Of a DNA stretch of 64,000 nucleotides, positions 1 to 64,000 are shown piece by piece. The notes beneath the pieces are model-generated. The model searched no databases. It had not been told where the DNA came from and saw only the letters and a list, made by a program, of their open reading frames with translations. The translations under genes were made by a program, and so were the position numbers. Origin of the DNA: Chloroflexota bacterium (GTDB lineage: Bacteria; Chloroflexota; Dehalococcoidia; Bin125); assembly GCA_028873865.1 (NCBI GenBank), contig JAPPNI010000030.1, positions 85,268 through 149,267 of the forward strand, read 5' to 3'. How positions within the stretch are numbered: position 1 is the first letter of the stretch; each line of letters starts with the position of its first letter.

Positions 1-13
1 CACCTCGGCCGGC

Positions 14-466
14 ATGCTCAGCGACGCGGCCCAACTGGCGCCCGGCCGCCCGGCGCCAGAATTCACGCTGCCGCGGTTGGGCGAGGATCCGGAAACTCTG
101 GTCTCGCTCTTCGACGCGCTCGGCGGTGGCGCCCGGCACACGCTGCTGGTGTTCTGGGCATCCTGGGCTCCGCACGTGGAGGAGACGTTGACGACGCTCA
201 GCGAACTGGCCGTGGAGTCCAGCGAGGTGCGCGTCATTGCGATCAACGTCTACGAACCCAGTCAACGCGCTGCCCAGCAGTTTGCCCGCGACCACGGTGC
301 GCGGATCCTCCACCTCGTCGATGAGTCCGGTTCCGTGGCCCAGCACTATCGGGTCGATGGTTTGCCCGAGATCTACGTCCTCGACCGCTGGGGCGTCTAT
401 TTGTTCACGATCCGTGGACCGGCGCCGTTGACCGACATGCTGTCGTCGAGCGAACCCTCGGAGTGA
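14..466 (+). CDS. TlpA/ResA-like thioredoxin-fold protein, redox-inactive variant (FWASWAPH in place of FWASWCxPC); may be truncated at the window edge
   Basis: The ORF translation has thioredoxin-fold motifs typical of TlpA/ResA (LLVFWASW...LPEIYVLDRWG), but the active-site CxxC is replaced by A-P-H. Confidence 0.55.
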   Translation: MLSDAAQLAPGRPAPEFTLPRLGEDPETLVSLFDALGGGARHTLLVFWASWAPHVEETLTTLSELAVESSEVRVIAINVYEPSQRAAQQFARDHGARILHLVDESGSVAQHYRVDGLPEIYVLDRWGVYLFTIRGPAPLTDMLSSSEPSE

Positions 467-556
467 GCGACCGCACGTTCAGGTCGGTTAATCTGCTGGA
501 GACCGCGGGCACGTCGCCGACGCCCACTGCCCTGAGCACCACCGAGGAGTACCAAG

Positions 557-1444
557 ATGCGCGAGTACGAGGACATTCTGTATGAAACCAAGGGACGGCT
601 GGGGATCGTCACCCTGAACCGCCCCGAGAAGATGAACGCGCTCAGCCACCGACTGCGGGCCGAACTATTCGATGCGCTGAAGGTGGCCGAAGCCGACGAC
701 GGCGTCCACGTCGTCATCATCCGCGGCGCCGGACGCACCTTCTCCGCCGGCTACGACATCACTCCGGTCCCGAACCTGTCCGAGTCCGACTACCTCGACT
801 ACCGATCCGGCCTTCCTTCCGTCGGGCCAATCCATCCCGGACAGGGGCAGTGGCCGCAGCACCTGCTCTCGGGCTACTGGCAGATCTGGGAGCTGGCCAA
901 GCCGGTCATCGCCCAGGTCCACGGCTACGCGCTCGCCGGCGGCTCCGAACTCGCCTCGATGTGCGACCTGATGTACGTCGCCGAGGACGCGATCATCGGC
1001 TATCCGCCGGTCCGCGCGATGACCACCGTCGACATCCTCTATCACCCCTGGCACATGGGCATGCGCAAGGCGCGCGAGCTCTGCTACACCGGCGACTCGG
1101 TGACCGGGCTGGAGGCGGTCGAACTCGGCTGGGCCAACCGCGCTTTCCCCGTCGACCAGCTCTCCGAAGAGACCGAGAAGATGGGCGAGCGGATCGCCAA
1201 CATCGCCCCGGACATGGTGATGATGTCCAAGCGCGGGCTCAACCGCGCCTACGAAGTGATGGGCTTCCGCACCGCCCTCCAGGTCGGCGCGGACATCCAG
1301 GCGCTCTCGACGTTCCGCAAGTCCGCCGGAGAGTTCGGCCGGATCGCCCAGGAGAAAGGCCTCAAGGCCGCCCTCGACTGGCGGGACGGTCCCTTCCAGG
1401 ACTACGGGGCAGCGAACAAACGTCCCTCCGCACCGAAGAGCTAA
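557..1444 (+). CDS. enoyl-CoA hydratase/isomerase (crotonase) family protein
   Basis: N-terminus GRLGIVTLNRPEKMNALS, an oxyanion-hole region, and a length typical of the crotonase superfamily. Confidence 0.8.
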   Translation: MREYEDILYETKGRLGIVTLNRPEKMNALSHRLRAELFDALKVAEADDGVHVVIIRGAGRTFSAGYDITPVPNLSESDYLDYRSGLPSVGPIHPGQGQWPQHLLSGYWQIWELAKPVIAQVHGYALAGGSELASMCDLMYVAEDAIIGYPPVRAMTTVDILYHPWHMGMRKARELCYTGDSVTGLEAVELGWANRAFPVDQLSEETEKMGERIANIAPDMVMMSKRGLNRAYEVMGFRTALQVGADIQALSTFRKSAGEFGRIAQEKGLKAALDWRDGPFQDYGAANKRPSAPKS

Positions 1445-1492
1445 CCGGAAGAACTCCTATCTGGGGAAGCTCTTGCGAGGTGACAGAGGGGA

Positions 1493-1527
1493 GCCGCCGC
1501 CGAACATCCCAGGGTGTTGGCGGCGGC
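1493..1527 (+). terminator. GC-rich hairpin (gccgccgccgaac...gttggcggcggc) downstream of the crotonase gene; putative intrinsic terminator
   Basis: An inverted repeat with an ~11 bp stem, visible directly, starts 49 nt after the stop at 1444. Confidence 0.4.
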
Positions 1528-1665
1528 GATCCACGGAGGGTCGGAACCCGAGCGAGACAATTCCGCCTAACCAGATGCTGGGGTAGGATACGTCGGAGTC
1601 GCGTGCGTGCGTCTTCGCCGCGGAGAACGGGCAGTCATCGAAGCAGCGAGATGAAGTAGAGGTCT

Positions 1666-2268
1666 ATGCCCAGTCGCACCGGGATTCCGCAGTCCTTCGG
1701 CATCATCATGGTTTTCGCCCTGATGGCCGCTGGCATCTTCGCTTTGGTTGGCTTCGCCGTTTACAAGGGCGCCGACCGAAACGTGGTGGAGGCCAAGGCG
1801 ATCTCCGAGGTCGCCGGCGCCGAGGGCTGGGAGACCGGACTGTTCTGCATCGAAGACGGCAAGGAAGACCACCCCTCGCTCTCGCTGACCGAGCGGCCGC
1901 CCGAAACCTGCGCCGAGGCTGCCCCGCTGCCGATTGAGATCATCGACGAGGAAGCGGTGCGGGCCGGTGGAAATGCCCTGCGCGGGGCCGAGCTCTACGT
2001 CGCCAACGGCTGCCAGGTCTGCCACGGCGAGATGGGCGAGGGCATCGTGGGACCAACGATCGCCCGCACGGGCCTCGACATCCAGGGCGTGATCTCCCAG
2101 TACCGCCAGCCTCGGGGGATTATGCAGGAGTTCTCGGCTGAGGACGTGTCGGTCGAGGACATCGCTGACATCTGGACCTGGTTGCAGACCTTGCCCGCGG
2201 TCGATCCACTGATCGACCCGAACAACGACGCGCTGGGCCACGAGAACTACGGCCAGTGGGCTGAGTAG
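1666..2268 (+). CDS. membrane-anchored c-type cytochrome
   Basis: N-terminal TM helix followed by a single heme-binding CQVCHG (CxxCH) motif. Confidence 0.75.
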   Translation: MPSRTGIPQSFGIIMVFALMAAGIFALVGFAVYKGADRNVVEAKAISEVAGAEGWETGLFCIEDGKEDHPSLSLTERPPETCAEAAPLPIEIIDEEAVRAGGNALRGAELYVANGCQVCHGEMGEGIVGPTIARTGLDIQGVISQYRQPRGIMQEFSAEDVSVEDIADIWTWLQTLPAVDPLIDPNNDALGHENYGQWAE

Positions 2269-2384
2269 CTCGAGCCCCCTACCCTTCGCTTGGCCAGATC
2301 TCCTCACTCTCACGTTCCCCATTGCATGGGGTGCTGCTGAAGTTTGAGGGGATCCCTCGGCAAAGCCGCAGAGGATCGTGACTC

Positions 2385-3176
2385 ATGGGTGCACACGCCA
2401 CTCCCACCGCCGCCTACTGGGCGTTCTTCGAGAACTTCAACGCCAAAGATCCCGTCGGCTGGGCCGGCGCGATGTCGTACCCGCATGTGCGGGTCTCCGC
2501 CAGGCAACAGCCGAGCCGCGGTGACGGTCCCAGCCCGCGTACCGCCTCAGGCATCTATCCAACCGCCGATGACTACGCTTCGATGGCCGGGCAAGCCGGC
2601 TGGGAGCGGTTCGAGGTCACCGGCTGGGTACGAACGCAGGGCGTCACGCCGCGAGTCGTGGCGTCTTCCGAGTCGAAGATGCACCTGTCCGGCGGCTGGA
2701 CCCGGCACCGAACCGACGACTCCGAGATCGTCACCAACCGCGTGCTGTACGTCCTCAGCCGAATAGAGCAGGGTTGGGGCATCCAGGCGCGCTTCGGCGT
2801 CGACGGTTGGTCGCGCAACGACGCCCGGGAGGCGGAATCCCAGGCGGCGCTCGCCGCGCTCGGACGCCTCATGACCACGCTCGAAGCCGGAGACGTCGAG
2901 CCCTGGCTCAACTGCTTTCACTATCCCCTCACCCTGGTCGGCGGACCGGGCGCCGTCGACACCATGGACGACGCCGGAGCCATGCGTGACGCCTTCGGAG
3001 ACTGGGCCGGCGAAGCCTTGCCGATCAACTACACGGCCGACGTGATCGCCGCCGGCGGGAATGGCGTCACGCTTTCCCAATCGATCACCCGCGGCGAGAA
3101 CTCATTCCACCAGTCCTTCCTCGTCGCCGAGCGTGACGGCGAATGGAAGATCCTCGCGGTCTCCGCCATCACGTAA
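2385..3176 (+). CDS. NTF2/SnoaL-like double-domain hypothetical protein (paralogue 1)
   Basis: Two NTF2-like halves with motifs GWAG, TGWVR, GGWTR and GWGIQA; paralogous to the next gene. Confidence 0.6.
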   Translation: MGAHATPTAAYWAFFENFNAKDPVGWAGAMSYPHVRVSARQQPSRGDGPSPRTASGIYPTADDYASMAGQAGWERFEVTGWVRTQGVTPRVVASSESKMHLSGGWTRHRTDDSEIVTNRVLYVLSRIEQGWGIQARFGVDGWSRNDAREAESQAALAALGRLMTTLEAGDVEPWLNCFHYPLTLVGGPGAVDTMDDAGAMRDAFGDWAGEALPINYTADVIAAGGNGVTLSQSITRGENSFHQSFLVAERDGEWKILAVSAIT

Positions 3177-3185
3177 GCACATCAG

Positions 3186-3971
3186 GTGGTCAGACACATG
3201 GCCGCGTACGAATCCCCCGAGGCTGCCTACTTCGCATTCCTCGAGACGTTCAACGCACGCGACGCCGACGGTTGGGCGGGCGTGAACTCGTGGCCACATG
3301 CGAGAATCTCAGCCGCCGCTCCTAACAGCTCAGTCCACTGGCGTCCGCCGACCCGCATCTTCGCCGATGCCGGGCAGTACCTCTCGGCCCCGCTCTGGGA
3401 CGAGCTTGAGGCGACCGGCTGGGTCCGATCCGAGTCGACAGCGCCGAAGATCGTCCAATCCTCTGAGGTCAAGGCCCACATCGCCGGCGGCTGGACCCGC
3501 TACGACGCGGACGGGAACGCGATGGCGGCGAACCGAGTCGTTTACGTCGCGACCAGAACCGACGAGGGCTGGGGACTGCAGGCGCAACTCAAGACTGACA
3601 GCTTTGTCGACGGGCAGGACTACGAACGAGAACAGGCTGCGGTTCTGGAAGCTGTTGAGTCCACCTTGGCGTTGCTCGGCGCCCGTGACGTGGATGCCTA
3701 TTGCAACGCCCTGGCCTACCCGTTCGCCCTGGTCGGGCCGCCCGGCGTGGTGATGCAGATCGCCTCCGCACCCGAGATGGCGGCCGCAATGCGCAGCGTC
3801 GGCGATGACCGGCTCGACGTTCCCCCAGGATCCGCGGAGGTCGTGAACTGCGGCAGCAGCGGAGCCAATCTGACGTTCCGCGTCCAGCGAGACGACGCCA
3901 TCCAGGAAGCGCTGGCACTCGTCGGCCTTCGCGACGGTGTCTGGCGGATGCTGGCGATCTCCGGGATCTGA
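3186..3971 (+). CDS. NTF2/SnoaL-like double-domain hypothetical protein (paralogue 2); start is GTG at 3186 or ATG at 3198
   Basis: Collinear similarity to 2385..3176 (AAYFAFLETFNARDADGWAG, ATGWVR, GGWTR, GWGLQA, YPFALVGPPG). Confidence 0.6.
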   Translation: MVRHMAAYESPEAAYFAFLETFNARDADGWAGVNSWPHARISAAAPNSSVHWRPPTRIFADAGQYLSAPLWDELEATGWVRSESTAPKIVQSSEVKAHIAGGWTRYDADGNAMAANRVVYVATRTDEGWGLQAQLKTDSFVDGQDYEREQAAVLEAVESTLALLGARDVDAYCNALAYPFALVGPPGVVMQIASAPEMAAAMRSVGDDRLDVPPGSAEVVNCGSSGANLTFRVQRDDAIQEALALVGLRDGVWRMLAISGI

Positions 3972-3976
3972 AGCGG

Positions 3977-4918
3977 TCAGTCGCCTTCGAGCGCGCCTCG
4001 AAGGCGCGGGTCGAGCACGTCGCGTAAACCGTCGCCGATGATGTTCAGGCTCCAGACGAGCAGGGCGATACAGGCGCCGGGGAAGACCCAGAGCCACCAA
4101 CCGTTGCCGGTGATGATCACCTGACGCCCCTCGGAGACCAGCCCGCCCCAAGTCGGATCGGGCGGGCGGATGCCGAGTCCGAGGAATGACAGTCCCGCCT
4201 CGGCGATGATCGCGAATCCGGCCCCCAGCGAAACCTGCACGATCACCGGCTGGAAGCTGTTGGGCAACACGTAGCGCATCATGATCCGCAGGTTGTTGGC
4301 GCCGATCGTCTGTCCGGCGAGCACGTAATCCTGTTCACGCACCGACAGCGCCATCGACCGCGCAATCCGCGCCACCCAGGGGATGTTCGCGATCCCGACG
4401 GCAACGATGATGTTGATGATGTCGCGCCCCAGCACCGACACGAGCGCCAGCGCCAGGATCAGTCCGGGGAAGGCGAGCACGGCGTCCATCAGCCGCATCA
4501 GCGCCTCGTCGACGATGCCCCGCGAGTAACCGGCCGCGATGCCGATCGGCAGGCCGAAAATCGCTCCGAAGAGCGACGCCCCGAACCCGACCGCAAGCGC
4601 GGCCCGAGTCGCATTCAGCACCCGCGAGAAGGTATCGCGGCCGATCTTGTCCGTGCCGAAGGGATGGTCGGCGTTGGGCGACTGCCAGGAGACGTAGAGC
4701 CCATTCTCGTCGGTCGCCTGCTCCTCGAATCCGGGAATCGGGAACAGGTCGACGAAGATCGCGATCAACACGAACGCGACCAGGATGACGACCGCCGGCT
4801 TGACCAAGCGCACGCGCAGGAACCGGCGCATGAAGAAACGCAGCGGCTCAAACCGGCTGGCGTTCTCGGGAATCGGGTAGCCGCCCGGCGTCGTCTCGGC
4901 TGTCGCCTGCTCAGCCAT
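3977..4918 (-). CDS. ABC transporter permease, DppC/OppC-like
   Basis: Multi-TM protein with the binding-protein-dependent-transport EAA-like region (AAGYSRGIVDEALMRLMDAVLAFP); overlaps the upstream permease by 8 nt. Confidence 0.85.
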   Translation of the reverse strand: MAEQATAETTPGGYPIPENASRFEPLRFFMRRFLRVRLVKPAVVILVAFVLIAIFVDLFPIPGFEEQATDENGLYVSWQSPNADHPFGTDKIGRDTFSRVLNATRAALAVGFGASLFGAIFGLPIGIAAGYSRGIVDEALMRLMDAVLAFPGLILALALVSVLGRDIINIIVAVGIANIPWVARIARSMALSVREQDYVLAGQTIGANNLRIMMRYVLPNSFQPVIVQVSLGAGFAIIAEAGLSFLGLGIRPPDPTWGGLVSEGRQVIITGNGWWLWVFPGACIALLVWSLNIIGDGLRDVLDPRLRGALEGD

Positions 4919-5864
4919 AGCGGATCCTCGGATCCAGCACGCCGTACGAGATATCGGTCAGCAGGTTGGCCACCACGATCGCAATCGCAATCACGAGGAT
5001 CATCGCCTGCACGATCAGCAGGTCGCGTTGCAGCGCCGCCTGGACCAGCCAGCGTCCCATGCCGGGGATGTTGAAGATCTGCTCAACGATCACGGCGCCA
5101 GCGAAGACGCGCGCCAGGAGCAGACCGACGATCGTCACGACCGGGAGCAGGCCGTTGCGCAAGGCGTGCAGCGCAATCACGCGACGCTCGCGCAGCCCCT
5201 TGGCCCGCGCCGTGCGGACATAATCCTGACGCATCACTTCGAGCATGGAGGATCGCGTCTGGCGAGCAACGATTGCAGAGAGTACCCAGCCAACGACGAT
5301 GGTGGGCATGATCAGCGACTTGATCGACGCCACAGGATCCACCCAGACCCGTTCAAAGCCGGCAGCCGGGAGCACGTCCCAGGTCACGACGAGCAGCAGG
5401 ATCAGGATCAGGCCGGTCAGATAGTCGGGGATCGCGACGCCGCCTACCGAGAGCATCGTCACCAGCCGATCGGCGATCGAGTTGGGCTTGATCGCGGAGA
5501 GCACGCCGGCAGGAATACCGATCAGCATGCCAACGACGATCGTCGCGACGCCCACGTGCAACGTGTTCTGCAACCGCTGCAGCAGTTCAGGACCGATGTC
5601 CCGGTTGGTCAGCGTCGACTGGCCAAAGTCGCCCGAGGTGATGATGTCGCCAAACCAGTCGATCATCTGCTCGGGCACGGACTTATTCAGCCCCAGCCGC
5701 TCCTCGATCTGCTGGCGTCGCTCTTCCGAGATCGCCTCGCCCTCACCCGACAATGCGGCGACCGGGTCGCCGGGCAGGATCCGGAAAATAGCGAACGACG
5801 CGATCGCGACCAGGATGATCACGGCGATCGACTGGAGCACACGGACCGAGATGTATGTCCACAT
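4911..5864 (-). CDS. ABC transporter permease, DppB/OppB-like
   Basis: N-terminus MWTYISVRVLQSIAVIILVAIASFAIFRILPGDP and six TM segments typical of DppB/OppB. Confidence 0.85.
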   Translation of the reverse strand: MWTYISVRVLQSIAVIILVAIASFAIFRILPGDPVAALSGEGEAISEERRQQIEERLGLNKSVPEQMIDWFGDIITSGDFGQSTLTNRDIGPELLQRLQNTLHVGVATIVVGMLIGIPAGVLSAIKPNSIADRLVTMLSVGGVAIPDYLTGLILILLLVVTWDVLPAAGFERVWVDPVASIKSLIMPTIVVGWVLSAIVARQTRSSMLEVMRQDYVRTARAKGLRERRVIALHALRNGLLPVVTIVGLLLARVFAGAVIVEQIFNIPGMGRWLVQAALQRDLLIVQAMILVIAIAIVVANLLTDISYGVLDPRIRYG

Positions 5865-6010
5865 CGCAGTGTCTTAGACCTCCTCCTCTGGAGGAGGCAT
5901 CACGGAGTGACGGAGGGGGCTCCGGCCGAGTACAGACACTGGCGTCGTCTCGGACAGGCCCCCTCAGTCGTTCCGCGGCAGCTCCCCCAGGAGGGGGAGC
6001 GCTGCTGTCG

Positions 6011-7846
6011 TTAGACCTCGTCGCTCCACAGCCAGCGGCTCTGCCACTTGCCTTCGCCGTTGAACAACGTCTCTTCGGCGTTCTGAATGGCGTTGCGCAC
6101 ACCGGTGAAGTTGACGCCGTAGAGCATCGTGTAGAAGTGGCCTTCGCCAACGATGATGTCGTTGATTCGCGCGTAGTACGCTCGCCGCTCTTCGACATCG
6201 AAGGTCGCCCGTGCGTCTGCCACAAGCTGATCGAGTTCCGGGTGAATCGGACTGGCCGTGTCCTGGGCGGCGGTCGGGTTGTAGACGCCCGACTCGGTGT
6301 AGGCCAGCGACGCGATCCAGTCGGGCTCCGGGTAGCGGCTCCAGCCGGTCAAGGTCATGTGGTACTCGCCGTTCTCGAAGAAGGCGGGAATGAACTGGAC
6401 CAGCTCCAGCGGTTCAAAGACCACGTCAATGCCGAGCACTTCCTTGATCTGCTGGACGTACGTCTGGCAGGCGTCGATCTTGACCTGGTTGACGTAGGTG
6501 GTCAGCGAGAGTCCGCCCTCGGCGTTCAGCGCCTCGACGTCGACACCGGACATGGCGAGCAGTTCCTTGGCCCGCTCACGCCGTGCGGCGATGTCCGGGT
6601 AGGCGACCTGCGGGTTGCCCGGCACCTCGCTGTAGGCCAGCGTGCCGTTCGGCCACTGGCCGCCCAGCGCCTGAATCATCAGGTTGTTGTGCACGGCCTG
6701 GTTGACGGCCTCGGGGTGCACCGCATGCATGATCGCCAGCCGCAGGTTCATGTCCTCCAGCGGCGACTTCTTCGAGTTGAAGACCAGAATCTCCGAGACG
6801 AACGCTCCCTGCATCTCCACGATGCGCCAGTCGGGGTGCTCCTCCACCTGCGGGTTGAACTGCGGCTCGGGAATGAACATCGTGTCCAGATCGCCCGACA
6901 GACCGGTCGCGATCAGGGTCGAGTTCTCGGTGATGATGTCGTACCGCATCTCCTCGAAGTACGGCACCTGGCTGCCGGTCGCCGAGCCGGGCTCGGGGCC
7001 GCGCATCCAGTGGTTGGGGTTGCGCTTGCCCAGCACGTGCGATTGGTCGACCCACTCGACGAAGCTGTACGGCCCCGTGCCGACCGGATTGAGACCATAC
7101 TCGTCACCCAGCTCGTCCGCCGTCGGCACGTGGATCATCGCGCCGGCGCGGTCACCCAGGAGGTGCATGACGGCGGCTGAGGGCTCGGACAGCAGATACG
7201 TGGCGGTTGTGGCATCGGGCGTCTCGACCGTGTGCACCACCTCGAAGTTGGCCTTCGGCGTCGAGGCCGGGTGTGACGTCACGCGCTCGAGGTTCAGGCG
7301 AACGTCCTCGGAGCTGAACGGCTCCCCGTTGTGGTAGCTCACGCCGTCGCGCAGCGAGAAGATGATCGTCGTGTTGTCGGGGAACTCCCAGGACTCGGCC
7401 AACGAGATGTCGCCGCGCTGGTTGTTCTCCGTGTCGTGCATGACCAGGTAGTCATGGAACGGCTGGAAGAAGTAGGCGTCCGTCCCCGAGGTACCGGTGT
7501 GCGGGTCGAGGGACGTGGTATTGAGATGGACACCGGCGTTCCACATCGGCGCGATGCCCGGTCCGGCCGATGCCTGGGCGACCGCCGCCTGCTGCTCCTG
7601 CTGTTGCTGTTCGGCCGGAGCGGCCTGCTGCTCTTGCTGCTGAGCCTGCTGCTCGGCCATCGCCTGCTGCTGCTCTTGCTCCTGCTGCACCTGGGCGGCT
7701 GCCGGCTGAGCGTCGTCGTCATCGTCGCCGCAGCCAACCAGGGCGAGGCCCGCCGCGCCAACCCCGGCGCGGGCCGAGGCTCGCAACAGCGACCGCCTCG
7801 ACATCTTGCCGCGCCGCATGCGTTGCCAGTAATTGCGGGTCGTCAT
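6011..7846 (-). CDS. ABC transporter substrate-binding protein, family 5 (peptide/nickel); Tat signal and lipobox (start uncertain, ORF extends to 7945)
   Basis: SRRSLLRASARAGVGAAGLALVGC is a Tat motif plus lipobox Cys, followed by a Q/E/A-rich linker and an SBP_bac_5-like body. Confidence 0.8.
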   Translation of the reverse strand: MTTRNYWQRMRRGKMSRRSLLRASARAGVGAAGLALVGCGDDDDDAQPAAAQVQQEQEQQQAMAEQQAQQQEQQAAPAEQQQQEQQAAVAQASAGPGIAPMWNAGVHLNTTSLDPHTGTSGTDAYFFQPFHDYLVMHDTENNQRGDISLAESWEFPDNTTIIFSLRDGVSYHNGEPFSSEDVRLNLERVTSHPASTPKANFEVVHTVETPDATTATYLLSEPSAAVMHLLGDRAGAMIHVPTADELGDEYGLNPVGTGPYSFVEWVDQSHVLGKRNPNHWMRGPEPGSATGSQVPYFEEMRYDIITENSTLIATGLSGDLDTMFIPEPQFNPQVEEHPDWRIVEMQGAFVSEILVFNSKKSPLEDMNLRLAIMHAVHPEAVNQAVHNNLMIQALGGQWPNGTLAYSEVPGNPQVAYPDIAARRERAKELLAMSGVDVEALNAEGGLSLTTYVNQVKIDACQTYVQQIKEVLGIDVVFEPLELVQFIPAFFENGEYHMTLTGWSRYPEPDWIASLAYTESGVYNPTAAQDTASPIHPELDQLVADARATFDVEERRAYYARINDIIVGEGHFYTMLYGVNFTGVRNAIQNAEETLFNGEGKWQSRWLWSDEV

Positions 7847-7978
7847 GGGGATCCTTTCTGTCGGCGCGCCTGCCGGCCAGCTTCGGACAGGCCGAGCGTC
7901 GCTCTGCGCACGCCGGGATAGTGTGATGCAGGCTAACACCACCAACCGCTGTTGGCGGGGCGAGTCTCGGCTCTCGCG

Positions 7979-9772
7979 TTACTCCGTCGGCCGGGAGAAC
8001 TCGATCGGCCCATCGCTGACCAGATGGAGGTTGGCCACCAGGTCGACACGTCCGGCGCTGGTCTGGAACTCCGCCGTGGTCACCTGGCTGGCCAATCTGC
8101 CATCATCCCCGGACATCGTCAGGATCGTGGAATAGTGCTCGATCGATTCAATTGTCACGCTCTCGGCGAGAAGTTCGGTGGTGTCTGCCTTGAGAATCTC
8201 GACAACCTGGGCAAAGTGAGCGTCATCGCCAGCCAGCGGACCGCTCTCGATGACCAGTTCATACACCGGAGGTCCGCTCCCCTCGATCGTTCGTGTCACC
8301 CACGAGATGTCGAGCAGGGCCCTGAGCGGGTCCAGGTTGAATCGATCCGGATTGGCCAGGAACTCGTCGACTGTCATCCCGGCAAAGCCCAGCAGGGCCG
8401 GATTCGACGGCGCCCAGATCGGTCCGCCGTTCTCTTCGACATCGCTCGTCCAGATCCCGTCCCGGTTCCAGAGCAGCCGGAAAGTGCTGGCCCCGTCAAT
8501 GTTGACCGTCGTCTCGAACGCCCCCGCGATGCGGGAACTCTGCACAATGACCGAGGCGAGGCGCGCCTCGCCGTCAATCACGGCCTGGGCTATGAACTCG
8601 ACGTGTAGCTCATCCGCGTTCGCGACCCAATCTGAAGCCAGCTCCAACAACTGATCCGGCGTCAGCAGCTCAGCCGGCGCCCGCCCGGCGCCCGGGTCCT
8701 CCGCGCTCGATTCTCCGAAGTCCTGCAACAGGGACCCATCGACCAGCGGCTCGGGCGTCGGAAACTCGACCGGTTCGTTCCACGAAATCAGATTCACCAC
8801 CGTCAGGACGTAGAACCCGGGATCCTCATCCGAGTCCTCCGCCTCTCCCACCGACAGGCCGAACGCGTCGCGCAGCCTGGCTTCTGTCTCGAGCAGCAGC
8901 GGTGCGCCGGAGGTCTGGCTGATCGCCAGGCGCAACACCGCCGATTCGATGCCGGCGTCGGTGACATCGATACCCTCGGCGGTCAACCGCTGTGCAGCCG
9001 CGGAGTTGAGCGCATCGACATCGACTGTGCACTCGACAAACCAGACTGGCTGATCGGCGTGCCGCCCCTCGGAGATCGATCCGCCAATGGCGTCGACGCA
9101 GTCCAGGGCCTGGCCCAGTTGATCGGGGTCGGACACATCCTCAGGGTTCGTGCCCAACATCGCCGTGAGACCGGCCAATGTTTCTTCGAATTGGTCGCTC
9201 AGGTCAATCCACCCTCCGATCTGAGGCATGGAGAGGTAGGCGGCGTCCTCAGAGAACAGCACCTGCATCAAGAGGGGCTGATCGAGACCGGCTTGCTCAT
9301 CGTCGGCGAGTTCGCCTGCCACCTCGAGCAGCGAGCTGGCATCGATCGTCGTCAGCGCCATAAACGGTTCGAGCTGCACTACGACCGCCGTCGTGACCTG
9401 CGCCGACAGACCGCCCAGGTTCAGGTCAACGTCAATCGCCATTTCAAACGACTCGAGGTCGGCCGACCACGCGTCGAACGCCGCCTGCGCCGCCGCGAAC
9501 AGAGGATCCGCCTCCGGGTCATCGAGAGCCTGGGTCGGCTGCGCCTCGTCCTCTCGGTCCCCCGCTTGCGGATCCGCCTCCTGCTCGGCCTCCGAAGCTT
9601 CCTCCTCCGACTGCCTCCCGTCAGCGCTCGTGGTCGCGCGCTGTGCGGTCTGCTCCGATTGTTGCTGCTCCGGCTGAGCCTGCTGCTGCGCTTGCTCATC
9701 GCCCCCGCAACCGGCCAGCAACGCAGCCACGGCGAGCATCGCGGCAATCAGGAACAAACGCAGCACGCGCAT
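7979..9772 (-). CDS. secreted lipoprotein of unknown function with two copies of a C-terminal repeat ending ...NEPVEFPTP / ...GPIEFSRPTE
   Basis: Signal peptide MRVLRLFLIAAMLAVAALLAGC with lipobox, an acidic Q/E-rich linker, no recognisable catalytic motif; paralogous to 10894..11814. Confidence 0.6.
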   Translation of the reverse strand: MRVLRLFLIAAMLAVAALLAGCGGDEQAQQQAQPEQQQSEQTAQRATTSADGRQSEEEASEAEQEADPQAGDREDEAQPTQALDDPEADPLFAAAQAAFDAWSADLESFEMAIDVDLNLGGLSAQVTTAVVVQLEPFMALTTIDASSLLEVAGELADDEQAGLDQPLLMQVLFSEDAAYLSMPQIGGWIDLSDQFEETLAGLTAMLGTNPEDVSDPDQLGQALDCVDAIGGSISEGRHADQPVWFVECTVDVDALNSAAAQRLTAEGIDVTDAGIESAVLRLAISQTSGAPLLLETEARLRDAFGLSVGEAEDSDEDPGFYVLTVVNLISWNEPVEFPTPEPLVDGSLLQDFGESSAEDPGAGRAPAELLTPDQLLELASDWVANADELHVEFIAQAVIDGEARLASVIVQSSRIAGAFETTVNIDGASTFRLLWNRDGIWTSDVEENGGPIWAPSNPALLGFAGMTVDEFLANPDRFNLDPLRALLDISWVTRTIEGSGPPVYELVIESGPLAGDDAHFAQVVEILKADTTELLAESVTIESIEHYSTILTMSGDDGRLASQVTTAEFQTSAGRVDLVANLHLVSDGPIEFSRPTE

Positions 9773-9858
9773 CGGCCCACCCTCCCCGTGGCGAATCAAG
9801 TTCGATTCACTGTATCGCGGGATCAGGCCCCGAACGCCGCGAGCGGAGCGGGAGGGGG

Positions 9859-10839
9859 TCAGGCGGTCGACAGCGCCAAGGCGCGGATTTCGCCGAACTC
9901 CCGCTCCAGCTTGCGCCACGAATCGCCGCCGTCCTCGCTCAGGTAGACGTAGCCGTACAGCGTGGCCGCGGCAATCGTGTCAGGCGCCTTGGGGTGGCTG
10001 GCCAACCAGTAAACGACAGACTTCGGCGCGACGGGCAGAGCGCACGGCGCCCAGGTCTGCCCGCCGTCGGTGGTGCGCTGGATCGCGCCGGTCGTGCCGG
10101 GAATGCCGTCACCGCTGGCGACGAACATGGTGTCGGGGTCGTCGTGCTTGACAATCATGGCGCGGCAATAGGCACGGGGCGTCCGCTCGGTCAGCGGCGG
10201 AAACTCGTGCTGCAGCCAGGACTCGCCCTCGTCGTCCGATCGCGCGATGCCGAATGGGCTCGTCGCGAACGTCGCCGCTCCCGCGGGCGCCGTCGCCCGA
10301 CCCATGCAGTGGATGTCGGCCTGGAACGTTTCGGGGCCCAGCGGATTCCCGCGCACCCAGGTGTCGCCGCCGTCGAGTGACTTGTGCACCCCGTCGACCT
10401 CGACGCCGGCGTAGATCCGCTGTGAGTTCAGCGGATCGATCACGACCACAGTCGTGCGTGGAGTGCCAATCGGGCACTCCTCAACGATGTCGACCGGCAG
10501 GTCGTCCCAGGAATGCCCTCCGTCACGCGATCGTCGAACACCCGGCCGCCCTCCCGCGAAAATCGTGTTTGCATCCGACGGGTCGACCGCCAGCGACCAG
10601 GTCTGCCGGTCGGGTTCGTAGCTGTCGACCACGCTCCAGCTGGAGCCGTTGTCGTCCGACAACAGCAGCGCATCGTCCGCCCCGGCCATCAGCCGGTTGG
10701 GATCGTCGGGGAACACCACCAGCGAGCGCACGGACTGCTCGCCGACCCCGCGCCCCTTCTGCCAGACGCCCCCGCCATCAGGCGAGCGCCAGACCCCCTG
10801 TCCAATCGTGCCCACGTGAATCATGATTTGGTCCGACAT
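9859..10839 (-). CDS. BNR/Asp-box repeat protein (Ycf48-like / sialidase-like beta-propeller)
   Basis: Repeated S-x-D-G-G-x-(T/S)-W motifs (SDDNGSSW, SRDGGHSW, SLDGGDTW, TDGGQTW, SEDGGDSW). Confidence 0.7.
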   Translation of the reverse strand: MSDQIMIHVGTIGQGVWRSPDGGGVWQKGRGVGEQSVRSLVVFPDDPNRLMAGADDALLLSDDNGSSWSVVDSYEPDRQTWSLAVDPSDANTIFAGGRPGVRRSRDGGHSWDDLPVDIVEECPIGTPRTTVVVIDPLNSQRIYAGVEVDGVHKSLDGGDTWVRGNPLGPETFQADIHCMGRATAPAGAATFATSPFGIARSDDEGESWLQHEFPPLTERTPRAYCRAMIVKHDDPDTMFVASGDGIPGTTGAIQRTTDGGQTWAPCALPVAPKSVVYWLASHPKAPDTIAAATLYGYVYLSEDGGDSWRKLEREFGEIRALALSTA

Positions 10840-10893
10840 ATCGCGCCTCTTCTCAATCGTCGCTGCGCTCAAGGTAGGCGTTTGGCAGCGCGG

Positions 10894-11814
10894 TCAGTTA
10901 CGGAGAACACTCCTGGGGTCTGGAAACTCCATCGGTTCGTTATAGCTGATCAGCACCGCTGAATAATCGATGTAGATATCCGGCTGCTGCTGATACCGAT
11001 TCCCCATTCGCAACTCCAAACGAAGCAAGGCGCCGGACTCCCGATCGACGATCAGACGCAGATGCGCATAGGACGAAACTGGCTGTTCCGAATGCTCTTC
11101 AAGTTCGCCCTCTTCTTCATCCCCATCCTTGGGTCGGTTGGGATCACGGAACTGAGTTGCAATCACATTGACGAGAGCAGAGAGCTCGCTGTCCGACTCG
11201 GGTGTTCCTGTGTCGCCAGCGCACAGTAAGTCCCATGCGGGCCGACCTTCCCAATTCAGCTCCGAGACCGACCCGATCGTTGAATCGAGGCAATCCAGAA
11301 GCGGCGCGGCTCGCTCCGGGCCGGCCAACTCTTCCAGCTGCAGTAGCCGCTCGAGGTTGGTCACCCAGCCCTGCTCCTGCGCAGCAACCTGTTCCCACTC
11401 GATTCCATCCAACGAGAGATGTACATCTTCATTTGTGACCAGCAGCTGGAATGCGAGAGCCGATCCAGTCGCCTCAAGGGTCGCGAAGTCGATCCAGTCA
11501 CGCCCGGACAGCAGATCCCGATGCGCTCGAGCGCTGATCTTCGCAGTTTCTTCCACGGTGCGGACATCCAACTCCAACTGCAAGACCACTCCGCGCAGAC
11601 TGCCCTGCCATCGGGACAGCGCTGCCACTGCCTGATCTCGTGCGCGTCTGGGGGTCGTCTCGGTTCCCGTCGCTCCGCGACTCTGGGTTCGGCCAACCCC
11701 AGACTGATCAGATGTCTCCGACGAAGCAGGAGCTACAGGAATGCGATCATCACACGCTACCGCCGAACCGGCGAGCAGAATGACCAGAACCGCAATGGTC
11801 AGGCCGCGGACCAT
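10894..11814 (-). CDS. secreted lipoprotein of unknown function, single-repeat paralogue of 7979..9772 (ends ...ISYNEPMEFPDP)
   Basis: Signal peptide MVRGLTIAVLVILLAGSAVAC and a shared C-terminal motif with the larger lipoprotein. Confidence 0.55.
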   Translation of the reverse strand: MVRGLTIAVLVILLAGSAVACDDRIPVAPASSETSDQSGVGRTQSRGATGTETTPRRARDQAVAALSRWQGSLRGVVLQLELDVRTVEETAKISARAHRDLLSGRDWIDFATLEATGSALAFQLLVTNEDVHLSLDGIEWEQVAAQEQGWVTNLERLLQLEELAGPERAAPLLDCLDSTIGSVSELNWEGRPAWDLLCAGDTGTPESDSELSALVNVIATQFRDPNRPKDGDEEEGELEEHSEQPVSSYAHLRLIVDRESGALLRLELRMGNRYQQQPDIYIDYSAVLISYNEPMEFPDPRSVLRN

Positions 11815-11816
11815 GC

Positions 11817-13379
11817 TCACGGCATGTACGGATACGGACACGAACCCAACTGGGTCTTCAGGATCGCCTGCGCATCCTCCACGAACTCGCACAACAGCGG
11901 ACGCGTGTCCGCCGGATCGATGATGTCCTGACCCGTCGCCTCCGCCGTTCGGAAGGGCGACGCGAGGTCCTGCAGACGCTGCTCAATCTCCGCCTGCTTG
12001 GCCTCTGGATCGTCGGCCGTGTCGATTTCGCGCCGATACGCCGCCATCGCCCCGCCTTCGATGTGCATCGAACCCCAGCGGCCCGAGGGCCAGGCCCAGC
12101 GCTGGAACATCCCCGTCGGGCGGTGTTGGCACTGTCCCGCGACGCCGAAGATGCGGCCCATCACGACCGTCGCCCAGGGCATTTGCGACTGGCAGGTCGC
12201 CATCACCAGCCGCGCGCCGGCTCGCTCGATGCCCAGCTTCTCCGACTCGATCCCGACCATGAAGCCGGGCTCGTCGGCGAACGAGATCATCGGCAGATGG
12301 AACATGTCGCAGAGCTGGATCAGGCGGATCACCTTGCTCCCGCCCTTGACGTCGGTCGAGCCGCCCTCGTGCATCGGGTTGTTGGCCATCACCCCGACCG
12401 GATAGCCGTTGATCCGCGCCAGACCCGTGATCCGCGAACGACCGTAGAACGGCGCGATCTCGAAGAACGAGCCCTGGTCCACGCACCAGTTGATCGCACG
12501 ATGGCCGTCGTAGGCGCGTCGCCGGTCACGCGGCACGAGGCGACGCAGGCGCTCTTCGCGCCGGTTCGGGTCGTCGGTTGGCTCGATCCGCTGGGGCATC
12601 TCGTAGACGCTCTGCGGCAGGTAGCTGAGGAACTGCCGAATCTGGCGGAAGGCGTCCTCCTCGTCTTCGGCCAGGTTGTCGACCGAGCCCGACTGGTAGA
12701 CGTGGATCCGCTCGTCGCCGAGGTCCTCTTTGGTCACGTCGTAGCCCAGCGCCGCCTTGACCACCGGAGGGCCGCCGGGAAAGAGCTGCGAGATGCCCTT
12801 GACCATGATCGTGAAATGGGCCATGCAGGCGTTGACCGCCGGCAGGCCGGCGACTGAGCCCATCACTGCCGAGACGACCGGCACCACCCGCAACAGGTCA
12901 GTGTCGAAGGTCGACCACATGTTGCCGTCGGGCAGATAGGTGCGGCCCAGCGTCTCGAATCCGCGCACCGAGCCGCCTGCTGCGTCGAGCATCCGCACGT
13001 AGGGCACGCGCCACTCGAGCGCCCGCTGGTTCGAGCGCTTCTCCGAGCCCAGACCGTCCGACCCGTCGCCGCCGCCCGATCCGCCGCGCACCGTGAAATC
13101 GCCGGCCGAGACCACGACCTTGCGCCCATTGACCTTGCCGAATCCCTCGATCGCGCCCTTCGGCGTGAACCCGACCAGCTCCCCCGCCTCGTCGTAGGAC
13201 GGCCGCCCGACCAGCGACATGAACTCCGTCAACGACCCCGGATCCAGCAGCCCATCAATCCGCTCATTGACCAGCAGCTTGCCCCGCCGCCGCTGCCGAG
13301 CCACCCCTTCTGGCCCACCGCGACCCTTGGCCAACTCCTTGCGCTTGGCGATCTCCGCGATCTCACGTTCCCACGTCAT
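11817..13379 (-). CDS. pccB: acyl-CoA carboxylase carboxyltransferase subunit (propionyl-CoA carboxylase beta chain-like)
   Basis: Carboxyl transferase domain across the full length (MTWEREIAEIAKRKELAKGRGGPEG..., GGSVRGFETLG..., MVGIESEKLGIERAGARLV). Confidence 0.85.
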   Translation of the reverse strand: MTWEREIAEIAKRKELAKGRGGPEGVARQRRRGKLLVNERIDGLLDPGSLTEFMSLVGRPSYDEAGELVGFTPKGAIEGFGKVNGRKVVVSAGDFTVRGGSGGGDGSDGLGSEKRSNQRALEWRVPYVRMLDAAGGSVRGFETLGRTYLPDGNMWSTFDTDLLRVVPVVSAVMGSVAGLPAVNACMAHFTIMVKGISQLFPGGPPVVKAALGYDVTKEDLGDERIHVYQSGSVDNLAEDEEDAFRQIRQFLSYLPQSVYEMPQRIEPTDDPNRREERLRRLVPRDRRRAYDGHRAINWCVDQGSFFEIAPFYGRSRITGLARINGYPVGVMANNPMHEGGSTDVKGGSKVIRLIQLCDMFHLPMISFADEPGFMVGIESEKLGIERAGARLVMATCQSQMPWATVVMGRIFGVAGQCQHRPTGMFQRWAWPSGRWGSMHIEGGAMAAYRREIDTADDPEAKQAEIEQRLQDLASPFRTAEATGQDIIDPADTRPLLCEFVEDAQAILKTQLGSCPYPYMP

Positions 13380-13485
13380 CGGGCTGCTCCGTCCTTGGTG
13401 ATCTTGCAGCAGGTTACGAGGCCCGTGTTCCGGGGACGAACAGCGGATGACAAGTAGGCGTATCGAATCGGGCGGCACTTCTGGC

Positions 13486-13980
13486 TCAGCGCGCTGCTGC
13501 GATCGCTGACTGGGCGCGCTCCTGCAGGTCGAGTTGCGGCGACCATTCGGTGTCGATCCGCGTGCGAATCATAGTCGCCTTGACTGCCGAGGCGAACTCC
13601 TGCATGGCCAGTTGCTGCAGAGACTCGGTGAGAGTCTGCCCAGGGTCCTGGGCCAGTCTCTTGGCCCGCGTCCACCAGGCCTGCTGCATGGTGTCGTCCG
13701 TAGCTCGCATCAGGATTTCTTCCGTCACCGCACGATGACGGACGAGGGTGTAGAGGACTTGCACGGGGGTCTGCGGCGGATCCAGTTGGGCCGGCAGCAG
13801 GCCCTCGGGCCAGATCAGGTTGGCTTCGGCCGTGCAGGCCTCGGATGCGCAATCGGCCAGCGACCCTAATGGCGTGGACTCATGCAACTGGTCTTCGGAC
13901 GCGCCGGCAAGCGCCGTCGTCAGCACTCGCCGCGTGAGCAGCAGCGCATAGCCCCAGGCCTCGGCGGAGTCGGACTTCAT
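13486..13980 (-). CDS. hypothetical protein (DinB/MDMPI-like helical bundle?)
   Basis: The ORF fits the intergenic space but has no strong motif; coding status is moderately likely. Confidence 0.35.
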   Translation of the reverse strand: MKSDSAEAWGYALLLTRRVLTTALAGASEDQLHESTPLGSLADCASEACTAEANLIWPEGLLPAQLDPPQTPVQVLYTLVRHRAVTEEILMRATDDTMQQAWWTRAKRLAQDPGQTLTESLQQLAMQEFASAVKATMIRTRIDTEWSPQLDLQERAQSAIAAAR

Positions 13981-13996
13981 CAGATCGCGGACCCGG

Positions 13997-14914
13997 CTAG
14001 ATCAGGTCCTGGCCGCCTGCGACTTCGAGCGCGGAGCGAATCGTGGCCTGGATGCCCTCGTCGGGGTCGACCAGCGGTGCGCGCAACGGCCCGGCGTTGA
14101 AGCCGATATCGTTGAGCGCCCACTTGACCGGCGCAGGACTGCCGATTAGGAAGAGGGCCTTGACCAGCGGCGCCATCTTCACCTGCAGCCGGCCCGCCTC
14201 AGCCGTGTCGCCGCGCTCCCAGGCGTCGTACATCGCCTTGATCTGCCCACCGACGAGGTGAGACAGCACGGAAACTGCACCGTAACCGCCCATCGCCAGG
14301 ATGGCCAGGTTGTCGCCGTCGTTGCCGCTCCAGATGCGGAACTGGCGCGGAGCGGTGCGGATGATCTCGGCGATCTGCTCGAGGTCGCCCGAGGCTTCCT
14401 TGACTCCGGCGATGTTGGGGCAGTCCTCGGCCAGCCGCACGGTCGTCTGCGCCGACATGTTCAGTCCGGTCCGTCCCGGCACGTTGTAGAGCATGATCGG
14501 CGTCTCGGGCACCGCGTCGGCGACGGCCTTGAAGTGCTGGTAGAGGCCTTCCTGCGACGGCTTGTTGTAGTACGGCACCACCTGGAGCAGGCCGTCGATG
14601 TCGAGCTTGGCCGCCTGCTCGGAAGCCTCGGCCGCGGTCTCGGTCGAGTTCGACCCGGTCCCCGCGATCAACGTCCCGCCTGCATCGTGCACGACTGGAG
14701 CCAGTTCGCGGAAGAGGACCCGCTCCTCATCGTGTGTCAGCGTCGGCGACTCCCCGGTCGTGCCGGCCACAACGACGCCGTCGGAGCCCGACTTGAGCAG
14801 CGCCGATGCCAGATGTTGCGCCTGCTCAACATCGATGCCACCGGCTTCGGTCATCGGCGTCACCATCGCGGTGTAGAGGCGTCCCCAGTCTGGGGCGTCG
14901 TTTGCTTCAGTCAT
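13997..14914 (-). CDS. dapA: 4-hydroxy-tetrahydrodipicolinate synthase
   Basis: LYTAMVTPMTEAGGIDVEQAQHLASALLKSGSDGVVVAGTTGESPTLTHDEE matches the DapA family over the full length. Confidence 0.9.
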   Translation of the reverse strand: MTEANDAPDWGRLYTAMVTPMTEAGGIDVEQAQHLASALLKSGSDGVVVAGTTGESPTLTHDEERVLFRELAPVVHDAGGTLIAGTGSNSTETAAEASEQAAKLDIDGLLQVVPYYNKPSQEGLYQHFKAVADAVPETPIMLYNVPGRTGLNMSAQTTVRLAEDCPNIAGVKEASGDLEQIAEIIRTAPRQFRIWSGNDGDNLAILAMGGYGAVSVLSHLVGGQIKAMYDAWERGDTAEAGRLQVKMAPLVKALFLIGSPAPVKWALNDIGFNAGPLRAPLVDPDEGIQATIRSALEVAGGQDLI

Positions 14915-15016
14915 GATTCGGGCTTTCCGTCTGTCACAGTCTGGCGATCAAGGCTACAAGGTCAGAGACGCGATATCGCAGGCATGGCGCCCTCACCCAC
15001 TGCCGATCGCGGTGCG

Positions 15017-16042
15017 CTAGAGGCAACCGTCATCAAGCATCCACTCAACCATCTGGATGATGTTCAGCGCCGCGCCCTTGCGCAGGTTGTCGGCGACGAC
15101 CCACCAGGCGAGACCGTTGGGGTTGGTCACGTCAACGCGTGCGCGACCGACCAGCGTGTCGTCGATCCCGTCGGCGTCAAGCGGCGTCGGCCATTCACCC
15201 GCGGCGCGGCCGTCGATCACAGTGAGACCCGGTTGAGCTGCCCAGCGTTCGTGCGCCTCCTCGGGCGCGATCGGACGGTCGAAGTCAGCGTGGACGGCAA
15301 TGGCGTGCGCGCGCTCGGTCGGAATGCGGACACAGGTTGCGGAGAGCGGCAGCTCCGGCTGGTGCAGGATCTTGCGCGATTCGACCAGCATCTTCCACTC
15401 TTCCCTGGTGTAGCCGTCCTCGAGAAAGACATCGACCTGAGGCAGCGCATTATTGGCGATCTGCTTCGGATACTCCGAGATCTGCTCGTCAGAGATTGAG
15501 CCACCGCCGGCGAGCGAGGCGTTCTGCTGCTTGAGCTCGACCACTGCGGCGCCGCCTGAGCCGGAGGTGGCCTGGTAGGTGTCGGCGATTACGCGTGTCA
15601 CTGCGCGGTCGCGGATCAACGGATGCAGGGAGAGCACCAGGGGCACGGTGGTGCAGTTGGGGGTGGAGACGATCCCGTTGTGGTGGCGCAGGTCCTCCGG
15701 GTTGACCTCGGGCACCACGAGCGGCACGCCCTCCTGCTGGCGGAAGGCGGAGGAGTCGTCAAAGGCGACCGCGCCCTTTTGCGCGGCCACCGGGCAAAGC
15801 TCCTTCGAGGCCGCCGTCGAGGCAGAGATGAAGGCCACGTCGGCGCCGTCAAAGGCGTCGTGGGTGGTCTCGTGGACGATGTGCGTTTCACCTCGAAAAC
15901 TGAGTTCGCGTCCCTCGGAGCGCTTCGTCGCGAGTAGTCGGAGTTCCTTGACCGGGAAGTTGCGTTCCTCCATGCATTTGAGGAATTCGGCCCCCACGAC
16001 GCCGGTGGCTCCAACGAGGGCAACGGTCAGTTCACGTCCCAC
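15017..16042 (-). CDS. asd: aspartate-semialdehyde dehydrogenase
   Basis: N-terminal LTVALVGATGVVGAEF Rossmann motif and an Asd catalytic domain; lies in a dap cluster. Confidence 0.9.
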   Translation of the reverse strand: MGRELTVALVGATGVVGAEFLKCMEERNFPVKELRLLATKRSEGRELSFRGETHIVHETTHDAFDGADVAFISASTAASKELCPVAAQKGAVAFDDSSAFRQQEGVPLVVPEVNPEDLRHHNGIVSTPNCTTVPLVLSLHPLIRDRAVTRVIADTYQATSGSGGAAVVELKQQNASLAGGGSISDEQISEYPKQIANNALPQVDVFLEDGYTREEWKMLVESRKILHQPELPLSATCVRIPTERAHAIAVHADFDRPIAPEEAHERWAAQPGLTVIDGRAAGEWPTPLDADGIDDTLVGRARVDVTNPNGLAWWVVADNLRKGAALNIIQMVEWMLDDGCL

Positions 16043-16084
16043 GGTCTTACTCCTTGTTTGTGCGTGGTGCGCTGTTTGCTCGGG

Positions 16085-16891
16085 TCAGTCAGTTCGCAGT
16101 CCGAGCAGGCGGTCGAGTCCGATCACGAGATGATCGAGCGCGGGCGCGGCGCGAACGGCGCGAAGAATCTCGGGAATGAAGGATGCGCGGCTCATCGAGT
16201 CGTGGCGAATCGTCAACGTCTCATCGTTACCGCCGAAGACAATCACCTGGTGGGCTACCAGTCCGGGCAGGCGGACGGAGTGCAGTGACGCTCCACCGAG
16301 TTCGGCGCCGCGCGAGTCATAGCCGTCAAGGTTGTGGCGCTCGGCCTCCTTGCGGCTGAAGTCGCTGTCGCGGGCGGCACGCATCGATTGCGCTGTTGCA
16401 ACGGCGGTGCCGGACGGCGCGTCGACCTTGCCGTCGTGATGCTGCTCGATGATCTCGACCGAATCGAAGAGCGGCGCCGCGACGTTGGCCAGGTGCATCA
16501 TCAGCACCGCGCCGAGCGCAAAATTGGCTGCGATTACACCGCCCAGATTCGCCTCGTTGACGCGTCGCGCGGCATCGGCGACGACCTCGTCCGGGAGTCC
16601 ACTGGTACCAATGACCGGGCGAATGCCCGCCTCGACTGCAGCCGGAATGAGTTTGACGGTCCACTCTGCGTTGGAGAAGTCGACCACGACATCGGGCGAC
16701 CACGCGGCCAGCGAGTCAAGCGAGTTGCTCAGGGGCACAGCCCGGTCGCCAATCTCAACCGACGGTTCAGTGGACAAGCCGTCCAGCGCACCGATCAGTT
16801 CAAGATCGTCTGCGGCCTCGATCGCGGTCATGATTTGCCGGCCCATGTTGCCGGCGCCGCTCATCACCACTCGGATGCCGGGGCTGGCCAT
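16085..16891 (-). CDS. dapB: 4-hydroxy-tetrahydrodipicolinate reductase
   Basis: N-terminus IRVVMSGAGNMGRQIMTAIEAADDLELIGALD and the DapB C-terminal domain. Confidence 0.85.
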   Translation of the reverse strand: MASPGIRVVMSGAGNMGRQIMTAIEAADDLELIGALDGLSTEPSVEIGDRAVPLSNSLDSLAAWSPDVVVDFSNAEWTVKLIPAAVEAGIRPVIGTSGLPDEVVADAARRVNEANLGGVIAANFALGAVLMMHLANVAAPLFDSVEIIEQHHDGKVDAPSGTAVATAQSMRAARDSDFSRKEAERHNLDGYDSRGAELGGASLHSVRLPGLVAHQVIVFGGNDETLTIRHDSMSRASFIPEILRAVRAAPALDHLVIGLDRLLGLRTD

Positions 16892-16918
16892 GACTCACCT
16901 ACTCAACTACCGATTCGC

Positions 16919-19579
16919 TCACCGGCTGGGAGCGCCGAAGTCGCTGCGCGGCGGAGGGGGCGGGGGCGGGGGGCCATCGCCATCTGTCTCTTGACTCCGG
17001 CGAATGTTGACCCGTGAGAGGATGCCGCCACGGCGTCGTGGTGCGATATTCGTGTCGGGCTGGCGTTCTTCCTGTTCGCCGGCTTCGCCGCGCGGCGAGC
17101 GCTCGCCGCGTTGTCCGGAGCCCGGTTGGCCCGATCCGTCGCCTGACTGTTGGTTCGACTCCCCACTCTGCTGCGCAGCGCCGCGCCGTCGCCGTCGCCT
17201 CCGGCGGCGCGGTTGACCCTCCCGGGGCGGAGCAACGGCGGCTGAGCCGTCGTCGGCAGCGGCTGTGGCGAGCGGTGCCGGAGGTGCAGGCTCTGCCGCT
17301 TCCGGTTCGGGCGTCTCGACGGTTTCGGGCGGCTGTTCGGCGAGAGCTGCCTCCTCCACGTCGGGTTGCTCTGGTTCGTGCTGGACGCGAGGTCGGCGTT
17401 GGCGGGTCTCCCGTGCTTCACGGGGTTCTCGCTCGCGTCGCGGAGGACGCTCATCACGTCCGCGGCGCTCGCGCGGTTCTCGGGGACCGGAGTCGGCGTC
17501 GCCGTTGAGCAGCGCTTTGCGCGACGCATTGACGCGGCCGAGGTTGTCCACCTCAATCACGATGATCTGCATCTCGTCGCCGACGCTGACGACGTCCTCG
17601 ACCTTGTCGACTCGGTAGTCGGCCAGTTCGGAGATGTGAACCAGCGCGTCCTTGCCCGGGACCATCTCGACGAAGGCGCCGAAGGGCAGGATGCGGACCA
17701 CTTTGCCGGTGTAGATCTGGCCGGGTTCGATGTCGCGAGTCATTGCCGAGATGCGCTCGTAGGCGGCCTGGCCAGAAGCCTGGTCGACGGCGGTGATGAA
17801 CACCGCGCCGTCATCTTCGACCGAAATCTCCGCACCCGTGTCGTCCTGCAACGCGCGGATGTTGCGGCCGCCCGGGCCGATCAACTGGCCAATCTTGTCC
17901 TGCGGCACGTCGAGGCGCAGAATGCGCGGCGCGTGCGGCGACATCTGCTCACGCGGGGCCTCGATGCACTGGGTCATCACGTCCATGATTTCCAGTCGGG
18001 CGTCGCGAGCCTGGTCGAGTGCGCGGGTCAGGATCTCGAGGTCGATTCCTTTGACCTTCATGTCCATCTGCAGCGCCGTGACTCCGTCGCGTGAGCCGGC
18101 CACCTTGAAGTCCATGTCACCGAGGTGGTCTTCCATGCCGACGATGTCGGTCAGGATGGCGACTTCGTCCTCTTCCTTGATCAGGCCCATGGCTATTCCG
18201 GCGATCGGCGTCTTGATCGGCACACCGGCGTCCATCATCGAGAGCACGGAGGCGCAGACCGAGGCCATCGAGGTGGAGCCGTTGGACGCGAGCACCTCGG
18301 AGACAATTCGGATCGTGTAGGGGAACTCCTCGAACGGCGGCAGGATCGCCGCCATGGCACGCTCGCCGAGCATGCCGTGGCCGATGCTGCGCCGCGACGG
18401 GTTGCCGACCCGGCCGGTCTCGCCCGTGGAGAAGGGCGGGAAGTTGTAGTGATGCATGAAACGCTTCGAGTCCTCGGGCGTGAGGTCATCGAGGCGCTGG
18501 GCCATGCCCGACCCGGCCAGCGTCGTGAAGCTGAGCACCTGGGTTTCGCCGCGCTGGAAGAGCCCAGAGCCGTGGGTGCGCGGGACGAGGTCGACCTCGG
18601 CCGACAGCGGCCGCAGTTCGGCGTGCCCTCGACCATCAGGGCGAACCCCTTCGTCGAGGATGCTGCGGCGAACGATCCGTTTCTCCAGCGCGTCGAAAGC
18701 CTCGGCATGCGCCTCGGTGTCAGCGTCTTCGTCGAGACGGTCAAGCAACGACGCCTTGACAGCGGCGCGGCGGCTGTCGCGGTCCGCCTTGTCCTCGGCG
18801 CCCCGCAGCGCGGAGCGCAGGTCGTCGCCGTACTGTTTCTCGACTGCGGCGAAGATGTCGGCGTCGACGGCCTGCAGCGTGAAATCGCGCTTGGCCGGCG
18901 TCGCCTCGGCGGCGAGCGCCTCCTGCATTTCGCAGATCGTCGTGATCGCTTCCTGACCGATCGCCAGAGCTTCGACGAGCAGCGACTCAGGCACTTCGCC
19001 CGCTTCCGCCTCGACCATCGTGATGGCATCCTTGGTGCCGGCAACGACGAGGTTGAGGTCTGAGGCCTCGAGCTGGGCGAACGTCGGCTGCAGGACCAGT
19101 TCACCCTCGACATGTCCAATGCGCACCGAGGCGACCGGGCCGTCGAAGGGAATATCCGAGACGCAGAGCGCTGCCGATGCGGCAATCGTGCCCAGCGTGT
19201 CGGGAGGATTCTCCATATCGACCGAAAAGATCGTGATGATCAGCTGGGTGTCGTCGTTGTAGCCCTTGGGAAAGAGCGGTCGAATTGGCCGATCTGTCAG
19301 TCGCGCCGAGAGCACGGCGGCAGTCGTCGGGCGGCCTTCGCGCCGGAAAAACGATCCGGGAATCCGGCCGGCGGCGTAGAGCCGTTCCTCAAACTCGACT
19401 GAGAGCGGGAAGAAGTCGATCCCCGGCCTCGGCTTGGAGGCGGTGGCAGTCCCGAGCATCATGGTGTCGCCGTAGCGAACGGTGACCGCGCCACCGGCCT
19501 GATGTGCGAGCTTGCCGGTTTCGATCGTGAGGGTCCGTCCGGCGATTTCCTGCTGAACGGTTTGAGTGGTGATTTCCAT
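16919..19579 (-). CDS. pnp: polyribonucleotide nucleotidyltransferase (PNPase) with a ~210 aa C-terminal low-complexity R/E/P-rich tail ending PPPPPPPP
   Basis: RNase PH domains, KH and S1 domains are recognisable; the tail follows the S1 domain ([11 protein letters not shown]...); sits immediately downstream of rpsO. Confidence 0.92.
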
Positions 19580-19750
19580 GGGCTGTTGCGTTCCTGTGCT
19601 TCCTTCTGCCGGTCGGGCCCGGCGCCGTTTCCTTAACGACAGGCCCTCATTGATCTGCGACGCCCGGCCCCCTTCAAGGGCTACCGGGGCGCGTCGCCGG
19701 TGTTCGTCCGAGACCGGTTGCAGCGCTGGTTCGGATCTGCGCGGGTGGCG
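19580..19750 (-). promoter_or_regulatory. rpsO-pnp intergenic leader (171 nt) with GC-rich inverted repeats; likely rpsO terminator and pnp processing/autoregulatory hairpins
   Basis: Position between rpsO and pnp, and imperfect palindromes (gggcccggcgcc ... gcccggccc, cccttcaaggg). Confidence 0.35.
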
Positions 19751-20017
19751 CTAGCGCCGCAGACCCAGTTCGCTGACCAGCGTGGTGTAGCGGTTGACAT
19801 CCTCGCGGTTGAGGTAGCGAAGCTGCCGTCGCCGTTGACCGACGAGCTTCATCAGCGCACGACGGGTGTGGTAGTCGTGCCGATGCTCGCGCAAGTGGTC
19901 GGTCAGCCGCGAGATTCGCTGGGTCAGCTGCGCGATCTGGACCTCGGGGGAGCCAGTGTCGTTCTCGTGCTGACCGAACTTCGCCGCGATGGCGGCCTTC
20001 TCATCCTTGCTCAGCAT
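19751..20017 (-). CDS. rpsO: 30S ribosomal protein S15
   Basis: [69 protein letters not shown] is a full-length S15. Confidence 0.92.
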
Positions 20018-20228
20018 GTGTGCACCTGTCCACATGGGCCATCAGGCGATGTTGCGCGGCGGGGCTGCCCTGTCCCTGGCGAGTACCTGGTTCTTTCGAG
20101 TCTGCCGGCGGCTCTCCAAGCCGCCAACTCCCCACCGCTGCGCTGCGTGGTCGTCTCGTTGCCTAGACGTTACCAGACCGTGCCGCGTTGCAGATGTCAG
20201 TTCGGTCGCATATGCGACACTGGGCGGC

Positions 20229-20573
20229 ATGACCGTGCTGATGACTCATCCGATCATGATCGTCCGGGCGCGTCTGGACCCGACGGTGCTGCAAGAGTTC
20301 GAGGACTGGCATCGGCAGACCCATTTGCCACATGTGCTCGAAATCCCGGGCATCGTCTCGGCCTTTCGCGTGCGCGGGTCCGACCCAATCGCCGGAGCGC
20401 ATTTGATGGGTTACACATTTGAGGACGAGTCAGTCGTCCAGGCCGCCCTGTCTTCCGAGCAGGCTCAGGTGGCCCGGCGGGACTGGGACTTCTGGGCCGA
20501 CCAGGTCTACGAGCTATCGGTCGAGATCTATGCCCCGTTGGCGCCGCTGCCGATTTTTCAGCACCACAACTAG
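20229..20573 (+). CDS. hypothetical small protein (114 aa)
   Basis: The ORF fills a ~600 nt gap between rpsO and the FTR-like gene and is followed by a perfect hairpin; no recognisable domain. Confidence 0.4.
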   Translation: MTVLMTHPIMIVRARLDPTVLQEFEDWHRQTHLPHVLEIPGIVSAFRVRGSDPIAGAHLMGYTFEDESVVQAALSSEQAQVARRDWDFWADQVYELSVEIYAPLAPLPIFQHHN

Positions 20574-20599
20574 CGTCTCGGGGAGTCTCGCCCCCTTCA

Positions 20600-20623
20600 A
20601 AGGCTTCCCCTAGGGGAAGCCTT
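20600..20623. terminator. perfect 11-bp inverted repeat AAGGCTTCCCC-TA-GGGGAAGCCTT between convergent genes; putative bidirectional terminator
   Basis: Seen directly; lies between the stop at 20573 (+) and the stop at 20632 (-). Confidence 0.55.
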
Positions 20624-20631
20624 GCTCCGCT

Positions 20632-20973
20632 TTACAGGTCCAGCGCGACTTCGTCCTTGATCGCCGTCTTGCCCTCGGGCAAGGTGAAGAAGTTGCAGAA
20701 GCAGGTGCCTTCGAAGTCGACCAGGCCGTTGAGTACCGGCTCACAGACGCAGATCGTGTCGTCGTTGTTGGCCGGCTGGCAGGGACAGTAGAACTTGCCG
20801 AAGCGCATGCGCATATTGACGAAGTCTTCGATCGTCTGGTCAGCGTTCATCAGGATGTAGCCGCGCTCTTCGCAGAACTTGTCAGCGAGCTCGGTCATCT
20901 CGGCCCGGTACTGGTCGCGCAGGGCGCGTTCTTCCTCTTCCGGCAGATCAGTCAGGCGTTCGAACTCGGCCAT
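20632..20973 (-). CDS. ferredoxin-thioredoxin reductase catalytic-subunit-like protein (CPC...CVC...CFC variant)
   Basis: KFYCPCQPANNDDTICVCEPV...EGTCFCNFF matches FtrC cysteine spacing (CPC-x16-CPC-x8-CHC), with P to V and H to F substitutions. Confidence 0.6.
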   Translation of the reverse strand: MAEFERLTDLPEEEERALRDQYRAEMTELADKFCEERGYILMNADQTIEDFVNMRMRFGKFYCPCQPANNDDTICVCEPVLNGLVDFEGTCFCNFFTLPEGKTAIKDEVALDL

Positions 20974-21010
20974 GACGCGCCCTCTTCCTACGTGCTGAGC
21001 TTTCTCAAGT

Positions 21011-22507
21011 TTAGGCGGACGCCTCGGCGCGGGCGGCTGCGAAGCGCACCAGCGAGCGGACGGGCACCCCACTCGCGCCCTTGACCTGCGTGCCGCGCGT
21101 CTTGGAGGCGTCGTCGGTGCCGGCCATATCGAGATGCGCCCAGGGCGTGTCGCCGGCGAAGCGAGCGAGGAACTTGGCCGCCGTGATCGCGCCGGCCAGC
21201 CGACCGCCGGTGTTCTTCACGTCGGCGACCTGGCTGCGAATCTGCTCGTCGTACTCGGGGAACATCGGCAGTTGCCAGAACTTCTCGCCGGCGCGTTTGC
21301 CGGCTTCGATCACTTCGGCCGCGAGCTCGTCGTCGTTGGCCATCACGGCCGTGGCGACATCGCCCAGCGCCACTGCAGCCGCGCCGGTCAGTGTGGCGAC
21401 GTCGATCAGCGGGGAGAGGCCCAGGTGGTTGGCGTAGGAGAGCGCGTCCGCCAGGACCAGCCGGCCCTCTGCGTCCGTGTTGATCACTTCGATCGTCGCG
21501 CCGTTCATCGCAGTCAGCAGGTCGCCGGGTTTGATCGCATTGCCGCCCGGCATGTTCTCTGTGCACGGCGCCAGCGCGGTGACGTTGATCGGCAACTCGA
21601 GATCGGCGATCGCGCCCATGGCGGCGACGACCGCCGCCGCCCCCGACATGTCCTGCTTCATCGCCTCCATGTTGGCGGCCGGCTTGATCGAGATGCCACC
21701 GGTGTCAAAGGTGATGCCTTTGCCGCAGTAACCGAGGCCCGGCTCGTCGGCACCTCCACGGTGTCGCAGGATCAAGAATTTGGCCGGTTGGTGGGAACCC
21801 TTGGCCACGCCGAGGAACGATCCCATGCCGAGCTCAGCAGCGGCCGCCTCGTCCATGATCTCGATATCGATATCGTGCTCGCCGGCCCAGGCTTCGGCCC
21901 GGTGCGCGAGCTCAGTCGGCGTGAGCAGGTTGGACGGCTCGTTTGCCAGATCGCGGGCGAAGTTGGCCGCGCCGGCCAGCGAGCGACCGTGTGCGATCCC
22001 GGCCTCGACACCAGCTGTGTTGTCCGAGTGCAGCGAAACCCTTTCAAGCACATTCGGTGTCTTCTTCGGCGACTGATGTCTATCGAAGCGATAGAGCCCG
22101 AGATCGAGCCCCTCGCAGATCGCACCTGCGATCTCTGTCGTGGTGAAGCCGCACTCTTCTCCGTCGACGGCGACCGCGAGGCTGCCAGTGGAGAGCGAGC
22201 GAGCCTTGCGGGCGCCATTTGCGGCGGCATTGCGGATCTCGTCGAGGCCCATTTGTTCAGCCGGACCTAGCCCGGCGATCACGATCCGCGGCGCCTCGGT
22301 TCGGCCGAATGTGTGCACCACGACGGTCTCGTTGACAGCGCCTGACAGCTCACCCGATGCGACCAGCGGCGCGAGACCGCCGTCCAGCGCGTCGTTGAGC
22401 CGGCGCAAGGCGCCGCCGTCAAGGATGTCGTCTTCCTTGGTCGCGAAAATCAGCAGATGGTCGGCGGCGGCTTCGAGCGCGGGCAGGCCGTTGGCGGTGA
22501 TGTCCAT
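21011..22507 (-). CDS. pepA: leucyl aminopeptidase (M17 family)
   Basis: NTDAEGRLVLADAL signature and the M17 catalytic domain. Confidence 0.9.
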   Translation of the reverse strand: MDITANGLPALEAAADHLLIFATKEDDILDGGALRRLNDALDGGLAPLVASGELSGAVNETVVVHTFGRTEAPRIVIAGLGPAEQMGLDEIRNAAANGARKARSLSTGSLAVAVDGEECGFTTTEIAGAICEGLDLGLYRFDRHQSPKKTPNVLERVSLHSDNTAGVEAGIAHGRSLAGAANFARDLANEPSNLLTPTELAHRAEAWAGEHDIDIEIMDEAAAAELGMGSFLGVAKGSHQPAKFLILRHRGGADEPGLGYCGKGITFDTGGISIKPAANMEAMKQDMSGAAAVVAAMGAIADLELPINVTALAPCTENMPGGNAIKPGDLLTAMNGATIEVINTDAEGRLVLADALSYANHLGLSPLIDVATLTGAAAVALGDVATAVMANDDELAAEVIEAGKRAGEKFWQLPMFPEYDEQIRSQVADVKNTGGRLAGAITAAKFLARFAGDTPWAHLDMAGTDDASKTRGTQVKGASGVPVRSLVRFAAARAEASA

Positions 22508-22612
22508 GAGGTTCTCTCGGTAGGTCTCTAGAGGGGTGAGCCTGAACGGATCGGAACAATGCAGATCATCCTAGCGATCACTGCCACAGACAACCGGGAA
22601 TAACGTTACCGA

Positions 22613-23326
22613 ATGCGAGAGTTTCTGCGAGAACTGGCGGCCGTGGCGGTCGCCGCCTTGGTCTACTACCTGGTCCGCGGCGCCGTTTCGGACCGCGCCG
22701 ACGAGGCGTTCCAGCGCGCTCGCGACATTCTCGACCTCGAACAACGCATCTGGCTCGACTGGGAAACCCCGATCCATGAGGCGATCCTCGGTACCAATGC
22801 CCTGATCGATTTCGCCAACGGCACATATTTCTGGGGCCACATGCCACTGCTGATCGTGCTGGCGGTCTGGCTCTGGCGATCGCATCGTTCGGTCTGGCGC
22901 ACCTTCCGCAACGCGCTGCTGATCTCCGCCGCAGCCGGCATGGTCTCCTACTATCTCTTCCCCACAGCGCCACCACGCCTGATGCCGGACCTGGGCTTTG
23001 TCGACACGCTCACTGTCCGCGCAGCGCCCGCCTATCAGGCGCAGGAGGTAGGTCTGTTCGTCAATCCCTACGCGGCGCTGCCCTCGCTGCACGTCGGCTG
23101 GGCGCTGCTGGCGGGACTGGCCGTTTGGCAAACTTCGCGCCATCCGCTCATGCGGGTATTCGCGGTCGCCATTCCGCTCTCACAGAGCTGGGCGGTCGTC
23201 GCCACGGCCAACCACTGGACCCTCGATGTCTTCGCCGGAATGGCGGTCTGCGCGGTCGCGTGGATGCTCGTCGTCCTGCGCAATAGGCTCAGCTTGAGCA
23301 TGCCGGTCCATTTCAACGGGAGCTGA
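22613..23326 (+). CDS. PAP2-superfamily membrane protein (PAP2_3-like)
   Basis: Multi-TM protein with motifs PSLHVGWA and HWTLDV. Confidence 0.65.
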   Translation: MREFLRELAAVAVAALVYYLVRGAVSDRADEAFQRARDILDLEQRIWLDWETPIHEAILGTNALIDFANGTYFWGHMPLLIVLAVWLWRSHRSVWRTFRNALLISAAAGMVSYYLFPTAPPRLMPDLGFVDTLTVRAAPAYQAQEVGLFVNPYAALPSLHVGWALLAGLAVWQTSRHPLMRVFAVAIPLSQSWAVVATANHWTLDVFAGMAVCAVAWMLVVLRNRLSLSMPVHFNGS

Positions 23327-23328
23327 CC

Positions 23329-23643
23329 ATGCAGATCGTGACGACCGACTCCGTCCCCAATCGAGACGTTGCCGAAGTGCTGGGGCTGGTCAGCGCAAAC
23401 AGCGTGCGCTCGCGCAACGTCGGACGAGACATTCTGGCCGGGGTCAAGAGTCTCTTCGGCGGAGAGATTCACGCGTACACCAAGCTGATGAGCGACACCA
23501 GGGTGCAGGTGATTGAGAAACTCGAGGCCTCAGCCAACGCAATGGGCGCCGACGCCATCGTCGGTACACGGATGATGACCTCCGACATCGGTCAGAACAT
23601 GGCCGAGGTCTACATGTACGGCACAGCAGTGAAGTTGAAGTAA
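23329..23643 (+). CDS. ybjQ: YbjQ/UPF0145 family protein
   Basis: MQIVTTDSVPNRDV...GGEIHAYTKL...ANAMGADAIVGTRM is the typical DUF74 family. Confidence 0.8.
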   Translation: MQIVTTDSVPNRDVAEVLGLVSANSVRSRNVGRDILAGVKSLFGGEIHAYTKLMSDTRVQVIEKLEASANAMGADAIVGTRMMTSDIGQNMAEVYMYGTAVKLK

Positions 23644-23673
23644 CAGCCAGGAGAGAACTCCTCTGGGGGATCT

Positions 23674-24918
23674 CTATCCAGCCCGAGCTGGCCACTTCGG
23701 ATGCGACTTCAGCCGCTCCAGAATCGCCACGCCGACGTCGTACTTGTGCAGCAACGGCAGACGCTCGGGCTCTCCCGACGCGTCGAGCAAAACGACTCGG
23801 TTGGTGTCCACTCGGAATCCGGCGTCGGACTGGCTGACATCGTTGGCTGCGATGAATACCAGACCTTTCTTCTCGATCTTCGCCTTGGCGTTCTCGATCA
23901 AGTCGTCTGTCTCAGCGGCGAATCCCACCTTGAGCAGGTGCGGCACATCAACTGAGGCAATCACGTCGGGGTTCTCGACCATCTCCAGGGTCATGCCCTC
24001 TTGCTCAGCGTCCTGCTTCTTGAGTTTCGACTCCGCAGCTTCTGCCGGCCGATAGTCGGCGACCGCAGCCGCCATGACCAAGGCGTTCGCCCCTCGGGCC
24101 GCCTTCTGGATTTCTTCCTGCATCTCGATCGCTGTGCCGACGGATCGCACCACGATTCCGTACCGACCCTCGGGAGGCGGCTGGGTCGTGATCAGGGTCA
24201 CCGCCGCGCCCTGGTCTCGGGCCGCCTCGGCCACCGCGACGCCCATTTTGCCGCTGGAATGGTTGCCAACGAAGCGAACCGGATCGATCGGCTCCCGCGT
24301 GCCGCCAGCCGTGACGATGATGTGGCGTCCACGCAGGTCGCCCACCGTGCGGCCGATCGCCGAGCGCACCGCGGCGGCCAGCTCGATCGGTTCGATCAGA
24401 CGTCCCAGCCCCTTACTCCCGGATGCCAGCCGACCGGTCGCGGGCCCCGCGATGAACACACCGCGCGCCTTGAGCAGCTCGAGGTTGGCTTGCACGGAGG
24501 GCTGGCCGTACATCACCGAATCCATCGCCGGCGCCACGATCAATGGCGCGCTCGTCGCGAGCGCGGTCAGAGTGACCGGATTGTCGCCGATGCCCTGAGC
24601 CAGCTTTGCGATCGTGGTGGCGGAGGCCGGCGCGACCAGCATCGCGTCGGCGCGTCGGCCCATGGCAACGTGCTGCTCCGCCGGCGCCGACGAATCCCAG
24701 AGATCGGCCGCGACCTCCCCCTGGACCAGCGAGCGGAAGGTCAAAGGTGGAACGAAGCGCACTGCTGATGGAGTCAGCGCAACATCGACGACCGCCCCGG
24801 CATCCTCCAGCCGACGCGCCGCCTCAATGCTCTTGTACGCGGATATGGAGCCGGTGACGCCCAGGGTGACTCGGCGGCCGCCGAGCGGCCGCGGCGGCGG
24901 GACGTCGCTGCTGCTCAT
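23674..24918 (-). CDS. coaBC: bifunctional phosphopantothenoylcysteine decarboxylase / phosphopantothenate-cysteine ligase
   Basis: N-terminal flavoprotein domain (RVTLGVTGSISAYKS) and C-terminal DFP domain. Confidence 0.9.
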   Translation of the reverse strand: MSSSDVPPPRPLGGRRVTLGVTGSISAYKSIEAARRLEDAGAVVDVALTPSAVRFVPPLTFRSLVQGEVAADLWDSSAPAEQHVAMGRRADAMLVAPASATTIAKLAQGIGDNPVTLTALATSAPLIVAPAMDSVMYGQPSVQANLELLKARGVFIAGPATGRLASGSKGLGRLIEPIELAAAVRSAIGRTVGDLRGRHIIVTAGGTREPIDPVRFVGNHSSGKMGVAVAEAARDQGAAVTLITTQPPPEGRYGIVVRSVGTAIEMQEEIQKAARGANALVMAAAVADYRPAEAAESKLKKQDAEQEGMTLEMVENPDVIASVDVPHLLKVGFAAETDDLIENAKAKIEKKGLVFIAANDVSQSDAGFRVDTNRVVLLDASGEPERLPLLHKYDVGVAILERLKSHPKWPARAG

Positions 24919-25691
24919 GGAGTGCCTTCGGCGTTGTGGTAGTAGAGCTCACGCAGACCCCAGAGAATCAGATCCTCATCGACGATGTCGAGGATTTCCG
25001 TCTCTTCTGCGATTCGCGGCGCCCAGCCGCCGGTAGCCACCACCTGCGCTTGACCGAGCTCCTGGCGGAAGCGGGCGATGATTCCCTCCACGAGGCCGAC
25101 GTAACCAAACAGGATGCCGCTTTGCAGCGCAGTCTCCGTGCGCGTACCAATCGCCGCGGGCGGACGGTCGAGGTCGATCCGAGCCAGCCGGCTGGCACGG
25201 TCGAACAGCGCCTCCGTCGAAATGCCGATGCCGGGCGAGATAGCGCCGCCGATGTAAACGCCGTGCTCATTGATGGCGTCGAAGACCGTCGCGGTGCCGA
25301 AGTCGACGACGATCAGCGGCGGCGGCCCATAGCGAGAGACGGCAGCCACCGCGTCAACGATGCGATCGGCGCCGATCTCCTCGGTATGTTCGATCCCGAT
25401 TCGGACCGGTTTCTTCATGTGGGGCGAAACCAGAAGAGGTTCGGTGCGCAGGAACTTGCGGCAAACGTCCTGAAACACAGGCGCCAGCGCAGGCACGACT
25501 GAGGAAATGATCGCTCCGTCGATCTGTGCAATTTGGATGCCCTCATAGCGCAACAGCGATGCGACGAAGATGCCGTATTCGTCCGACAGCCGGTCATGCT
25601 GGGTGGCCAGTCGCCAGGTGTGGACAATTTTACGGTCGTTAAACACACCGATCTGGAGGGTCGTATTGCCGATGTCGATTGCGATCAACAT
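24915..25691 (-). CDS. coaX: type III pantothenate kinase
   Basis: MLIAIDIGNTTLQIGVF N-terminus and a Bvg accessory factor-like fold; 4-nt overlap with coaBC. Confidence 0.85.
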   Translation of the reverse strand: MLIAIDIGNTTLQIGVFNDRKIVHTWRLATQHDRLSDEYGIFVASLLRYEGIQIAQIDGAIISSVVPALAPVFQDVCRKFLRTEPLLVSPHMKKPVRIGIEHTEEIGADRIVDAVAAVSRYGPPPLIVVDFGTATVFDAINEHGVYIGGAISPGIGISTEALFDRASRLARIDLDRPPAAIGTRTETALQSGILFGYVGLVEGIIARFRQELGQAQVVATGGWAPRIAEETEILDIVDEDLILWGLRELYYHNAEGTP

Positions 25692-25884
25692 GGCGGGTCG
25701 TCCTTCCCGACGCGTTCGTGAATCGCTCAACCGACACAGGCCAGGTCGAGCGATCTCTGCGCAGCCTCACTATCTCGCGCATTCTACGCAAGATCGGCAT
25801 CGGCCCTCCCGGCCACTCGCCGAGGGGGTCCCGATGGGCAAGAGAAGACTGCGCGATGCCTGTCAAGTTCGCCGATCAGCGGAC

Positions 25885-25950
25885 GTGGATAGTCCGGGGA
25901 AGATGTGGAAGAGATATCTGGTTGAGTCACCCATCAACCAGTTCCACAGC
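25885..25950. promoter_or_regulatory. cluster of three DnaA-box-like 9-mers (cGTGGATAg, TGTGGAAGA, gTTCCACAg) 135-200 bp upstream of dnaA
   Basis: Seen in sequence; near-matches to TTATCCACA / TGTGGATAA in the dnaA upstream region. Confidence 0.5.
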
Positions 25951-26083
25951 ACGCTGTTGTGTGCGCAGATGCTGGTTAGTATGTTCCCCCAAGCAGCCCC
26001 TCTGATGAGCGGCGAACTTGGTCAGCCCTGCAGGGCGCCCGTATCGCTTGCAACGGTCTTTGCCATAAGGAGGCGACAGCGGC

Positions 26084-27493
26084 ATGGTCACCCGATCCGC
26101 CCGCTCTTTCGGCGACCCTCACTCGGATCACCGAGCCATCTGGCAGCGCACTTTGCAAATCCTCGGCGACTCGCTTGATCGCGAGACCTTCGAGACCTGG
26201 TTTGCCGACACGCACGCGATCGAGGTTCGTGGCGGCGTGCTGCATGTCGGTGTGCCGACCGTGATCAAGCTGGAAACGCTGCGCGGCAGCTACTACCCGC
26301 AGCTCGCCTCGGCGGTCCGTCAAGCCTCGGGCCGATCCATGGAGATTGAACTGCGCGTTGCCTCGCCGCCGGAACCGGTCACGCAAGCTCTCGATCTCCC
26401 CTCAGGCGACGAATCTCAGCCGTCCGCCGAGCGCGGCCAGCCAATCCAGCCGGCGCGCAGCCGTCCGTCCGTCCTCAATCAGGCAACGTTCGAGCGCTTT
26501 GTCGAAGGCACATCCAACCAGATCGCCGTCACCGCATCTCGCCGAGTCGCGTTCCATCCCGGCGAAGACACGAACCCACTGTTCATCTACTCCAACTCCG
26601 GCCTGGGCAAGACCCACCTGCTGCATGCCATCGCACACGTGACCATGCAGTCGCACTACACAGTGCTGGTCGACACGGAGTCTTATGTCCGCCAGTTCGT
26701 CAACAGCGTCGGCGCCGGCGAGCGCGCCGCCTTCCAGGAAAAGTATGAGTCCGCTGAAGTCCTGATCGTCGATGACGTGCAGAAGCTGGGCGGCAAAGTC
26801 CAGACCCAGGACGAGTTCTACAACGTCTTCAACGCGCTGCACCAGCGCGGCCGGCAGATTGTGATCGCCTCCGACCTGCCGCCCAGGTTGTTGACCGGCC
26901 TCAGCGAACGTCTCGTCACGAGATTCGAGGGCGGCTTGGTGGTGGAAATCAACCAGCCCGATGTCGAATTGCGAATGGCAATCCTGCAGCGCAAGATTCG
27001 CGACTGGGGCATGGTTGTTGACGAGCCGACGATTCAGATGATCGCTGAGCGCGGCGGGACGAACATCCGCTCCCTGCTCGGCGGCCTGCAGCGAGTGCGC
27101 GTCTTCGCCGAAAGCGAGCGATCGCTCGTTACGCCAGGCATCGTGATGCGGGCCTTGGCCGGGCATGCGCAGGAAGAAACGCGCAAGGCCAAACCCACCG
27201 TGGCAGAACTGATCGCAGCGGCCTCCGACATCACCGGCGTCGCACCCGAGTTGTTCACTGCCACTCGCAAGGATCGGCGAACGGCCAGGGCTCGCCAGTT
27301 GGTCATGTACCTGGCCTGCCAACACACCGACCTCTCACTCAACTCGATTGGCGAGGCACTGGGCGGACGCGACCACTCGACCGTTCTGCACGGACGCGAC
27401 AAGGTCGAGCGGCTGCTCGCCGACTCTAGCGACGCAGAAGCCCACTGGTGGATCCAGCAGATCTCTGAGATTCGCTCCCGCCTCCACCTCTAG
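26084..27493 (+). CDS. dnaA: chromosomal replication initiator protein DnaA
   Basis: AAA+ Walker A LFIYSNSGLGKTHLLHAIAH and a C-terminal domain IV (LVMYLACQHTDLSLNSIGEALGGRDHSTVLHGRDKVERL). Confidence 0.9.
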   Translation: MVTRSARSFGDPHSDHRAIWQRTLQILGDSLDRETFETWFADTHAIEVRGGVLHVGVPTVIKLETLRGSYYPQLASAVRQASGRSMEIELRVASPPEPVTQALDLPSGDESQPSAERGQPIQPARSRPSVLNQATFERFVEGTSNQIAVTASRRVAFHPGEDTNPLFIYSNSGLGKTHLLHAIAHVTMQSHYTVLVDTESYVRQFVNSVGAGERAAFQEKYESAEVLIVDDVQKLGGKVQTQDEFYNVFNALHQRGRQIVIASDLPPRLLTGLSERLVTRFEGGLVVEINQPDVELRMAILQRKIRDWGMVVDEPTIQMIAERGGTNIRSLLGGLQRVRVFAESERSLVTPGIVMRALAGHAQEETRKAKPTVAELIAAASDITGVAPELFTATRKDRRTARARQLVMYLACQHTDLSLNSIGEALGGRDHSTVLHGRDKVERLLADSSDAEAHWWIQQISEIRSRLHL

Positions 27494-27727
27494 GTCGACG
27501 CGCTCCGGCATCCACGCCACGTCAACGAGTCTTCCAGCTTGAGAAACGGGTGCTCCACGGCACTCCCACACCCCTGCACATCCCGCGCACAGCTTTGGGG
27601 GTAGTTTCCGGTCGTCATCCCCAGTGCCCCCAACCACAGAAACAACGACAGCGAATTATTTCCTCTCCTGAGTTTTCATAGATCCCTGATCCGGAGCGTG
27701 CGTCGGCACTGTGGATAAACTCAACTC
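27494..27727. promoter_or_regulatory. candidate oriC: perfect DnaA box TGTGGATAA at 27710-27718, degenerate boxes, and an AT-rich patch at 27637-27690
   Basis: Seen in sequence immediately downstream of dnaA; the AT-rich stretch (aacaacgacagcgaattatttcctctcctgagttttcatagat) stands out in a 67% GC background. Confidence 0.5.
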
Positions 27728-29002
27728 ATGATCGATTCCGTCGAGATCGAGATCGAGGGCGGGGCCGGTGGCCGCGGAGCAGTGTCGTTTCGCCGCGAGA
27801 AATTCGTGCCTCGCGGCGGCCCTGACGGCGGCCGCGGCGGCCGCGGCGGAGACGTGGTCGTCCAAGCCAACAGCCAGCTGAACACCCTGCGGCGATACCG
27901 GCGGCAACGACGCTTCCGCGCCGAGCCAGGAACCAACGGTGGAACCAACCAGAAGCGCGGCAGGGCCGGCGCGACCATGGTCCTCGAGCTTCCCGTGGGC
28001 ACGATGGTTTCGCGGCTCCGTGGGCAGGAAGCCGAGCAACTGGTCGACCTGGAAGAGGACAAACAGTCGCTGGTTGTGGCCTGGGGTGGGCGTGGCGGCC
28101 AGGGCAACATGTACTTCCGCAGCGCCACTAACCAGACGCCTCGCGTTGCGCAGAGGGGCGAACCGGGCGAACGCTGCCGCCTGCGCTTCGAACTGCGGGT
28201 GCTGGCCGATGTCGGCATCGTGGGACTGCCGAACGCAGGCAAGTCATCGCTGCTCCGCCACCTGAGCGCCGCCCGCCCGAGAGTCGCCGACTACCCCTTC
28301 ACGACTCTGGAGCCGCATCTCGGCGTCGTCTCCGTCGGCTGGGGCGAGTTCGTAATGGCCGACCTGCCGGGCCTGATCGAGGGCGCCGCCGGCGGAGCGG
28401 GGCTCGGGCACGAGTTCCTCCGCCACACCTCCCGAACCAGACTGCTGGTCCACCTGATCGACGGCTCGCAGGACAATCCACGAGCCGCAAAAGCCCTGGT
28501 CGACCGCGAACTCGCCGGGTACTCGGCCGATTTGGCCGGGCGGCCACAGATCGTCGTCGTCAACAAGGTCGATCTCGAAGAAGTCGACGTCTTTCGCGAC
28601 GAGATCACTGCGCAATTCGGCGACCTGGAGTCGCCGCCGCTCTTCTGCTCCGCCGCGACCGGCGAAGGCGCCCAAACCTTGGTCGATGCATGCGCGTCGA
28701 TGCTGGAAGAACTTCGGCAGCAGGAGCCTCCGCGGACGACGGAGGTGCCCGTCGTCCGGCCCAGGCAGGACGGCCGGCGATTCGAAGTCGACGAGTTGGC
28801 CTCGGGGCTCTACCAGGTCCGGGGGGCATCGGTCGAGCGGTTTGTCTCGATGATGGATCTGGGCGAAGACGAGGCCCTGGCCGAGACCTACCGCTGGCTG
28901 GATCGTCGAGGCGTGGCCTCGGCCCTGCACCGCGCCGGCTGTCAGCCAGGCGACGTGGTCAGGATCGGTCGGTCGCGCATTACTTGGGAATGGGAGCGCT
29001 GA
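27728..29002 (+). CDS. obg: GTPase Obg
   Basis: Glycine-rich N-terminal Obg fold (GGRGGDV, GGAGGRG), a G domain (GLPNAGKSSLL) and a C-terminal OCT domain. Confidence 0.9.
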   Translation: MIDSVEIEIEGGAGGRGAVSFRREKFVPRGGPDGGRGGRGGDVVVQANSQLNTLRRYRRQRRFRAEPGTNGGTNQKRGRAGATMVLELPVGTMVSRLRGQEAEQLVDLEEDKQSLVVAWGGRGGQGNMYFRSATNQTPRVAQRGEPGERCRLRFELRVLADVGIVGLPNAGKSSLLRHLSAARPRVADYPFTTLEPHLGVVSVGWGEFVMADLPGLIEGAAGGAGLGHEFLRHTSRTRLLVHLIDGSQDNPRAAKALVDRELAGYSADLAGRPQIVVVNKVDLEEVDVFRDEITAQFGDLESPPLFCSAATGEGAQTLVDACASMLEELRQQEPPRTTEVPVVRPRQDGRRFEVDELASGLYQVRGASVERFVSMMDLGEDEALAETYRWLDRRGVASALHRAGCQPGDVVRIGRSRITWEWER

Positions 29003-29637
29003 CGTCTGTGGTTGAGAGCAGCGAGATTCGCTTTGAGCCGCACGAACGGGTCGGGGCCTTGGGCGGCACCTTTGATCCGCTTCATCGCGCCCATCTCCAT
29101 CTCGCCGACGCTGCCGCGCAGGCGCTCGAGCTGGATCGACTAATCCTGATTCCCGCGGGCGACCCCTGGCGCAAGCGAGGTCGCGACGTGACCCCGGCCG
29201 AGCACCGCCTCGCCATGACCGCCGCAGCGGTTGACGAGCGCCGGGGAGGTCTCGAGGTGTCGGATCTGGAGGTGGCTCGCGAAGGGCCTACGTACACCCT
29301 CGACACCGTGCGTGAACTCCGCGATCGGGGAGCACAGCAACTCTGGTGGATCATGGGCGCCGACGCGGTGCTCGACCTCCCTAAGTGGCACCAGCCCAAC
29401 GAGATCCTGGCCTGCGCCCGTATCGCAGCAGCGGTCAGGCCGGGCGCGGAGCTTGATCGTCGGCAGCTCGACAAGATCGTCTACGGCCTCGGCCGCTGGC
29501 TTGACTGGGTGCCGATGGAGCCGATTGACCTTTCGGCCTCCGGACTCAGGGAGCGAATCGCCCGGGGCGAGGACGTCTCGGATGACGTGCCGGCCGCCGT
29601 GCTGGACTATGCCCGGGCCCATCGGCTCTACGAATAA
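28990..29637 (+). CDS. nadD: nicotinate-nucleotide adenylyltransferase
   Basis: LGGTFDPLHRAHL (the HxGH-type nucleotidyltransferase motif); 13-nt overlap with the obg stop. Confidence 0.85.
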   Translation: MGALTSVVESSEIRFEPHERVGALGGTFDPLHRAHLHLADAAAQALELDRLILIPAGDPWRKRGRDVTPAEHRLAMTAAAVDERRGGLEVSDLEVAREGPTYTLDTVRELRDRGAQQLWWIMGADAVLDLPKWHQPNEILACARIAAAVRPGAELDRRQLDKIVYGLGRWLDWVPMEPIDLSASGLRERIARGEDVSDDVPAAVLDYARAHRLYE

Positions 29638-29702
29638 CCCAGCGGCTGAACACCAGCTCGGCTCGCGTGGACCGACGCGACACCTGGTGCAGGCGGAGGC
29701 TC

Positions 29703-33089
<3,387 letters not shown>

Positions 33090-33095
33090 CACGAG

Positions 33096-33587
33096 GTGCC
33101 CCGGCTGCGCAGCAACATCATCGCCGTCTACGTCGTGCGTCCGTCGGAGAACGGCATCGAACTGCTGATGCTCCAGCGACCGGAGGGCCACCGCTTCGCG
33201 GGCGCCTGGCAGACTGTGGGCGGTCATATCGAGGAGAAGCAGGGCGAAACCGCCTGGCAGGCCGCGATCCGCGAAACGAACGAGGAAACCGGCCTCGATG
33301 TCGAGCACTGGTTCCGCATCGACCGCCCTGAGACCTTCTACAACCCCGAAAACGACACGATCTACTTCGTCCCCGCCTTCGCCGCCCTGGTCGCGGCAGG
33401 ATCGGAACCAACGATCTCAGACGAACACCAGGCCTGGCGCTGGCTGACTCCCAATGAAGCAGCCGAAACCGTCGATTGGGCGGCAATGCGGGACTCGATT
33501 CTGATGGTCGGTGAAGCGTTGGCGAATCCTGATTGCCCCGGGCTGGGGGTCACCGAGATGTACCCAGCCGAACTAGCCGCCGATTGA
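33096..33587 (+). CDS. NUDIX hydrolase
   Basis: NUDIX box GGHIEEKQGETAWQAAIRETNEETGL. Confidence 0.8.
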   Translation: MPRLRSNIIAVYVVRPSENGIELLMLQRPEGHRFAGAWQTVGGHIEEKQGETAWQAAIRETNEETGLDVEHWFRIDRPETFYNPENDTIYFVPAFAALVAAGSEPTISDEHQAWRWLTPNEAAETVDWAAMRDSILMVGEALANPDCPGLGVTEMYPAELAAD

Positions 33588-33672
33588 GATCGGGTCCGAC
33601 ACCCGCCCGTCGGGGGTCTGCAATGGGCACCACGAGACTGACCATCACCTCCGACCGTGCAACGATGACTAC

Positions 33673-34758
33673 ATGACCTCCATTGGACTGATCGGTTTCG
33701 AACGCTCCGGCAAAACGACCCTGTTCAACGCCCTGACCGGTGCCGGACGGGCGACCGGATTCACCACCCACACGGAGCCAAACGAAGGCGTCGTCCCGGC
33801 CGCTGATGAGCGGCTCAGCCGACTCTCTGACCTCTATCAACCGAAGAAAACCACCCCGGCCGTACTCGATGTGGTCGATTTCCCCGGCGCCGGATTCGCC
33901 GGAGCATTGGGCGGCGGCAACGAGCCGCCGTCGAGCAAACTGCTCGACCAGCTTTCTCAGCTCGATGCGCTGGCCCACGTCGTCCGCGCCTTCGACAACG
34001 ACGCCGTGCCGCATCCCGCCGAGCGCATCGATCCCGAGGCCGACATCGAAGCAATGCAACTGGAGCTCACCTTCGCCGACCTCGCCCTGATCGAGAAGCG
34101 CCTCCAGCGCATCGCCGACGAAACCAAGTCAATGAAGGCCGCGGAACGGGTCGCCGTCGACCGGGAACGGGACTTGCTGAGCCGCCTACAGAGTCACCTC
34201 GGCGACGGCGGCACCTTGCTGGACGCTCCGCTCTCGGAGCTTGAACGCGCCGACATCCGCCACTACCGATTCCTCACAGAACGACCGATGCTGACCATCT
34301 TCAACGTCGATGAGGACACGGCTGCAGGGGGAACGATCGAAGGCATCGCACTTTCTGCCCGGTTGGAGGAAGAACTGCGCGACTTCGACGAAGAGGAAGC
34401 CGCCGCATACCGGGAAGAGCTCGGCGTCGGTGCGGGCGCGGTCGAGACGGCGCTGCAGGAGACGTTCCGGCTGCTCGGTCTGCGCACCTTCTTCACGGTC
34501 GGCCCGGACGAGTGTCGGGCCTGGACCGTTCGAGCCGGCGGCACCGCCCCACAGGCCGCCGGCAGGATTCACACCGACTTCGAGCGCGGCTTCATCCGCG
34601 CCGAGGTGGTGCGCTGGGACCATCTGCTCGACTGCGGCGCCGCGGTAGGAGCGTCGGGAGCCGAGGCGGAGGCCAAGAAGCGGGCCCAACTCAGCACGCA
34701 GGGCAAGGAGTACGAGGTCCAGGACGGCGACGTCCTGCACATCCTCTTCAACATCTGA
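33673..34758 (+). CDS. ychF: ribosome-binding ATPase YchF (Obg-family GTPase)
   Basis: IGLIGFERSGKTTLFNALTG P-loop and a C-terminal TGS domain (EYEVQDGDVLHILFNI). Confidence 0.85.
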   Translation: MTSIGLIGFERSGKTTLFNALTGAGRATGFTTHTEPNEGVVPAADERLSRLSDLYQPKKTTPAVLDVVDFPGAGFAGALGGGNEPPSSKLLDQLSQLDALAHVVRAFDNDAVPHPAERIDPEADIEAMQLELTFADLALIEKRLQRIADETKSMKAAERVAVDRERDLLSRLQSHLGDGGTLLDAPLSELERADIRHYRFLTERPMLTIFNVDEDTAAGGTIEGIALSARLEEELRDFDEEEAAAYREELGVGAGAVETALQETFRLLGLRTFFTVGPDECRAWTVRAGGTAPQAAGRIHTDFERGFIRAEVVRWDHLLDCGAAVGASGAEAEAKKRAQLSTQGKEYEVQDGDVLHILFNI

Positions 34759-34788
34759 CGAGTCCAATCCGGGACGTATCCTCTATCC

Positions 34789-35625
34789 ATGGCCAGTTCC
34801 GCCGAGATCGCCCGCGCCCTGCTAATCGCCGCCCGCGAGGGCCCTGCCGTTGCCTCGTGCACGGTGATGGGCGCGACCGACGGCGTCAATGCCGCGCTCG
34901 GCGCCAAAATGCTGGTCTATGAGGGCCGGAACCTGGGCGAGATCGGCGGCGGCCCGCTGGAAGAGGCCGTCGCTGAATTTGGTCGCCGAGCGATCCCCAA
35001 GCACCTGGTGCAGACCTGCGCCTTCACGCCGGATGGCCAACTGGTCGAAGGCCGCCGCGCGATCGAATCCGCCGACGCGATCGTCGAAATTCTCGTCGAA
35101 GTAGTCGAGCCGGCCTCGACCCTGCTCGTGGTCGGCGGCGGACATGTCGGCCTCGCCGTGGGACAGCTCGGCGCGATGCTGGGCATGGAGGTCGTCATCA
35201 TCGATGACCGCGAAGATTACGCCAACGAAGAGCGCTTCCCCTACGAGGCCAACGTGATCTGCGGCGACTTCGGCGAAGAGCTCGAGCAGTTCCCGATTAC
35301 AGCCAACACCTACATCGTCCTGGTCTCGCGCGGACACAAGGTCGACGAGCTCGCTCTGCGCACCGTCGCCGAGCGCGGCGCTGGCTATGTCGGCATGATC
35401 GGCTCCAAACGACGAACCCGCACCGTGCTCCAGCACCTGGCCGAGGAAGGCGTCGACTCTGAGGCGCTGGACAGGGTCTTCACGCCGATCGGCCTCGATA
35501 TCGGCGCTGAAACTCCGGAAGAGATCGCCGTATCCGTGTTGGGCGAAATCATCCTCGTCCGCAGGGGCGGCGGCGCACAGCCGATGTCAGAGCACGGCCG
35601 CTTGCTCGCGGGCAAGCAACGCTAA
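34789..35625 (+). CDS. xdhC: XdhC/CoxI family molybdoenzyme maturation protein (N-domain plus Rossmann domain)
   Basis: N-terminal XdhC_CoxI-like segment (GAKMLVYEGRNLGEIGGG) and a Rossmann domain (LLVVGGGHVGLAVG...GMIGSKRR). Confidence 0.75.
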   Translation: MASSAEIARALLIAAREGPAVASCTVMGATDGVNAALGAKMLVYEGRNLGEIGGGPLEEAVAEFGRRAIPKHLVQTCAFTPDGQLVEGRRAIESADAIVEILVEVVEPASTLLVVGGGHVGLAVGQLGAMLGMEVVIIDDREDYANEERFPYEANVICGDFGEELEQFPITANTYIVLVSRGHKVDELALRTVAERGAGYVGMIGSKRRTRTVLQHLAEEGVDSEALDRVFTPIGLDIGAETPEEIAVSVLGEIILVRRGGGAQPMSEHGRLLAGKQR

Positions 35626-35656
35626 ACTGTTCGCCAGGAGACGCAGAGGAACAACG

Positions 35657-35974
35657 ATGCCCCAGGACGAGGTCTACGAAGCCATGTCGAGCGCCTTTGA
35701 ACAGGGCGCCCCGGTCGCTCTGGCGACGGTCGCCCAGACGCTCGGATCGACGCCGCGCAAGACCGGCGCCAAGATGTTGGTCCGCGAGGACGGCTCGTTC
35801 GTCGGGACGATCGGCGGCGGCTGCGGCGAGGCGGAGGTCTGGCAAGAGGCGATGGACGCGCTCGACGACGGCGACGCCCGCATGGTCACGGTCGACCTGA
35901 CCGAGCCGGTCGACGGCGAAGACAAGATCTGCGGTGGGATTATGCGCATCTTCGTCGAGAAGCTGGAAGCATAA
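35657..35974 (+). CDS. stand-alone XdhC/CoxI N-terminal domain protein
   Basis: VALATVAQTLGSTPRKTGAKMLVREDGSFVGTIGGGCGEAEV is the XdhC_CoxI N-domain signature. Confidence 0.65.
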   Translation: MPQDEVYEAMSSAFEQGAPVALATVAQTLGSTPRKTGAKMLVREDGSFVGTIGGGCGEAEVWQEAMDALDDGDARMVTVDLTEPVDGEDKICGGIMRIFVEKLEA

Positions 35975-36131
35975 CTGAGCCCGCCCAGCCTGGGGAACAC
36001 TGATAAGCTAGGGATCAGCCGCCCGTACCGGGTCTCTCTGACCTAGTGATGTCGGGGAGGAAGACCGAGGCGAGGCGCCGCACCCAGCGAGCGGCGCGCG
36101 CTGAGCGCCGGCGGCACAGCAGGAGTTCGGT

Positions 36132-36380
36132 ATGGCACTGATCGGGTTTGGTCCTGTCGAAGCGATTGTCGTTGTGATCGTGGTGTTGGTCGTCTTCGGC
36201 GCGGGTCGTTTGGCCGGCGTCGGCAAGGCGCTCGGTACCGGCCTGCGTGAGTTCCGCGAGGAAGCGCGGACGCCAAATTCGGAGGAAGAGGGCGAGGAAG
36301 ACGCGACGGACGAAGTCACTGTCTCGTCCAGCACGTCGGAAGAAGAAGACAAGCCGTCCTCGTCCGGCTCCTCGGGCTGA
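36132..36380 (+). CDS. tatA: twin-arginine translocase subunit TatA/E
   Basis: MALIGFGPVEAIVVVIVVLVVFGAGRLAGVGKALG... with an acidic C-terminal tail. Confidence 0.85.
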   Translation: MALIGFGPVEAIVVVIVVLVVFGAGRLAGVGKALGTGLREFREEARTPNSEEEGEEDATDEVTVSSSTSEEEDKPSSSGSSG

Positions 36381-36404
36381 CGTCCCCACGCCAGTTCATC
36401 ACCC

Positions 36405-37163
36405 TTGACCCGGCTGCGTGCAGTTGCCCTTGACCTGTGGGGCACCCTGATCGTTGACGCACCCGGCGGCGGCCGGCGACGCATGCGCCGCCGTGAAGCA
36501 CGCCTGACCAGGGCCTACGAGCGAGCGGGCGCCGGCAGCGGTGCCGCCGGCGCCGTCCCGAAGGCGATCCGGCACGCAATCGATGAGCTGGTCGTTGCCC
36601 ACCAGTCCAACATCGATCTGTCCGGCGAGGACCGCCTCAATGCCGTGCGTCGCTCGATGCTGGAACAATGCCCCGACACCGTCGAAGATGACGCCCTGCG
36701 GGAAGAGTTGGTCGCGGCAATCTGCGAAAGCCCCAGTTGGGAGCCGCCTGACATCATCGATGGCGTCGAGCGAGAACTCGCTGCGCTGAAGCAGCGTGGA
36801 GTCACCTTGGCGGTGGTCTCCAACACCGGCCTCGCCCCGGGCCGATACGTCGAGGACGCATTGGTCGCCCGTGGCTTCGACCGCTGGATCGACCACTGGA
36901 TCTGGTCCGACGACGTGCTCAGCTGGAAACCAGGCTCGGCCATCTTCGCTGCTGCGCTCGATGCGCTCGGCGCATCCGCCGGGGAAACCGCCTTTGTCGG
37001 CGACACGCCCGAGGCCGACATCCTCGGCTCTCGCCACGCCGGCTTCGCCGTCTCAGTGCTGGTCGGCGACAAATCCGATGAGGCCATAGAGCCCGATCTC
37101 ACCCTGCCGTCGGTCAGGGGACTCACGGCGAGGCTGAAACAACGAGGCTATCTGTCTCACTGA
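36405..37163 (+). CDS. HAD-superfamily hydrolase
   Basis: Motif I AVALDLWGTL (DxD-type) and downstream HAD motifs (VVSNTG, GDTPEADI). Confidence 0.75.
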   Translation: MTRLRAVALDLWGTLIVDAPGGGRRRMRRREARLTRAYERAGAGSGAAGAVPKAIRHAIDELVVAHQSNIDLSGEDRLNAVRRSMLEQCPDTVEDDALREELVAAICESPSWEPPDIIDGVERELAALKQRGVTLAVVSNTGLAPGRYVEDALVARGFDRWIDHWIWSDDVLSWKPGSAIFAAALDALGASAGETAFVGDTPEADILGSRHAGFAVSVLVGDKSDEAIEPDLTLPSVRGLTARLKQRGYLSH

Positions 37164-37235
37164 GCACAATCCTCCACGACCCAGACAGTCCCGACAGATG
37201 CTCCACGCCGATCGAGAGAAACATATGCTGGATAC

Positions 37236-38411
37236 ATGAGGTTCGGCATGTTCGGCGGTCAAGGCATCAAGGTCGGGCGGATCCTGGGGATCCCGATCCG
37301 GCTCGACCTCTCGTTTTTTTTCGTCTTCGCCCTCGTGGTGTTTTTGATCGCGACTCAGATCATGCCGGATTCGATGGACGGCTTGGGTGGCGCGGAGCGC
37401 TGGCTGTACGGCCTGGTCGGCGGAGCCGTCTATTTTCTCTCGCTGCTGATCCATGAGCTGGCCCACTCATTGATGGCTCGCCGCTACGGCATGGAAGTCT
37501 CCTCGATCACATTGTTTTTTTTCGGCGGCGTATCGCTGATCCGTGAGGACTCGCAACGGCCTGGCCAGGAGTTCTGGATCGCCGTCGTTGGACCGCTGGC
37601 ATCGCTCGTCTTGGGCGCAGGCTTCACGTTCGTGGCGCTCTTTGCCCTGTCTGACGGCACCGCGTTACGCAACATCGTCTTCGTTCTCGGCGTCCTCAAC
37701 TGCATCCTCGCCGCGTTCAACATGCTGCCCGGATTCCCGCTTGACGGAGGCCGCGTGATGCGCTCGCTGGTTTGGCGGCTGACCGGATCGCGGCATCGCG
37801 CGACGCGGGCCTCCGCCCGCCTGGGACAACTGCTCGGAGCGGCGATGATCGTCTACGGCATCGGCGGATTGCTGACGGAAATCGCGTTCTTCGACATGGG
37901 CTTCAACTCGCTCTGGCTGGCGCTGATCGGTTTCCTGCTCATGACCCAGGCAGCTCAGGGAGTCAAGGCGGCCGAGCTGGAACGTGATCTCGCCTCCCTC
38001 CGCGTGGGGGAATTGATGCTGGAGCCGCCCGTGGCGCGCACGGCAGAGGCGGACCTGTTGGTCCGGGTGCTGGCCCCCTCGCGGGCTCAGCTCGACCAGC
38101 AGGATGTATTCATCGTCGCGGAGGGCGGCATCGCGGTCGGGATCGCCTCGGCGGTGCAGATCCTGTTGCTCGATGAAGAGCGCTATCAGAGCGACCGATT
38201 GCGCGACATCATGCTCGCTGCCGACCAGGTGCAACCGCTGCAACCCGACTCGGGCGCCGACGAGGCGCTGCAGCGCCTGCAGAAGGAGCGCACGTTCGTC
38301 CTGCCGGTCGTCGAGCGTGGGCGTTTACTGGGCGTCGTCGGCCTGGAACAGATTCTCAAGGCTCTGGGACAGGGACCGCCGCCGCGACTCGATCCGTCGG
38401 CCGGAGCCTGA
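37236..38411 (+). CDS. site-2 protease family (M50) zinc metallopeptidase with a C-terminal CBS pair
   Basis: HELAHSL (HExxH) in a TM helix, multi-TM, and a C-terminal tandem CBS-like region. Confidence 0.8.
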   Translation: MRFGMFGGQGIKVGRILGIPIRLDLSFFFVFALVVFLIATQIMPDSMDGLGGAERWLYGLVGGAVYFLSLLIHELAHSLMARRYGMEVSSITLFFFGGVSLIREDSQRPGQEFWIAVVGPLASLVLGAGFTFVALFALSDGTALRNIVFVLGVLNCILAAFNMLPGFPLDGGRVMRSLVWRLTGSRHRATRASARLGQLLGAAMIVYGIGGLLTEIAFFDMGFNSLWLALIGFLLMTQAAQGVKAAELERDLASLRVGELMLEPPVARTAEADLLVRVLAPSRAQLDQQDVFIVAEGGIAVGIASAVQILLLDEERYQSDRLRDIMLAADQVQPLQPDSGADEALQRLQKERTFVLPVVERGRLLGVVGLEQILKALGQGPPPRLDPSAGA

Positions 38412-38467
38412 ACCTCCTGGTGCATGGCGATACAGTCGATGACGTGAGGCCGCGCCGACCGAGACCC

Positions 38468-39850
38468 ATGTCATCGCCCCGACTCAGCGCAGCCGTCATG
38501 GCCGGGAAGGCAGCCCGATTCGGTATGCGGGCGCTGGGTTCCGGCGGTACAGCGTTACCCGGCCTGATCGCAGAGCGAATGCAACCCAATGCCCTTGGGC
38601 AGCTTGCGGCAGGGCTCTCTTCGGTCGCACTGATCACCGGCACCAATGGCAAAACCACAACCGCGGCGATGTTGGCCCGCATCCTCCGTACCGACGGCCG
38701 GGCCGTCGTGCACAATCGCGCCGGCTCAAATCTGATGCGCGGGGTCACGGCCGCCATGATCGATGCGGCCTCTCCCATAGGCCGCCTGCCCAACGAGACC
38801 AACGCCGTGCTCGAAGCCGACGAAGCTGCGCTGCCTGCCATAGCGGCCGCCGCACCGCCCAGCGTCGCTGTGTTCACAAATCTGATGCGCGATCAACTCG
38901 ACCGCTACGGGGAAATCGAGTCGATCGCTCTGCGCTGGGCCGACGCATTGTCGAAGTTTCCGCCGCACACAACCATCGCACTCAATGTGGACGACCCGTT
39001 GATCGCATCTCTGTCCCGTCACTGGCCCGGTCAGAGCCTGAGCTTCGGCATCGAGGACCCGGACATTCCACCCGCCCCGCCGGGAGAAATTGTGGATGCT
39101 GTCTGGGATCCGCAGACGGACGAGGACTTCCGTTACTCACGCCGGTATTTTGCCCAGCTCGGTCGCTGGCACACCGCCGGCGGTACACAACGGCCGCGCC
39201 CGGACATCGCGGCAGAACACATAGCGGCGAGCTCGGAAGGAACCTCGTTCACCCTGCGAACGCCTCAGACGTCCGCCGACATCGCGCTGCCGGCCGAAGG
39301 CCTGTACAGCGTCTACAACGCGCTGGCCGCTGCAGCGTCGGCGACAGCGCTGGGTGTTTCGCTCGAGACGATCCGGGCCGGCTTGGGATCACATCAGGCA
39401 GCCTTCGGTCGACAGGAAGAAGTGCTCGTCCAGGGCCGGCGAGTCCGAGTGCTGCTGGGTAAGAATCCGTCGGGCATGAATCAGGCGTTGCGCACGCTGC
39501 AACACCCGGGCGAGCGCCACCATCTGCTGGTCCTGCTCAACGACGGCATCGCTGACGGAACCGATGTCTCTTGGATCTGGGACGTGGACTGGGAATCTCA
39601 GGCCGAGCACTGCGAGTCGCTCACAGTCGGTGGCCGCCGGGCCGCCGACATGGCCCTGCGACTGGAGTACGCCGGACTTCCGGCGCCGTGCCAACCAATC
39701 GCGAATGACATTGGAACCGCGCTGCGCACAGCCCTGGATGCCGTTCCCGACGCCGGGCAACTGGTCGTTCTGCCAACCTATACAGCGATGCTTGACGTCC
39801 GCCAACGGCTCGGACATCTGGGCGCCTCGCGCCTCTGGGATGTGGCCTGA
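38468..39850 (+). CDS. murT: lipid II isoglutaminyl synthase, Mur-ligase-like subunit MurT (start uncertain; ORF opens at 38420)
   Basis: Mur ligase central domain (ITGTNGKTTTAAMLARIL) and a C-terminal DUF1727-like region; followed by gatD. Confidence 0.8.
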   Translation: MSSPRLSAAVMAGKAARFGMRALGSGGTALPGLIAERMQPNALGQLAAGLSSVALITGTNGKTTTAAMLARILRTDGRAVVHNRAGSNLMRGVTAAMIDAASPIGRLPNETNAVLEADEAALPAIAAAAPPSVAVFTNLMRDQLDRYGEIESIALRWADALSKFPPHTTIALNVDDPLIASLSRHWPGQSLSFGIEDPDIPPAPPGEIVDAVWDPQTDEDFRYSRRYFAQLGRWHTAGGTQRPRPDIAAEHIAASSEGTSFTLRTPQTSADIALPAEGLYSVYNALAAAASATALGVSLETIRAGLGSHQAAFGRQEEVLVQGRRVRVLLGKNPSGMNQALRTLQHPGERHHLLVLLNDGIADGTDVSWIWDVDWESQAEHCESLTVGGRRAADMALRLEYAGLPAPCQPIANDIGTALRTALDAVPDAGQLVVLPTYTAMLDVRQRLGHLGASRLWDVA

Positions 39851-40632
39851 TGAGCAGCGCGGACCGACCCTCTCTCAACGTTGCAGTGCTCTATCCGGAC
39901 CTGCTCAATCTCTACGGTGACCGTGGCAACGCACGCACGCTTGAGCAGCGCTGTGCCGCACGCAGCATCGAGGCGAACGTGATTGGTGTCGGCATCGGCG
40001 ACGACTGGTCGTCCGAAGAGGCGGACATTGTCCTCGTCGGCGGCGGACAGGACCGCGAGCAGCGCCGAGTCCAGGCAGACCTCCAGCAGCGAGGCGAAGA
40101 CCTACGCAAGTACGTCGATAATGATGGCGTGGTGCTCGCCGTGTGCGGGGGGTTTCAGCTCTTCGGCCATCACTATCGCGGCTGGGACGGCGAGATCATG
40201 GAGGGCATCGGCGTCTTCGACGCTGTAGCCACTCACCCTGGACCCAGGATCGCCCGTTGCGTTGGCAATGTCATCGCGCTCTGGGAGGGCGAGACGGTCG
40301 TCGGATTTGAGAACCACGGCGGACGAACCTACCTCAACGAGGGTCAGCAAGCTCTCGCCGACGTGGTCAGTGGGTTCGGCAACAACGGTGGAGACGGACT
40401 CGAAGGCGCGAAGGTCAAGAACGCCTACGGCACATATCTGCACGGCGCGGTGCTGCCCAAGAATCCGCGCCTCGCCGACCGCCTGATCTCGTTGGCGATG
40501 GTGCGCCGTTACGGTCCCGAGGAAGCGAATCTGGCACCGCTCGACGACAGCGCTGCCCTGCGAGCCCATGCCGAGGCCCTCCACGCCGCTCTGTCGGCCG
40601 GGGAATCGTCACTCGGGCGCCGCTTCGCATAA
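39850..40632 (+). CDS. gatD: lipid II isoglutaminyl synthase, glutaminase subunit GatD (CobQ/CobB-type GATase)
   Basis: GATase-3 features (VLAVCGGFQLFG; H/E near YGTYLHGAVLPKNP); 1-nt overlap with murT. Confidence 0.8.
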   Translation: MSSADRPSLNVAVLYPDLLNLYGDRGNARTLEQRCAARSIEANVIGVGIGDDWSSEEADIVLVGGGQDREQRRVQADLQQRGEDLRKYVDNDGVVLAVCGGFQLFGHHYRGWDGEIMEGIGVFDAVATHPGPRIARCVGNVIALWEGETVVGFENHGGRTYLNEGQQALADVVSGFGNNGGDGLEGAKVKNAYGTYLHGAVLPKNPRLADRLISLAMVRRYGPEEANLAPLDDSAALRAHAEALHAALSAGESSLGRRFA

Positions 40633-40667
40633 CGTAAAGTCACGACATCAGCTCAAGAGGAATCGCC

Positions 40668-40886
40668 ATGGCCGCCACATCAACCCTGACTCGCACCGCG
40701 CCGGACATCTCCTGCGAACACTGCGCCAACGCGATCGCCGGAGCGCTGGGCGCCATCGATGGCGTCGCTACCGTCGCGGTCGACATCGACGAAAAGCGCG
40801 TCGACGTGGAATACGACGCGGCTACGGCGTCGGTTGAGCAGATCGACGCCGCCCTGGAGGAGGAAGGCTATCCGCCGCTCCGATAG
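40668..40886 (+). CDS. heavy-metal-associated (HMA) domain protein, CopZ-like
   Basis: HMA ferredoxin-like fold with a metal-binding SCEHC (CxxC). Confidence 0.65.
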   Translation: MAATSTLTRTAPDISCEHCANAIAGALGAIDGVATVAVDIDEKRVDVEYDAATASVEQIDAALEEEGYPPLR

Positions 40887-40985
40887 CCCTTGGGGACAAC
40901 AGCCGTCGCGCGGAGGACTCCCCGGCGGCCGCCGTGGCGCTCGTAGCCCATATTCCAACGAGAGCGGCAGCTGGCTGATCGGCCC

Positions 40986-41862
40986 GAGCTGGTTGTACGT
41001 GCTGGCGGCGATCGTCATCTTCGCCGCGGCTGCGGCGGTCGCCGTGGTCCAGGCGACCGGCTCCGATGACTCCGGTGAACCGAACGCCCTCCAGGCGACG
41101 AGTGTCGGACCGGCTGACGAGATCGGGGAATCTCAGCAGGCTGCCTCAGCAGAGCCCAACGGGACCGAGACGGCGCAGCCGATCCAACAAACCCAGTCCG
41201 TGGAGCAGTCCACAGAACCGCAGCAGCCGGTCTCGGAGGCTGAGGCGCAGGCCGAGCAGGCCGACGAAGAAGAGATTGCGCCGGAGCCGGAGGCAGACAA
41301 TCCACTACGCGGCTTCGTCATCCCGATCGCCGGCGCCTGCATCACCGAGTTTCCAGGCCACCTGCCAGGCTCGACCCGCCATTACCGCAATGACGGCGTC
41401 CACGAGGGCCTCGACTTCTACGAGTGGGCTTCCTGCACGGCCGTTCGCTACAGCACCGAGATCCTCGCCGCCAAGGCCGGGGTTGTGATTCGCGCTGATC
41501 TCAACTACATCGACATCACGCCAGCCGATTGGGATCGGTTCATCGCCGCTAACTGGGAGGGCGAGGAGATCCTCGACGAACTCCGCGGCCGCCAGGTCTG
41601 GATCGATCACGGCCGAGGGATCGTCTCCCGCTACGCCCACCTCTCGGCCATCGCCGAAGGCATCGCTGCCGGGACCGAGGTGAGGCGAGGGCAGGTGATC
41701 GGCTATCCGGGTGAATCCGGGCAGCAAGAGGTCTACGCCAATCCCGGCACCGACGTCCACTTGCACTTTGAAATCCGCGTCGGTGACGGCTGGCTCGGCC
41801 AAGGTGAGACATTGGAGGCGGCGAGGCGACTGTATCTGCAAGCCTTCGGCTTGGCGGATTGA
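40986..41862 (+). CDS. M23 family (LytM-like) metallopeptidase with an N-terminal TM anchor and a Q/E-rich linker; start uncertain (no in-frame ATG after the copZ stop; ORF opens at 40759)
   Basis: HEGLDFY ... VWIDHGRGIVSRYAHL ... DVHLHFEIRV are M23 motifs (HxxxD, HxH). Confidence 0.7.
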
Positions 41863-41869
41863 TAGCTGG

Positions 41870-44203
41870 TCAGCGCGGACTGATCGGCTGTGGAGGCGGC
41901 TCGCCAGCTGACTGCCTCGCTGTTAACCCCGCCACGATGCCGCTCTCGATCAACTCCTCGATCGCCGAGTCATCGAGGCACAACACCTCGTTGAGAATCT
42001 CGACCGTGTGCTCGCCCATCCGAGGCGCCGGTCGCAGACATGATGCGGGCCGCCGGCGCAGCCGCCAGGGGAATCCCTGATATTGACGAGTACCGCTATC
42101 GGGATGCGTCAGATACAGCCACCAATCCCGAGCCGCCAGGTGCGGATCCCGTAGATGGGTCAGGGTCGAATGGACAGCCGCCGCCGGCACACCGACCGCC
42201 TGCAGGCGGTGCTGCAGCGTCAGCGCGTTCCAGCTGCGAGTCCACTCGCTCAGGGCAGACTCCAACGCAACCTCATCGGCTTTGCGACCCCTCGCCGTCC
42301 GCCACTCGGGACGATCGATCCCGGCAACCTCTGCAAGCCGCAGCCAGGTTTCGTCGCCTCGAACCGAAATCGCGATCCACTCGTCGTTACCGTCGACGCC
42401 ATCGGCGCAGCGGAAGCACTCGTGTGGCGCCGCGTCTGGTATCCGATTCCCATCACGCGCCGGCATCTCCTGCCCCGCCGAGGCGGCCAGAAGATATTCG
42501 TCGATGTATGCGACCGCGGACTCAAACATCGAACCTTCGACATGTACGGCCGCGCGTCCCCGCTGCGCCTGCCACGCCGCCGCCAGGGCCGAGGCCGCCA
42601 TCTGCGCGCCGACGATCGGGTCGGCCTGCATCGTGCCCAGCATCACCGGCTTGTCGCCCCGGTAGCCAAGTAACAGATCCCAGCCCGCGTTGCCCTCGGT
42701 CGTGCCGCCGTTGGCGCGGAAGTTGTCGTATGGACCGCCGGTGCCGAAACCGGAGAAGGAGACCAGTGCGATATGCGGATTGACCTCGCGCATGTGCTCG
42801 TGGGTCAGCCGCAGGTTTTGCAGCACGCGCGGACGAAAGTTCTCCAGCACCACGTCAGCGCGAGCGATCAAATCGAGCGCCAACTTGCGTCCCTTGTCCG
42901 TATCGAGGGCAATCGAGATCGTTCGCTTGCCCCGATTGGCCATGTTGAAGTTGGGCCGCACATTCAGGGGATGCGCATCCGGTGAAGCGACCCGCATCGG
43001 ACCGCTCGCCTCGTAGCGCCAGAGATCAGGGCGCTTCGGCCCCTCCACCTTGATCACCTCTGCGCCCAGATCGCTGAGAAGTCCCGACGCGTACGGTCCC
43101 AGCCATGCATGGGTGAAGTCGACCACGCGCAAACCATCGAGCGGTCCCGTCGAACGTTCAGGTTGCCGCCGCTGCGCGAATCGGTCCGTGCGCTCCGCCT
43201 GCCCCTCAACTTCCGTGACACGCATCGCTCGGCCGGCTCCGGTGAGACCGTTGTTGTCGCGAAAGAAATCAATCGCCTTGAGCTGCGGATCCTCTAGCAG
43301 TTGCTGCGCCGAGCGGTGCATCGCCATCACCGAGCCCAGCTCCGACAGCTTCGCCCAGATCGTCGCCGCATCCAGCGACTCGACGATTGGCCGCACATAC
43401 TCCAGCGACGGTTCTCGTTCGGCAAAGCGTCCTTCACCTTCCAGCAGTTCACTTGGAGGTGGATCACAGCCGAAGGCGATCGGCGCATTGCGAAGCGTCT
43501 CCCTCGACCAGGGCGAGAGCGTGATGTAGCCGTCGGCCGTCTCCATCACCTCAGCCCAGCCTGGCGTCCCTCCGACTCGTAGCAGCGCCTCGCCCGAGAA
43601 CTCCGAACGCAGCGACATGATCAGGGTTGAGACAGCCTCGTGCGACGACAGCTCAATCCACTCGCCCCGGCCTGAGTGCAGACGCTCGAGCAGCGCCGCA
43701 AACGCCGCCACGGCGCCCAGGATGCCAATCGCCCGAGGAATGATCGCCGCTGGAGCGGCCAGCGGCTCCTGCGGCGCGACGCCATTCGTCCCGGCAAAGC
43801 CCGACAACGCCTGGATGATCAGGTCGTCGGACAAGTAGTCGGAGTACGGACCGTCGGTCCCAAACGGCGACGAGTGGACGACAATCAACTCCGGGAACTC
43901 GCCAGCGATGCCGTTCAGTTCCGCAAGCGGCGCGTCCGTCACGAACACATCCGCAGCGGAGAGCTTGGCGCGCCAGTCGCCCGATCCAGGTGACTTGCCG
44001 ACCATCAGCGACTCACGCAGCAACGAAACAGTCTCGCCGTCTCGTTCGATCGTCGGCGCGGCAACCTTCAAGCGCGAATCTTCGGCTTCGAAGACCGAGA
44101 CCCGCGCTCCCCAGCGCGCGAACTCAAGCGCGCATGCCGCCGCAGGTACGTCACGGCTGTACTCGACGACGCGGATGCCGCTCAGCAGATTGCCGTCCGA
44201 CAC
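41870..44203 (-). CDS. family III CoA-transferase (CaiB/BaiF), single-chain tandem fusion of two CoA-transferase domains
   Basis: Two consecutive CoA_transf_3 N-termini (GIRVVEYSRDVPAAACALEFARWGARV and LDGLRVVDFTHAWLGPYASGLLSDLGAEVIKVE); 777 aa against ~400 for a single domain. Confidence 0.8.
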   Translation of the reverse strand: MSDGNLLSGIRVVEYSRDVPAAACALEFARWGARVSVFEAEDSRLKVAAPTIERDGETVSLLRESLMVGKSPGSGDWRAKLSAADVFVTDAPLAELNGIAGEFPELIVVHSSPFGTDGPYSDYLSDDLIIQALSGFAGTNGVAPQEPLAAPAAIIPRAIGILGAVAAFAALLERLHSGRGEWIELSSHEAVSTLIMSLRSEFSGEALLRVGGTPGWAEVMETADGYITLSPWSRETLRNAPIAFGCDPPPSELLEGEGRFAEREPSLEYVRPIVESLDAATIWAKLSELGSVMAMHRSAQQLLEDPQLKAIDFFRDNNGLTGAGRAMRVTEVEGQAERTDRFAQRRQPERSTGPLDGLRVVDFTHAWLGPYASGLLSDLGAEVIKVEGPKRPDLWRYEASGPMRVASPDAHPLNVRPNFNMANRGKRTISIALDTDKGRKLALDLIARADVVLENFRPRVLQNLRLTHEHMREVNPHIALVSFSGFGTGGPYDNFRANGGTTEGNAGWDLLLGYRGDKPVMLGTMQADPIVGAQMAASALAAAWQAQRGRAAVHVEGSMFESAVAYIDEYLLAASAGQEMPARDGNRIPDAAPHECFRCADGVDGNDEWIAISVRGDETWLRLAEVAGIDRPEWRTARGRKADEVALESALSEWTRSWNALTLQHRLQAVGVPAAAVHSTLTHLRDPHLAARDWWLYLTHPDSGTRQYQGFPWRLRRRPASCLRPAPRMGEHTVEILNEVLCLDDSAIEELIESGIVAGLTARQSAGEPPPQPISPR

Positions 44204-44216
44204 AGGACGAATCCCT

Positions 44217-45029
44217 CTAGGAGTTGCCCGGCTTCTGCAACTTCGCCAGCGCCTGTGCGACAGGCGAGAGCTGGCGTTTGCCCTGCATCATGCGCGGGTC
44301 GGGCAGGCCGAACCGAGCGCCGGTGGCGTAGGTCATAAAGCTGGCGTTGATGTGCGTGGTGAACCCTTGAGCGTCCTGCATGTTGTTGATCGAGTGCTTG
44401 ATCTGGCGCAGCGACATCGGCGTCCGCTGGGCGACCTCGCCCGCATAGGCCAGCGTCTTCCGCTCCAGCGCCTCGGCCGGATAGACCTGGTTGACGAATC
44501 CCAGTTCCTGAGCTTCACGAGCCGGGATGAACCGGTTCTGGAACAAGATCTCCTTCGCCTTGCGCACGCCCAGGTCCCACGGCGCCGAGAAGTACTGCGT
44601 GTGCGAGGGCAGGAACAGCGCGTCGTCGGAGGCGAAGATGAGATCCATCGAGGCGGCCACCATCCAGCCGCCGAAGATGCATTTGCCATGCACCATCGCG
44701 ATTGTCGGCTTGGGATTGTTGCGCCAGCGCATCGTGTTCGCAATGCGGGTGTCCCGCTGACGGTCGAACACGCCGACGAAATCCTCTGCCCAGCCGCGAA
44801 TCTCGCGATCGGCGATCTCAGATGGCGAGCCGAGATCGTGCCCGGCGGAGAAGTCGGGGCCATTGCCCGAGAGCACGATGACCAACACCTCGGGGTCGTC
44901 CGCCGCCTCTTGGAAGGCTCGGTCGATTTCCTCCAGTAGCACGCGCGACTGCGCGTTCCGGTACTCAGGCCGATTCATGATCACGCGAGCCACCGGTCCC
45001 GGCTCGTAGACCACCTCGTGATACGTCAT
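44217..45029 (-). CDS. enoyl-CoA hydratase/isomerase family protein
   Basis: VARVIMNRPEYRNAQS ... GPDFSAGHDLG are crotonase-fold motifs. Confidence 0.8.
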   Translation of the reverse strand: MTYHEVVYEPGPVARVIMNRPEYRNAQSRVLLEEIDRAFQEAADDPEVLVIVLSGNGPDFSAGHDLGSPSEIADREIRGWAEDFVGVFDRQRDTRIANTMRWRNNPKPTIAMVHGKCIFGGWMVAASMDLIFASDDALFLPSHTQYFSAPWDLGVRKAKEILFQNRFIPAREAQELGFVNQVYPAEALERKTLAYAGEVAQRTPMSLRQIKHSINNMQDAQGFTTHINASFMTYATGARFGLPDPRMMQGKRQLSPVAQALAKLQKPGNS

Positions 45030-45093
45030 GGCATCCTCCGCTCAGCGGGTCTGGACAGATAACAGTGCGAGGCTATCAGCGAACATTGGGTGA

Positions 45094-45894
45094 TCAGACG
45101 AACGCTTCCAGGAGGAGCACTTCGACGACTTGATTGAATTCGTCCGGCAGCTCCCAGTAGACGCTGTGCCCCGCCTCCGGCACTTGGATGTACTGCGCGC
45201 CCGGCACCATCTGGGCGGCGCGTTCGATCAGTTCGGCTGGAATGATCGCGTCTTCCGCGCCGGCCAGGAAGATTGTCGGCATCGTCAGGGCCGACAGTTC
45301 ATCCTTGGACACCGCCCCGTCTTCTTGTCCGAACGCCAGCGGTTGATTCGGATCGAGCGGTGGATTCAGCCCTCGGATCTGGTTGTACAGAAACACTCCA
45401 TTCGGTTCGCGCTCGAGGTACGCGGGACCGACCATCCGCGTCAACCCGCCCTGGTCTTGGTTCACCTGCGCCGACTCGACCGCCTTGCGCATCTCCTGGA
45501 CCAGCTCCGGCGCATCGATTCCGAGGAAGGTGTCGGCCATCAACAGTCCCTTGACCCGCTGCGGATTGCGCACGGCAAACGGCAGGATTGTGAAGCCGCC
45601 CATCGACTGACCGACCAGCACCGCCTCGGGAATATCAAGCGCATCCATCAACTCGCCCAGGTCGCGCGAGAACGCTTTGCGCCCTTCGCCCGAGTCGTCG
45701 CGGCTGCGTCCCCAGCCACGCACCTCGTACGTCACGCAGCGGTAGCGGTCGCGGAAGACCGGAATCTGCTGCCACCAGCTCAGATGATTCCCGCCTGCGC
45801 CATGCACGAAGACGATGGTCCCCGGACCGTCACCGAACTCGTCATAGATCAATTGTCCACCGGTCACATCCAGCGTCTGTGCCATGTCGTCCAC
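45094..45894 (-). CDS. alpha/beta hydrolase
   Basis: HGAGGN ... GQSMGG nucleophile elbow (GxSxG). Confidence 0.8.
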   Translation of the reverse strand: MDDMAQTLDVTGGQLIYDEFGDGPGTIVFVHGAGGNHLSWWQQIPVFRDRYRCVTYEVRGWGRSRDDSGEGRKAFSRDLGELMDALDIPEAVLVGQSMGGFTILPFAVRNPQRVKGLLMADTFLGIDAPELVQEMRKAVESAQVNQDQGGLTRMVGPAYLEREPNGVFLYNQIRGLNPPLDPNQPLAFGQEDGAVSKDELSALTMPTIFLAGAEDAIIPAELIERAAQMVPGAQYIQVPEAGHSVYWELPDEFNQVVEVLLLEAFV

Positions 45895-45973
45895 TCCTTG
45901 CCGCTGAACTCAGTACCCATCAGGCGCGCATCGGACTAAACGCTACTCTCTTGTCAGGTTGAGAGGTGCGGGA

Positions 45974-47032
45974 ATGGCCTTTGAGTACACCGGCGTCGAT
46001 TTGCCGATTCGGGAGAAGACGATCGCCTCCCAACGCATGAGCTGGGAGATGATCGCCAATCCCGGCCGCTGGTGGACCGGCGCGGAACGCGTCGAGATCG
46101 CGAGAATCGGACGTGCGGCGCGAGACTTCGAGGCAGTCGGTAGCGAGATCCTGCCCGAGGCCGCCGTCTACTCAATCCAGAAGCTGGTCGTTGACAACGC
46201 CAACCTCAACCGCGAGTGGTACGACGAGATCATGGCGTCCGAAGGCATAACCGAGGACCGGTACGTCGAGCTGGTCGCGGTGGTCGTCCACTCGTTCTCG
46301 ATCGACGAGTTCCATCGCGCCCTCGGCCTCGCCCTCGAACCACTGCCCGACCCCGTGAGTGGCGAACCCACGCGACAACGACCGGCTCAGGCCGAGCAGC
46401 GCTACTCCTGGCCGCCGATCGTCCCCAAGGCTGGACTCAACCCCGGCGACGAGATGCTCTATGGACCAATGGAGTGGGGCGCCAACGTCATCTCTGCGCT
46501 CTCCCTGATTCCCGAGAACGTGCGCTGGCTGCACGATCTCTCTGAGGGCCACTACCTCTCCTTCGCCGAAATGCGCCAGCCCGACCCGCTGCGGGCCATC
46601 TCTCGCTCGCAGATCGAGCTGATCGCGGCCCGAGTCTCGGCGCTCAACGAATGCTTCTATTGAACCGCCTCCCACGTGCGCATGCTCCGTGAGAGCAGCC
46701 AACGCAGCGGAACCATCGACAATCTCAACCTCCAGGGCACGGTCAATCCCGACGCCGACAGCGGCGTCCCCCAGGGCAGCCTGCTGACCGCCTTCGCCGA
46801 GGCCGCCGTTCGCCAGACCGACGCTCTGCCCGGCCTGCGCGATCAGATCGTCTCGGAGCTCGGCGTACAAGAGCTCGTTGACGCCGCCGGCGTCGTGGCC
46901 AACTTCCAGCGCATGGTTCGGATCGCCGATGGCTGCGGCATCCCGCTCGACGAATTCACCAAAGACGCAACCGACGATGTCCGCGACGAACTTGGTATCC
47001 ACGAGTACGCGTCGGCCGCCAATACGGCATAG
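45974..47032 (+). CDS. AhpD/CMD-family putative selenoprotein (copy 1): ORFs 45959..46663 and 46676..47032 are in one frame, joined by UGA 46661-46663 read as selenocysteine (NECFY-U-TASH)
   Basis: Both ORFs are in the same frame. A single TGA sits exactly where the second Cys of the CMD/AhpD motif N-x-C-x-Y-C-x-x-x-H belongs. A paralogue shows the identical arrangement, and a hairpin follows 19 nt downstream. Confidence 0.55.
46683..46697 (+). other. SECIS-like hairpin (UGCUC-CGUGA-GAGCA) 19 nt after the UGA of copy 1
   Basis: Folded by eye; the GU-containing apical loop matches the bacterial SECIS pattern. Confidence 0.3.
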
Positions 47033-47047
47033 AGCTCGGAGTTCGCC

Positions 47048-48142
47048 ATGACTACGACGACTGCCTCGTTCGCGTACACCAGCACCACTTGGCCTGTGCT
47101 CGATCGAATGGCCGCAGCGCACCGGCGCAGTTGGAAGATGCTGGCCGCGCCCGGAGAGTGGTGGACCGGCGCCGAGCGGATCAGTATCGCTGCCGAATGC
47201 CGACGCGCCTCGGCGCGGGTGGATGGCCTGCCCGATCCCGGACCTGGACCGGCCGAACTGCCCGAGGCCGCCGTGTTCGCCATCCACAAGCTGATCGGCG
47301 ACCTACCCAACGTCACCCGCGACTGGTACGACGAGACCATCAGCGCCGAGGGCATGTCCGACGCGCACTACATCGAGTTGCTGGGCGTCGTCGTGCACAT
47401 CTGGTCGGTCGACGAATTTCATCGAGCGCTGGACATCGACCTGGAACCGCTCCCTGAGCCGCTCGCGGGTGAACCGACGCAGATTCGTCCCACAGGGGCA
47501 AAGGCGCACGGCAGTTGGCCGCCGACGGTCTGGCCGGACGACCTGGATGAACGGGACGCGGACATCTACGGCGGCGCCGATCGCGCTGCCAACGTCCGCG
47601 CCGCGATGAGTCTGCATCCCGACAGCGTCCGTTGGCTCACCGATCTGTTCGACGCGCACTATCTGAGCTGGATCGAGATCCAGGCGGTGCAGGAGCCGTT
47701 CCGCGTCCTCACCCGCCCCCAACGCGAGCTGGTCGCGGCCCGCGTGTCGGCGCTCAACGAGTGCTTCTATTGAACGATCTCCCACGTGATGCTGCTCGGT
47801 CGGAGCAGCGAAGGCAACGACGCGCTGAACCTCAACGGAACGGTGCGCAATGAAGTCGACAGTGGAGTCGAGCACGGAGAAATCCTGTTGCGCTACTCCG
47901 ACGCGGCAGTCGGCCGAACTCCGGATCTCAGGGCCGCGCGTGACGCGCTCGACATCGCCATGGGACCCGACGCCGTCGTCGATTGCGCCGCAACCATCGC
48001 CAACTTCCAGAGAATGGTGAGAATCGCCGACGGCTGCGGCATCCCCCTGGACCCGTTCTCCAGAGAGGAATCCGCGAAGTGGCGAGACGGCCTCGGGATC
48101 GACGATTTCCGCAGCCGAGGGAACACCTTCGACGAGAACTGA
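47048..48142 (+). CDS. AhpD/CMD-family putative selenoprotein (copy 2): ORFs 47048..47773 and 47786..48142 are in one frame, joined by UGA 47771-47773 (NECFY-U-TISH)
   Basis: Same architecture as copy 1 with conserved context around the UGA, followed by a 7-bp-stem hairpin. Confidence 0.55.
47791..47809 (+). other. SECIS-like hairpin (GCUGCUC-GGUCG-GAGCAGC) 17 nt after the UGA of copy 2
   Basis: Perfect 7-bp stem with apical loop GGUCG; the position relative to UGA fits a bacterial SECIS. Confidence 0.4.
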
Positions 48143-48149
48143 GCGAGCG

Positions 48150-48638
48150 TTACTCGATCGTCCGCAGCAACCGCGCGATCTCAATCGCCGCCTGCGCCGC
48201 CTCTTCGCCCTTGTTGCCCGCCGAACCGCCTGCCCGCGCCATCGCCAGGGCGACGGTCTGCGTCGCCAGCACCTCGAAGATCACGGGCACTCCGGTATCA
48301 AGGCCTACCCGCGCGATCCCCTGCGTCGCGCCGTCGACGACCAGTCGGTAGTGGTCTGTTTCCCCCAGGATCACCGCACCCAGGCAGATCACGGCGTCGA
48401 AGCGCCCGGTGCGGGCGCATTTCTGCGCCGCGATCGGGATCTCGAATGCGCCCGGGACCCAGTAGATGTCGATCTCGTCCGTGTCGGCCCCGTTCTCCTC
48501 GAGGTGATCGATGCAGCCATCGAGCAGCTTGCTCGTCACGAAGTCGTTGAACTTGCTCACCACCACGGCAAAGCGCAGACCGCTGGCTGGACCATGCTCG
48601 GGGTCGGGATTCGCGGCGCCGTCGTGGACTCTTGGCAT
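48150..48638 (-). CDS. ribH: 6,7-dimethyl-8-ribityllumazine synthase
   Basis: LRFAVVVSKFNDFVTSKLLDGCIDHLEENG...DIYWVPGAFEIP matches the RibH family. Confidence 0.9.
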   Translation of the reverse strand: MPRVHDGAANPDPEHGPASGLRFAVVVSKFNDFVTSKLLDGCIDHLEENGADTDEIDIYWVPGAFEIPIAAQKCARTGRFDAVICLGAVILGETDHYRLVVDGATQGIARVGLDTGVPVIFEVLATQTVALAMARAGGSAGNKGEEAAQAAIEIARLLRTIE

Positions 48639-48655
48639 GGTCGTCGGCTCGCGAC

Positions 48656-50026
48656 CTAGCCGATGGCCGCTCGGCGCGTGGGCGGATGCCCATCGTCGCC
48701 CGGATCGGTTGCCGCGATGTCGTCGCTGTCGAGCAGATGTCCCATCTTCTCCTGCTTGACCGACAGGTAGCGGACGTTGTGCGGATTCGCTGAGGCGATC
48801 ACCGGCACCCGCTCGACAACTTCCAACCCATAACCGGCCAGACCGTGACGCTTGGCCGGATTGTTGGTCATCAGTCGGATCCGGTGCACTCCGAGGTCGC
48901 GCAGAATCTGCATGCCGATTCCGTAGTCGCGGCGATCGGCCGAGAAGCCCAGCGCGAGGTTGGCCTCCACCGTGTCCATGCCCTGATCCTGCAAGGCATA
49001 GGCGGCGATCTTGTTGTGCAGACCGATCCCGCGGCCCTCCTGCGCCATGTAGACGATGACCCCCCGTCGTTCCTCGGCGACGCGGCGCATGGCGAGCTCA
49101 AGCTGTTCTCCGCAATCGCAGCGCTGCGAGGAAAAAACGTCGCCGGTCAAACACTGGGAGTGGACCCGGACCAGCGTGGGCTCACCGCCGTCGACATGCC
49201 CCATCACCAACGCCACGTGCTCCTCGGAGTGGTCTCGCGTGCGATAGCCGAGCAGCCGCCAGGTACCCATCGGGGTCGGTAGCTTCGCCTCCGAGACCCG
49301 CTCGACGAGCTGCTCCGTGCGTAGTCGGTACTGAATGATCTGTTCGACCGAGACGATCTTGATCTTGTGTCGCCGAGCGAAGCGCACCAACTCGGGCAAG
49401 CGCGCCATGTCGCCGTTGCGCTTCATGATCTCGCAGATCACCGCCCCCGGCTGCAGACCGGCCAATCGGCACAGGTCAACCGACGCCTCCGTCTGACCGG
49501 CCCGAACCAGGACCCCGCCCTCGCGCGCCCTGAGCGGGAACATGTGCCCCGGACGCACCAGGTCCTCTGGCGTGGAATTCGGATCCATGAGCACCTGAAC
49601 CGTCCGCGCCCGGTCCGGCGCCGAAATCCCCGTCGTTACGCCCGAACGCGCCTCGACCGAGACCGTAAAGGCCGTTCCCAGCGGAGCGGTATTGGAGTCG
49701 TGCTCAACCATCAGGCGCAGGCCCAGTCGGTCGAGAATGTTCCCGTCCATCGCTACGCAGATCAGGCCGCGCCCGTGAGTAGCCATGAAATTGATCGTGT
49801 CCGAGGTCACGAACTGCGCCGGCAGCGCCAGGTCGCCTTCGTTCTCCCGGTCCTCGTCGTCCGTGATGATTAGCGGCTCACCCTGGGCGAACGCCTCGAT
49901 CGCTTCCTCGACCGTGCAGAATGGCGATTTCCGTCGGCCGCTGCTGGCTCGGCGCGCGCGCCGTGGTTTCTTCGCTTCGCTGTTGGTCGAAGAATCGGTT
50001 GCCGGGGAAGTCTCGGCGTCGGTCAT
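48656..50026 (-). CDS. ribBA: bifunctional 3,4-dihydroxy-2-butanone-4-phosphate synthase / GTP cyclohydrolase II with a basic N-terminal extension
   Basis: DHBP synthase domain (DDEDRENEGDL) and GCH-II domain (C-x2-C-x-C zinc site CLTGDVFSSQRCDCG). Confidence 0.9.
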   Translation of the reverse strand: MTDAETSPATDSSTNSEAKKPRRARRASSGRRKSPFCTVEEAIEAFAQGEPLIITDDEDRENEGDLALPAQFVTSDTINFMATHGRGLICVAMDGNILDRLGLRLMVEHDSNTAPLGTAFTVSVEARSGVTTGISAPDRARTVQVLMDPNSTPEDLVRPGHMFPLRAREGGVLVRAGQTEASVDLCRLAGLQPGAVICEIMKRNGDMARLPELVRFARRHKIKIVSVEQIIQYRLRTEQLVERVSEAKLPTPMGTWRLLGYRTRDHSEEHVALVMGHVDGGEPTLVRVHSQCLTGDVFSSQRCDCGEQLELAMRRVAEERRGVIVYMAQEGRGIGLHNKIAAYALQDQGMDTVEANLALGFSADRRDYGIGMQILRDLGVHRIRLMTNNPAKRHGLAGYGLEVVERVPVIASANPHNVRYLSVKQEKMGHLLDSDDIAATDPGDDGHPPTRRAAIG

Positions 50027-50661
50027 TGCGCTTCGCCTCCAGGGGTCTGGCGTGCGCCAAGCCGCTCGTCGAGAAGCTGCTCGATCTTCGTCTCAAGCAG
50101 CTCGTCAACGTAGCGCGCCAGGATGTCCGTCTCGAGATTCACTGCGTCACCCGGTTGTTTGTCGAGGAGATTCGTGTGTTCCTGAGTGTACTGAACCAGT
50201 GACACAGCGAATCCAGCGTCATCCTTGTCAATGATCGTCAGCGAGACGCCGTCGATGCACACCGGTCCTTTGACGATCATGTGGCGAAGCAGGTCGGACG
50301 GCGCGTCATAGGTCACCACGATCGCGTCGGACTCGGGTCGGGTGTCTCTCAGAGCGCCGCGTCCCTCAACCACCCCGCGCACGAGGTGGCCGGATAACCG
50401 GTCCATGGGCCGCACCGATCGCTCCAGGTTCACCCGGTCGCCGACCTTGAGTTCGCCAAGATTGGATCGGCGATAGGTTTCCGGCATCAGGTTGGCGAGA
50501 AACTGGCCGGACTCGATATGGGTCACGGTCAGATCGACGCCATTGATCGCGATGCTGTCGCCCAGGTTGGCGTCTTCGAGGATCATCGGCGCGGAGATCC
50601 GCAGCAGCCCCTCGGCGGCTTCAGTGATCCCCCCGACCTCTTCGATGATGCCCGTGAACAT
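50023..50661 (-). CDS. ribE: riboflavin synthase
   Basis: MFTGIIEEVG N-terminus and two lumazine-binding repeats; 4-nt overlap with ribBA. Confidence 0.9.
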   Translation of the reverse strand: MFTGIIEEVGGITEAAEGLLRISAPMILEDANLGDSIAINGVDLTVTHIESGQFLANLMPETYRRSNLGELKVGDRVNLERSVRPMDRLSGHLVRGVVEGRGALRDTRPESDAIVVTYDAPSDLLRHMIVKGPVCIDGVSLTIIDKDDAGFAVSLVQYTQEHTNLLDKQPGDAVNLETDILARYVDELLETKIEQLLDERLGARQTPGGEAQ

Positions 50662-50802
50662 TCGCGCTGCCTCCCGGGTGAGCCTCCGTCGCGCTCAATG
50701 CTAACCCGGACACGCGCCCACAAACACATAACGGGCCGCAGCCGGCCAACCGCAGCGCCTCGGACTGTGGAACAAATGCTACGGATGAAGAGTCCGACGA
50801 TA

Positions 50803-52458
50803 CTAATGCAACCGCTTGATCAACACGTCAGATCCACTGGCATCTCGCCGATAGTAGCGATACCCCGCCGATTTGTACTGTTCTTCGCTCAGCCCCGAGA
50901 CAGTCTGAACAGTTAAGCACAACCAGCGAATCTCGCGCCCGCCCGCCGAAGCTTCGCACGAGTCGCGCAACCGCTCGGCGACACTGCCCGGCGCATCCGG
51001 TCGGGCAGCAAGGCAGCGAATCATTGCTCGTCCGTCGTCGCCGAACTCCACGGCCGCAACACCGAGGATGTCCTCCTGCTCCTGTCTGCCATTGCCATCC
51101 TCGACTCGTGGTGTCTGGACGGAAGCCAGCCAGACGACTGCGTCGCCTGCCAGTGCCTGAGCCAACAACTCGTCACATGTCGGCGCGAGGCCGGCGACCT
51201 GCGCAGCCAGTAGTTGGTCCACGGCGTCGGCGTCCGCCTGCCCGGCGGGACGTATCCGGACATCCAGTTCTCGCTCGGGATCGCTGGGATAGCCGCTGAT
51301 CAGCAAGTCGGCGCCAAGCCGCTCAACGGTCATGTGGTTCAGGCGCAACACATCACGCATCCGTTTGGCGCCCTGTCCGCGTACGGCGGCCTGTGCATCC
51401 CCGCCGATGATCATCGGCGCCACCACTGCCGTCACCTTGTTGACCAGACGCTGGTCAAAAAAAGAACCCAGCACGTCGCCCCCACCCTCGACCAGCAGAC
51501 CGACCACCCCGCGCTCCTGGCCCAGCAGATCGAGGAGCGCCGGCAGTGACACTCGTCCGTTCTCGTCGGCCGGCAGCACAGCCACATCGATCTTTCGGGA
51601 GGCCATCGCCTCACGCCACTCCGCGCTCGCGGACACGGTGGCGATCAGCGTCGGCGATGACGAAACGTCCTCAAGCACTCTGCTGTCAAGCGGCGTCCGG
51701 CCACGACTGTCGACCACCACGCGCAAGGGCTGCGGCACCGGACCGTTCCAGCGCTCCGGACGAGCGGTCAGCTGCGGATCGTCAACGATGATCGTCTCCA
51801 CCCCGACCAGCATGGCGTCGAACAGTGGCCGGTTCTGGTGCGCCCACTGGAGCGTCTGCGGCCCCGAGATCCAGCGCGAGTCGCCGCTCGTCGAGGCGAT
51901 CCGGCCGTCCAGCGACGCGGCGAACTTCGCCGTCACAAACGGCCGCCCGGTTCGCCGGTGATGCGCGTAGGCTTCGTAGTGGGCTGCCCCTTCGGCGGCC
52001 CCATCGCCGAGGTTGACCTCGATGCCCGCCTCGCGAAGCTGCGCCAGCCCGCGACCGGAGACTCGAGGATCGGGGTCGCCAACGGCGACGACCACGCGCG
52101 CCACCCCCGCCTTGATGATCGCCTCCGTACAGGGCGGCGTCCGCCCGAAGTGAGCGCACGGTTCAAGGGTGACGTACATCGTCGAGCCCCGAGCGAGGTC
52201 GCCTGCCTGCCGCAGAGCCATCACCTCCGCATGCGGACCGCCCGAGCGCTTGTCGGACCCCGATTGGTGCGGGCGGCCGTGTCGCGAGGACGGATCGGAA
52301 CTCCCCGGAGGCTGCGTCGCACCCTCGCCCACGACTCGCGAACCGCGGGCGACGACCGCGCCCACAGCGGGATTGGGGCTCGTCGTACCGCGCACGGCGC
52401 GGGCCAGCTCGAATGCCCGCAACATCAGGCGTGAGCTGCCGGCCGAGCGCGCGCTCAT
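50803..52458 (-). CDS. ribD: riboflavin biosynthesis deaminase/reductase RibD fused to a C-terminal GNAT-like domain (likely start at MLRAFELA, 52425)
   Basis: CDA zinc motif HAEV...PCAHFGRTPPC, a RibD_C reductase domain, and ~150 extra C-terminal residues with an acetyltransferase-like LSEEQYKSAGYRYYRRD. Confidence 0.8.
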   Translation of the reverse strand: MSARSAGSSRLMLRAFELARAVRGTTSPNPAVGAVVARGSRVVGEGATQPPGSSDPSSRHGRPHQSGSDKRSGGPHAEVMALRQAGDLARGSTMYVTLEPCAHFGRTPPCTEAIIKAGVARVVVAVGDPDPRVSGRGLAQLREAGIEVNLGDGAAEGAAHYEAYAHHRRTGRPFVTAKFAASLDGRIASTSGDSRWISGPQTLQWAHQNRPLFDAMLVGVETIIVDDPQLTARPERWNGPVPQPLRVVVDSRGRTPLDSRVLEDVSSSPTLIATVSASAEWREAMASRKIDVAVLPADENGRVSLPALLDLLGQERGVVGLLVEGGGDVLGSFFDQRLVNKVTAVVAPMIIGGDAQAAVRGQGAKRMRDVLRLNHMTVERLGADLLISGYPSDPERELDVRIRPAGQADADAVDQLLAAQVAGLAPTCDELLAQALAGDAVVWLASVQTPRVEDGNGRQEQEDILGVAAVEFGDDGRAMIRCLAARPDAPGSVAERLRDSCEASAGGREIRWLCLTVQTVSGLSEEQYKSAGYRYYRRDASGSDVLIKRLH

Positions 52459-53620
52459 GCTCGTCGGCGGCGATCGACAATCGTGAGCACCAGCCAGAAC
52501 ACGGCGGAGCTGATCGCAATGGCGGCGAGCACGATCTGGACGGGCAGTTCCCAGGACGGATCCCTGGCCAGCTGAACCGTCGATGAGCGGGGCCGCTGCT
52601 CCAGCGGCCAGTCGGACTCGCCCCGCGCCACCGAGGTCGCGACGGAACGCGTCTCCGTGTCTTCAGCCAGCGCCCGGTCGTCGTCCGAGGATCTTCCCGC
52701 CTGCGCTTCGACCGCGCTCGATCGACTCCCGGAGTCCTGCGCCACCGTCGCATCGGCTGCCTGCTCTTGCGCGTCGTCTTCCCGGCTCGCGGCAGCGGCT
52801 ACAGCCTCTTCCGCCTCTTCCTCCTGTGCAACGACATCCTCCACATTGACGCTCTTGGATTCGCCGGTCCCGCTGCTGCGACCAGCGGTCAAGGCCCGGC
52901 GCGATGGGTCTGCCGCAGACTCGTCAACTACCGCCTCTTCAACCTCTTGCTGCGCCTGTTCCTCCTGGTATGCCTCAGCCTGCTGTTCGGCCTGTTCCTG
53001 TTCGATCGCCTCCTCAGCGGCCTCTTCCTCGTCCTCTACGGACGCCACTGCCGCGACCGCGACCTGTTCGTCGTCCTGCTGCGCCTCGTCCGCCAGGGCG
53101 GCGACGGTCTCAGACTCACCCGACGCCGGCGAAGCAGCCTCATCAGCCGCCTCCCGAGCCTGCGTCTGCACCTCGACCGCCTGGGTCACGACCGACGCCG
53201 TCGGAACCAGGGTCGCCTGCGCATCAGCCGATGTCGTCGTGAAGTTAACCGTTGGGGAATCGACCGCGTCGAAAACCATCACCGCGGCGAACGTCGCGAC
53301 GCCGACCGCCGCAGTGGACATCGATAGTCGCAGGGCCCGAGTCGTGCTCGCCGGTTGTACCGATATCTGCGTGGTGTCGTTGAGCATCTCAGTCGTGAGC
53401 TGGAATGGAACCTCGCCTGGCGCTGCCTCGAAGCTGCGCAGCACCGAGCGCATACGCTGCAGGTCGGCCAGGTACTCCTGCATCTCGACCGACTCGGCCA
53501 GCCTCGACTCCACCCGCGCTCGATCTCGAGGCGAAAGTTCCCCATCCATGTACGCCGAGATGTCCTCGCGCCAGTCGACGCGGTGCGGCAACAGCGAGGA
53601 GATCAATCGCCACGTCATCT
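52455..53620 (-). CDS. putative anti-sigma factor (N-terminal anti-sigma domain, TM helix, long acidic Ala/Glu/Gln-rich extracytoplasmic tail, C-terminal hydrophobic helix)
   Basis: ISAYMDGELSPRDRARVESRL anti-sigma N-domain signature; lies directly downstream of the ECF sigma gene. Start set at MTWRLISS; the ORF extends to 53774. Confidence 0.6.
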
Positions 53621-53830
53621 CACACCGACCCCGGAATCCACCTCTACGCCGACAACGGCCAGCTGCTGGGTACGTCCCTCGTCTACAAATGTAGACGCTC
53701 CTCCGGGCGAAATAGTTCCACAACTGGCCTCGGTCATCGACAGTGGACCGGTGTCGCCGGCAACATAACGACACGGATCACCGCGCCGGCGACAAAGCCC
53801 GCACCCCCTCGGCCCTCAACGCCCCAACCG

Positions 53831-54559
53831 CTAACCATCGGCATCGGACAACTCCTTCGACTGCCGCTCGTTGAGGAAATCCCTCATCGCCGAGCGTCCG
53901 CGGCTGATACGTGATTTCACCGTGCCCATCGACCAGCCGGTGGCATCCACAATCTCGCGATACTCCATGTCGGCGACGTCCCGGTAGAAGACCGCGCGTC
54001 GCTGCTCTTCCGGCAGGGACTCCAACGCCTCTCGCAGCGTTCCGCTCAGTTCGATGTTGAGCAGGTGCTCGTCCAGGGAACGCTCGCCCGACTCCGGCGC
54101 AAACTGGTCGCCAAGCGAATCGGTCAGTCGGTCGAGCGACGTCGTCGGTCGCCGCTGCCGCTGGCGCAGATGGTCGAAGCACGTGCGCCGCGCGATCACT
54201 CCCAGCCAGGCCGGGAACTTACCCCGCTGCTTGTACGTGTTCAGCCGGTCCCACGCCTTGATGAACGACTCCTGCATCAGGTCGTCGGCGTCGGCCATCC
54301 CAACGATCCCGCGGCAGGTCGCGCGCACGCGCGTTTGATGACGCAGCACCAGAATGTTGAACGCGTCGAGCCGCCCGTCCAGCGAGACGGCGACCAACTG
54401 GTCGTCATCCAGGACATCGAGATCCGGTTGACCGCCCGGACGGTTCACCAAAGCGCTCCCCTGCTGTCGCCCGCTCGCCGGAAACCTCCGGCCGCGTCCG
54501 AGCGGGCGGAGCCTGTGGGACACTGCGTCCATGCCGCTCGTCGATCCAGGCCCAATCAT
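53831..54559 (-). CDS. ECF (sigma-70 family group IV) RNA polymerase sigma factor; real start probably internal (GTG near 54448 or ATG 54532)
   Basis: Region 2 (DDQLVAVSLDGRLDAFNILVLRHQTRV; FIKAWDRLNTY) and region 4 (YREIVDATGWSMGTVKSRISRGRSAM). Confidence 0.8.
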   Translation of the reverse strand: MIGPGSTSGMDAVSHRLRPLGRGRRFPASGRQQGSALVNRPGGQPDLDVLDDDQLVAVSLDGRLDAFNILVLRHQTRVRATCRGIVGMADADDLMQESFIKAWDRLNTYKQRGKFPAWLGVIARRTCFDHLRQRQRRPTTSLDRLTDSLGDQFAPESGERSLDEHLLNIELSGTLREALESLPEEQRRAVFYRDVADMEYREIVDATGWSMGTVKSRISRGRSAMRDFLNERQSKELSDADG

Positions 54560-55364
54560 CGCACAAGCTCATCAGAGCGGTCGCGCAGTCATCGGCGCAA
54601 ACGTGTCCACCATCCAGATGGTCCGCGCCGTGGTGCAAGCCGCCGAGACCGCGCAACGACCGGTCCTGATCCAGTTCAATCGATCAGGCCTTGGCCTGAT
54701 CGGCGGAGTCGATGTCGCCGCCCTCATGGTCAAATCGATCGCGGACGAGTCGGATGCGCAGATCGCGTTGCACCTCGATCACGCCGATACGCTTGACGAG
54801 CTCACAGCCGCGATCAACGCCGGATTCGGCTCCGTCATGATCGACGGGTCCACTCTTCCCTTTGAACAACACCTGACCCTGGCCCAGTCGGCAAAGGGCC
54901 TGACGACCTGGTCCCGGTTGCCGTTGGAGGCAGAGCTGGGACACGTCGCCGGAGACGAGGCCGGCGTCACGATCGGCGAGGCGTCCTGGACCGACCCCGA
55001 TCAGGCAGCCCGCTTCGTTGACGCCACCGGTGTCGATTGGCTGGCCGTCGCCGTCGGCAACACCCACGGAGGCTCCGCCATCGGGGGACTACAGGCCGAA
55101 CGCCTCCAGGCGATCCGCGACGCCGTGTCTGTGCCCCTGGTGCTGCACGGCGCGAGCGGGCTGACCGACGATGAGTTGGCAACGGCGGTCGAGTTGGGTG
55201 TCGCCAAGATCAATGTCGGCACCGCCCTCCACCAGGCCGCAGCGCAAGGTATGGCCGATTGGCTGGAAGACCGCCCGCAAGACCTGCGTGGAGCGCTCGC
55301 TGCCGCCGAGGAGCGAGTCGCCGAATCCGCGCAATCGTTGCTCACTGCGGCGTGGGCGCTGTAG
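54531..55364 (+). CDS. class II fructose-bisphosphate / tagatose-bisphosphate aldolase family protein
   Basis: MPLV N-terminus, AVIGANVST..., LHLDHA and metal-binding His residues of class II aldolases. Confidence 0.8.
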   Translation: MPLVDPGPIIAQAHQSGRAVIGANVSTIQMVRAVVQAAETAQRPVLIQFNRSGLGLIGGVDVAALMVKSIADESDAQIALHLDHADTLDELTAAINAGFGSVMIDGSTLPFEQHLTLAQSAKGLTTWSRLPLEAELGHVAGDEAGVTIGEASWTDPDQAARFVDATGVDWLAVAVGNTHGGSAIGGLQAERLQAIRDAVSVPLVLHGASGLTDDELATAVELGVAKINVGTALHQAAAQGMADWLEDRPQDLRGALAAAEERVAESAQSLLTAAWAL

Positions 55365-55439
55365 GACCGGGCGCACCGCCAACTTCGCTACGATCCGCCA
55401 CACGAGGCCCCGAGCGGGGACACGCGGAGGATACGAGCC

Positions 55440-57824
55440 ATGCTCAGCGATTATCGAATTCTCGATCTGACGGACGATCGCGGCCTGATCGGCGGAATGA
55501 TCCTGGCCGACCTCGGCGCCGATGTGATCGCGATCGAGCCTCCCGGCGGCAATGCCGCCCGCCAACGCGGCCCCTTCGCCGACGGCTCCAACCAGGGCGG
55601 TATCGAAGACTCCCTGACCTGGCAGTCCTACGCCCGAGGCAAGCGCTCGGTCGTCCTGGATCTGGAGTCCGACGACGGTCGCGCACAGTTCATTGAGCTC
55701 GCGCGCTCGGCCGACGCGGTCATCGAGTCGGCCGACGTCGGCGGCATGGATTCTCTCGGCCTCGGCTATGAGACGCTCTCTTCCGTCAACCCTGGCCTGG
55801 TCTACGTCGCCATCACCCCCTTTGGCTCCACCGGACCCAAGGCCGGCTGGGCCGCGACCGACATCACCGTCGCCGCCGCAGCCGGACCGATGATCCAGAG
55901 CGGCGACAAAGACCGACCGCCGCTCCGAGTCGGATTGCCGCAGACCGCCCTACACGCCGGCGCGGAGGCGGCGCTGGCCGTCCTCATGGCCCTGCACGAG
56001 CGCCAGCGTTCCGGACGTGGACAGTTCGTCGATGTCTCCGCCCAGGCCGCCTACGCCCAGGCGACGCAGTCCGGAATCGTTGCCGCTGCCAACAACTCCG
56101 GCCAGTTCACACGCTCAGCCGTCGGCGCAGCCCTCGGCCCACTTGAGATCCGGCTCTTCTGGCCCTGCAAGGATGGCCACGTCGCGATCACATATCTGTT
56201 TGGCGCGGCGATCGGCCCCTTCACCGACCGACTCATGCAGTACGCCCTCGAGGAGGGCTACTGCGACCAGGCCACCCGCGACAAGGACTGGCTCAACTAC
56301 ACCAACCTCATCCTCAGCGGACAGGAACCGATCAGCGAGTACCTCCGCTGCTGTGACGTGATCGGCGCGCTCTGCGCCGACAAGACCAAGGCCGAGCTGT
56401 TCCAGGTCGCGCAGGAGCGTCGCCTCCTCCTGGTCCCGGTTTCAACGATGGACGACCTCGATGAAAACGAGCACCTCGCCGCCCGCTCCTACTGGCGCGC
56501 AGTCGAGCGCGACGGTCAGACGGTTAAGTTTCCAGGACCGTTCGCCCGTCTCTCCGAGACGCCGATCCAGTACGGCCGCTCCGCGCCGATGCTCGGCGAA
56601 CACACCGATGAAGTCCTCGCCGAAACGCGTCCCGCAGCGAGTCTGCACGCCGCCAACGGCTCCGGCGACTCGGCGCCGACCGCCCCACCCCTCTCCGACC
56701 TCAACATGCTTGACCTGATGTGGGTCATGGCCGGACCGGCTGGGACGCGAGCGCTCTGCGACTTCGGCGTCAACACGGTGCGAATCGAATCCAGCACCCG
56801 GATCGACACCGCCCGCACCCTGCAGCCGTTCATCGACGACGAAGCCACCCAACCCGAGGGCTCGTCGATGTTCCACAACATGAACGCCGGCAAACGCATG
56901 ATCACCGTCGACCCGGCCAACCCCGAAGGCCGCAAACTGATCCTCGACCTCGTCCGCTGGGCCGACATCGTGACCGAGTCCTTCACGCCCCGCGCCATGC
57001 GCGGCTGGGATCTGACCTGGGACACCATCCACGAGGTCAACCCGCGCGCGATCATGATGTCCTCCTGCCTCATGGGACAGGATGGCCCCCTGGCCGAGTT
57101 CGCGGGCTTCGGTAATCTCGCCGCCGCCTTCGCCGGCTTCACCCCGCTCTGCGGCTGGCCCGACCGCTCGCCTGCCGGACCCTTCGGCGCATACACCGAC
57201 TACGTCGCCCCGCGCTTCGCCTCCGCCGCCCTCTTGGCCGCCCTCGACGAGCGCGACCGCACCGGACAAGGCCAGTACATCGACATCTCGCAGATGGAAG
57301 CCGCCATCCACTTCCTCACCCCAGCCTTCCTCCAGTACCGCCTCACCGGCGAGAAGTGGCTCGCCGACGGCAACAACGACCCCGACATGTCCCCCCACGG
57401 CGTCTTCCCCTCCCAGGGCGAAGATCAATGGGTCGCCATCGCCTGCCGAGACGACGCCGACCGCGCCGCCCTGGAATCCGTGCTCAACGGCCAGTCGTTG
57501 GAAGAATGGACCGCCGCCCGCTCGAACGAGGAAGCCATGAACGCGCTCCAGGCCGTCGGCGTGCCCGCCCACGCCGTCCAGGACTCCGCCGCCTGCTTCG
57601 CCGACCCCCAGCTCCAGCACCGCAACCACTTCGTCCAGCTCGCCCATCCGACGCAAGGACAGTCGGTCGTCGAGGGAGCCAGGATCGTCTTCGGCCGTAC
57701 CCCCGCCGGCCGACCCCAGGTCGCCCCGACCATGGGCGCCGACAACGACACCGTCCTCCGTGACCTCCTCGGCTACACCGACGAGCAGGTCATCGAGCTG
57801 GTAGCGTCTGGCGCGTTGCAGTAA
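55440..57824 (+). CDS. family III CoA-transferase (CaiB/BaiF), single-chain tandem fusion of two domains; paralogue of 41870..44203
   Basis: MLSDYRILDLTDDRGLIGGMILADLGADVIAIE and a second LNMLDLMWVMAGPAGTRALCDFGVNTVRIE CoA_transf_3 start; 794 aa. Confidence 0.8.
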   Translation: MLSDYRILDLTDDRGLIGGMILADLGADVIAIEPPGGNAARQRGPFADGSNQGGIEDSLTWQSYARGKRSVVLDLESDDGRAQFIELARSADAVIESADVGGMDSLGLGYETLSSVNPGLVYVAITPFGSTGPKAGWAATDITVAAAAGPMIQSGDKDRPPLRVGLPQTALHAGAEAALAVLMALHERQRSGRGQFVDVSAQAAYAQATQSGIVAAANNSGQFTRSAVGAALGPLEIRLFWPCKDGHVAITYLFGAAIGPFTDRLMQYALEEGYCDQATRDKDWLNYTNLILSGQEPISEYLRCCDVIGALCADKTKAELFQVAQERRLLLVPVSTMDDLDENEHLAARSYWRAVERDGQTVKFPGPFARLSETPIQYGRSAPMLGEHTDEVLAETRPAASLHAANGSGDSAPTAPPLSDLNMLDLMWVMAGPAGTRALCDFGVNTVRIESSTRIDTARTLQPFIDDEATQPEGSSMFHNMNAGKRMITVDPANPEGRKLILDLVRWADIVTESFTPRAMRGWDLTWDTIHEVNPRAIMMSSCLMGQDGPLAEFAGFGNLAAAFAGFTPLCGWPDRSPAGPFGAYTDYVAPRFASAALLAALDERDRTGQGQYIDISQMEAAIHFLTPAFLQYRLTGEKWLADGNNDPDMSPHGVFPSQGEDQWVAIACRDDADRAALESVLNGQSLEEWTAARSNEEAMNALQAVGVPAHAVQDSAACFADPQLQHRNHFVQLAHPTQGQSVVEGARIVFGRTPAGRPQVAPTMGADNDTVLRDLLGYTDEQVIELVASGALQ

Positions 57825-57849
57825 ATCCGGTACCCACAGGAACAGCGAC

Positions 57850-58749
57850 ATGGCAACCCACCACCCCGAGCGAATCATCGAAGGCAACGGCATCTAAATC
57901 TGCACCGACGCCTTCGGCGATCCCGACGACCCCTGCATCCTCCTCGTCATGGGCGCCGGCGCATCCATGCTCCGCTGGGAAGTCGACCTCTGCAGCCAGC
58001 TCGCCGACGGCGGACGCTTCGTCATCCGCTACGACAACCGCGACACCGGCAAGACCACCAGCTGCCCGCTCGGCGAGCCCAACTACACCCTCGCCGACAT
58101 GGCCGCCGACGGCGTCGCCGTCCTCGACGCCTACGGCATCGAGAAAGCGCACATCGTCGGCGCATCGATGGGCGGCATGATCACCCAGATGATCGGCCTC
58201 AATCACCCCGACCGCGCCCTCACCCTCACCCCGATCATGTCAACCCCCGACCCCGGCGCGACCCTCGAAGCCTCCGACGCCTTCGACTCCGGTGGCCACC
58301 GCGAAACCCTCTCCCCGCCGACATCCGAAATCCTCGAGGCCATCGGCGCCATGGCCGGCCTCGACTGGACCGACCGCGACACCGTCATCGGCGTCCAGAT
58401 GCAGATGGTCCGCGCCCTCGCCGGCTCGAAGTACCCCGACGACGGCTCGCTCGGCGAGGACTTCTTCGCCGCCGACTTCGACCGCGCCATCAACTACGCC
58501 AGCAGCTTCAACCACGGACCCGCCATCGCCGGCTCCGAGCCCTGGTCGCACCGCCTCAAGGACCTCGACATCCCCACCCTCGTCATCCACGGCAACGACG
58601 ACCCCATCCTCCCCTACGACCACGGACAGGCCCTCCACGCCGCCATCCCCGGCTCGAAAATGCTCACCATGGACGGCGTCGGCCACGAACTCCCCCGACC
58701 CGTCTGGGACACCGTCATCCCCGCCATCCTCGATCACACCAGCAGCTAG
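57850..58749 (+). pseudogene. alpha/beta hydrolase interrupted by an in-frame TAA at 57895-57897 (MATHHPERIIEGNGI*ICTDAFGDPDDPCILLVMGAG...)
   Basis: ORFs 57850..57897 and 57949..58749 share a frame. The conserved hydrolase N-terminus (ERIIEGNGI-x-ICTDAFGDP) spans the stop codon. Confidence 0.5.
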
Positions 58750-59336
58750 GACGACCGCCGATACACCGACATCACCACCCCGTTCCCCGTCGACCCCGTT
58801 CGCAACAGCTCCAGACTCCCCGGCACAACCCCATCCGCAAACAACCGCTTCCCATCTCCGACCACGACCGGAAACACCCACAGCCGAAACTCATCGATCA
58901 GCTCATGCGCCAGTAGCGTCTGGATCAACTCCGCGCTCCCATGCACCTGGATCAACGGACCATCCCCCGACTTCAGCCGCCCGACCTCCCCGACCAGATC
59001 ATCGCCAATCCGAGTCGCCGGCCCCCACGCCAACGGATGCGACGCCGTCCGCGCCGCCACATACTTGTGACCCCCATTCAGCCGCGCCGCCACCGGATCC
59101 TCTTCGGGATCCACGTTGGGCCAGTGCGAGGCAAACACGTCGTACGTCCGCCGACCGAACAGCAAATCGTACGGCGCCGACATCGCCTCCGCATACACCT
59201 GCGGCATCACCTGCTCCCAGTACGGAGCGCCCCAGCCGCCAGCCGCAAACCCGCCCGACGCGTCCTCCTCCGGACTCGTCGGACTCTGCATCACCCCGTC
59301 CAGGGTCACAAAACTCAGAATCGCCAGCTCACGCAT
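58746..59336 (-). CDS. dihydrofolate reductase-like / RibD C-terminal domain family protein (YwjB-like)
   Basis: MRELAILSFVTLDGVMQSP ... LLFGRRTY ... FRLWVFPVVVGDGKRLF. Confidence 0.75.
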   Translation of the reverse strand: MRELAILSFVTLDGVMQSPTSPEEDASGGFAAGGWGAPYWEQVMPQVYAEAMSAPYDLLFGRRTYDVFASHWPNVDPEEDPVAARLNGGHKYVAARTASHPLAWGPATRIGDDLVGEVGRLKSGDGPLIQVHGSAELIQTLLAHELIDEFRLWVFPVVVGDGKRLFADGVVPGSLELLRTGSTGNGVVMSVYRRSS

Positions 59337-59380
59337 CACGAGCCCCAGCCTACCCGCCCCATCCACGGACCGTCCGCCTA

Positions 59381-59457
59381 AACTGGCTGTGGGTCCTTAG
59401 CTCAGTTGGCCAGAGCAGCGGACTTTTAATCCGAAGGTCCTGGGTTCGAGTCCCAGA
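59381..59457 (+). tRNA. tRNA-Lys (anticodon UUU), genome-encoded CCA
   Basis: Folded by hand: 7-bp acceptor stem GGGTCCT/AGGACCC, D arm GCTC/GAGC, anticodon loop CTTTTAA, T arm CTGGG-TTCGAGT-CCCAG, discriminator A then CCA. Confidence 0.85.
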
Positions 59458-59543
59458 GGACCCACCACGTTCACCCAGGCCCAGACGATTCGGCGCGGTT
59501 AGGGCAGGGTCGTATGCTTGGCCGTCCGAACGTGAGAATCTAG

Positions 59544-60539
59544 GTGCGCGCTCAAGGACGAAGGGGATTTGTCGTGGACGAGGAGACATTCATAAGGGGC
59601 CTTAGGCAACACGGCGTGCGAGCTGAGTCGTCAATTCCTGCCAAGATGAGGGAGCTCCTTGACTGTGAGCAGATGGAGCTTGAATCCGTTTTCGTGGAGG
59701 CGAAGCCCAATCTCACCATGACTCTTGTACATCGGGTGGAACTCGGGCAGGGAGATATCCAGGAACGCCCGTCCTCCATTGTGAAGTACTCTCCCGCTCG
59801 CTACGCGCCAGCACGCACCGAACGCCTCAAGATTGCGACAGCGCGTCACTACAGGGAGTTCGAGGGCGGTGGGCCTGGCATTCGGGACGAGCACGATGCT
59901 GTCTATCGGCAATCCATCAAGAGTTTCTTCGAGCGCTGGAATCCCGATGCGTTAACGCTGCTGGCTCCATTCTCCACAACATTCACAGCAGACTCGCGAG
60001 ACTATACGGTGGAAGTCGTTCCGAGCGGAACAGTCAACCGTGCCGCCGACGGCGAGTGGATCTATTGCGCGTCCCTTGAGCCTCGGACGAAGGCCGAGCA
60101 GGACATGATGTTCCAAGAGTTTTCCGCCGATAGTATGACTCGATTTCAGCACCCTACCGATTTGGCCCGAGAGTTGGGCAGCGCCTTCTCGCGTTCTGCA
60201 TCGGCGTTTCCTGTGACATTCGATACCGACGTTGACCAGCTTCAAATCTCCGCCATGAGGGAGCAATCCTCGTTGGAGAAGATTGTACATGTCTACCATG
60301 GACCGGTGGCATACACCGATGACCCGGAGCATCTGATTGAGCCGATCCCTAGCCTTCTACAAGGGTCAGCCGTGCCATTCCTGAAGTCGCCGGAGTTCGG
60401 TCATCAGAGGGAGTATCGATTCGTAATCAGCACAATTGGAGCCCCGAACGAGGAGGTCTTGTACGTGCCCATAACTGACGACCTTAGAGACCTAGTTTTG
60501 GGCACGGAGTACCAATCCGTCTCGGTGGCGGACCGATAG
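59544..60539 (+). CDS. hypothetical protein (331 aa) on a lower-GC islet next to tRNA-Lys
   Basis: Long ORF with roughly 53-55% GC against ~67% in the flanks; no recognisable motif. Confidence 0.55.
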   Translation: MRAQGRRGFVVDEETFIRGLRQHGVRAESSIPAKMRELLDCEQMELESVFVEAKPNLTMTLVHRVELGQGDIQERPSSIVKYSPARYAPARTERLKIATARHYREFEGGGPGIRDEHDAVYRQSIKSFFERWNPDALTLLAPFSTTFTADSRDYTVEVVPSGTVNRAADGEWIYCASLEPRTKAEQDMMFQEFSADSMTRFQHPTDLARELGSAFSRSASAFPVTFDTDVDQLQISAMREQSSLEKIVHVYHGPVAYTDDPEHLIEPIPSLLQGSAVPFLKSPEFGHQREYRFVISTIGAPNEEVLYVPITDDLRDLVLGTEYQSVSVADR

Positions 60540-60602
60540 GAGTCAGCGGGTGTTGTCGCCAGCGTTTCGCCGGGTCAACTGCGACCGATAGGGGCCGATC
60601 AA

Positions 60603-64000: not shown

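What the first reader, a model, noticed from the sequence alone, without database searches (positions are those of the whole stretch)
16919..17560. PNPase with a ~210 aa intrinsically disordered R/E/P-rich tail ending in PPPPPPPP, encoded by a G-quadruplex-prone template
After the S1 domain the protein continues with RE/RR/PE-rich low complexity ([32 protein letters not shown]..., RRRRRRRRG) and terminates in eight prolines. Canonical PNPases stop within ~20 aa of S1. Such tails resemble RNase E/degradosome scaffolding segments. The + strand opposite (16945-16975) is gcggcggagggggcgggggcggggggcc, a strong G4 motif on the template strand of the gene.
Basis: seen in the sequence. Interest (0 to 1): 0.5.

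Follow-up and report, generated by a model that had tools for sequence, protein, structure and literature searches.

The report
PNPase with conserved disordered motif-bearing tail
An uncultured Dehalococcoidia bacterium's RNA-degrading enzyme PNPase carries a real, about 197-residue disordered tail with three short motifs as conserved as its catalytic core, which probably captures RNA and docks a partner, while the G-quadruplex-like DNA under it is only a side effect of proline codons.

Summary
The gene at 16919..19579 (-) is a genuine PNPase of 886 aa. Its core is aa 8-689. A tail of about 197 aa follows (aa 690-886, window 16922..17512).

- **Not a frameshift.** 81 of the 87 closest database relatives (58-100% core identity, Dehalococcoidia MAGs, including 2-3 Mb contigs) are 844-1028 aa long. 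73 of them keep the same ordered motifs.
- **Motif order.** A variable R/E/D/P-rich stretch, an acidic spacer, poly-Arg (7-11), a spacer, then a C-terminal module of about 50 aa: ERQPDSN..RRR..G.LSRV..RR..DG-polyPro(5-10)-R[S/P]DFGAP.
- **Selection.** dN/dS is 0-0.05 in the poly-Arg island and 0.05-0.08 in the C-module for six of seven comparisons. That matches the catalytic core (0.04-0.07). Spacers give 0.2-0.5.
- **Structure.** AlphaFold2 gives pLDDT 26-45 and no secondary structure across the tail.
- **Specificity.** A profile search of 1.84 billion representative proteins found the module only on PNPases of this clade.
- **G-run.** The run at 16950-16973 has the top G4Hunter score in the window (2.72) but lacks a fourth G3 tract. 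It is not conserved in relatives and is expected from eight Pro codons, so it is a by-product.
- **Correction.** The protein does not end in P8. RSDFGAPSR follows.

Function is inferred: an RNA-capturing, partner-docking scaffold analogous to the RNase E C-terminal domain. I rate it a new variant of a known kind.

The parts
16919..19579 (-). pnp gene: polyribonucleotide nucleotidyltransferase, 886 aa plus stop codon (16919-16921)
   Evidence: ORF. Pfam RNase_PH x2, PNPase, KH and S1. NCBIfam NF008805 at 962 bits (cut-off 471) covering aa 8-689. The active-site stretches [11 protein letters not shown] and [13 protein letters not shown] are visible in the translation.
17534..17728 (-). S1 RNA-binding domain (aa 618-682), the last folded domain
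   Evidence: Pfam PF00575, E 5.9e-15. AF2 pLDDT is 81-89 up to about aa 690. Coordinates.
16922..17512 (-). Intrinsically disordered C-terminal tail, aa 690-886 (197 aa). It has 37 basic and 36 acidic residues, and R, P, E, A and G make up 69%.
   Evidence: Composition and charge profile. AF2 pLDDT 26-45 with no helix or strand. No Pfam or PDB match. dN/dS 0.09-0.34 against seven relatives, with most differences at third codon positions.
17387..17488 (-). Arg/Glu/Pro-rich mixed-charge block (aa 698-731: [34 protein letters not shown]). Net positive. Length varies among relatives and it grows by tandem peptide repeats in some.
   Evidence: In relatives the stretch from S1 to poly-Arg spans 96-262 aa.
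17246..17386 (-). Acidic Ala/Pro/Glu-rich spacer (aa 732-778). Net charge per 15-aa window is -2 to -6.
   Evidence: Sliding charge profile. Poorly conserved: dN/dS of the N-terminal tail part is 0.10-0.48.
17180..17245 (-). Poly-Arg island (aa 779-800: [13 protein letters not shown]9-G). The R9 run itself is 17183..17209.
   Evidence: A poly-Arg run of 7-11 (median 9) is present in 73 clade members. dN/dS is 0-0.05 while pS is 0.54-0.71. Arg codons vary synonymously among relatives.
17072..17179 (-). Gln/Ser/Gly-rich variable spacer (aa 801-836)
   Evidence: The distance from poly-Arg to ERQP is 6-73 aa in relatives. dN/dS is 0.21-0.53.
16922..17071 (-). Conserved C-terminal module (aa 837-886): [34 protein letters not shown]8-RSDFGAPSR
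   Evidence: Alignment A1 of 29 diverse members shows invariant E2, Q4, P5, R20, P38, P41, R42, F45 and G46. Spacing is conserved: ERQP to polyPro 30-45 aa, and 7-12 aa after polyPro. dN/dS is 0.05-0.08 for six of seven comparisons and 0.22 for the most distant, L087. The module was found only on PNPases in 1.84e9 representatives and in metagenome loci.
16949..16972 (-). Eight consecutive Pro codons (CCC CCG CCC CCG CCC CCT CCG CCG), aa 870-877
   Evidence: A polyPro run of 5-10 (median 8) is conserved in the clade, with synonymous codon turnover.
16922..16948 (-). True C-terminus RSDFGAPSR (aa 878-886). The motif R-[S/P]-D-F-G-A-P is nearly invariant.
16945..16981 (+). G-rich run on the template strand (GGAGGGGGCGGGGGCGGGGGG), the complement of the Pro codons. 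It is the G4Hunter peak of the window.
   Evidence: G4Hunter 2.72, the top score of the window, with no canonical four-tract motif. Not conserved in relatives. Expected from Pro codon usage.

Best explanation
The region encodes a genuine C-terminal extension of PNPase that is intrinsically disordered. It is a lineage trait of a clade of uncultured Dehalococcoidia (Chloroflexota).

The tail is modular. Fast-evolving charged or polar spacers of variable length separate three short linear motifs that are held as tightly as the catalytic core:
- a run of about nine arginines;
- an ERQPDSN...RRR..G-LSRV..RR element;
- a C-terminal polyproline-R-[S/P]-DFGAP peptide.

Most likely mechanism (inferred, not shown):
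- PNPase is a trimer, so three flexible arms would hang off each enzyme.
- The Arg-rich segments would bind RNA electrostatically. That would raise local substrate concentration at the KH/S1 entry and allow multivalent RNA-protein networking.
- The PNPase-specific C-terminal module would act as a docking peptide for a protein partner or for the PNPase core itself.
- PNPase would thus carry in cis the kind of scaffold that RNase E supplies in Proteobacteria.

The G-rich template-strand run is a passive consequence of encoding eight prolines in a 65% GC genome.
For: Shown:
- The tail is present and collinear in relatives. 81 of the 87 nearest protein clusters are 844-1028 aa long, and 73 carry polyR, ERQP, polyP and DFGAP in order. 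These include contigs of 2.1-3.3 Mb and independent metagenomes.
- It is translated and under purifying selection. Third-position differences dominate. dN/dS is 0-0.05 (polyR island), 0.05-0.08 for six of seven comparisons and 0.22 for L087 (C-module), 0.04-0.07 for six of seven comparisons and 0.15 for L087 (core), and 0.2-0.5 (spacers).
- It is predicted disordered: pLDDT 26-45 and no secondary structure in AF2 with a 64-sequence alignment. Only 6% of tail residues across the clade are hydrophobic.
- It is a near-neutral polyampholyte with segregated charge blocks in the window's subclade (z = 2.5-3.7 against shuffles).
- The module is specific to PNPase. The HMMER profile search over 1.84e9 representatives gave only PNPase fragments plus one unrelated repeat protein. 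All six metagenome loci whose upstream sequence is available place it at the end of a PNPase ORF; the seventh is cut at its contig end.
- PNPase is the only one of about 55 genes in the window with a long low-hydrophobicity segment.
- Basic G/R/P-rich tails of 43-137 aa are the rule in other Chloroflexota PNPases, against a median of 14 aa in 53 other bacteria, mostly Bacillota. That argues for a phylum-wide RNA-related role of a basic tail.

Precedent from the literature:
- Disordered RNase E C-terminal domains assemble degradosomes through short linear motifs (PMC11964227, PMC4435900).
- An oligo-Arg nonapeptide, RRRRRRSSA, of cyanobacterial RNase E is a PNPase-binding motif (PMC3964918).
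Against: - No binding, localisation or activity data exist. The organisms are uncultured.
- AF2 gave no confident docking of any tail motif onto the core, and no pre-formed helix or strand. That model was a monomer built from a shallow alignment.
- No partner could be nominated. Gene neighbourhood (rpsO-pnp-dapB-asd-dapA) is uninformative.
- Whole genomes could not be searched for RNase E, J or Y.
- Charge blockiness is not conserved in the more distant clade members (z down to -2.9), so a condensate-type mechanism based on charge patterning is not a clade-wide property.
- There is no membrane-targeting amphipathic helix as in E. coli RNase E.
Confidence: 0.6

Rival explanations
1. Self-interaction or autoregulation. 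The R9 run and/or the C-terminal polyPro-DFGAP module bind PNPase's own core or KH/S1 ring, in cis or between trimers. They would gate RNA entry or drive higher-order self-assembly rather than recruit a different protein.
For: The module occurs on no other protein family. That fits a motif co-evolving with a surface of the same protein. An oligo-Arg peptide of cyanobacterial RNase E binds PNPase directly (PMC3964918), so PNPase surfaces can recognise such peptides.
Against: The AF2 full-length model places no tail segment on the core with confidence; pLDDT is below 50 throughout 694-886 apart from single residues. The monomer model and shallow alignment make this weak evidence. No clade-specific core surface was identified.
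Confidence: 0.25
2. The polyproline run is mainly a translational control element. Eight prolines stall ribosomes unless EF-P is active, so completion of PNPase would be coupled to EF-P status.
For: A polyPro run of 5-10 is conserved at the amino-acid level in 70 or more relatives. It is established knowledge that runs of three or more Pro require EF-P for efficient translation.
Against: The prolines sit inside a larger conserved peptide (DG-Pn-R[S/P]DFGAP) whose non-proline residues are equally invariant. That points to a function of the finished peptide. The stall site is at least 40 nt from the dapB ribosome-binding region, judged by reading the sequence, so it would not mask it.
Confidence: 0.1
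3. The G-rich template strand forms a functional G-quadruplex that regulates pnp or dapB transcription or replication.
For: Highest G4Hunter score in the window, 2.72 at 16945-16981. It lies on the template strand, 28 nt upstream of the pnp stop.
Against: It has only three G>=3 tracts and no canonical motif. Relatives encode the same prolines with CCG, CCT or CCA: scores are -1.24 to -2.6, and the closest relative has a longest G-run of 3. Random Pro codon choice gives at least 2.0 in 64-74% of simulations.
Confidence: 0.03
4. Artefact or junk: a frameshifted or mis-assembled 3' end, or a neutral low-complexity expansion without function.
For: A few database entries of the clade are frameshifted or split within the tail (P0028, P0045, P0072, P0081, P0083; orphan ORFs P0121 and P0122). 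This DNA is therefore error-prone. The spacers evolve fast and change length.
Against: 73 independent sequences share the frame and the motif order. dN/dS in the islands equals that of the catalytic core. The extreme C-terminal peptide is conserved down to 58% core identity.
Confidence: 0.02

Closest known systems
C-terminal scaffolding domain of RNase E (E. coli, Caulobacter, Pseudomonas; RNA degradosome and BR-bodies)
   Same: A long intrinsically disordered region attached to an RNA-decay enzyme. It has Arg-rich segments and short conserved microdomains (SLiMs) separated by fast-evolving spacers. The charge-block pattern in the window's subclade also matches (literature).
   Different: It is attached to PNPase, not to an RNase E/G catalytic domain. 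There is no sequence similarity and no membrane-targeting helix. No partner is known. Here the enzyme that is normally the client carries the scaffold.
Cyanobacterial RNase E C-terminal nonapeptide RRRRRRSSA
   Same: An oligo-arginine run embedded in a disordered tail of an RNA-decay enzyme and conserved across a phylum. It links RNase E to PNPase (PMC3964918).
   Different: There the motif sits on RNase E and binds PNPase. Here R7-11 is internal to PNPase's own tail and is followed by about 85 more residues. Binding was not tested.
Canonical bacterial PNPase (E. coli Pnp, B. subtilis PnpA, Streptomyces GPSI)
   Same: The core is the same: RNase PH, alpha domain, RNase PH, KH and S1, with intact catalytic motifs. 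The gene also sits downstream of rpsO.
   Different: Canonical enzymes end 8-54 aa after the S1 anchor, median 14. This one continues for about 197 aa, and relatives reach about 340.
Basic or RGG-type C-terminal extensions of bacterial RNA enzymes (DEAD-box helicases such as RhlE, the RNase R tail) and of other Chloroflexota PNPases
   Same: Arg- and Gly-rich disordered tails that are thought to add non-specific RNA affinity. Other Chloroflexota PNPases carry 43-137 aa G/R/P tails. The comparison with helicases and RNase R rests on my own knowledge.
   Different: This tail is a near-neutral polyampholyte, not simply basic. It also contains deeply conserved non-basic motifs (ERQPD, polyPro-RxDFGAP) that such tails lack.

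Membership tests
Polyribonucleotide nucleotidyltransferase (PNPase; NCBIfam NF008805 / TIGR03591) | Full-length match to the equivalog model above the curated cut-off | tested here: met
   NF008805 at 962 bits (cut-off 471) and TIGR03591 at 955 bits (cut-off 525), covering aa 8-689.
Polyribonucleotide nucleotidyltransferase (PNPase; NCBIfam NF008805 / TIGR03591) | Domain order RNase PH, alpha-helical PNPase domain, RNase PH, KH, S1 | tested here: met
   Pfam PF01138 x2, PF03725, PF03726, PF00013 (554-611) and PF00575 (618-682).
Polyribonucleotide nucleotidyltransferase (PNPase; NCBIfam NF008805 / TIGR03591) | Catalytic motifs of the second RNase PH domain: phosphate-binding S/T-S-M and metal-binding DHLGDMDFK | tested here: met
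   [11 protein letters not shown] and [13 protein letters not shown] are present in the translation and invariant in alignment A2. The residue roles come from established knowledge of E. coli PNPase.
RNase E-type degradosome scaffold (disordered C-terminal domain with SLiMs) | Long intrinsically disordered region | tested here: met
   AF2 pLDDT 26-45 with no secondary structure over 694-886. Only 6% of tail residues across the clade are hydrophobic.
RNase E-type degradosome scaffold (disordered C-terminal domain with SLiMs) | Short conserved microdomains embedded in variable spacers | tested here: met
   Three islands with dN/dS 0-0.08 for six of seven relatives, against 0.2-0.5 for spacers. 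Alignment A1 and spacing statistics.
RNase E-type degradosome scaffold (disordered C-terminal domain with SLiMs) | Fused to an RNase E/G catalytic domain | tested here: not met
   The tail is fused to PNPase. It is therefore analogous to this family, not a member.
RNase E-type degradosome scaffold (disordered C-terminal domain with SLiMs) | Membrane-targeting amphipathic helix | tested here: not met
   No helix is predicted in the tail. The only hydrophobic cluster, [11 protein letters not shown], is short and highly basic.
RNase E-type degradosome scaffold (disordered C-terminal domain with SLiMs) | Microdomains bind defined partners (helicase, enolase, PNPase) and RNA | not testable with these tools
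   Requires pull-down, ITC or AF-Multimer against the proteome.
Condensate-forming (BR-body-like) disordered region | Segregated blocks of opposite charge conserved across homologues | tested here: inconclusive
   Blockiness is z = 2.5-3.7 against shuffles in the window's subclade. It falls to -0.3 to -2.9 in distant members with DRPRD-type repeats. The median is 2.7, and 34% of tails exceed 3.
DNA G-quadruplex motif | Four tracts of at least 3 G separated by loops of 1-7 nt | tested here: not met
   Three tracts only (G5, G5, G6), and the regex finds 0 matches on the G strand of the window. The G4Hunter score is nonetheless 2.72.
DNA G-quadruplex motif | Conservation of the G-tracts beyond what coding requires, as expected if functional | tested here: not met
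   Relatives use CCG, CCT or CCA for the same prolines. The longest G-run is 3 in L084, L085, L020 and L002. Simulation.
EF-P-dependent polyproline stalling motif | At least three consecutive prolines | tested here: met
   P8 at aa 870-877. The clade range is 5-10. Actual stalling is not testable here.

The most novel reading that the evidence does not exclude
In this Dehalococcoidia clade PNPase itself has become the organising centre of RNA decay. Its three disordered arms per trimer would capture RNA through R9 and RE-rich segments. The PNPase-exclusive ERQPD...polyPro-RxDFGAP peptide would recruit a so-far unknown partner, such as an endoribonuclease, helicase or ribosome. The result would be a PNPase-scaffolded degradosome or condensate that replaces the RNase E C-terminal-domain paradigm.
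Probability: 0.2. Interest if true: 0.75.

Novelty: new variant of a known kind. Interest (0 to 1): 0.48.

Why it matters
The five-domain architecture of PNPase is one of the most invariant in RNA metabolism. Bacterial RNA-decay scaffolds and condensates are so far understood almost entirely through the disordered tail of RNase E.

A PNPase that carries its own tail would be a second, independent solution to the same organisational problem. This tail is 170-340 aa long and bears motifs held as tightly as the active site. It occurs in a phylum where RNA decay has not been studied.

The three motifs (R9, the ERQPD..LSRV..RR element and polyPro-RxDFGAP) give well-defined handles. They can be used for pull-downs, peptide-binding assays and structure prediction against the complete MAG proteomes.

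The result also has a practical side for annotation:
- Some database entries are frameshifted or split within this GC-rich low-complexity stretch.
- G4 predictors will flag the antisense strand of any polyproline run in a high-GC genome.

Tried and rejected
1. **Word-indexed search with the C-module alignment.** It returned only two short orphan ORFs, P0121 and P0122. These are split PNPase tails, and the known PNPases were missed, so the result says nothing about distribution. I replaced it with the exhaustive HMMER search and the metagenome scan.
2. **A motif shared with other proteins as a localisation or sorting tag.** Rejected. There are no non-PNPase carriers. No other real gene in the window carries R6, P5 or DFGAP motifs.
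3. **Intramolecular docking by AF2.** No confident contact was seen. This is inconclusive rather than negative.
4. **Similarity of the tail to known families or structures.** No Pfam hit in the tail. PDB hits have E >= 0.47.
5. **DNA tandem repeats in the tail.** Only the trivial 6-nt periodicities of the Pro and Arg runs appear.
6. **RNA elements or terminators.** Rfam finds only a distant tRNA. No terminator or promoter signal is associated with the tail.
7. **An overlapping or antisense gene in the long + strand ORFs (17014..17508 and others).** Rejected because substitutions follow the pnp frame.
8. **Literature.** Six searches found no description of a long PNPase tail in Chloroflexota. 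The search on RNase E/J/Y distribution in Chloroflexi returned nothing.
Full report
**What is there**

The - strand ORF 16919..19579 encodes an 886-aa protein.
- Pfam finds two RNase PH modules, the PNPase alpha domain, KH (554-611) and S1 (618-682).
- The NCBIfam PNPase equivalog models match aa 8-689 at 955-962 bits, about twice their cut-offs.
- The gene lies in the usual place downstream of rpsO (19751..20035). dapB, asd and dapA follow it.
- Beyond aa 689 the protein continues for 197 residues (window 16922..17512). No Pfam model and no PDB sequence matches them.
- This tail is 19% Arg, 16% Pro, 13% Glu, 11% Ala and 10% Gly. It has 37 basic and 36 acidic residues.

After the eight prolines (16949..16972) come nine further residues, RSDFGAPSR, before the stop at 16919-16921.

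**Is the tail real?**

The refuting scenario was a frameshift or a tail absent from relatives. It fails on four counts.
- Of the 87 most similar protein clusters in the 5.8-billion-sequence collection (58-100% identity over the core), 81 are 844-1028 aa long. Many come from contigs of 2.1-3.3 Mb. Those labelled are Chloroflexi or Dehalococcoidia MAGs.
- The window itself is ENA metagenome scaffold ROBB21-1_SAMN13943215_METAG-scaffold_456.
- 73 of these proteins carry the same motifs in the same order. The exceptions read like frameshifted or truncated entries.
- Codon-level comparison of the window gene with seven relatives shows differences concentrated at third positions of the pnp frame throughout the tail. 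Against L084 the counts at positions 1, 2 and 3 are 28, 10 and 98. That also excludes the long + strand ORFs as genes.

**Anatomy**

The tail is modular.

| Part | Residues | Description |
|---|---|---|
| 1 | aa 698-731 | Net-basic Arg/Glu/Pro block. In relatives it varies in length and sometimes expands as tandem peptide repeats. |
| 2 | aa 732-778 | Acidic Ala/Pro/Glu spacer. |
| 3 | aa 779-800 | [12 protein letters not shown] followed by nine arginines. |
| 4 | aa 801-836 | Gln/Ser/Gly spacer. |
| 5 | aa 837-886 | C-terminal module [34 protein letters not shown]8-RSDFGAPSR. |

Spacing across 70 relatives in which all four anchors were found:

| Measure | Range | Median |
|---|---|---|
| Poly-Arg run | 7-11 residues | 9 |
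| PolyPro run | 5-10 residues | 8 |
| ERQP to polyPro | 30-45 aa | 33 |
| After polyPro to the C-terminus | 7-12 aa | 9 |
| S1 to poly-Arg | 96-262 aa | 130 |
| Poly-Arg to ERQP | 6-73 aa | 35.5 |

In a 29-sequence alignment of the module, E2, Q4, P5, R20, P38, P41, R42, F45 and G46 are invariant.

Pairwise dN/dS by region:

| Region | dN/dS |
|---|---|
| Poly-Arg island | 0-0.05 |
| C-terminal module | 0.05-0.08 for six comparisons; 0.22 for the most distant, L087 |
| Catalytic core | 0.04-0.07 for six comparisons; 0.15 for L087 |
| Spacers | 0.2-0.5 |

Synonymous sites are close to saturation (pS 0.36-0.76), so the ratios are approximate. The contrast between islands and spacers is large and consistent.

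**Disorder**

- AlphaFold2 on the full-length protein with a 64-sequence alignment of the clade gives pLDDT 81-89 for KH/S1. It gives 26-45 with no helix or strand for residues 694-886.
- Hydrophobic residues make up 6% of tail residues across the clade.
- In the window's subclade the charges are more segregated than in shuffled sequences (z = 2.5-3.7). In distant members with well-mixed DRPRD-type repeats they are not (z down to -2.9).
- What is conserved clade-wide is therefore the three motifs, not the charge pattern.

**Specificity**

- A profile of the C-terminal module was searched with HMMER against 1.84 billion representative proteins. It gave four hits. Three are PNPase fragments of this clade and one is an unrelated proline-repeat protein.
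- A scan of JGI metagenome contigs gave seven loci. In the six with upstream sequence available, the module closes a PNPase ORF.
- Among about 55 likely genes in the window, PNPase is the only one with a long low-hydrophobicity stretch.
- The tail is thus not a genome-wide habit, and the module is not a tag shared among proteins.

**Phylogenetic context**

- 53 non-Chloroflexota PNPases fetched here (mostly Bacillota) end a median of 14 aa after the S1 anchor, range 8-54.
- Other Chloroflexota PNPases carry 43-137 aa Gly/Arg/Pro-rich tails. Several end in Pro-rich plus aromatic peptides.
- The clade studied here has the longest and most elaborate version, at 164-340 aa.

**The G-quadruplex claim**

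- The + strand 16950-16973 (GGAGGGGGCGGGGGCGGGGGG) is the template strand and gives the window's top G4Hunter score, 2.72. It has only three G>=3 tracts and fails the canonical four-tract pattern.
- It is exactly the complement of the codons CCC CCG CCC CCG CCC CCT CCG CCG.
- Nine relatives encode the same prolines with other synonymous mixes. The closest one (L084) uses CCG and CCT only, with a longest antisense G-run of 3 and a score of -1.24.
- Drawing eight Pro codons from this gene's own usage gives a score of at least 2.72 in 15-24% of trials and at least 2.0 in 64-74%.
- Selection acts on the prolines. The G-run is a by-product.
- The Arg run is likewise encoded by mixed, freely varying CGN codons.

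**How it most likely works (inference)**

- PNPase is a trimer (established knowledge), so the enzyme would display three flexible arms of about 200 residues next to the KH/S1 RNA entry.
- Arg-rich segments in disordered tails are the RNA-binding elements of RNase E (AR1/AR2). Disordered RNase E C-terminal domains organise degradosomes through short linear motifs (PMC4435900, PMC11964227). They also form condensates that stimulate PNPase (PMC10412687).
- In cyanobacteria an RRRRRRSSA peptide at the RNase E C-terminus binds PNPase (PMC3964918).
- By analogy, I propose that the RE-rich block, R9 and the RRR..RR element capture RNA and give multivalency.
- I propose that the strictly conserved, PNPase-exclusive C-terminal peptide is a docking site: a polyproline-II rod presenting R-x-D-F-G-A-P. 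It would bind either a partner enzyme or the PNPase core.
- The main rival is the self-interaction or autoregulatory version. An EF-P-dependent translational pause at P8 may be an added property.
- None of these binding steps is shown. AF2 gave no confident contact, and no partner can be named from gene context.

**Comparison with known systems, and novelty**

- The protein is a member of the PNPase family. All defining features tested were met.
- The tail works like, but is not a member of, the RNase E scaffold class. It sits on a different enzyme, has no sequence similarity to that class, and lacks a membrane-targeting helix.
- I found no publication describing it in six literature searches.
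- I therefore rate it a new variant of a known kind. Interest is moderate: a clear, well-conserved and experimentally tractable departure from an otherwise invariant architecture, with function still inferred.

**Limits**

- Whole genomes of the clade could not be searched for RNase E, J or Y or for candidate partners.
- The representative library is clustered at 50% identity, so a rare second carrier of the module could be hidden behind a representative that lacks it.
- dN/dS values are pairwise and near synonymous saturation.

Noticed in passing
window 26084..27493 (+), 27728..29002 (+), 30370..32439 (-): dnaA, obg and gyrB lie 6-13 kb from pnp, so the window probably sits next to the chromosomal replication origin. 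DnaA and Obg come from the precomputed Pfam hits on L081. GyrB was confirmed by Pfam.
   Followed up: partly
proteins P0088-P0093 (845-846 aa): Another Chloroflexota PNPase lineage has a duplicated S1 domain. The two copies are joined and followed by RGG-type linkers (extra Pfam PF23459) instead of the long tail. This is a different route to extra RNA-binding capacity at the same C-terminus.
   Followed up: no
loci L003, L006, L028, L030, L038, L054 and proteins P0092-P0120: Nearly all other Chloroflexota PNPases carry 43-137 aa Gly/Arg/Pro-rich tails. Several end in Pro-rich plus aromatic peptides (GPPGPPRPPF.., RRPP[F/Y]RPSR..PDRRW). These may be older, simpler relatives of the polyPro-RxDFGAP ending.
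   Followed up: partly
proteins P0028, P0045, P0072, P0081, P0083, P0121, P0122: Several database entries of the clade are frameshifted, truncated or split into orphan ORFs inside the tail-coding DNA. This GC-rich low-complexity stretch is error-prone in assemblies and gene calls.
   Followed up: partly
proteins P0075, P0077, P0084, P0085: The N-terminal part of the tail expands through tandem peptide repeats in some relatives. Examples are DRPRDADRDADRN repeated about 16 times in P0085 (1028 aa) and PRARDEER(R/S)(S/T)E(A/T) repeated about 8 times in P0084.
   Followed up: no
window 20229..20573 (+): A 114-aa ORF with no Pfam match lies divergent from rpsO. It is conserved in position in all related loci examined (105-114 aa).
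   Followed up: partly
window 16850..17600: The tail-coding DNA stands out in composition. GC is 0.70-0.73 against a window mean of 0.65, and AT skew on the + strand is strongly negative (-0.27 to -0.48). This reflects the CGN, GAR and CCN codons.
   Followed up: no
window 41870..44203 (-), 55440..57824 (+); 59391..59464 (+): Two large proteins each contain two CoA-transferase family III stretches. The window's only Rfam match is a tRNA.
   Followed up: no

Follow-up and report, generated by a model that had tools for sequence, protein, structure and literature searches.

A conserved DnaA-box module with a predicted unwinding element between dnaA and obg is a candidate oriC core in sponge-associated Dehalococcoidia

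The 64-kb window, that is the whole stretch of DNA analysed, originates from a sponge-associated member of the Chloroflexota (Dehalococcoidia), and 78 kb of the respective scaffold was examined overall. The open reading frame at positions 26084 to 27493 of the plus strand had been assigned to dnaA, and the Pfam domains DnaA_N, Bac_DnaA and Bac_DnaA_C, along with diagnostic motifs in the translation, confirm this assignment. The deduced replication initiator of 469 amino acids contains the Walker A motif SGLGKTH, the Walker B motif LIVDD, the box VII sequence SERLVTRF and the domain IV signature GGRDHSTVLH; judged by these residues, it is a canonical DnaA with intact box recognition in domain IV. 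The gene calls also agree with the described location of dnaA between the divergent coaX gene (24915-25691, minus strand) and the obg-nadD genes (27728-29637, plus strand), of which obg (27728 to 29002) encodes a GTPase according to Pfam. Since no DNA_pol3_beta gene was called in 78 kb of scaffold, dnaN is indeed not adjacent to dnaA. The further statement that the canonical neighbourhood is missing applies to dnaN but not to gyrB (30370-32439, minus strand), which is located only 2.6 kb downstream. Moreover, the arrangement is real but not exceptional, as it represents a family-wide synteny, and the lack of a dnaN neighbourhood is ordinary for Chloroflexota, a phylum in which dispersed replication genes are already on record (PMC2615216). 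This dispersal weakens the gene-context rules of origin-prediction tools, and no experimentally defined Chloroflexota origin was found in the literature searched. In Dehalococcoides, which belongs to the same class, dnaA is presumably gene 1 and is followed, as we assume, by the local order dnaA-obg-nadD-gyrB. The Dehalococcoides genomes have a consistent GC-skew origin that is used as coordinate zero (PMC2764846), and the species-specific DnaA box assigned to them by Ori-Finder is TTATCGAAA (PMC2275245), in contrast to the canonical TTATCCACA present in the genome studied here.

The spacer between dnaA and obg (27494-27727, 234 bp) is composed of a series of predicted elements. A direct array of five weak DnaA boxes, b1 to b5 (27508 to 27570, plus strand), was recognized by conservation and spacing. 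Their TCCAC-type cores are located at 27511, 27522, 27533, 27554 and 27565, with distances of 11, 11, 21 and 11 bp, and each box deviates from TTATCCACA by three to five mismatches. The adjoining segment (27571 to 27614) is fixed in length and free in sequence, the distance between the cores of b5 and b6 always being 54 bp or approximately five helical turns. Over these 108 bp, or about 10 turns, all six direct sites b1 to b6 would point to the same side of the helix. Box b6 (TCATCCCCA, 27615 to 27623, plus strand) was detected by scans as well as by alignment and has one or two mismatches; in the relatives it reads TTATCCCCA, one mismatch from the consensus. It is followed by the GC cluster GTGCCCCC (27624 to 27631), which is conserved in alignment A1 and reads TTGCCCC in the relatives, and by the trinucleotide-periodic A/C tract AACCACAGAAACAACGACAGC (27632 to 27652, plus strand; 75% mean column identity), represented by CAACAACAACGACAGCA, or (CAA)3-4, in the relatives. 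This tract occupies the position of DnaA-trios with opposite strand polarity. The remaining elements are an AT-rich candidate DNA-unwinding element (DUE; 27653 to 27685), a conserved block CTGATCCGGAGCG that includes a GATC (27686 to 27698; 83% mean column identity) and the invariant 13-mer TGTGGATAAACTC (27710 to 27722, minus strand; 99% column identity) with box b7. The perfect box noticed earlier at 27710-27718 downstream of dnaA was thus recovered; it reads TTATCCACA on the minus strand and is the sole perfect box in 64 kb. The 13-mer stops 5 nt ahead of the obg start codon, and 9 nt separate the box itself from the ATG. In this way, a cluster of seven conserved predicted sites, one perfect, one with one or two mismatches and five weak, extends over 210 bp.

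An AT-rich patch beside the perfect box had been proposed to resemble a DUE, and the stability calculations are in good agreement with this proposal. Positions 27653-27690 contain 63% AT, compared with 36% in the rest of the spacer and 35% in the window, and the least stable 30-, 40- and 60-bp segments of the entire 64 kb start at positions 27653, 27653 and 27631, respectively. On predicted stability, the segment from 27653 to 27685 would represent the AT-rich unwinding element adjacent to the box cluster of an oriC, and the strong boxes b6 and b7 converge on this least stable duplex of the window. The putative DUE of 22 relatives comprises 33 to 44 bp with a mean AT content of 58%, compared with 33% in the rest of the spacer, indicating that length and AT-richness are kept while the sequence is not conserved. 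A conserved -10-like hexamer or -35 element is absent from the AT-rich segment; in contrast, conservation is plain to see in the putative promoters of dnaA and coaX. A scan of positions 25600-27800 detected neither an Rfam RNA nor a consensus sigma-70 promoter or plus-strand terminator in the spacer. As no such terminator was found between dnaA and obg, co-transcription of these genes is possible. Two GATC sites in the spacer compared with about 0.8 expected (hand calculation) do not represent a significant enrichment. A mini-ORF (GTG..TAA) whose end falls within the perfect box was discarded because its start codon is not conserved.

Upstream of dnaA, three near-consensus boxes had been named, CTATCCACG at 25884-25892, TCTTCCACA at 25904-25912 and 'agttccaca' at 25941-25949. 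All of them are present, but with two, two and three mismatches, respectively. The first two are conserved in the relatives and enclose a GGGGA-type site (25895-25903), whereas 'agttccaca' is not conserved. The resulting upstream cluster of three phased weak boxes (25884 to 25912, minus strand) is characterized by GTGGA, GGGGA and GTGGA cores that are (nearly) invariant in alignment A3 of 27 sequences. The third site reads TCATCCACA in the relatives, and many of them contain a box with one mismatch at about -181. The nearly invariant columns of alignment A3 also include the block CTGTTGT..TGGTTAGTATGTTCCCTCAAGC (25954 to 25995, plus strand), which by its conservation is probably the dnaA promoter with the putative -10 element TAGTAT at 25977-25982. 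Likewise, the invariant columns of GCATTCTA(G/C)GC (25777 to 25788), reading TAGAAT on the minus strand, probably represent the -10 element of coaX. A consensus sigma-70 match was absent from the upstream block in the scan, although these promoter-like blocks are conserved. The upstream cluster, which precedes the putative -10 element of dnaA by approximately 70-90 bp, most likely mediates dnaA autoregulation.

The sequence-only reading had suggested that the density of DnaA boxes be compared with the background. In the single sequence, consensus scans revealed a density only marginally above chance: four boxes with at most one mismatch were observed in the 64-kb window compared with 3.0 expected, and the two best 300-bp box windows in 78 kb do flank dnaA, with a score equal to the 95th percentile of the shuffled maximum. 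The naive box density of the single sequence is therefore not significant. Convincing support for the module comes instead from the comparison of more than 20 related Dehalococcoidia genomes. Box counts were obtained from a 21-kb locus of each of 27 relatives, and the spacer was compared in 22 sequences whose DnaA proteins are 69-92% identical to that of the window; one further locus was added from a metagenome scan. In the 27 relatives, 49 of the 64 boxes with at most one mismatch fall within the approximately 900 bp flanking dnaA, about 4% of the 21-kb locus. Box b7 is perfect in 19 of these relatives and is usually the sole box with at most one mismatch in 21 kb. The core columns of b1 to b5 are 88-91% identical, compared with 54% for the spacer columns, and the core motifs of the module overall are 83-99% conserved, with 54% in the near-random intervening sequence. 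The spacing of 11, 11, 21, 11 and 54 bp is identical in 20 of the 22 sequences. The weak sites escape consensus scans allowing one or two mismatches because they contain three to five, and they become visible only through conservation. A template of the phased array scored 7 at the module and at most 3 elsewhere in 156 kb of strand (78 kb of sequence), and no alternative origin candidate was seen in these 78 kb. Taken together, the invariant, helically phased spacing and the strong boxes facing unstable duplex substantiate the description of the spacer as a conserved DnaA-box module with a DUE-like segment. That box-like words have come together by chance in a normal intergenic region, as the lacking enrichment of boxes matching the E. 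coli consensus in the single sequence might suggest, is very improbable, since motifs and exact spacings are kept in more than 20 genomes while the rest of the spacer is randomised and since the module persists intact through an inversion; the comparative data have effectively refuted this possibility.

Three independent rearrangements have their end-points at or beside the module, and in all three the module goes with obg and not with dnaA, as is evident from the L008-type inversion and from the relative L037. The module is located upstream of obg in every arrangement seen, it remained intact as one unit in a 9.7-kb inversion, and it is separated from dnaA by 5-10 kb in two arrangements. The upstream cluster remains beside dnaA in the rearranged genomes. 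Hence, a distance of 5-11 kb separates the two box clusters in L037 and in the L008-type genomes, where their order or orientation relative to each other has also changed. Both clusters are conserved, and their separation would argue for independent functions. As the upstream cluster stays with dnaA when the module is 5-10 kb away, it probably does not form one half of a bipartite origin. In L037 the module is degenerate, with b7 reading TTGGATAAG and an altered spacing. Any hypothesis predicts that module and obg remain linked, since a rearrangement that breaks the module or the 9 nt separating the box from the ATG would probably be harmful. The spacer was also considered as a 3' element of dnaA; this was rejected, since the inversion breakpoint directly adjoins the stop codon of dnaA, and obg takes the module along.

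A GC-skew switch at about 27.6 kb had been set beforehand as a test of an origin at this site, and no such switch is present in the local data, which cover 78 kb of the scaffold and 21-44 kb per relative. The strand-specific skew at 4-fold degenerate sites is -0.065 to the left of 27.6 kb and -0.23 to the right (95% CI -0.30 to -0.15), and a codon-family-corrected model yielded -0.06 and -0.25, respectively. According to the silent sites, the plus strand is C-rich on both flanks of the available 78 kb, whereas an origin is expected to give a positive value on the right flank. The right-flank skew of two closed relatives is -0.20 and -0.23. L037, a distant relative whose 3.26-Mb assembly contig is probably circular, judged by the ending _c of its name, has a very strong skew, and its plus strand is C-rich over the whole 21 kb, on both sides of module and dnaA, without a sign change. 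An origin-type skew step that starts at the dnaA/obg module was detected in L013. The skew test is negative but not decisive, because the skew is patchy, is close to zero in the core from 15 to 42 kb and shows a step in one relative. It was also unchanged by inversion, and along with the values near zero in the core this makes it a weak guide to replication direction at this locus. The 9.7-kb inversion as a test of replication direction was uninformative, since the change in coding skew of the inverted genes was only about +0.05.

The architecture of the locus can be compared with several known systems. In B. subtilis, dnaA and dnaN are co-transcribed, whereas the downstream gene here is obg. 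The locus shares with the B. subtilis-type origin the box clusters on both sides of dnaA and an unwinding element downstream of dnaA and ahead of the next gene, corresponding to incA/B upstream and to incC with its boxes, DnaA-trios and DUE. The array likewise faces a GC cluster and AT-rich DNA, and the distal boxes are helically phased (PMC6669920, PMC5295017). It differs in that the downstream module is autonomous and may lie 5-10 kb from dnaA and the upstream cluster, that the trio-like tract has the opposite strand polarity and that the DUE is bounded at its far end by a perfect inverted box. The order of box, GC cluster (8 bp), trinucleotide repeat with central A and AT-rich segment resembles the basal unwinding layout (BUS), and at least three NAN trios are found no more than 16 bp from a box with at most two mismatches: TCATCCCCA at 27615-27623 is followed by a 13-bp spacer and by CAG AAA CAA from 27637, and a second NAN run, AAC AAC GAC, starts 17 bp from b6. 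The polarity is different, as DnaA-trios read 3'-NAN-5' away from the box, with 5'-NTN-3' on the TTATCCACA strand. Here the strand with 5'-TCATCCCCA-3' itself bears the NAN repeats, and its complement is devoid of A in the tract. The A-centred repeats are therefore found on the 5'-TTATCCACA-3' strand, whereas they are on the complementary strand in B. subtilis, C. difficile and H. pylori. In E. coli oriC, too, such repeats are on the strand complementary to TTATCCACA. With b7, the perfect box, as the reference, the repeats do have the correct polarity, but a spacer of 58 bp lies in between. The polarity of the (CAA)n tract, being wrong for canonical DnaA-trios, speaks against an oriC.

E. coli oriC is a classical example of spacers whose length is kept while their sequence varies, and of weak sites arrayed at 11-bp intervals between strong boxes. 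The module resembles it in both respects; its weak sites, with three to five mismatches, are 11 bp apart, centre to centre, between strong anchoring boxes. In contrast to E. coli oriC, it consists of one direct array and a single opposed box instead of two opposed arrays, lacks recognisable IHF or Fis sites and GATC enrichment, and has its DUE between the strong boxes and not outside the box field. Neither a DUE-like stability minimum nor an 11-bp phased array of weak sites is known to us in datA, DARS or DBCs, and a DUE would not be expected there; the module has both and abuts a start codon. Several DnaA boxes that form a nucleoprotein complex apart from the initiation site, or independently of it, are typical of datA, DARS1/2 and the DBCs of B. 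subtilis (PMC5295017), and the module may share this feature. The missing skew switch agrees with a locus of this type.

The motifs and their conservation indicate that the spacer 27494-27727 is a real, self-contained module for DnaA assembly and probable unwinding, with an architecture like that of an origin complex. With a probability of roughly 0.5, this module constitutes the DUE-bearing core of oriC in this sponge-associated Dehalococcoidia family. The proposal of a candidate oriC is thus sustained by the box and DUE architecture but not by the local GC skew, with the step in L013 as the exception. Assigning the module to oriC is not simple because it stays with obg and because an origin-type sign change of the skew is missing. 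If it is the origin core, DnaA would first occupy the strong sites, the TTATCCCCA-type box b6 and the perfect inverted box b7, which face each other across the AT-rich segment. ATP-DnaA would subsequently fill the five weak, helically phased sites b1 to b5, and the oligomer, pointing to the GC cluster, the (CAA)n tract and the AT-rich segment, might finally melt the latter.

Less probable, although to be taken seriously, is the explanation that the module is a DnaA-box cluster outside the origin, serving as a control region of obg-nadD and/or as a DnaA-titrating or DnaA-modulating locus like datA, DARS or DBCs, with the true oriC elsewhere, for instance near dnaN or at another skew switch. In no arrangement is the module separated from obg, not even in the two with dnaA at a distance of 5-10 kb, although this linkage is expected in any case. 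The short distance between the 13-mer and the obg start codon is in accordance with a regulatory role, but the AT-rich segment contains no conserved -10 or -35 element, and the seven phased sites with the least stable duplex between convergent boxes exceed the DnaA-regulated promoters known to us. A non-origin function is also favoured by the skew, whose polarity is shared by the two flanks of the window, by two further lineages and by L037 throughout, with the reservation that the patchy skew is a weak guide to replication direction. Precedents are available, as DnaA-box clusters outside oriC are well documented (PMC5295017) and the skew-defined origin of T. roseum, another member of the Chloroflexota, is located away from dnaA (PMC2615216). 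The specific version in which the module is not the origin but an origin-like DnaA site controlling obg-nadD, with the chromosome initiating elsewhere, appears rather unlikely. Still more doubtful is a history in which the module, now a former or secondary origin, was once the oriC of the whole class, next to dnaA as in Dehalococcoides, and was kept for the regulation of dnaA or obg while initiation moved away in some or all lineages. Such a history might explain why the module is preserved in window-type genomes and degenerate in L037, where a strong skew without a switch is found, and why the skew at the module depends on the lineage, with a step in L013 and none in L037. Nevertheless, spacing and AT-richness are almost perfectly conserved among more than 20 genomes, which argues for a maintained full function and not for a relic, and the 78 kb examined did not reveal another origin candidate.

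Irrespective of its assignment, the locus provides a precisely delimited candidate of 234 bp with seven sites, fixed helical phasing and a defined segment predicted to be meltable, and it is already represented by more than 20 natural sequence variants and by three natural rearrangements. The patchy asymmetry of silent sites is, under either assignment, a warning against the use of local GC skew as an origin test. If the module is oriC, weak DnaA sites that are invisible to consensus scans would be recoverable by comparing related genomes, and the module would represent a form of the basal unwinding layout whose repeats have the opposite polarity. As a non-origin locus, it would be an origin-like DnaA complex dedicated to obg, which would be even more unusual. 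Control of obg-nadD by the module, if true, would couple the state of the initiator directly, throughout a family of Chloroflexota, to how the Obg GTPase is expressed and to NAD synthesis.

The dnaA gene of the window is the plus-strand ORF at 26084-27493, the deduced protein of which matches all three DnaA Pfam domains and contains the Walker A and B motifs, a box VII in which both arginines are present and, in domain IV, the DNA-recognition signature GGRDHSTVLH. The gene is flanked on the left by coaBC and the divergent coaX and on the right by obg, nadD, a methyltransferase gene and gyrB (30370-32439, minus strand). The window belongs to a 109-kb metagenome scaffold (ENA ERZ23495468, ROBB21-1 scaffold_456), of which 78 kb were read. 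The absence of a canonical dnaN neighbourhood, regarded as unusual in the sequence-only reading, extends to these 78 kb, in which no sliding-clamp gene was called, but a dnaN gene located away from dnaA is ordinary in Chloroflexota. The replication genes of T. roseum are reported to be dispersed and its skew-defined origin to lie away from dnaA (PMC2615216); the skew-defined origin of Dehalococcoides is consistent among strains and serves as coordinate zero (PMC2764846). The search for related loci yielded 27 close relatives in genome records whose names identify them as Chloroflexota or Dehalococcoidia MAGs, including several closed chromosomes of 3.1-3.6 Mb; the isolate names SB0664, IRC and RHO, rather than the records, suggest to us a sponge origin. 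The RibBA protein encoded at 48656-50026 (P0121) is identical to a protein on a 166-kb NCBI MAG contig, indicating that an assembly longer than the 109-kb scaffold exists for the same genome.

An alignment of 22 dnaA-obg spacers, derived from relatives whose DnaA proteins are 69-92% identical to that of the window, revealed conserved islands amid randomised sequence with 54% column identity. In the 234-bp spacer of the window (27494-27727) these features comprise five TCCAC-type cores, b1-b5, at 27511, 27522, 27533, 27554 and 27565 (88-91% identity), a TTATCCCCA-type box, b6, at 27615-27623 (TCATCCCCA in the window), the GC cluster GTGCCCCC (27624-27631), an A/C trinucleotide tract with the consensus CAACAACAACGACAGCA (27632-27652), an AT-rich segment (27653-27685), the conserved block CTGATCCGGAGCG (27686-27698) and the invariant b7, TGTGGATAAACTC, at 27710-27722, which terminates 5 nt ahead of the obg ATG. 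The core-to-core spacing of 11, 11, 21, 11 and 54 bp is the same in 20 of the 22 sequences and accordingly places all six direct sites on one helix face; the distance from b6 to b7 varies between 86 and 97 bp. The AT-rich segment is conserved in composition, with no positional sequence conservation inside it, and measures 33-44 bp in every genome aligned, with a mean of 58% AT versus 33% elsewhere in the spacer. A template of the phased array scored 7 at 27511 and no more than 3 elsewhere on both strands of the 78 kb, a value that denotes uniqueness and not significance, the template having been built from the 27511 site itself. Rfam and promoter/terminator scans of the spacer region detected no Rfam family, consensus promoter or plus-strand terminator. 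The block CTGATCCGGAGCG contains GATC, which was noted alongside a Dam-family (MethyltransfD12) methyltransferase gene in the scaffold flank L035 (5106-6376), about 3-4 kb left of window position 1; this gene lies beside a PDDEXK nuclease-fold gene, and the two are probably a restriction-modification pair.

The AT-rich patch proposed from the sequence proved to be real and striking, since the lowest-stability duplexes of the entire 64 kb start at 27653 (30-mer and 40-mer) and 27631 (60-mer), with a dG of -35.2 for the least stable 30-mer versus a mean of -47.9 (sd 3.1). The perfect box TTATCCACA at 27710-27718 was likewise found, on the minus strand, and is the only one in the window. Box statistics from the single sequence are weak: the best two 300-bp box windows of the 78 kb do flank dnaA, but their score reaches only the 95th percentile of the maximum for shuffled sequence, and boxes with at most one mismatch number 4 in the window versus 3.0 expected. 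Across 27 loci, 49 of the 64 boxes with at most one mismatch fall within about 900 bp flanking dnaA, and the perfect box is usually the sole such box per 21-kb locus.

The three upstream boxes described as near-consensus carry 2, 2 and 3 mismatches. In the alignment of 27 upstream spacers the third (25941-25949) is without conservation, whereas three box cores about 10 bp apart at 25884-25912 are conserved, the last being TCATCCACA in many relatives. Also conserved are a minus-strand TAGAAT block (25777-25788), probably the coaX promoter, a strongly conserved block with TAGTAT (25977-25982), probably the dnaA promoter, and an AAGGAGG ribosome-binding site. This layout is consistent with autoregulation of dnaA.

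The gene order from dapB to xdhC is kept in 24 of the 26 loci of window type. Four loci of relatives, L008, L009, L033 and L034, the last two found via Obg homologues, share an inversion of 9.7 kb that covers obg..HAD (window 27494-37163); its breakpoint lies immediately 3' of the dnaA stop codon, and obg still has the whole module upstream of it, the module then lying about 10 kb away from dnaA. In the more distant locus L038 the coaBC..nadD core is inverted with respect to the arms. In the relative's locus L037 the blocks module-obg-nadD and coaBC-coaX-dnaA occur in exchanged order; its module is degenerate and again upstream of obg, the spacer 3' of dnaA contains REP-like repeats only, and the upstream three-box cluster remains with dnaA. 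The REP-like repeats (cgtcattcccgcccc..; cattcccgcg..cgcgggaat) fill the spacer 3' of dnaA in L037 (16172-16428) and L008 (11440-11600), from which the module has moved away, and the enlarged 700-bp dnaA-obg spacer of L038 contains a 57-aa cysteine-rich, zinc-ribbon-like ORF (9420-9593). The inverted and block-swapped loci indicate that the module is an autonomous unit and that its linkage to obg is constant; the end-points of the rearrangements cluster near it.

The module may be read either as an active oriC or, in the main rival explanation, as a DnaA cluster that is associated with obg but is not an origin. Its constant position beside obg does not separate these hypotheses, because a break within the module or within the 9 nt that precede the ATG would probably be harmful under both. 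The layout is like that of the B. subtilis origin in its downstream half and like the weak-site arrays of E. coli. With respect to the basal unwinding system, the module agrees with the literal rule (a box with no more than 2 mismatches, a spacer not exceeding 16 bp and three or more NAN units) but not with its polarity: the strand running 5'-to-3' from box to DUE bears A-centred repeats, whereas in C. difficile and H. pylori it shows CTA repeats. The E. coli origin has the same repeat polarity as these two species. The strand complementary to the A-centred repeats has TTGTT motifs, which resemble the single-stranded DUE motif of E. coli.

GC skew, which the sequence-only reading named as a refuting test, was separated at 4-fold sites into a coding-strand term c and a strand-of-DNA term r, the latter predicted to be negative on the left and positive on the right of an origin whose leading strand is G-rich. 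For the 78 kb of scaffold, c was -0.09 and r was -0.065 (CI -0.12 to -0.002) left and -0.23 (CI -0.30 to -0.15) right of 27.6 kb, or -0.06 and -0.25 after codon-family correction. The right side departs from the prediction for an origin, and the same flank gave r values of -0.20 and -0.23 in two closed relatives. L037 is very strongly asymmetric, with a C-rich plus strand for genes of either orientation over all 21 kb; neither at the module nor at dnaA does the sign change. In the relative's locus L013, the proteins of which show ordinary similarity to those of the window, r is about 0 on the left and climbs, beginning at dnaA/obg, to +0.2 and subsequently +0.7; plus-strand silent sites are strongly G-rich over the whole right arm (10001-21407) and normal in the left arm, with the domain boundary at the module. 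Across roughly 28 window-type lineages, r is approximately 0 in the housekeeping core (15-42 kb), and the genes of this core keep their own coding skew whatever their orientation, inverted genomes included. Such gene-specific skews in 14000-40000 and orthologous loci (xdhC about -0.4, nudix about -0.35, methyltransferase about +0.1) are kept across about 28 lineages and not altered by inversion. The asymmetry is patchy, and neither an origin here nor an origin elsewhere with uniform replication skew accounts for all of these data; skew is moderately negative evidence, not a refutation, of an origin at the module.

Towards the right end of the window (55440-59366), two plus-strand genes for a CoA-transferase and an alpha/beta hydrolase have 4-fold skews of -0.55 and -0.84 and the adjacent minus-strand RibD_C gene one of +0.73, so that the plus strand is almost without G at these sites in either gene orientation; the orthologues in two relatives are skewed too, less strongly. 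In the region 59391-62384 a tRNA-Lys gene (59391-59467) precedes the stretch of lowest GC content in the window (about 60%), in which lie a hypothetical gene and a gene for a fused N6_N4 methyltransferase-HNH protein (60603-61991). This stretch is skew-neutral, includes two unclustered 1-mismatch boxes and looks like an island integrated at tRNA-Lys. A sterol-type biosynthesis cluster extends from 62385-64000 into the flanking locus L036 (14437-20801) and encodes a 1118-aa squalene epoxidase and squalene/oxidosqualene cyclase fusion, a cytochrome P450, an ERG4/ERG24-type reductase and a Rieske protein; it is unusual in bacteria and would be compatible with a sponge symbiont.

The main rival, a DnaA cluster associated with obg and distinct from the origin, is possible but somewhat less probable than an active oriC. 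An active oriC is plausible, with a probability of about 0.5, the local skew not supporting it. At the level of sequence comparison, a conserved module predicted to serve DnaA assembly and unwinding is established between dnaA and obg.

Follow-up and report, generated by a model that had tools for sequence, protein, structure and literature searches.

Two loci in the window, a stretch of 64,000 nucleotides of a Chloroflexota bacterium analyzed as a whole, encode proteins with two class III CoA-transferase domains in one chain, here called C1 and C2. Both are probably two-subunit (A/B) class III CoA-transferases condensed into one chain, in which an aspartate in the C-terminal half would serve a single CoA-transfer site. 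C1 and C2 are ordinary members of a known two-domain class; 'double' CoA-transferases are a large group whose architecture already has a name, and are no new invention. The surrounding window resembles core chromosome, with dnaA, obg, PNPase, dapB, asd, coaBC, coaX, MurT/GatD, a riboflavin operon and a sigma/anti-sigma pair.

Two reading frames with two domains each

The two genes and their halves lie at the following positions.

41870..44203, minus strand: C1, two-domain class III CoA-transferase, 777 aa (NCBI MDE2967849.1)
43184..44203, minus strand: C1 N-half, aa 1-340, A-type non-nucleophile domain
41870..43153, minus strand: C1 C-half, aa 351-777, B-type domain, predicted to be catalytic
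55440..57824, plus strand: C2, two-domain class III CoA-transferase, 794 aa (NCBI MDE2967863.1)
55440..56657, plus strand: C2 N-half, aa 1-406, A-type domain, closest to BbsEF chain A
56679..57824, plus strand: C2 C-half, aa 414-794, B-type domain, closest to BbsEF chain B

A preliminary description of this DNA had placed two proteins of ~780-795 aa at these loci, and its coordinates proved exact. Each gene is one uninterrupted open reading frame with zero internal stops; C1 starts at a GTG codon with an AGGGA ribosome-binding-like motif upstream, and C2 starts at an ATG codon with a GGAGG motif 9 nt upstream. Both proteins are already annotated in the metagenome-assembled genome (MAG) as single products, under the NCBI name 'CoA transferase [Chloroflexota bacterium]'.

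The Pfam profile CoA_transf_3 (PF02515) matched twice in C1 and twice in C2. When the halves were scanned separately, all four exceeded the gathering cut-off of 23.3 bits, with 262 and 268 bits for the N- and C-halves of C2, 296 bits for the C-half of C1 and 89 bits for its N-half, which is diverged and ~50 aa shorter. The earlier statement that both proteins carry two complete domains therefore holds for C2 and is slightly generous for C1, whose N-half aligns with profile positions 111-344 only. Both proteins have the class III fold, consisting of a Rossmann-like large domain and a small domain.

C1 and C2 align collinearly, N-half to N-half and C-half to C-half, with 26% identity, and the alpha/beta hydrolases encoded next to them are 22% identical. 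Calling the two loci a duplicated module, as was done earlier, is thus misleading, as these values do not reflect a recent duplication. Eleven longest-contig sizes were common to the homolog lists of C1 and C2, with relatives down to ~68-75% identity; judged from these shared sizes, the pair appears to be old and stably co-inherited on one contig in relatives.

The fusions are genuine

Split A/B gene pairs occur in relatives and break exactly at the linker, an arrangement that would also be expected if each locus consisted of two adjacent genes joined through sequencing or assembly error. This reading is extremely improbable and is already refuted by conservation data. A word-indexed homolog search returned 114 (C1) and 118 (C2) full-length homologs (at least 700 aa) spread over many independent assemblies, and the same fused length recurred in more than 100 homologs at identities down to 27%. 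When 1.84 billion cluster representatives were searched exhaustively, 3,340 matches were obtained at E<=1e-30; among the best 150 of these, 137 were at least 700 aa long. The public NCBI gene calls are likewise fused. The frameshift check proposed in the preliminary description accordingly came out in favor of genuine fusions at both loci.

One half of each protein has lost the catalytic aspartate

Class III CoA-transferases use a conserved aspartate (D169 in Frc and CaiB, D165 in Mct), which passes through anhydride and thioester intermediates. We located the corresponding columns in an alignment of Frc with 60 half-sequences and BbsEF fragments, using as reference a Frc sequence confirmed to be identical to PDB 1p5h.

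Frc D169 column, C-halves: D528 in 'QADPI' (C1), D587 in 'YTDYV' (C2); BbsEF chain B has Asp in 'YTDHV'
Frc D169 column, N-halves: Pro156 (C1), Ala170 (C2); BbsEF chain A has Tyr
Frc E140 column, C-halves: Gly in both; BbsEF chain B has Gly
Frc E140 column, N-halves: Asp in both, D127 at 43823-43825 (C1) and D141 at 55860-55862 (C2); BbsEF chain A has Asp
42620-42622, minus strand: codon of the predicted nucleophile C1 Asp528
57198-57200, plus strand: codon of the predicted nucleophile C2 Asp587

Both C-halves thus carry an aspartate at the Frc D169 column and both N-halves lack it, which answers in the affirmative the question, raised earlier, of whether one half has lost the catalytic residue. 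D528 was invariant among the 56 aligned C1 homologs, as was D587 among the 51 aligned C2 homologs. In BbsEF, the chain B aspartate aligned with D587 is residue 178 by residue count in the alignment; the chain A residue of that number is Ala. PDB entry 9fol bears the title 'BbsEF, D178-CoA adduct + succinate'; as D178 carries the CoA adduct, the trapped nucleophile of BbsEF aligns with D528 and D587. The motif 'G-Y/S-D...Q-A-x-x-G' was also considered as the site of the catalytic aspartate and was rejected, since alignment to Frc assigned it to the E140 column.

Conservation differed between the two proteins. In C1, mean identity to the query was 48% for the N-half versus 58% for the C-half, and the faster evolution of the N-half fits a scaffold role. 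In C2, the halves were equally conserved (66% versus 67%), leaving room for a second function in the N-half. Asp141, at the Frc E140 column, was invariant in the C2 family alignment, which, together with the even conservation, hints that this domain is more than a scaffold.

Fused and split relatives form one family

When one genome per species was scanned, 80 loci were recovered, with fused genes in Dehalococcoidia, Pseudomonadales, Bradyrhizobium, Candidatus Poriferisodalis, Binataceae, Mycobacterium and Phenylobacterium, among others. A tblastn search of plasmids added further fused and split relatives. For 86 related loci, domains were typed with an HMM built from the halves: type A is acidic at the E140 column but lacks Asp at the D169 column, type a has neither acidic residue, type B has Asp at the D169 column with Gly or Ala at E140, and type S has both acidic residues in one chain.

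Fused ORFs (n = 33): 24 A-B, 5 a-B, 3 B-A, 1 S-B
Adjacent same-strand gene pairs (n = 21): 14 A-B, 3 a-B, 2 B-A, 2 B-B
Lone single-domain genes (n = 52): 37 S

The Asp-less domain preceded the Asp domain in 29 of the 33 fused ORFs and in 17 of the 21 split pairs, and the order was reversed in 3 of the 33 fused ORFs. A rough neighbor-joining tree of B-type domains (n = 65) intermixed fused and split forms and required at least 14 changes between them, a figure that is only indicative, given the crude tree and the chance that frameshifts in MAGs account for some of the 'split' calls. Together with the occurrence of both domain orders, this intermixing points to repeated fusion or fission. Judged from their sequences, fused and split forms are one family with a common asymmetry.

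Predicted structures match the two chains of BbsEF

AlphaFold models computed from alignments of 56 (C1) and 51 (C2) sequences were confident, with a mean pLDDT of 93.7 and a pTM of 0.95 for C1 across the whole chain, including the diverged N-half, and a pLDDT of 91.2 and a pTM of 0.93 for C2. The linker of C2 (aa 404-411) fell below a pLDDT of 50 and is predicted to be disordered, as the sole such stretch in the protein. Foldseek placed the C2 halves on chains B/D (TM 0.90-0.91) and chain A (TM 0.85) of BbsEF at 34-35% identity. With phmmer, the N-half of C2 aligned end to end with chain A of 9fn0 and the C-half with chain B, which was also the best match of the C1 C-half among solved chains. 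The covalent pseudo-dimer that the preliminary description had presumed is thereby supported: each chain has two class III domains, and its N- and C-halves correspond to BbsEF chains A and B. No solved chain longer than 456 aa was among the PDB matches of C1 or C2, so none of them represents a fused form. At ~35% identity to BbsEF, substrate specificity is not transferable.

Conserved partner genes differ between the two loci

The genes next to C1 and C2 are listed below.

44217..45029, minus strand: crotonase-family enoyl-CoA hydratase, 270 aa, directly upstream of C1
45094..45894, minus strand: alpha/beta hydrolase 1, 266 aa
54531..55364, plus strand: class II aldolase-family gene, upstream of C2
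57850..58749, plus strand: alpha/beta hydrolase 2, macrolide-esterase-like, 25 nt after C2

Both neighborhoods were found as first described, with a crotonase and an alpha/beta hydrolase beside C1 and an interrupted alpha/beta hydrolase beside C2. C1 closes a minus-strand unit that runs from alpha/beta hydrolase 1 through the crotonase, whose stop codon lies 13 nt from the C1 start. Relatives with 79% and 58% identity retain the crotonase-C1 pair, at an unchanged chromosomal position, and in a relative with 38% identity the two genes are divergently oriented; hydrolase 1 is part of the C1 operon in the closest relative only. Two further minus-strand frames, 46172..47287 and 47303..48184, were considered as operon members and dismissed: they have no family matches and are shadows of plus-strand AhpD-like genes.

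Downstream of C2, hydrolase 2 has an in-frame TAA at 57895-57897 (codon 16), where relatives have GAG, so that the reading frame of the C2-linked hydrolase is interrupted in the window itself. An intact 294-aa version follows C2 homologs with 89-90%, 70% and 55% identity. A functional link of the class II aldolase to C2 is doubtful, because their adjacency is kept only in relatives with 89-90% identity. The conserved partners are therefore the crotonase for C1 and the alpha/beta hydrolase for C2.

The best matches of both hydrolases are lactone- or ester-opening families, at scores below cut-off: hydrolase 1 reached 100 bits against 3-oxoadipate enol-lactonase (cut-off 256) and hydrolase 2 reached 270 bits against a macrolide esterase model (cut-off 420). 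In two Dehalococcoidia relatives (L017 and L021), the split A and B genes are separated by a hydrolase gene. These hydrolases are nearer to hydrolase 1 than to hydrolase 2, and a link to a specific hydrolase subfamily was rejected; the hydrolases that co-occur with the transferases differ in subfamily, and the link holds at superfamily level only.

No acyl-CoA synthetase was found near C1 or C2. The co-occurrence with 3-hydroxypropionate bi-cycle genes suggested as a check was not borne out in the annotated part of the window: none of these genes was among the ~40 window ORFs scanned with Pfam, a set that covers the window outside 29-37 kb apart from some of the shorter ORFs.

Proposed mechanism and alternative readings

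In the mechanism that we favor, the C-terminal B-type domain would supply the nucleophilic aspartate (C1 D528, C2 D587). Following the established class III mechanism, this residue would attack a donor acyl-CoA to form a mixed anhydride and would then be transiently thioesterified by CoA, which would finally pass to the acceptor carboxylate. The N-terminal A-type domain, its aspartate lost, would most likely act as the obligatory interlocking partner, and its small domain may close over the single active site as a lid. In that case each chain would hold one working CoA-transfer site, compared with two per homodimer. Homology and the pTM values suggest both the interlocked topology and this composition of the active site. 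At the level of a pathway, a lactonase- or esterase-like alpha/beta hydrolase might release a free carboxylic acid, which the transferase would activate without ATP; at the C1 locus, the adjoining crotonase might process the resulting (enoyl/hydroxyacyl)-CoA.

The acidic residue that A-type domains retain at the Frc E140 column, and that does not vary in the C2 family, and the equal conservation of the two C2 halves could also be explained by bifunctional enzymes resembling DddD. The C-half would then transfer CoA, and the N-half or a shared pocket would catalyze a second reaction (lyase or isomerase) on the bound acyl-CoA, with DMSP, a carnitine-like onium compound or a different leaving-group substrate as examples. 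The crotonase adjoining C1, comparable to CaiB/CaiD-type pairs, points in the same direction. However, the A/B residue pattern of BbsEF is identical, and BbsEF is, to our knowledge, described solely as a CoA-transferase. Landry et al. 2017 found DddD as the top match of some CaiB paralogs of SAR202 Chloroflexota and suggested novel lyase functions (PMC5395668), yet DddD forms the outgroup to the other two-domain proteins in the analysis of Dong et al. (PMC6006322), and within ~10 kb of C1 or C2 there is neither a BCCT-type transporter nor a dddB/dddC-like dehydrogenase nor a LysR regulator. On balance, we consider a DddD-like bifunctional enzyme unlikely. The more specific proposal that the Asp-less N-half holds a second ligand-binding or catalytic pocket, making C1 and C2 bifunctional transferase/lyases or transferase/isomerases for an undescribed substrate, is a long shot; if it were true, candidate substrates would include sponge-derived onium compounds and lactone-derived hydroxy acids. 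A thioacid-forming reaction like that of PtmU4, in which sulfur is transferred to an acyl-CoA to give a thiocarboxylic acid, is very unlikely: a thioacid cassette has, by definition, a PtmA3-like acyl-CoA synthetase no more than two genes away (PMC6006322), which is absent from the flanks of C1 and C2, and no sulfur-carrier genes were seen around either gene.

The single-site, single-chain A/B transferase thus remains the probable reading, although the conserved Asp-less domain of C2 might do more than complete the dimer. The class is common in Chloroflexota and in other uncultured lineages of sea and soil, where, as Landry et al. suggest, unusual carboxylic acids are channeled into beta-oxidation by CoA-transferase paralogs (PMC5395668); finding the substrates of the crotonase-linked and hydrolase-linked clades would therefore be of some ecological value.

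Comparison with known CoA-transferases

Two-domain class III CoA-transferases have been known since 2007 and are very common. A fused example is Rv1866 of M. tuberculosis, which the literature mentions only in passing. Scores against the NCBIfam equivalog models were as follows.

CaiB: C1 123, C2 161 (cut-off 413)
Frc: C1 167, C2 241 (cut-off 504)
Succinyl-CoA:mesaconate CoA-transferase: C1 163, C2 322 (cut-off 700)
Mct: C1 40, C2 78 (cut-off 725)
Succinate-glutarate CoA-transferase: C1 220, C2 318 (cut-off 750)

Neither C1 nor C2 reached the cut-off of any of these models. NCBIfam appears to include no model for DddD, as none was listed for either protein. The comparison with Mct that had been recommended gave scores far below the cut-offs for both the Mct and the succinyl-CoA:mesaconate models. 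C1 and C2 share the fold and, in their C-halves, the catalytic aspartate column with the homodimers Frc, YfdW, CaiB, SUGCT and Mct. Homodimeric enzymes of this class, in contrast, combine the acidic residues of the E140 and D169 columns in one chain and have two identical active sites per dimer.

The premise of the preliminary description that the family consists of obligate homodimers is incomplete, given the two-subunit BbsEF (PDB 9fn0) and the fused two-domain enzymes DddD and PtmU4, a class already described by Dong et al. 2018 (PMC6006322). These authors counted 2,401 two-domain homologs in 2017, included PtmU4, QbsK and YtkF in the class and named DddD as the only two-domain member characterized before PtmU4 (PMC6006322); C1 and C2 fall within their definition. 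As in DddD, a DMSP CoA-transferase/lyase found in marine and symbiotic bacteria, two CaiB-like domains of ~400 aa each are joined in one chain. Compared by architecture and gene context, C1 and C2 differ from DddD in having no adjoining genes for DMSP transport or catabolism, and from the PtmU4 thioacid cassette in having no PtmA3-like synthetase within two genes.

The best match in both sequence and structure is BbsEF, the benzylsuccinate CoA-transferase (34-35% identity, TM 0.85-0.91). BbsEF is encoded in the bbs beta-oxidation operon, whereas C1 and C2 have no bbs genes nearby and are accompanied by a crotonase, hydrolases and an aldolase instead. BbsEF consists of two separate polypeptides, which in C1 and C2 are fused via a linker of ~10-20 aa. 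In all three, one domain or subunit type lacks the nucleophilic aspartate (A) and the other carries it (B). This yields a simple rule for reading such proteins: one domain has the nucleophilic Asp together with Gly or Ala at the E140 column, and the other shows the reverse. The common asymmetry links the two-domain class to BbsEF-type heteromers and predicts one transfer site per chain.

Domain order and fusion of the CoA-transferases

Examination of related genomes carrying homologs of C1 and C2, the window's 777- and 794-aa two-domain class III CoA-transferases, revealed that domain order is not uniform. In five loci the Asp-bearing B-type domain precedes the Asp-less A-type one; the two are encoded as a single fused open reading frame in three of these (L038, L055 and L056) and as a split gene pair in two (L041 and L042). 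This reversed order in some relatives indicates that the two-domain proteins originated by more than one fusion event.

Gene arrangement varied in other respects as well. In L017 (4541-8354) and L021 (5049-8430), both from Dehalococcoidia MAGs, the C2-clade CoA-transferase is split, and its A-type and B-type subunit genes are separated by an alpha/beta hydrolase gene. A Pseudomonadales MAG (L007) carries two distinct fused two-domain CoA-transferases less than 5 kb apart, one falling in the C1 clade and the other in the C2 clade on a crude neighbor-joining tree of 65 B-type domains:

4899-7244 (+), fused two-domain CoA-transferase of L007
9893-12220 (-), fused two-domain CoA-transferase of L007

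Genes flanking C1 and C2

The alpha/beta hydrolase gene downstream of C2 (57850..58749, +) contains an in-frame TAA at codon 16 (57895-57897), a position occupied by GAG (Glu) in four relatives, and is otherwise intact and well conserved. The TAA reflects either a nonsense mutation of very recent origin or a MAG consensus error.

On the C1 side, the window carries hydrolase 1, an alpha/beta hydrolase gene, and two tandem AhpD-like genes:

45959..47032 (+), first AhpD-like gene
47048..48142 (+), second AhpD-like gene

Both matched NCBIfam NF041238, 'AhpD-related CFYUT (seleno)protein', at 210 bits each (cut-off, 175 bits). An in-frame TGA inside the ECFY-*-T motif of each (46661-46663 and 47771-47773) marks both codons as candidates for selenocysteine. 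A hairpin of 5-7 bp lies ~20 nt 3' of each TGA, with a folding energy not better than that of shuffled sequence, and neither sel genes nor tRNA-Sec were found within the window. In two relatives (L001 and L002, ~950-5000), the position of hydrolase 1 and the AhpD-like genes is taken by a GmrSD_N / HEPN_RiboL-PSP (and NYN) gene set that looks like a defence island.

Wider genomic context

Three further genes were identified elsewhere in the window, including another of the crotonase family, none of which adjoins C1 or C2:

557..1444 (+), crotonase-family gene
11817..13478 (-), acyl-CoA carboxyltransferase-domain gene
62385..63977 (-), squalene-hopene cyclase

The dnaA region suggests that the window may lie near a replication origin; cumulative GC skew had no turning point at dnaA:

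26084..27493 (+), dnaA, preceded by type III pantothenate kinase and coaBC and followed by obg

Finally, the window's lowest GC content (0.60 versus about 0.65) was found around a tRNA gene and the methylase gene following it:

59391..59467 (+), tRNA-Lys(TTT)
60603..61991 (+), DNA methylase fused to HNH endonuclease

Two open reading frames overlapping the tRNA (58292..59605 and 59544..60539) had no family match. This stretch may represent an element integrated at the tRNA.

Follow-up and report, generated by a model that had tools for sequence, protein, structure and literature searches.

We found that a region of a Dehalococcoidia contig very probably holds two complete, functional and paralogous selenoprotein genes of the NF041238 family, in each of which an internal UGA is recoded as selenocysteine (Sec) through a SECIS element (Table 1). 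The region lies in a 64-kb window, which is the whole stretch of 64,000 nucleotides analysed here. Both genes are ordinary members of an already known selenoprotein family, and the observation is thus correct but not new. The original prediction, made from the letters alone, described two adjacent paralogous pairs of reading frames, each with an upstream frame ending in ...ALNECFY-TGA and a second frame opening 12 nt later in frame, all of which is in the sequence. Copy 1 reads ...ALNECFY, TGA and then T-A-S-H-V-R-M-L... up to its TAG, while copy 2 opens at ATG 47048 and continues past its TGA as T-I-S-H-V-M-L-L... up to a second, terminal TGA. In the mechanical listing, the downstream parts appear as 118-aa ORFs starting at GTG 46676 and GTG 47786, each in frame and 12 nt past the TGA. 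The start of copy 1 is most likely ATG 45974 rather than TTG 45959, because its orthologues are annotated as 229-aa proteins beginning MAF(E/D)Y... and an SD-like gaggtg lies upstream of this ATG; therefore, 229 codons precede the UGA, and not the ~235 that had been proposed. An SD-like motif was also found upstream of ATG 47048.

Table 1. Coordinates of the two selenoprotein genes, their in-frame UGA codons and the downstream hairpins (positions in the window)
Feature	Position	Strand	Details
Copy 1, AhpD-related selenoprotein gene	45974..47032	+	352 codons; Sec at codon 230 (predicted); stop TAG at 47030-47032
Copy 2, paralogous AhpD-related selenoprotein gene	47048..48142	+	364 codons; Sec at codon 242 (predicted); stop TGA at 48140-48142
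In-frame UGA, copy 1	46661..46663	+	C227-F-Y-U230-T-A-S-H234 (U, predicted Sec)
In-frame UGA, copy 2	47771..47773	+	C-F-Y-U-T-I-S-H (U, predicted Sec)
SECIS-like hairpin, copy 1	46680..46699	+	5-bp core stem 46683-46687/46693-46697; loop CGUGA 46688-46692
SECIS-like hairpin, copy 2	47791..47809	+	perfect 7-bp stem 47791-47797/47803-47809; loop GGUCG 47798-47802

Family assignment rested on the read-through translations, which matched NF041238 (AhpD_rel_CFYUT; NCBIfam title 'alkylhydroperoxidase-related (seleno)protein'; curated cut-off, 175 bits) over practically the whole profile, with 355 bits for copy 1 (positions 1-356 of 357) and 343.8 bits for copy 2 (positions 3-357 of 357). The family takes its name from the motif C-F-Y-U-T, with Sec or Cys in the fourth place, and NECFY-TGA-T(A/I)SH conforms to this in both copies. 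The Pfam CMD domain (PF02627; gathering score, 23 bits) was matched with 30.5 and 24.0 bits over only ~30-40 residues around the motif, and the match of copy 1 (residues 208-249) crosses the UGA. The prediction of putative AhpD/CMD-type selenoproteins was thereby borne out, although the PF02627 match shows membership at the domain level only and carries no implication of decarboxylase activity. Matches to TIGR01926 (peroxidase-related enzyme) also cross the UGA, but at 38.8 and 29.5 bits they remain below the cut-off of 81.8 bits, and TIGR01926 is a related but different family. Neither copy belongs to AhpD sensu stricto (TIGR00777; cut-off, 191.95 bits), for which copy 1 scored 14.8 bits and copy 2 gave no match; an active site of the CxxCxxxH type, set on the helical fold of AhpD, was nevertheless recognised. 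In the Sargasso Sea selenoproteome of 2005 the family was called 'hypothetical protein 1' and described as a CxxU selenoprotein accompanied by a SECIS (PMC1088965); a 2026 review equates NF041238 with that family (PMC13188914). No biochemical characterisation of any NF041238 member was found in the literature. AhpD-like selenoproteins had been expected to be rare, yet 'AhpD-like 1' ranks as the fourth most abundant GOS family, with 299 sequences (PMC2398784).

The two copies share the motif N-E-C-F-Y-[UGA]-T-x-S-H with a single TGA inside, confirming the conserved context that had been noted between them. Across 78 related genome loci sampled from Chloroflexota, Binatia, Myxococcota, Gammaproteobacteria, Thermodesulfobacteriota and others, TGA occupied the CFY_T codon in 114 of 114 family genes. 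The family is therefore strongly Sec-dependent: all 114 genes of the sampled genomes use Sec, and Cys or Val forms were few. Cys stands at the aligned position in the rare full-length homologues P0108, P0112 and P0121, which places the UGA at the second Cys of C-x-x-C-x-x-x-H, as predicted. The search for Cys-containing homologues that the original prediction had proposed showed TGT or TGC aligned to the UGA in L080, L081 and L082, and one protein named '(seleno)protein' by NCBI (P0102) has V at the Sec position, encoded by GTC. Substitutions were biased to the third codon position on both sides of the UGA in both copies, with counts at first, second and third positions of 406/202/1400 upstream and 162/119/763 downstream for copy 1 (against 16 orthologues), and of 137/80/492 upstream and 94/53/246 downstream for copy 2 (against 6 orthologues). 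Among ordinary stops in the window TGA ranks first (22 of 52 genes), and copy 2 itself ends with it; thus, UGA is not globally reassigned. The internal UGA of both genes is almost certainly read as selenocysteine. A scan of the window for TGAs lying in frame between two stretches with coding signal recovered only these two sites and an antisense artefact at 28246. One further pair of ORFs sharing a frame (9859-11892, minus strand) was considered as another selenoprotein and rejected, as it consists of two ordinary adjacent genes.

Downstream of each UGA we found a short hairpin whose stem starts 17-19 nt past the last UGA base and whose 5-nt apical loop is separated from the UGA by 24 nt. The 5-bp and perfect 7-bp stems described originally, with GU in their loops, are both present; the distance of 19-21 nt given for them was too long, and in copy 1 a bulged A46682 separates the stem from two further outer pairs (46680-81/46698-99). 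Among 110 distinct sequences, each of the five core pairs was standard-paired in 95-100%, the closing pair changed from C-G to U-A three times with pairing never broken, and pair 22-38 was seen as CG (57), AU (6) and GC (2). When the 3' partner was shifted out of register, pairing fell from 87% to 25-51%. In the loops of related sequences, G29 was invariant and U30 was present in at least 90%. Third-codon-position entropy fell to 0-0.44 bit at nt 22-36 after the UGA, compared with 1.3-1.8 bit elsewhere, and codon choice inside the hairpin was unusual: Leu9 was CTC in 107 and CTT in 3 sequences and never CTG, although window genes use CTG for 50% of their Leu; codon 10 was NGT in 100 of 110 (the share of CGT among Arg codons is 10%, and that of GGT among Gly codons 14%); and Ser12 was AGY in 105 of 105 (share of AGY among Ser codons, 19%). 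The hairpin was broken in three of the four non-Sec homologues (3 Cys, 1 Val). Since RNAalifold gave no consensus structure for the 110 sequences, pairing was counted explicitly. Single-sequence folding energies did not differ significantly from shuffles (z = -0.67 and +0.77), and Rfam returned no SECIS or other family for the whole window at gathering thresholds or for 46560-47900 at E<=10. Covariation was modest, with 16 doubly changed cells, and overlaps the conserved peptide L-L-R-x-S-S, so that the conservation is partly protein-level. The comparative evidence, by contrast with single-sequence folding, is significant, and the suppressed synonymous variation, the rare codons and some compensatory changes are what a bacterial SECIS should show.

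By established bacterial Sec decoding, the internal UGA of each mRNA would be recoded as selenocysteine, with the conserved hairpin and its invariant G and near-invariant U acting as the SECIS that brings in SelB carrying GTP and Sec-tRNA(Sec). A different residue could in principle be inserted, through near-cognate or suppressor decoding as Trp, Cys or Arg or through generic read-through stimulated by the hairpin, given that hairpins downstream of stop codons can have this effect in general. In favour of this alternative, the Sec machinery was not seen in the part of the genome covered, with no selA, selB, selD or tRNA-Sec in the 64-kb window or the fetched flanks: ARAGORN detected no tRNA-Sec in the window and 60 loci, NCBIfam assigned none of the 10 SelA/SelB/SelD-sized window ORFs to sel genes (finding dnaA, gyrB, obgE, ychF, asd and others instead), and tblastn with approximate E. 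coli SelA, SelB and SelD queries gave no match in the window or loci. We nevertheless regard insertion of a residue other than Sec as very unlikely. The UGA stands for the redox Cys of a CxxC centre, a classical Sec/Cys pairing, and the 24-nt spacing from UGA to loop falls within the range typical of SelB-dependent SECIS elements. The invariant loop G, together with the U, is likewise typical of such elements (PMC1088965), the family is curated as a selenoprotein by NCBI and in selenoproteome surveys (PMC13188914), and selenoprotein-rich genomes are found within the class Dehalococcoidia, two MAGs of which are among the top ten bacteria by selenoprotein genes, with 46-49 each (PMC13326102).

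Still less probable is that each UGA is a true stop separating two conserved genes, of ~229/241 aa and of ~116 aa from the GTG, whose products perhaps assemble non-covalently. As anticipated originally, these are the very pieces that gene callers produce from the family genes across hundreds of public contigs, and a GTG does lie 12 nt past each TGA in the window. However, neither GTG 46676 nor GTG 47786 has an SD, and codon 6 is GCN, TCN or ACN, which is no start, in about 38 of 110 sequences. The four codons from TGA to GTG are conserved as T-x-S-H, with the His invariant in 110 of 110 sequences; the Cys-form homologues are continuous single proteins; and separate genes would cut through the middle of a single AhpD-type domain, including the CxxCxxxH centre. 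Inactivation of each copy by a TGC/TGT-to-TGA nonsense mutation, which needs a single base change, is effectively refuted by the comparative data, namely the TGA in all 114 genes over several phyla, the third-position bias that persists past it, and the conserved hairpin with its constrained synonymous sites.

With Sec at the UGA, each product would be one polypeptide of ~350-365 aa, all-helical and two-lobed, resembling AhpD and Sestrin. Structure prediction on the Cys-form homologue P0112, rather than on a window protein, gave a model with a single all-helical, two-lobed, Sestrin-like AhpD body, which would span the UGA. The N-terminal region, thought at first to be an unusual extra domain of ~220 aa, is integral to the 357-position family profile. 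The model's match to Sestrin-2 suggests a possible internal duplication, and when hhalign was used to compare the two halves of the protein, the signal was weak (probability 6%, E 0.007). The predicted redox centre, Cys-x-x-Sec-x-x-x-His, corresponds to the AhpD CxxCxxxH centre, the second Cys being replaced by Sec. By analogy with AhpD, the most likely chemistry would be thiol/selenol oxidoreduction through a transient Cys-Sec selenenylsulfide, by which the products may reduce peroxides or disulfides or take part in a related redox relay.

Compared with NF041238 as a whole, the two proteins share the full-length match, the N-x-C-F-Y-U-T-x-x-H motif, the position of the UGA codon, a SECIS-like hairpin directly downstream and an architecture of two lobes that takes in the N-terminal ~150-200 residues. 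Unlike most members, the Dehalococcoidia forms described here have no N-terminal D-C-x-F-C-x-x-R-K-A-A-L-S-P (CxxC) segment; their C-terminal tail is shorter (~120 aa after U, against 150-170 aa), and they occur as a conserved tandem. The marine metagenome families 'AhpD-like 1' (COG2128/TIGR01926) and 'AhpD-like 2'/CMD (PF02627) also combine a CxxU in an AhpD/CMD fold with Sec/Cys homologue pairs and marine abundance, but these are single-domain proteins of ~180 aa, to which the present products add an N-terminal helical lobe. Mycobacterium tuberculosis AhpD (PDB 1gu9/1knc) may share the expected dithiol redox chemistry (selenol/thiol here), whereas identity is 14%, Sec replaces the second Cys, and no AhpC partner was identified near the pair. 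The likeness to human Sestrin-2 (PDB 5cuf/5dj4) is one of fold only, at 10% identity, and Sestrin-2 is a eukaryotic leucine sensor without Sec. The hairpins resemble the E. coli fdhF-type SECIS in lying within the coding sequence, shortly 3' of the UGA, with a small loop of G then U and the same spacing, but they are short-stemmed (5-7 bp) and match no Rfam model.

The copies are 48% identical to each other. Orthologues of copy 1 were 74-93% identical across 28 Dehalococcoidia loci, and in most related loci copy 1 was directly followed by an orthologue of copy 2 (64-90% identical). The pair is an old tandem duplication maintained in this Dehalococcoidia lineage, and tandems recur in other lineages, contrary to the expectation that such an arrangement would be unusual. 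The copies are probably co-transcribed, as they share a strand with a gap of 15 nt between them, and the genes to either side run the other way. When neighbouring genes were clustered across distant loci, no universally conserved partner emerged; recurrent neighbours of family members were enoyl-CoA hydratase, CoA-transferase, luciferase-like monooxygenase and SDR genes. One speculative and rather improbable reading is that the two paralogues, neither of which has the N-terminal CxxC, are obligate partners in a heteromeric, Sestrin-like selenoenzyme. Its redox relay would be unlike that of the rest of the family, and the enzyme might serve the recurrent neighbours, as genes of acyl-CoA or oxidative catabolism. 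If true, this would provide a function for a nearly always Sec-containing family that has had none assigned since 2005.

Most public gene calls render each of these genes as two 'hypothetical proteins', and without Sec-aware annotation too few selenoproteins are therefore counted for Dehalococcoidia and other uncultured marine bacteria. The two genes leave the understanding of Sec decoding and of AhpD-type redox proteins unchanged. Small leads toward the function of the family come from its double AhpD fold, which is Sestrin-like, and from the conserved pair of paralogues.

Two similar cassettes lie side by side on the + strand at 45959-48142, with products 48% identical in protein sequence and DNA 83% identical around the internal TGA. 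This TGA stands in the context ...A-L-N-E-C-F-Y-[TGA]-T-A-S-H-V-R-M-L-R-E-S-S... in copy 1 and ...A-L-N-E-C-F-Y-[TGA]-T-I-S-H-V-M-L-L-G-R-S-S... in copy 2. The cassettes, TGAs and motifs are as the original prediction described them, and small details change, such as the start of copy 1. TTG 45959 is its mechanical ORF start; because the orthologues begin MAF(E/D)Y with 229 codons ahead of the TGA, translation likely starts at ATG 45974, which is preceded by an SD-like gaggtg. No SD was found ahead of the GTGs 12 nt past each TGA, where the preceding sequence is cctcccac.

Coordinates of the tandem genes, their hairpins and their neighbours
Feature	Position	Strand	Details
Copy 1 frame	ATG 45974 to TAG 47030-47032	+	single in-frame TGA at 46661-46663
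Copy 1 hairpin	stem 46683-46687/46693-46697	+	loop CGUGA; plus 46680-81/46698-99 across bulged A46682
Copy 2 frame	ATG 47048 to TGA 48140-48142	+	in-frame TGA at 47771-47773
Copy 2 hairpin	stem 47791-47797/47803-47809	+	perfect 7-bp stem; loop GGUCG
Upstream neighbours		opposite strand	alpha/beta hydrolase (PcaD-like, below cut-off), enoyl-CoA hydratase, double-length family III CoA-transferase
Downstream neighbours		convergent	ribH, ribBA, ribE, ribD

In profile searches run with Cys in place of the stop, both products matched end to end the NCBIfam equivalog NF041238 ('AhpD_rel_CFYUT', alkylhydroperoxidase-related (seleno)protein), copy 1 with 355 bits over profile positions 1-356 of 357 and copy 2 with 344 bits over 3-357 of 357 (cut-off 175 bits). 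The family name derives from the same CFYUT motif that had been picked out from the DNA. Comparison with CMD homologues supported the proposed placement of the UGA inside an AhpD/CMD motif: the weaker matches, to Pfam CMD (30.5 bits for copy 1 and 24 for copy 2, against a gathering score of 23), TIGR01926 and TIGR00778, all run across the UGA. About 80 of the ~220 pre-UGA residues are part of the AhpD-type domain interrupted by the UGA, and the rest are the family's own N-terminal lobe. Given the end-to-end matches and the domain matches across the UGA, this region is therefore not an added domain, unusual as it had seemed, and is normal for the family. Most non-Chloroflexi members carry an N-terminal D-C-x-F-C-x-x-R-K-A-A-L-S-P (CxxC), whereas this segment is missing from both window copies and from their orthologues in Dehalococcoidia; its place in copy 1 is at residues ~50-60 (protein alignments A2/A4).

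Nearly all protein matches to copy 1 were of 229 or 241 aa and ended ...NECFY, i.e., gene calls truncated at the UGA, and a search with the post-UGA part returned 521 proteins, nearly all 'hypothetical proteins' of 113-125 aa. On a syntenic 3.6-Mb Dehalococcoidia chromosome, genes of 229, 116 and 241 aa are called in a row. Automated annotation thus splits these genes, as had been anticipated. A further scan, of one genome per species, found at least 539 relatives, of which we kept the best 78 loci; these span Dehalococcoidia/Chloroflexota, Binatia, Myxococcota, Gammaproteobacteria, Thermodesulfobacteriota and others; in these loci the CFY_T codon was TGA in 114 of 114 family genes. Cys-containing homologues were found as rare full-length forms with Cys at the UGA position (P0108, NECFYCTNAH; P0112 and P0121, NQCFYCTS.H), and all but two of the best 120 matches to P0112 were truncated at the UGA. 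Another homologue, P0102 (1001-2227 of L083, a Pseudomonadota MAG locus), is named '(seleno)protein' by NCBI, yet it encodes Val (GTC) where other members have Sec or Cys, and its hairpin is degraded; judged from its sequence, the redox residue is lost altogether.

Substitutions relative to orthologues pile up at third codon positions both before and after the UGA (by codon position, 406/202/1400 upstream and 162/119/763 downstream in copy 1; 137/80/492 and 94/53/246 in copy 2). Two separate genes per cassette are argued against by the conserved T-x-S-H encoded from the UGA to the supposed GTG restart (His invariant in 110/110 sequences), by the frequent lack of a start codon at this position (codon 6) in relatives and by the full-length Cys forms. 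Pseudogenes are argued against by the uniform TGA and the third-position bias on both sides. Ordinary stops in the window are most often TGA (22 of 52 genes), and copy 2 itself ends in one; the codon is therefore not reassigned genome-wide. The protein searches, genome scan, non-Sec forms, coding constraint and use of TGA as a stop together exclude pseudogenes and separate genes. No Sec machinery was found in the 64-kb window or the fetched flanks.

In a gapless alignment of 110 distinct 63-nt stretches from the TGA onward, a helix pairs columns 21-27 with 33-39 around a 5-nt loop. Standard pairing holds at its five inner pairs in 95-100% of the sequences; the closing pair changes from C-G to U-A three times and is broken in none, and pair 22-38 occurs as C-G (57), A-U (6) and G-C (2). 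The loop has G29 in every sequence and U30 in at least 90%. When the 3' partners were shifted by 1-3 columns, pairing fell from 87% to 25-51%. Synonymous sites were tested because the hairpin overlaps the conserved peptide L-L-R/G-x-S-S, and third-position entropy was 0-0.44 bit in codons 8-12 versus 1.3-1.8 bit elsewhere. For Leu9, 107 sequences use CTC, 3 use CTT and none uses CTG; across 23 window genes, CTG accounts for 50% of Leu codons. At codon 10, NGT stands in 100/110 (window usage, CGT 10% of Arg and GGT 14% of Gly codons). Ser12 is AGY in 105/105 versus 19% of Ser codons, and Ser4, outside the hairpin, is TCN only; Ser12 is the weakest of these items because the Ser codon class seldom switches. 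Among four non-Sec members, the hairpin is kept in one (locus L080, whose closest relatives are Sec forms) and lost in the other three. Single-sequence folding energies were no better than those of shuffles, RNAalifold returned no consensus structure and Rfam had no model matching the hairpin. The loop begins 24 nt past the UGA, and the usual UGA-to-loop spacing in bacterial SECIS elements is 16-37 nt. In both window hairpins the apical loop is small and contains a conserved guanosine, which is the described hallmark of bacterial SECIS elements (PMC1088965). The invariable TGA, Cys homologues, coding constraint past the UGA and conserved hairpin support the central claim of the original prediction, and copies 1 and 2 very probably encode selenoproteins with Sec at the UGA.

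Structure was predicted for the Cys form P0112 (39% identity to copy 1 in alignment A4), and not for the window proteins themselves, from an alignment of 49 sequences, the four ORF pieces from the window among them. The model is of high confidence (pLDDT 94.1, pTM 0.93) and shows one compact all-helical body, and Foldseek matched it to the AhpD-core proteins 6k40, 2prr and 2oyo (target-normalised TM 0.73-0.77). Profile-profile comparison of the N- and C-terminal halves gave a weak match (probability 6%) that sets the N-terminal C-x-x-C of non-Chloroflexi members on E-C-F-Y-U of the C-terminal lobe, which hints at an ancient internal duplication without demonstrating it. In M. tuberculosis AhpD, the nucleophile is the second Cys (Cys133), aided by His137, and its CxxCxxxH centre is reproduced by the C-x-x-U-x-x-x-H of the window proteins. 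By analogy, Sec in the second-Cys position would provide a more reactive selenolate, and the redox cycle may proceed via a Cys-Sec selenenylsulfide.

The gene pair stands alone on the + strand, and no promoter or terminator consensus was found. Among the best 78 loci from at least 539 relatives, 28 Dehalococcoidia loci have a copy 1 orthologue (74-93% identical), which in most of them is followed within a few tens of nt by a copy 2 orthologue (64-90% identical); two family copies are also present in more distant Dehalococcoidia, two Binatia loci and one Myxococcota locus. The tandem arrangement, previously regarded as unusual, is thus normal for the lineage, and the duplication is old and maintained rather than peculiar to the window. 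A third paralogue or second tandem pair occupies another chromosomal site in the Dehalococcoidia loci L036/L037 and L039-L043 (e.g., OZ253471.1, OZ247431.1), so the family has expanded to at least three Sec-containing copies per genome in this lineage. Across distant loci there was no universal partner gene; recurring neighbours were enoyl-CoA hydratase (12 loci), luciferase-like monooxygenase (9), SDR (8) and CoA-transferase (7).

Elsewhere in the window, the family III CoA-transferase genes at 41870-44203 (-) and 55440-57824 (+) encode ~780-790 aa, about double the usual length. Only residues ~350-757 of the former match known CaiB/Frc-type models, and its N-terminal half probably represents a second CoA-transferase module that is divergent. 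An ECF sigma factor gene (53831-54559, -) is followed by a 439-aa ORF without a family match (52455-53774, -). This ORF immediately precedes ribD, which is on the same strand, and the orthologue of the ORF in the related locus L001 has a weak zf-HC2 anti-sigma signature. A tRNA-Lys (59391-59467) is followed by an ORF at 59544-60539 with an unusually low GC3 of 0.65 versus ~0.8 and no NCBIfam match, and by a 462-aa ORF (60603-61991) with adenine DNA-methyltransferase matches and a C-terminal HNH/IscB-like stretch; 59391-61991 may be a mobile element integrated at the tRNA. As dnaA (26084-27493, +), obgE (27728-29002, +) and gyrB (30370-32439, -) are close together, the origin of chromosome replication is probably near the window. 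At 28246 (-), an in-frame TGA seems to be flanked by coding signal on either side, but this is an artefact of the antisense frame of obgE in a high-GC genome.

The Sargasso Sea data led to the discovery of AhpD-like CxxU selenoproteins (27 sequences) and also contained a separate family, 'hypothetical protein 1', with four Sec sequences and a CxxU motif, whose SECIS was drawn (PMC1088965). In the GOS data, 'AhpD-like 1' ranked fourth in selenoprotein family abundance (299 Sec and 902 Cys sequences; PMC2398784), and in BSepDB the ten bacteria richest in selenoprotein genes include two MAGs of Dehalococcoidia, with 46-49 such genes (PMC13326102). All of this is already on record: the family, its motif and SECIS, and the use of Sec in this class of bacteria. 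Both genes belong, as ordinary members, to a selenoprotein family that is curated and published. These findings are mainly of value for correcting annotation and for drawing attention to an uncharacterised family in which Sec is almost always used.
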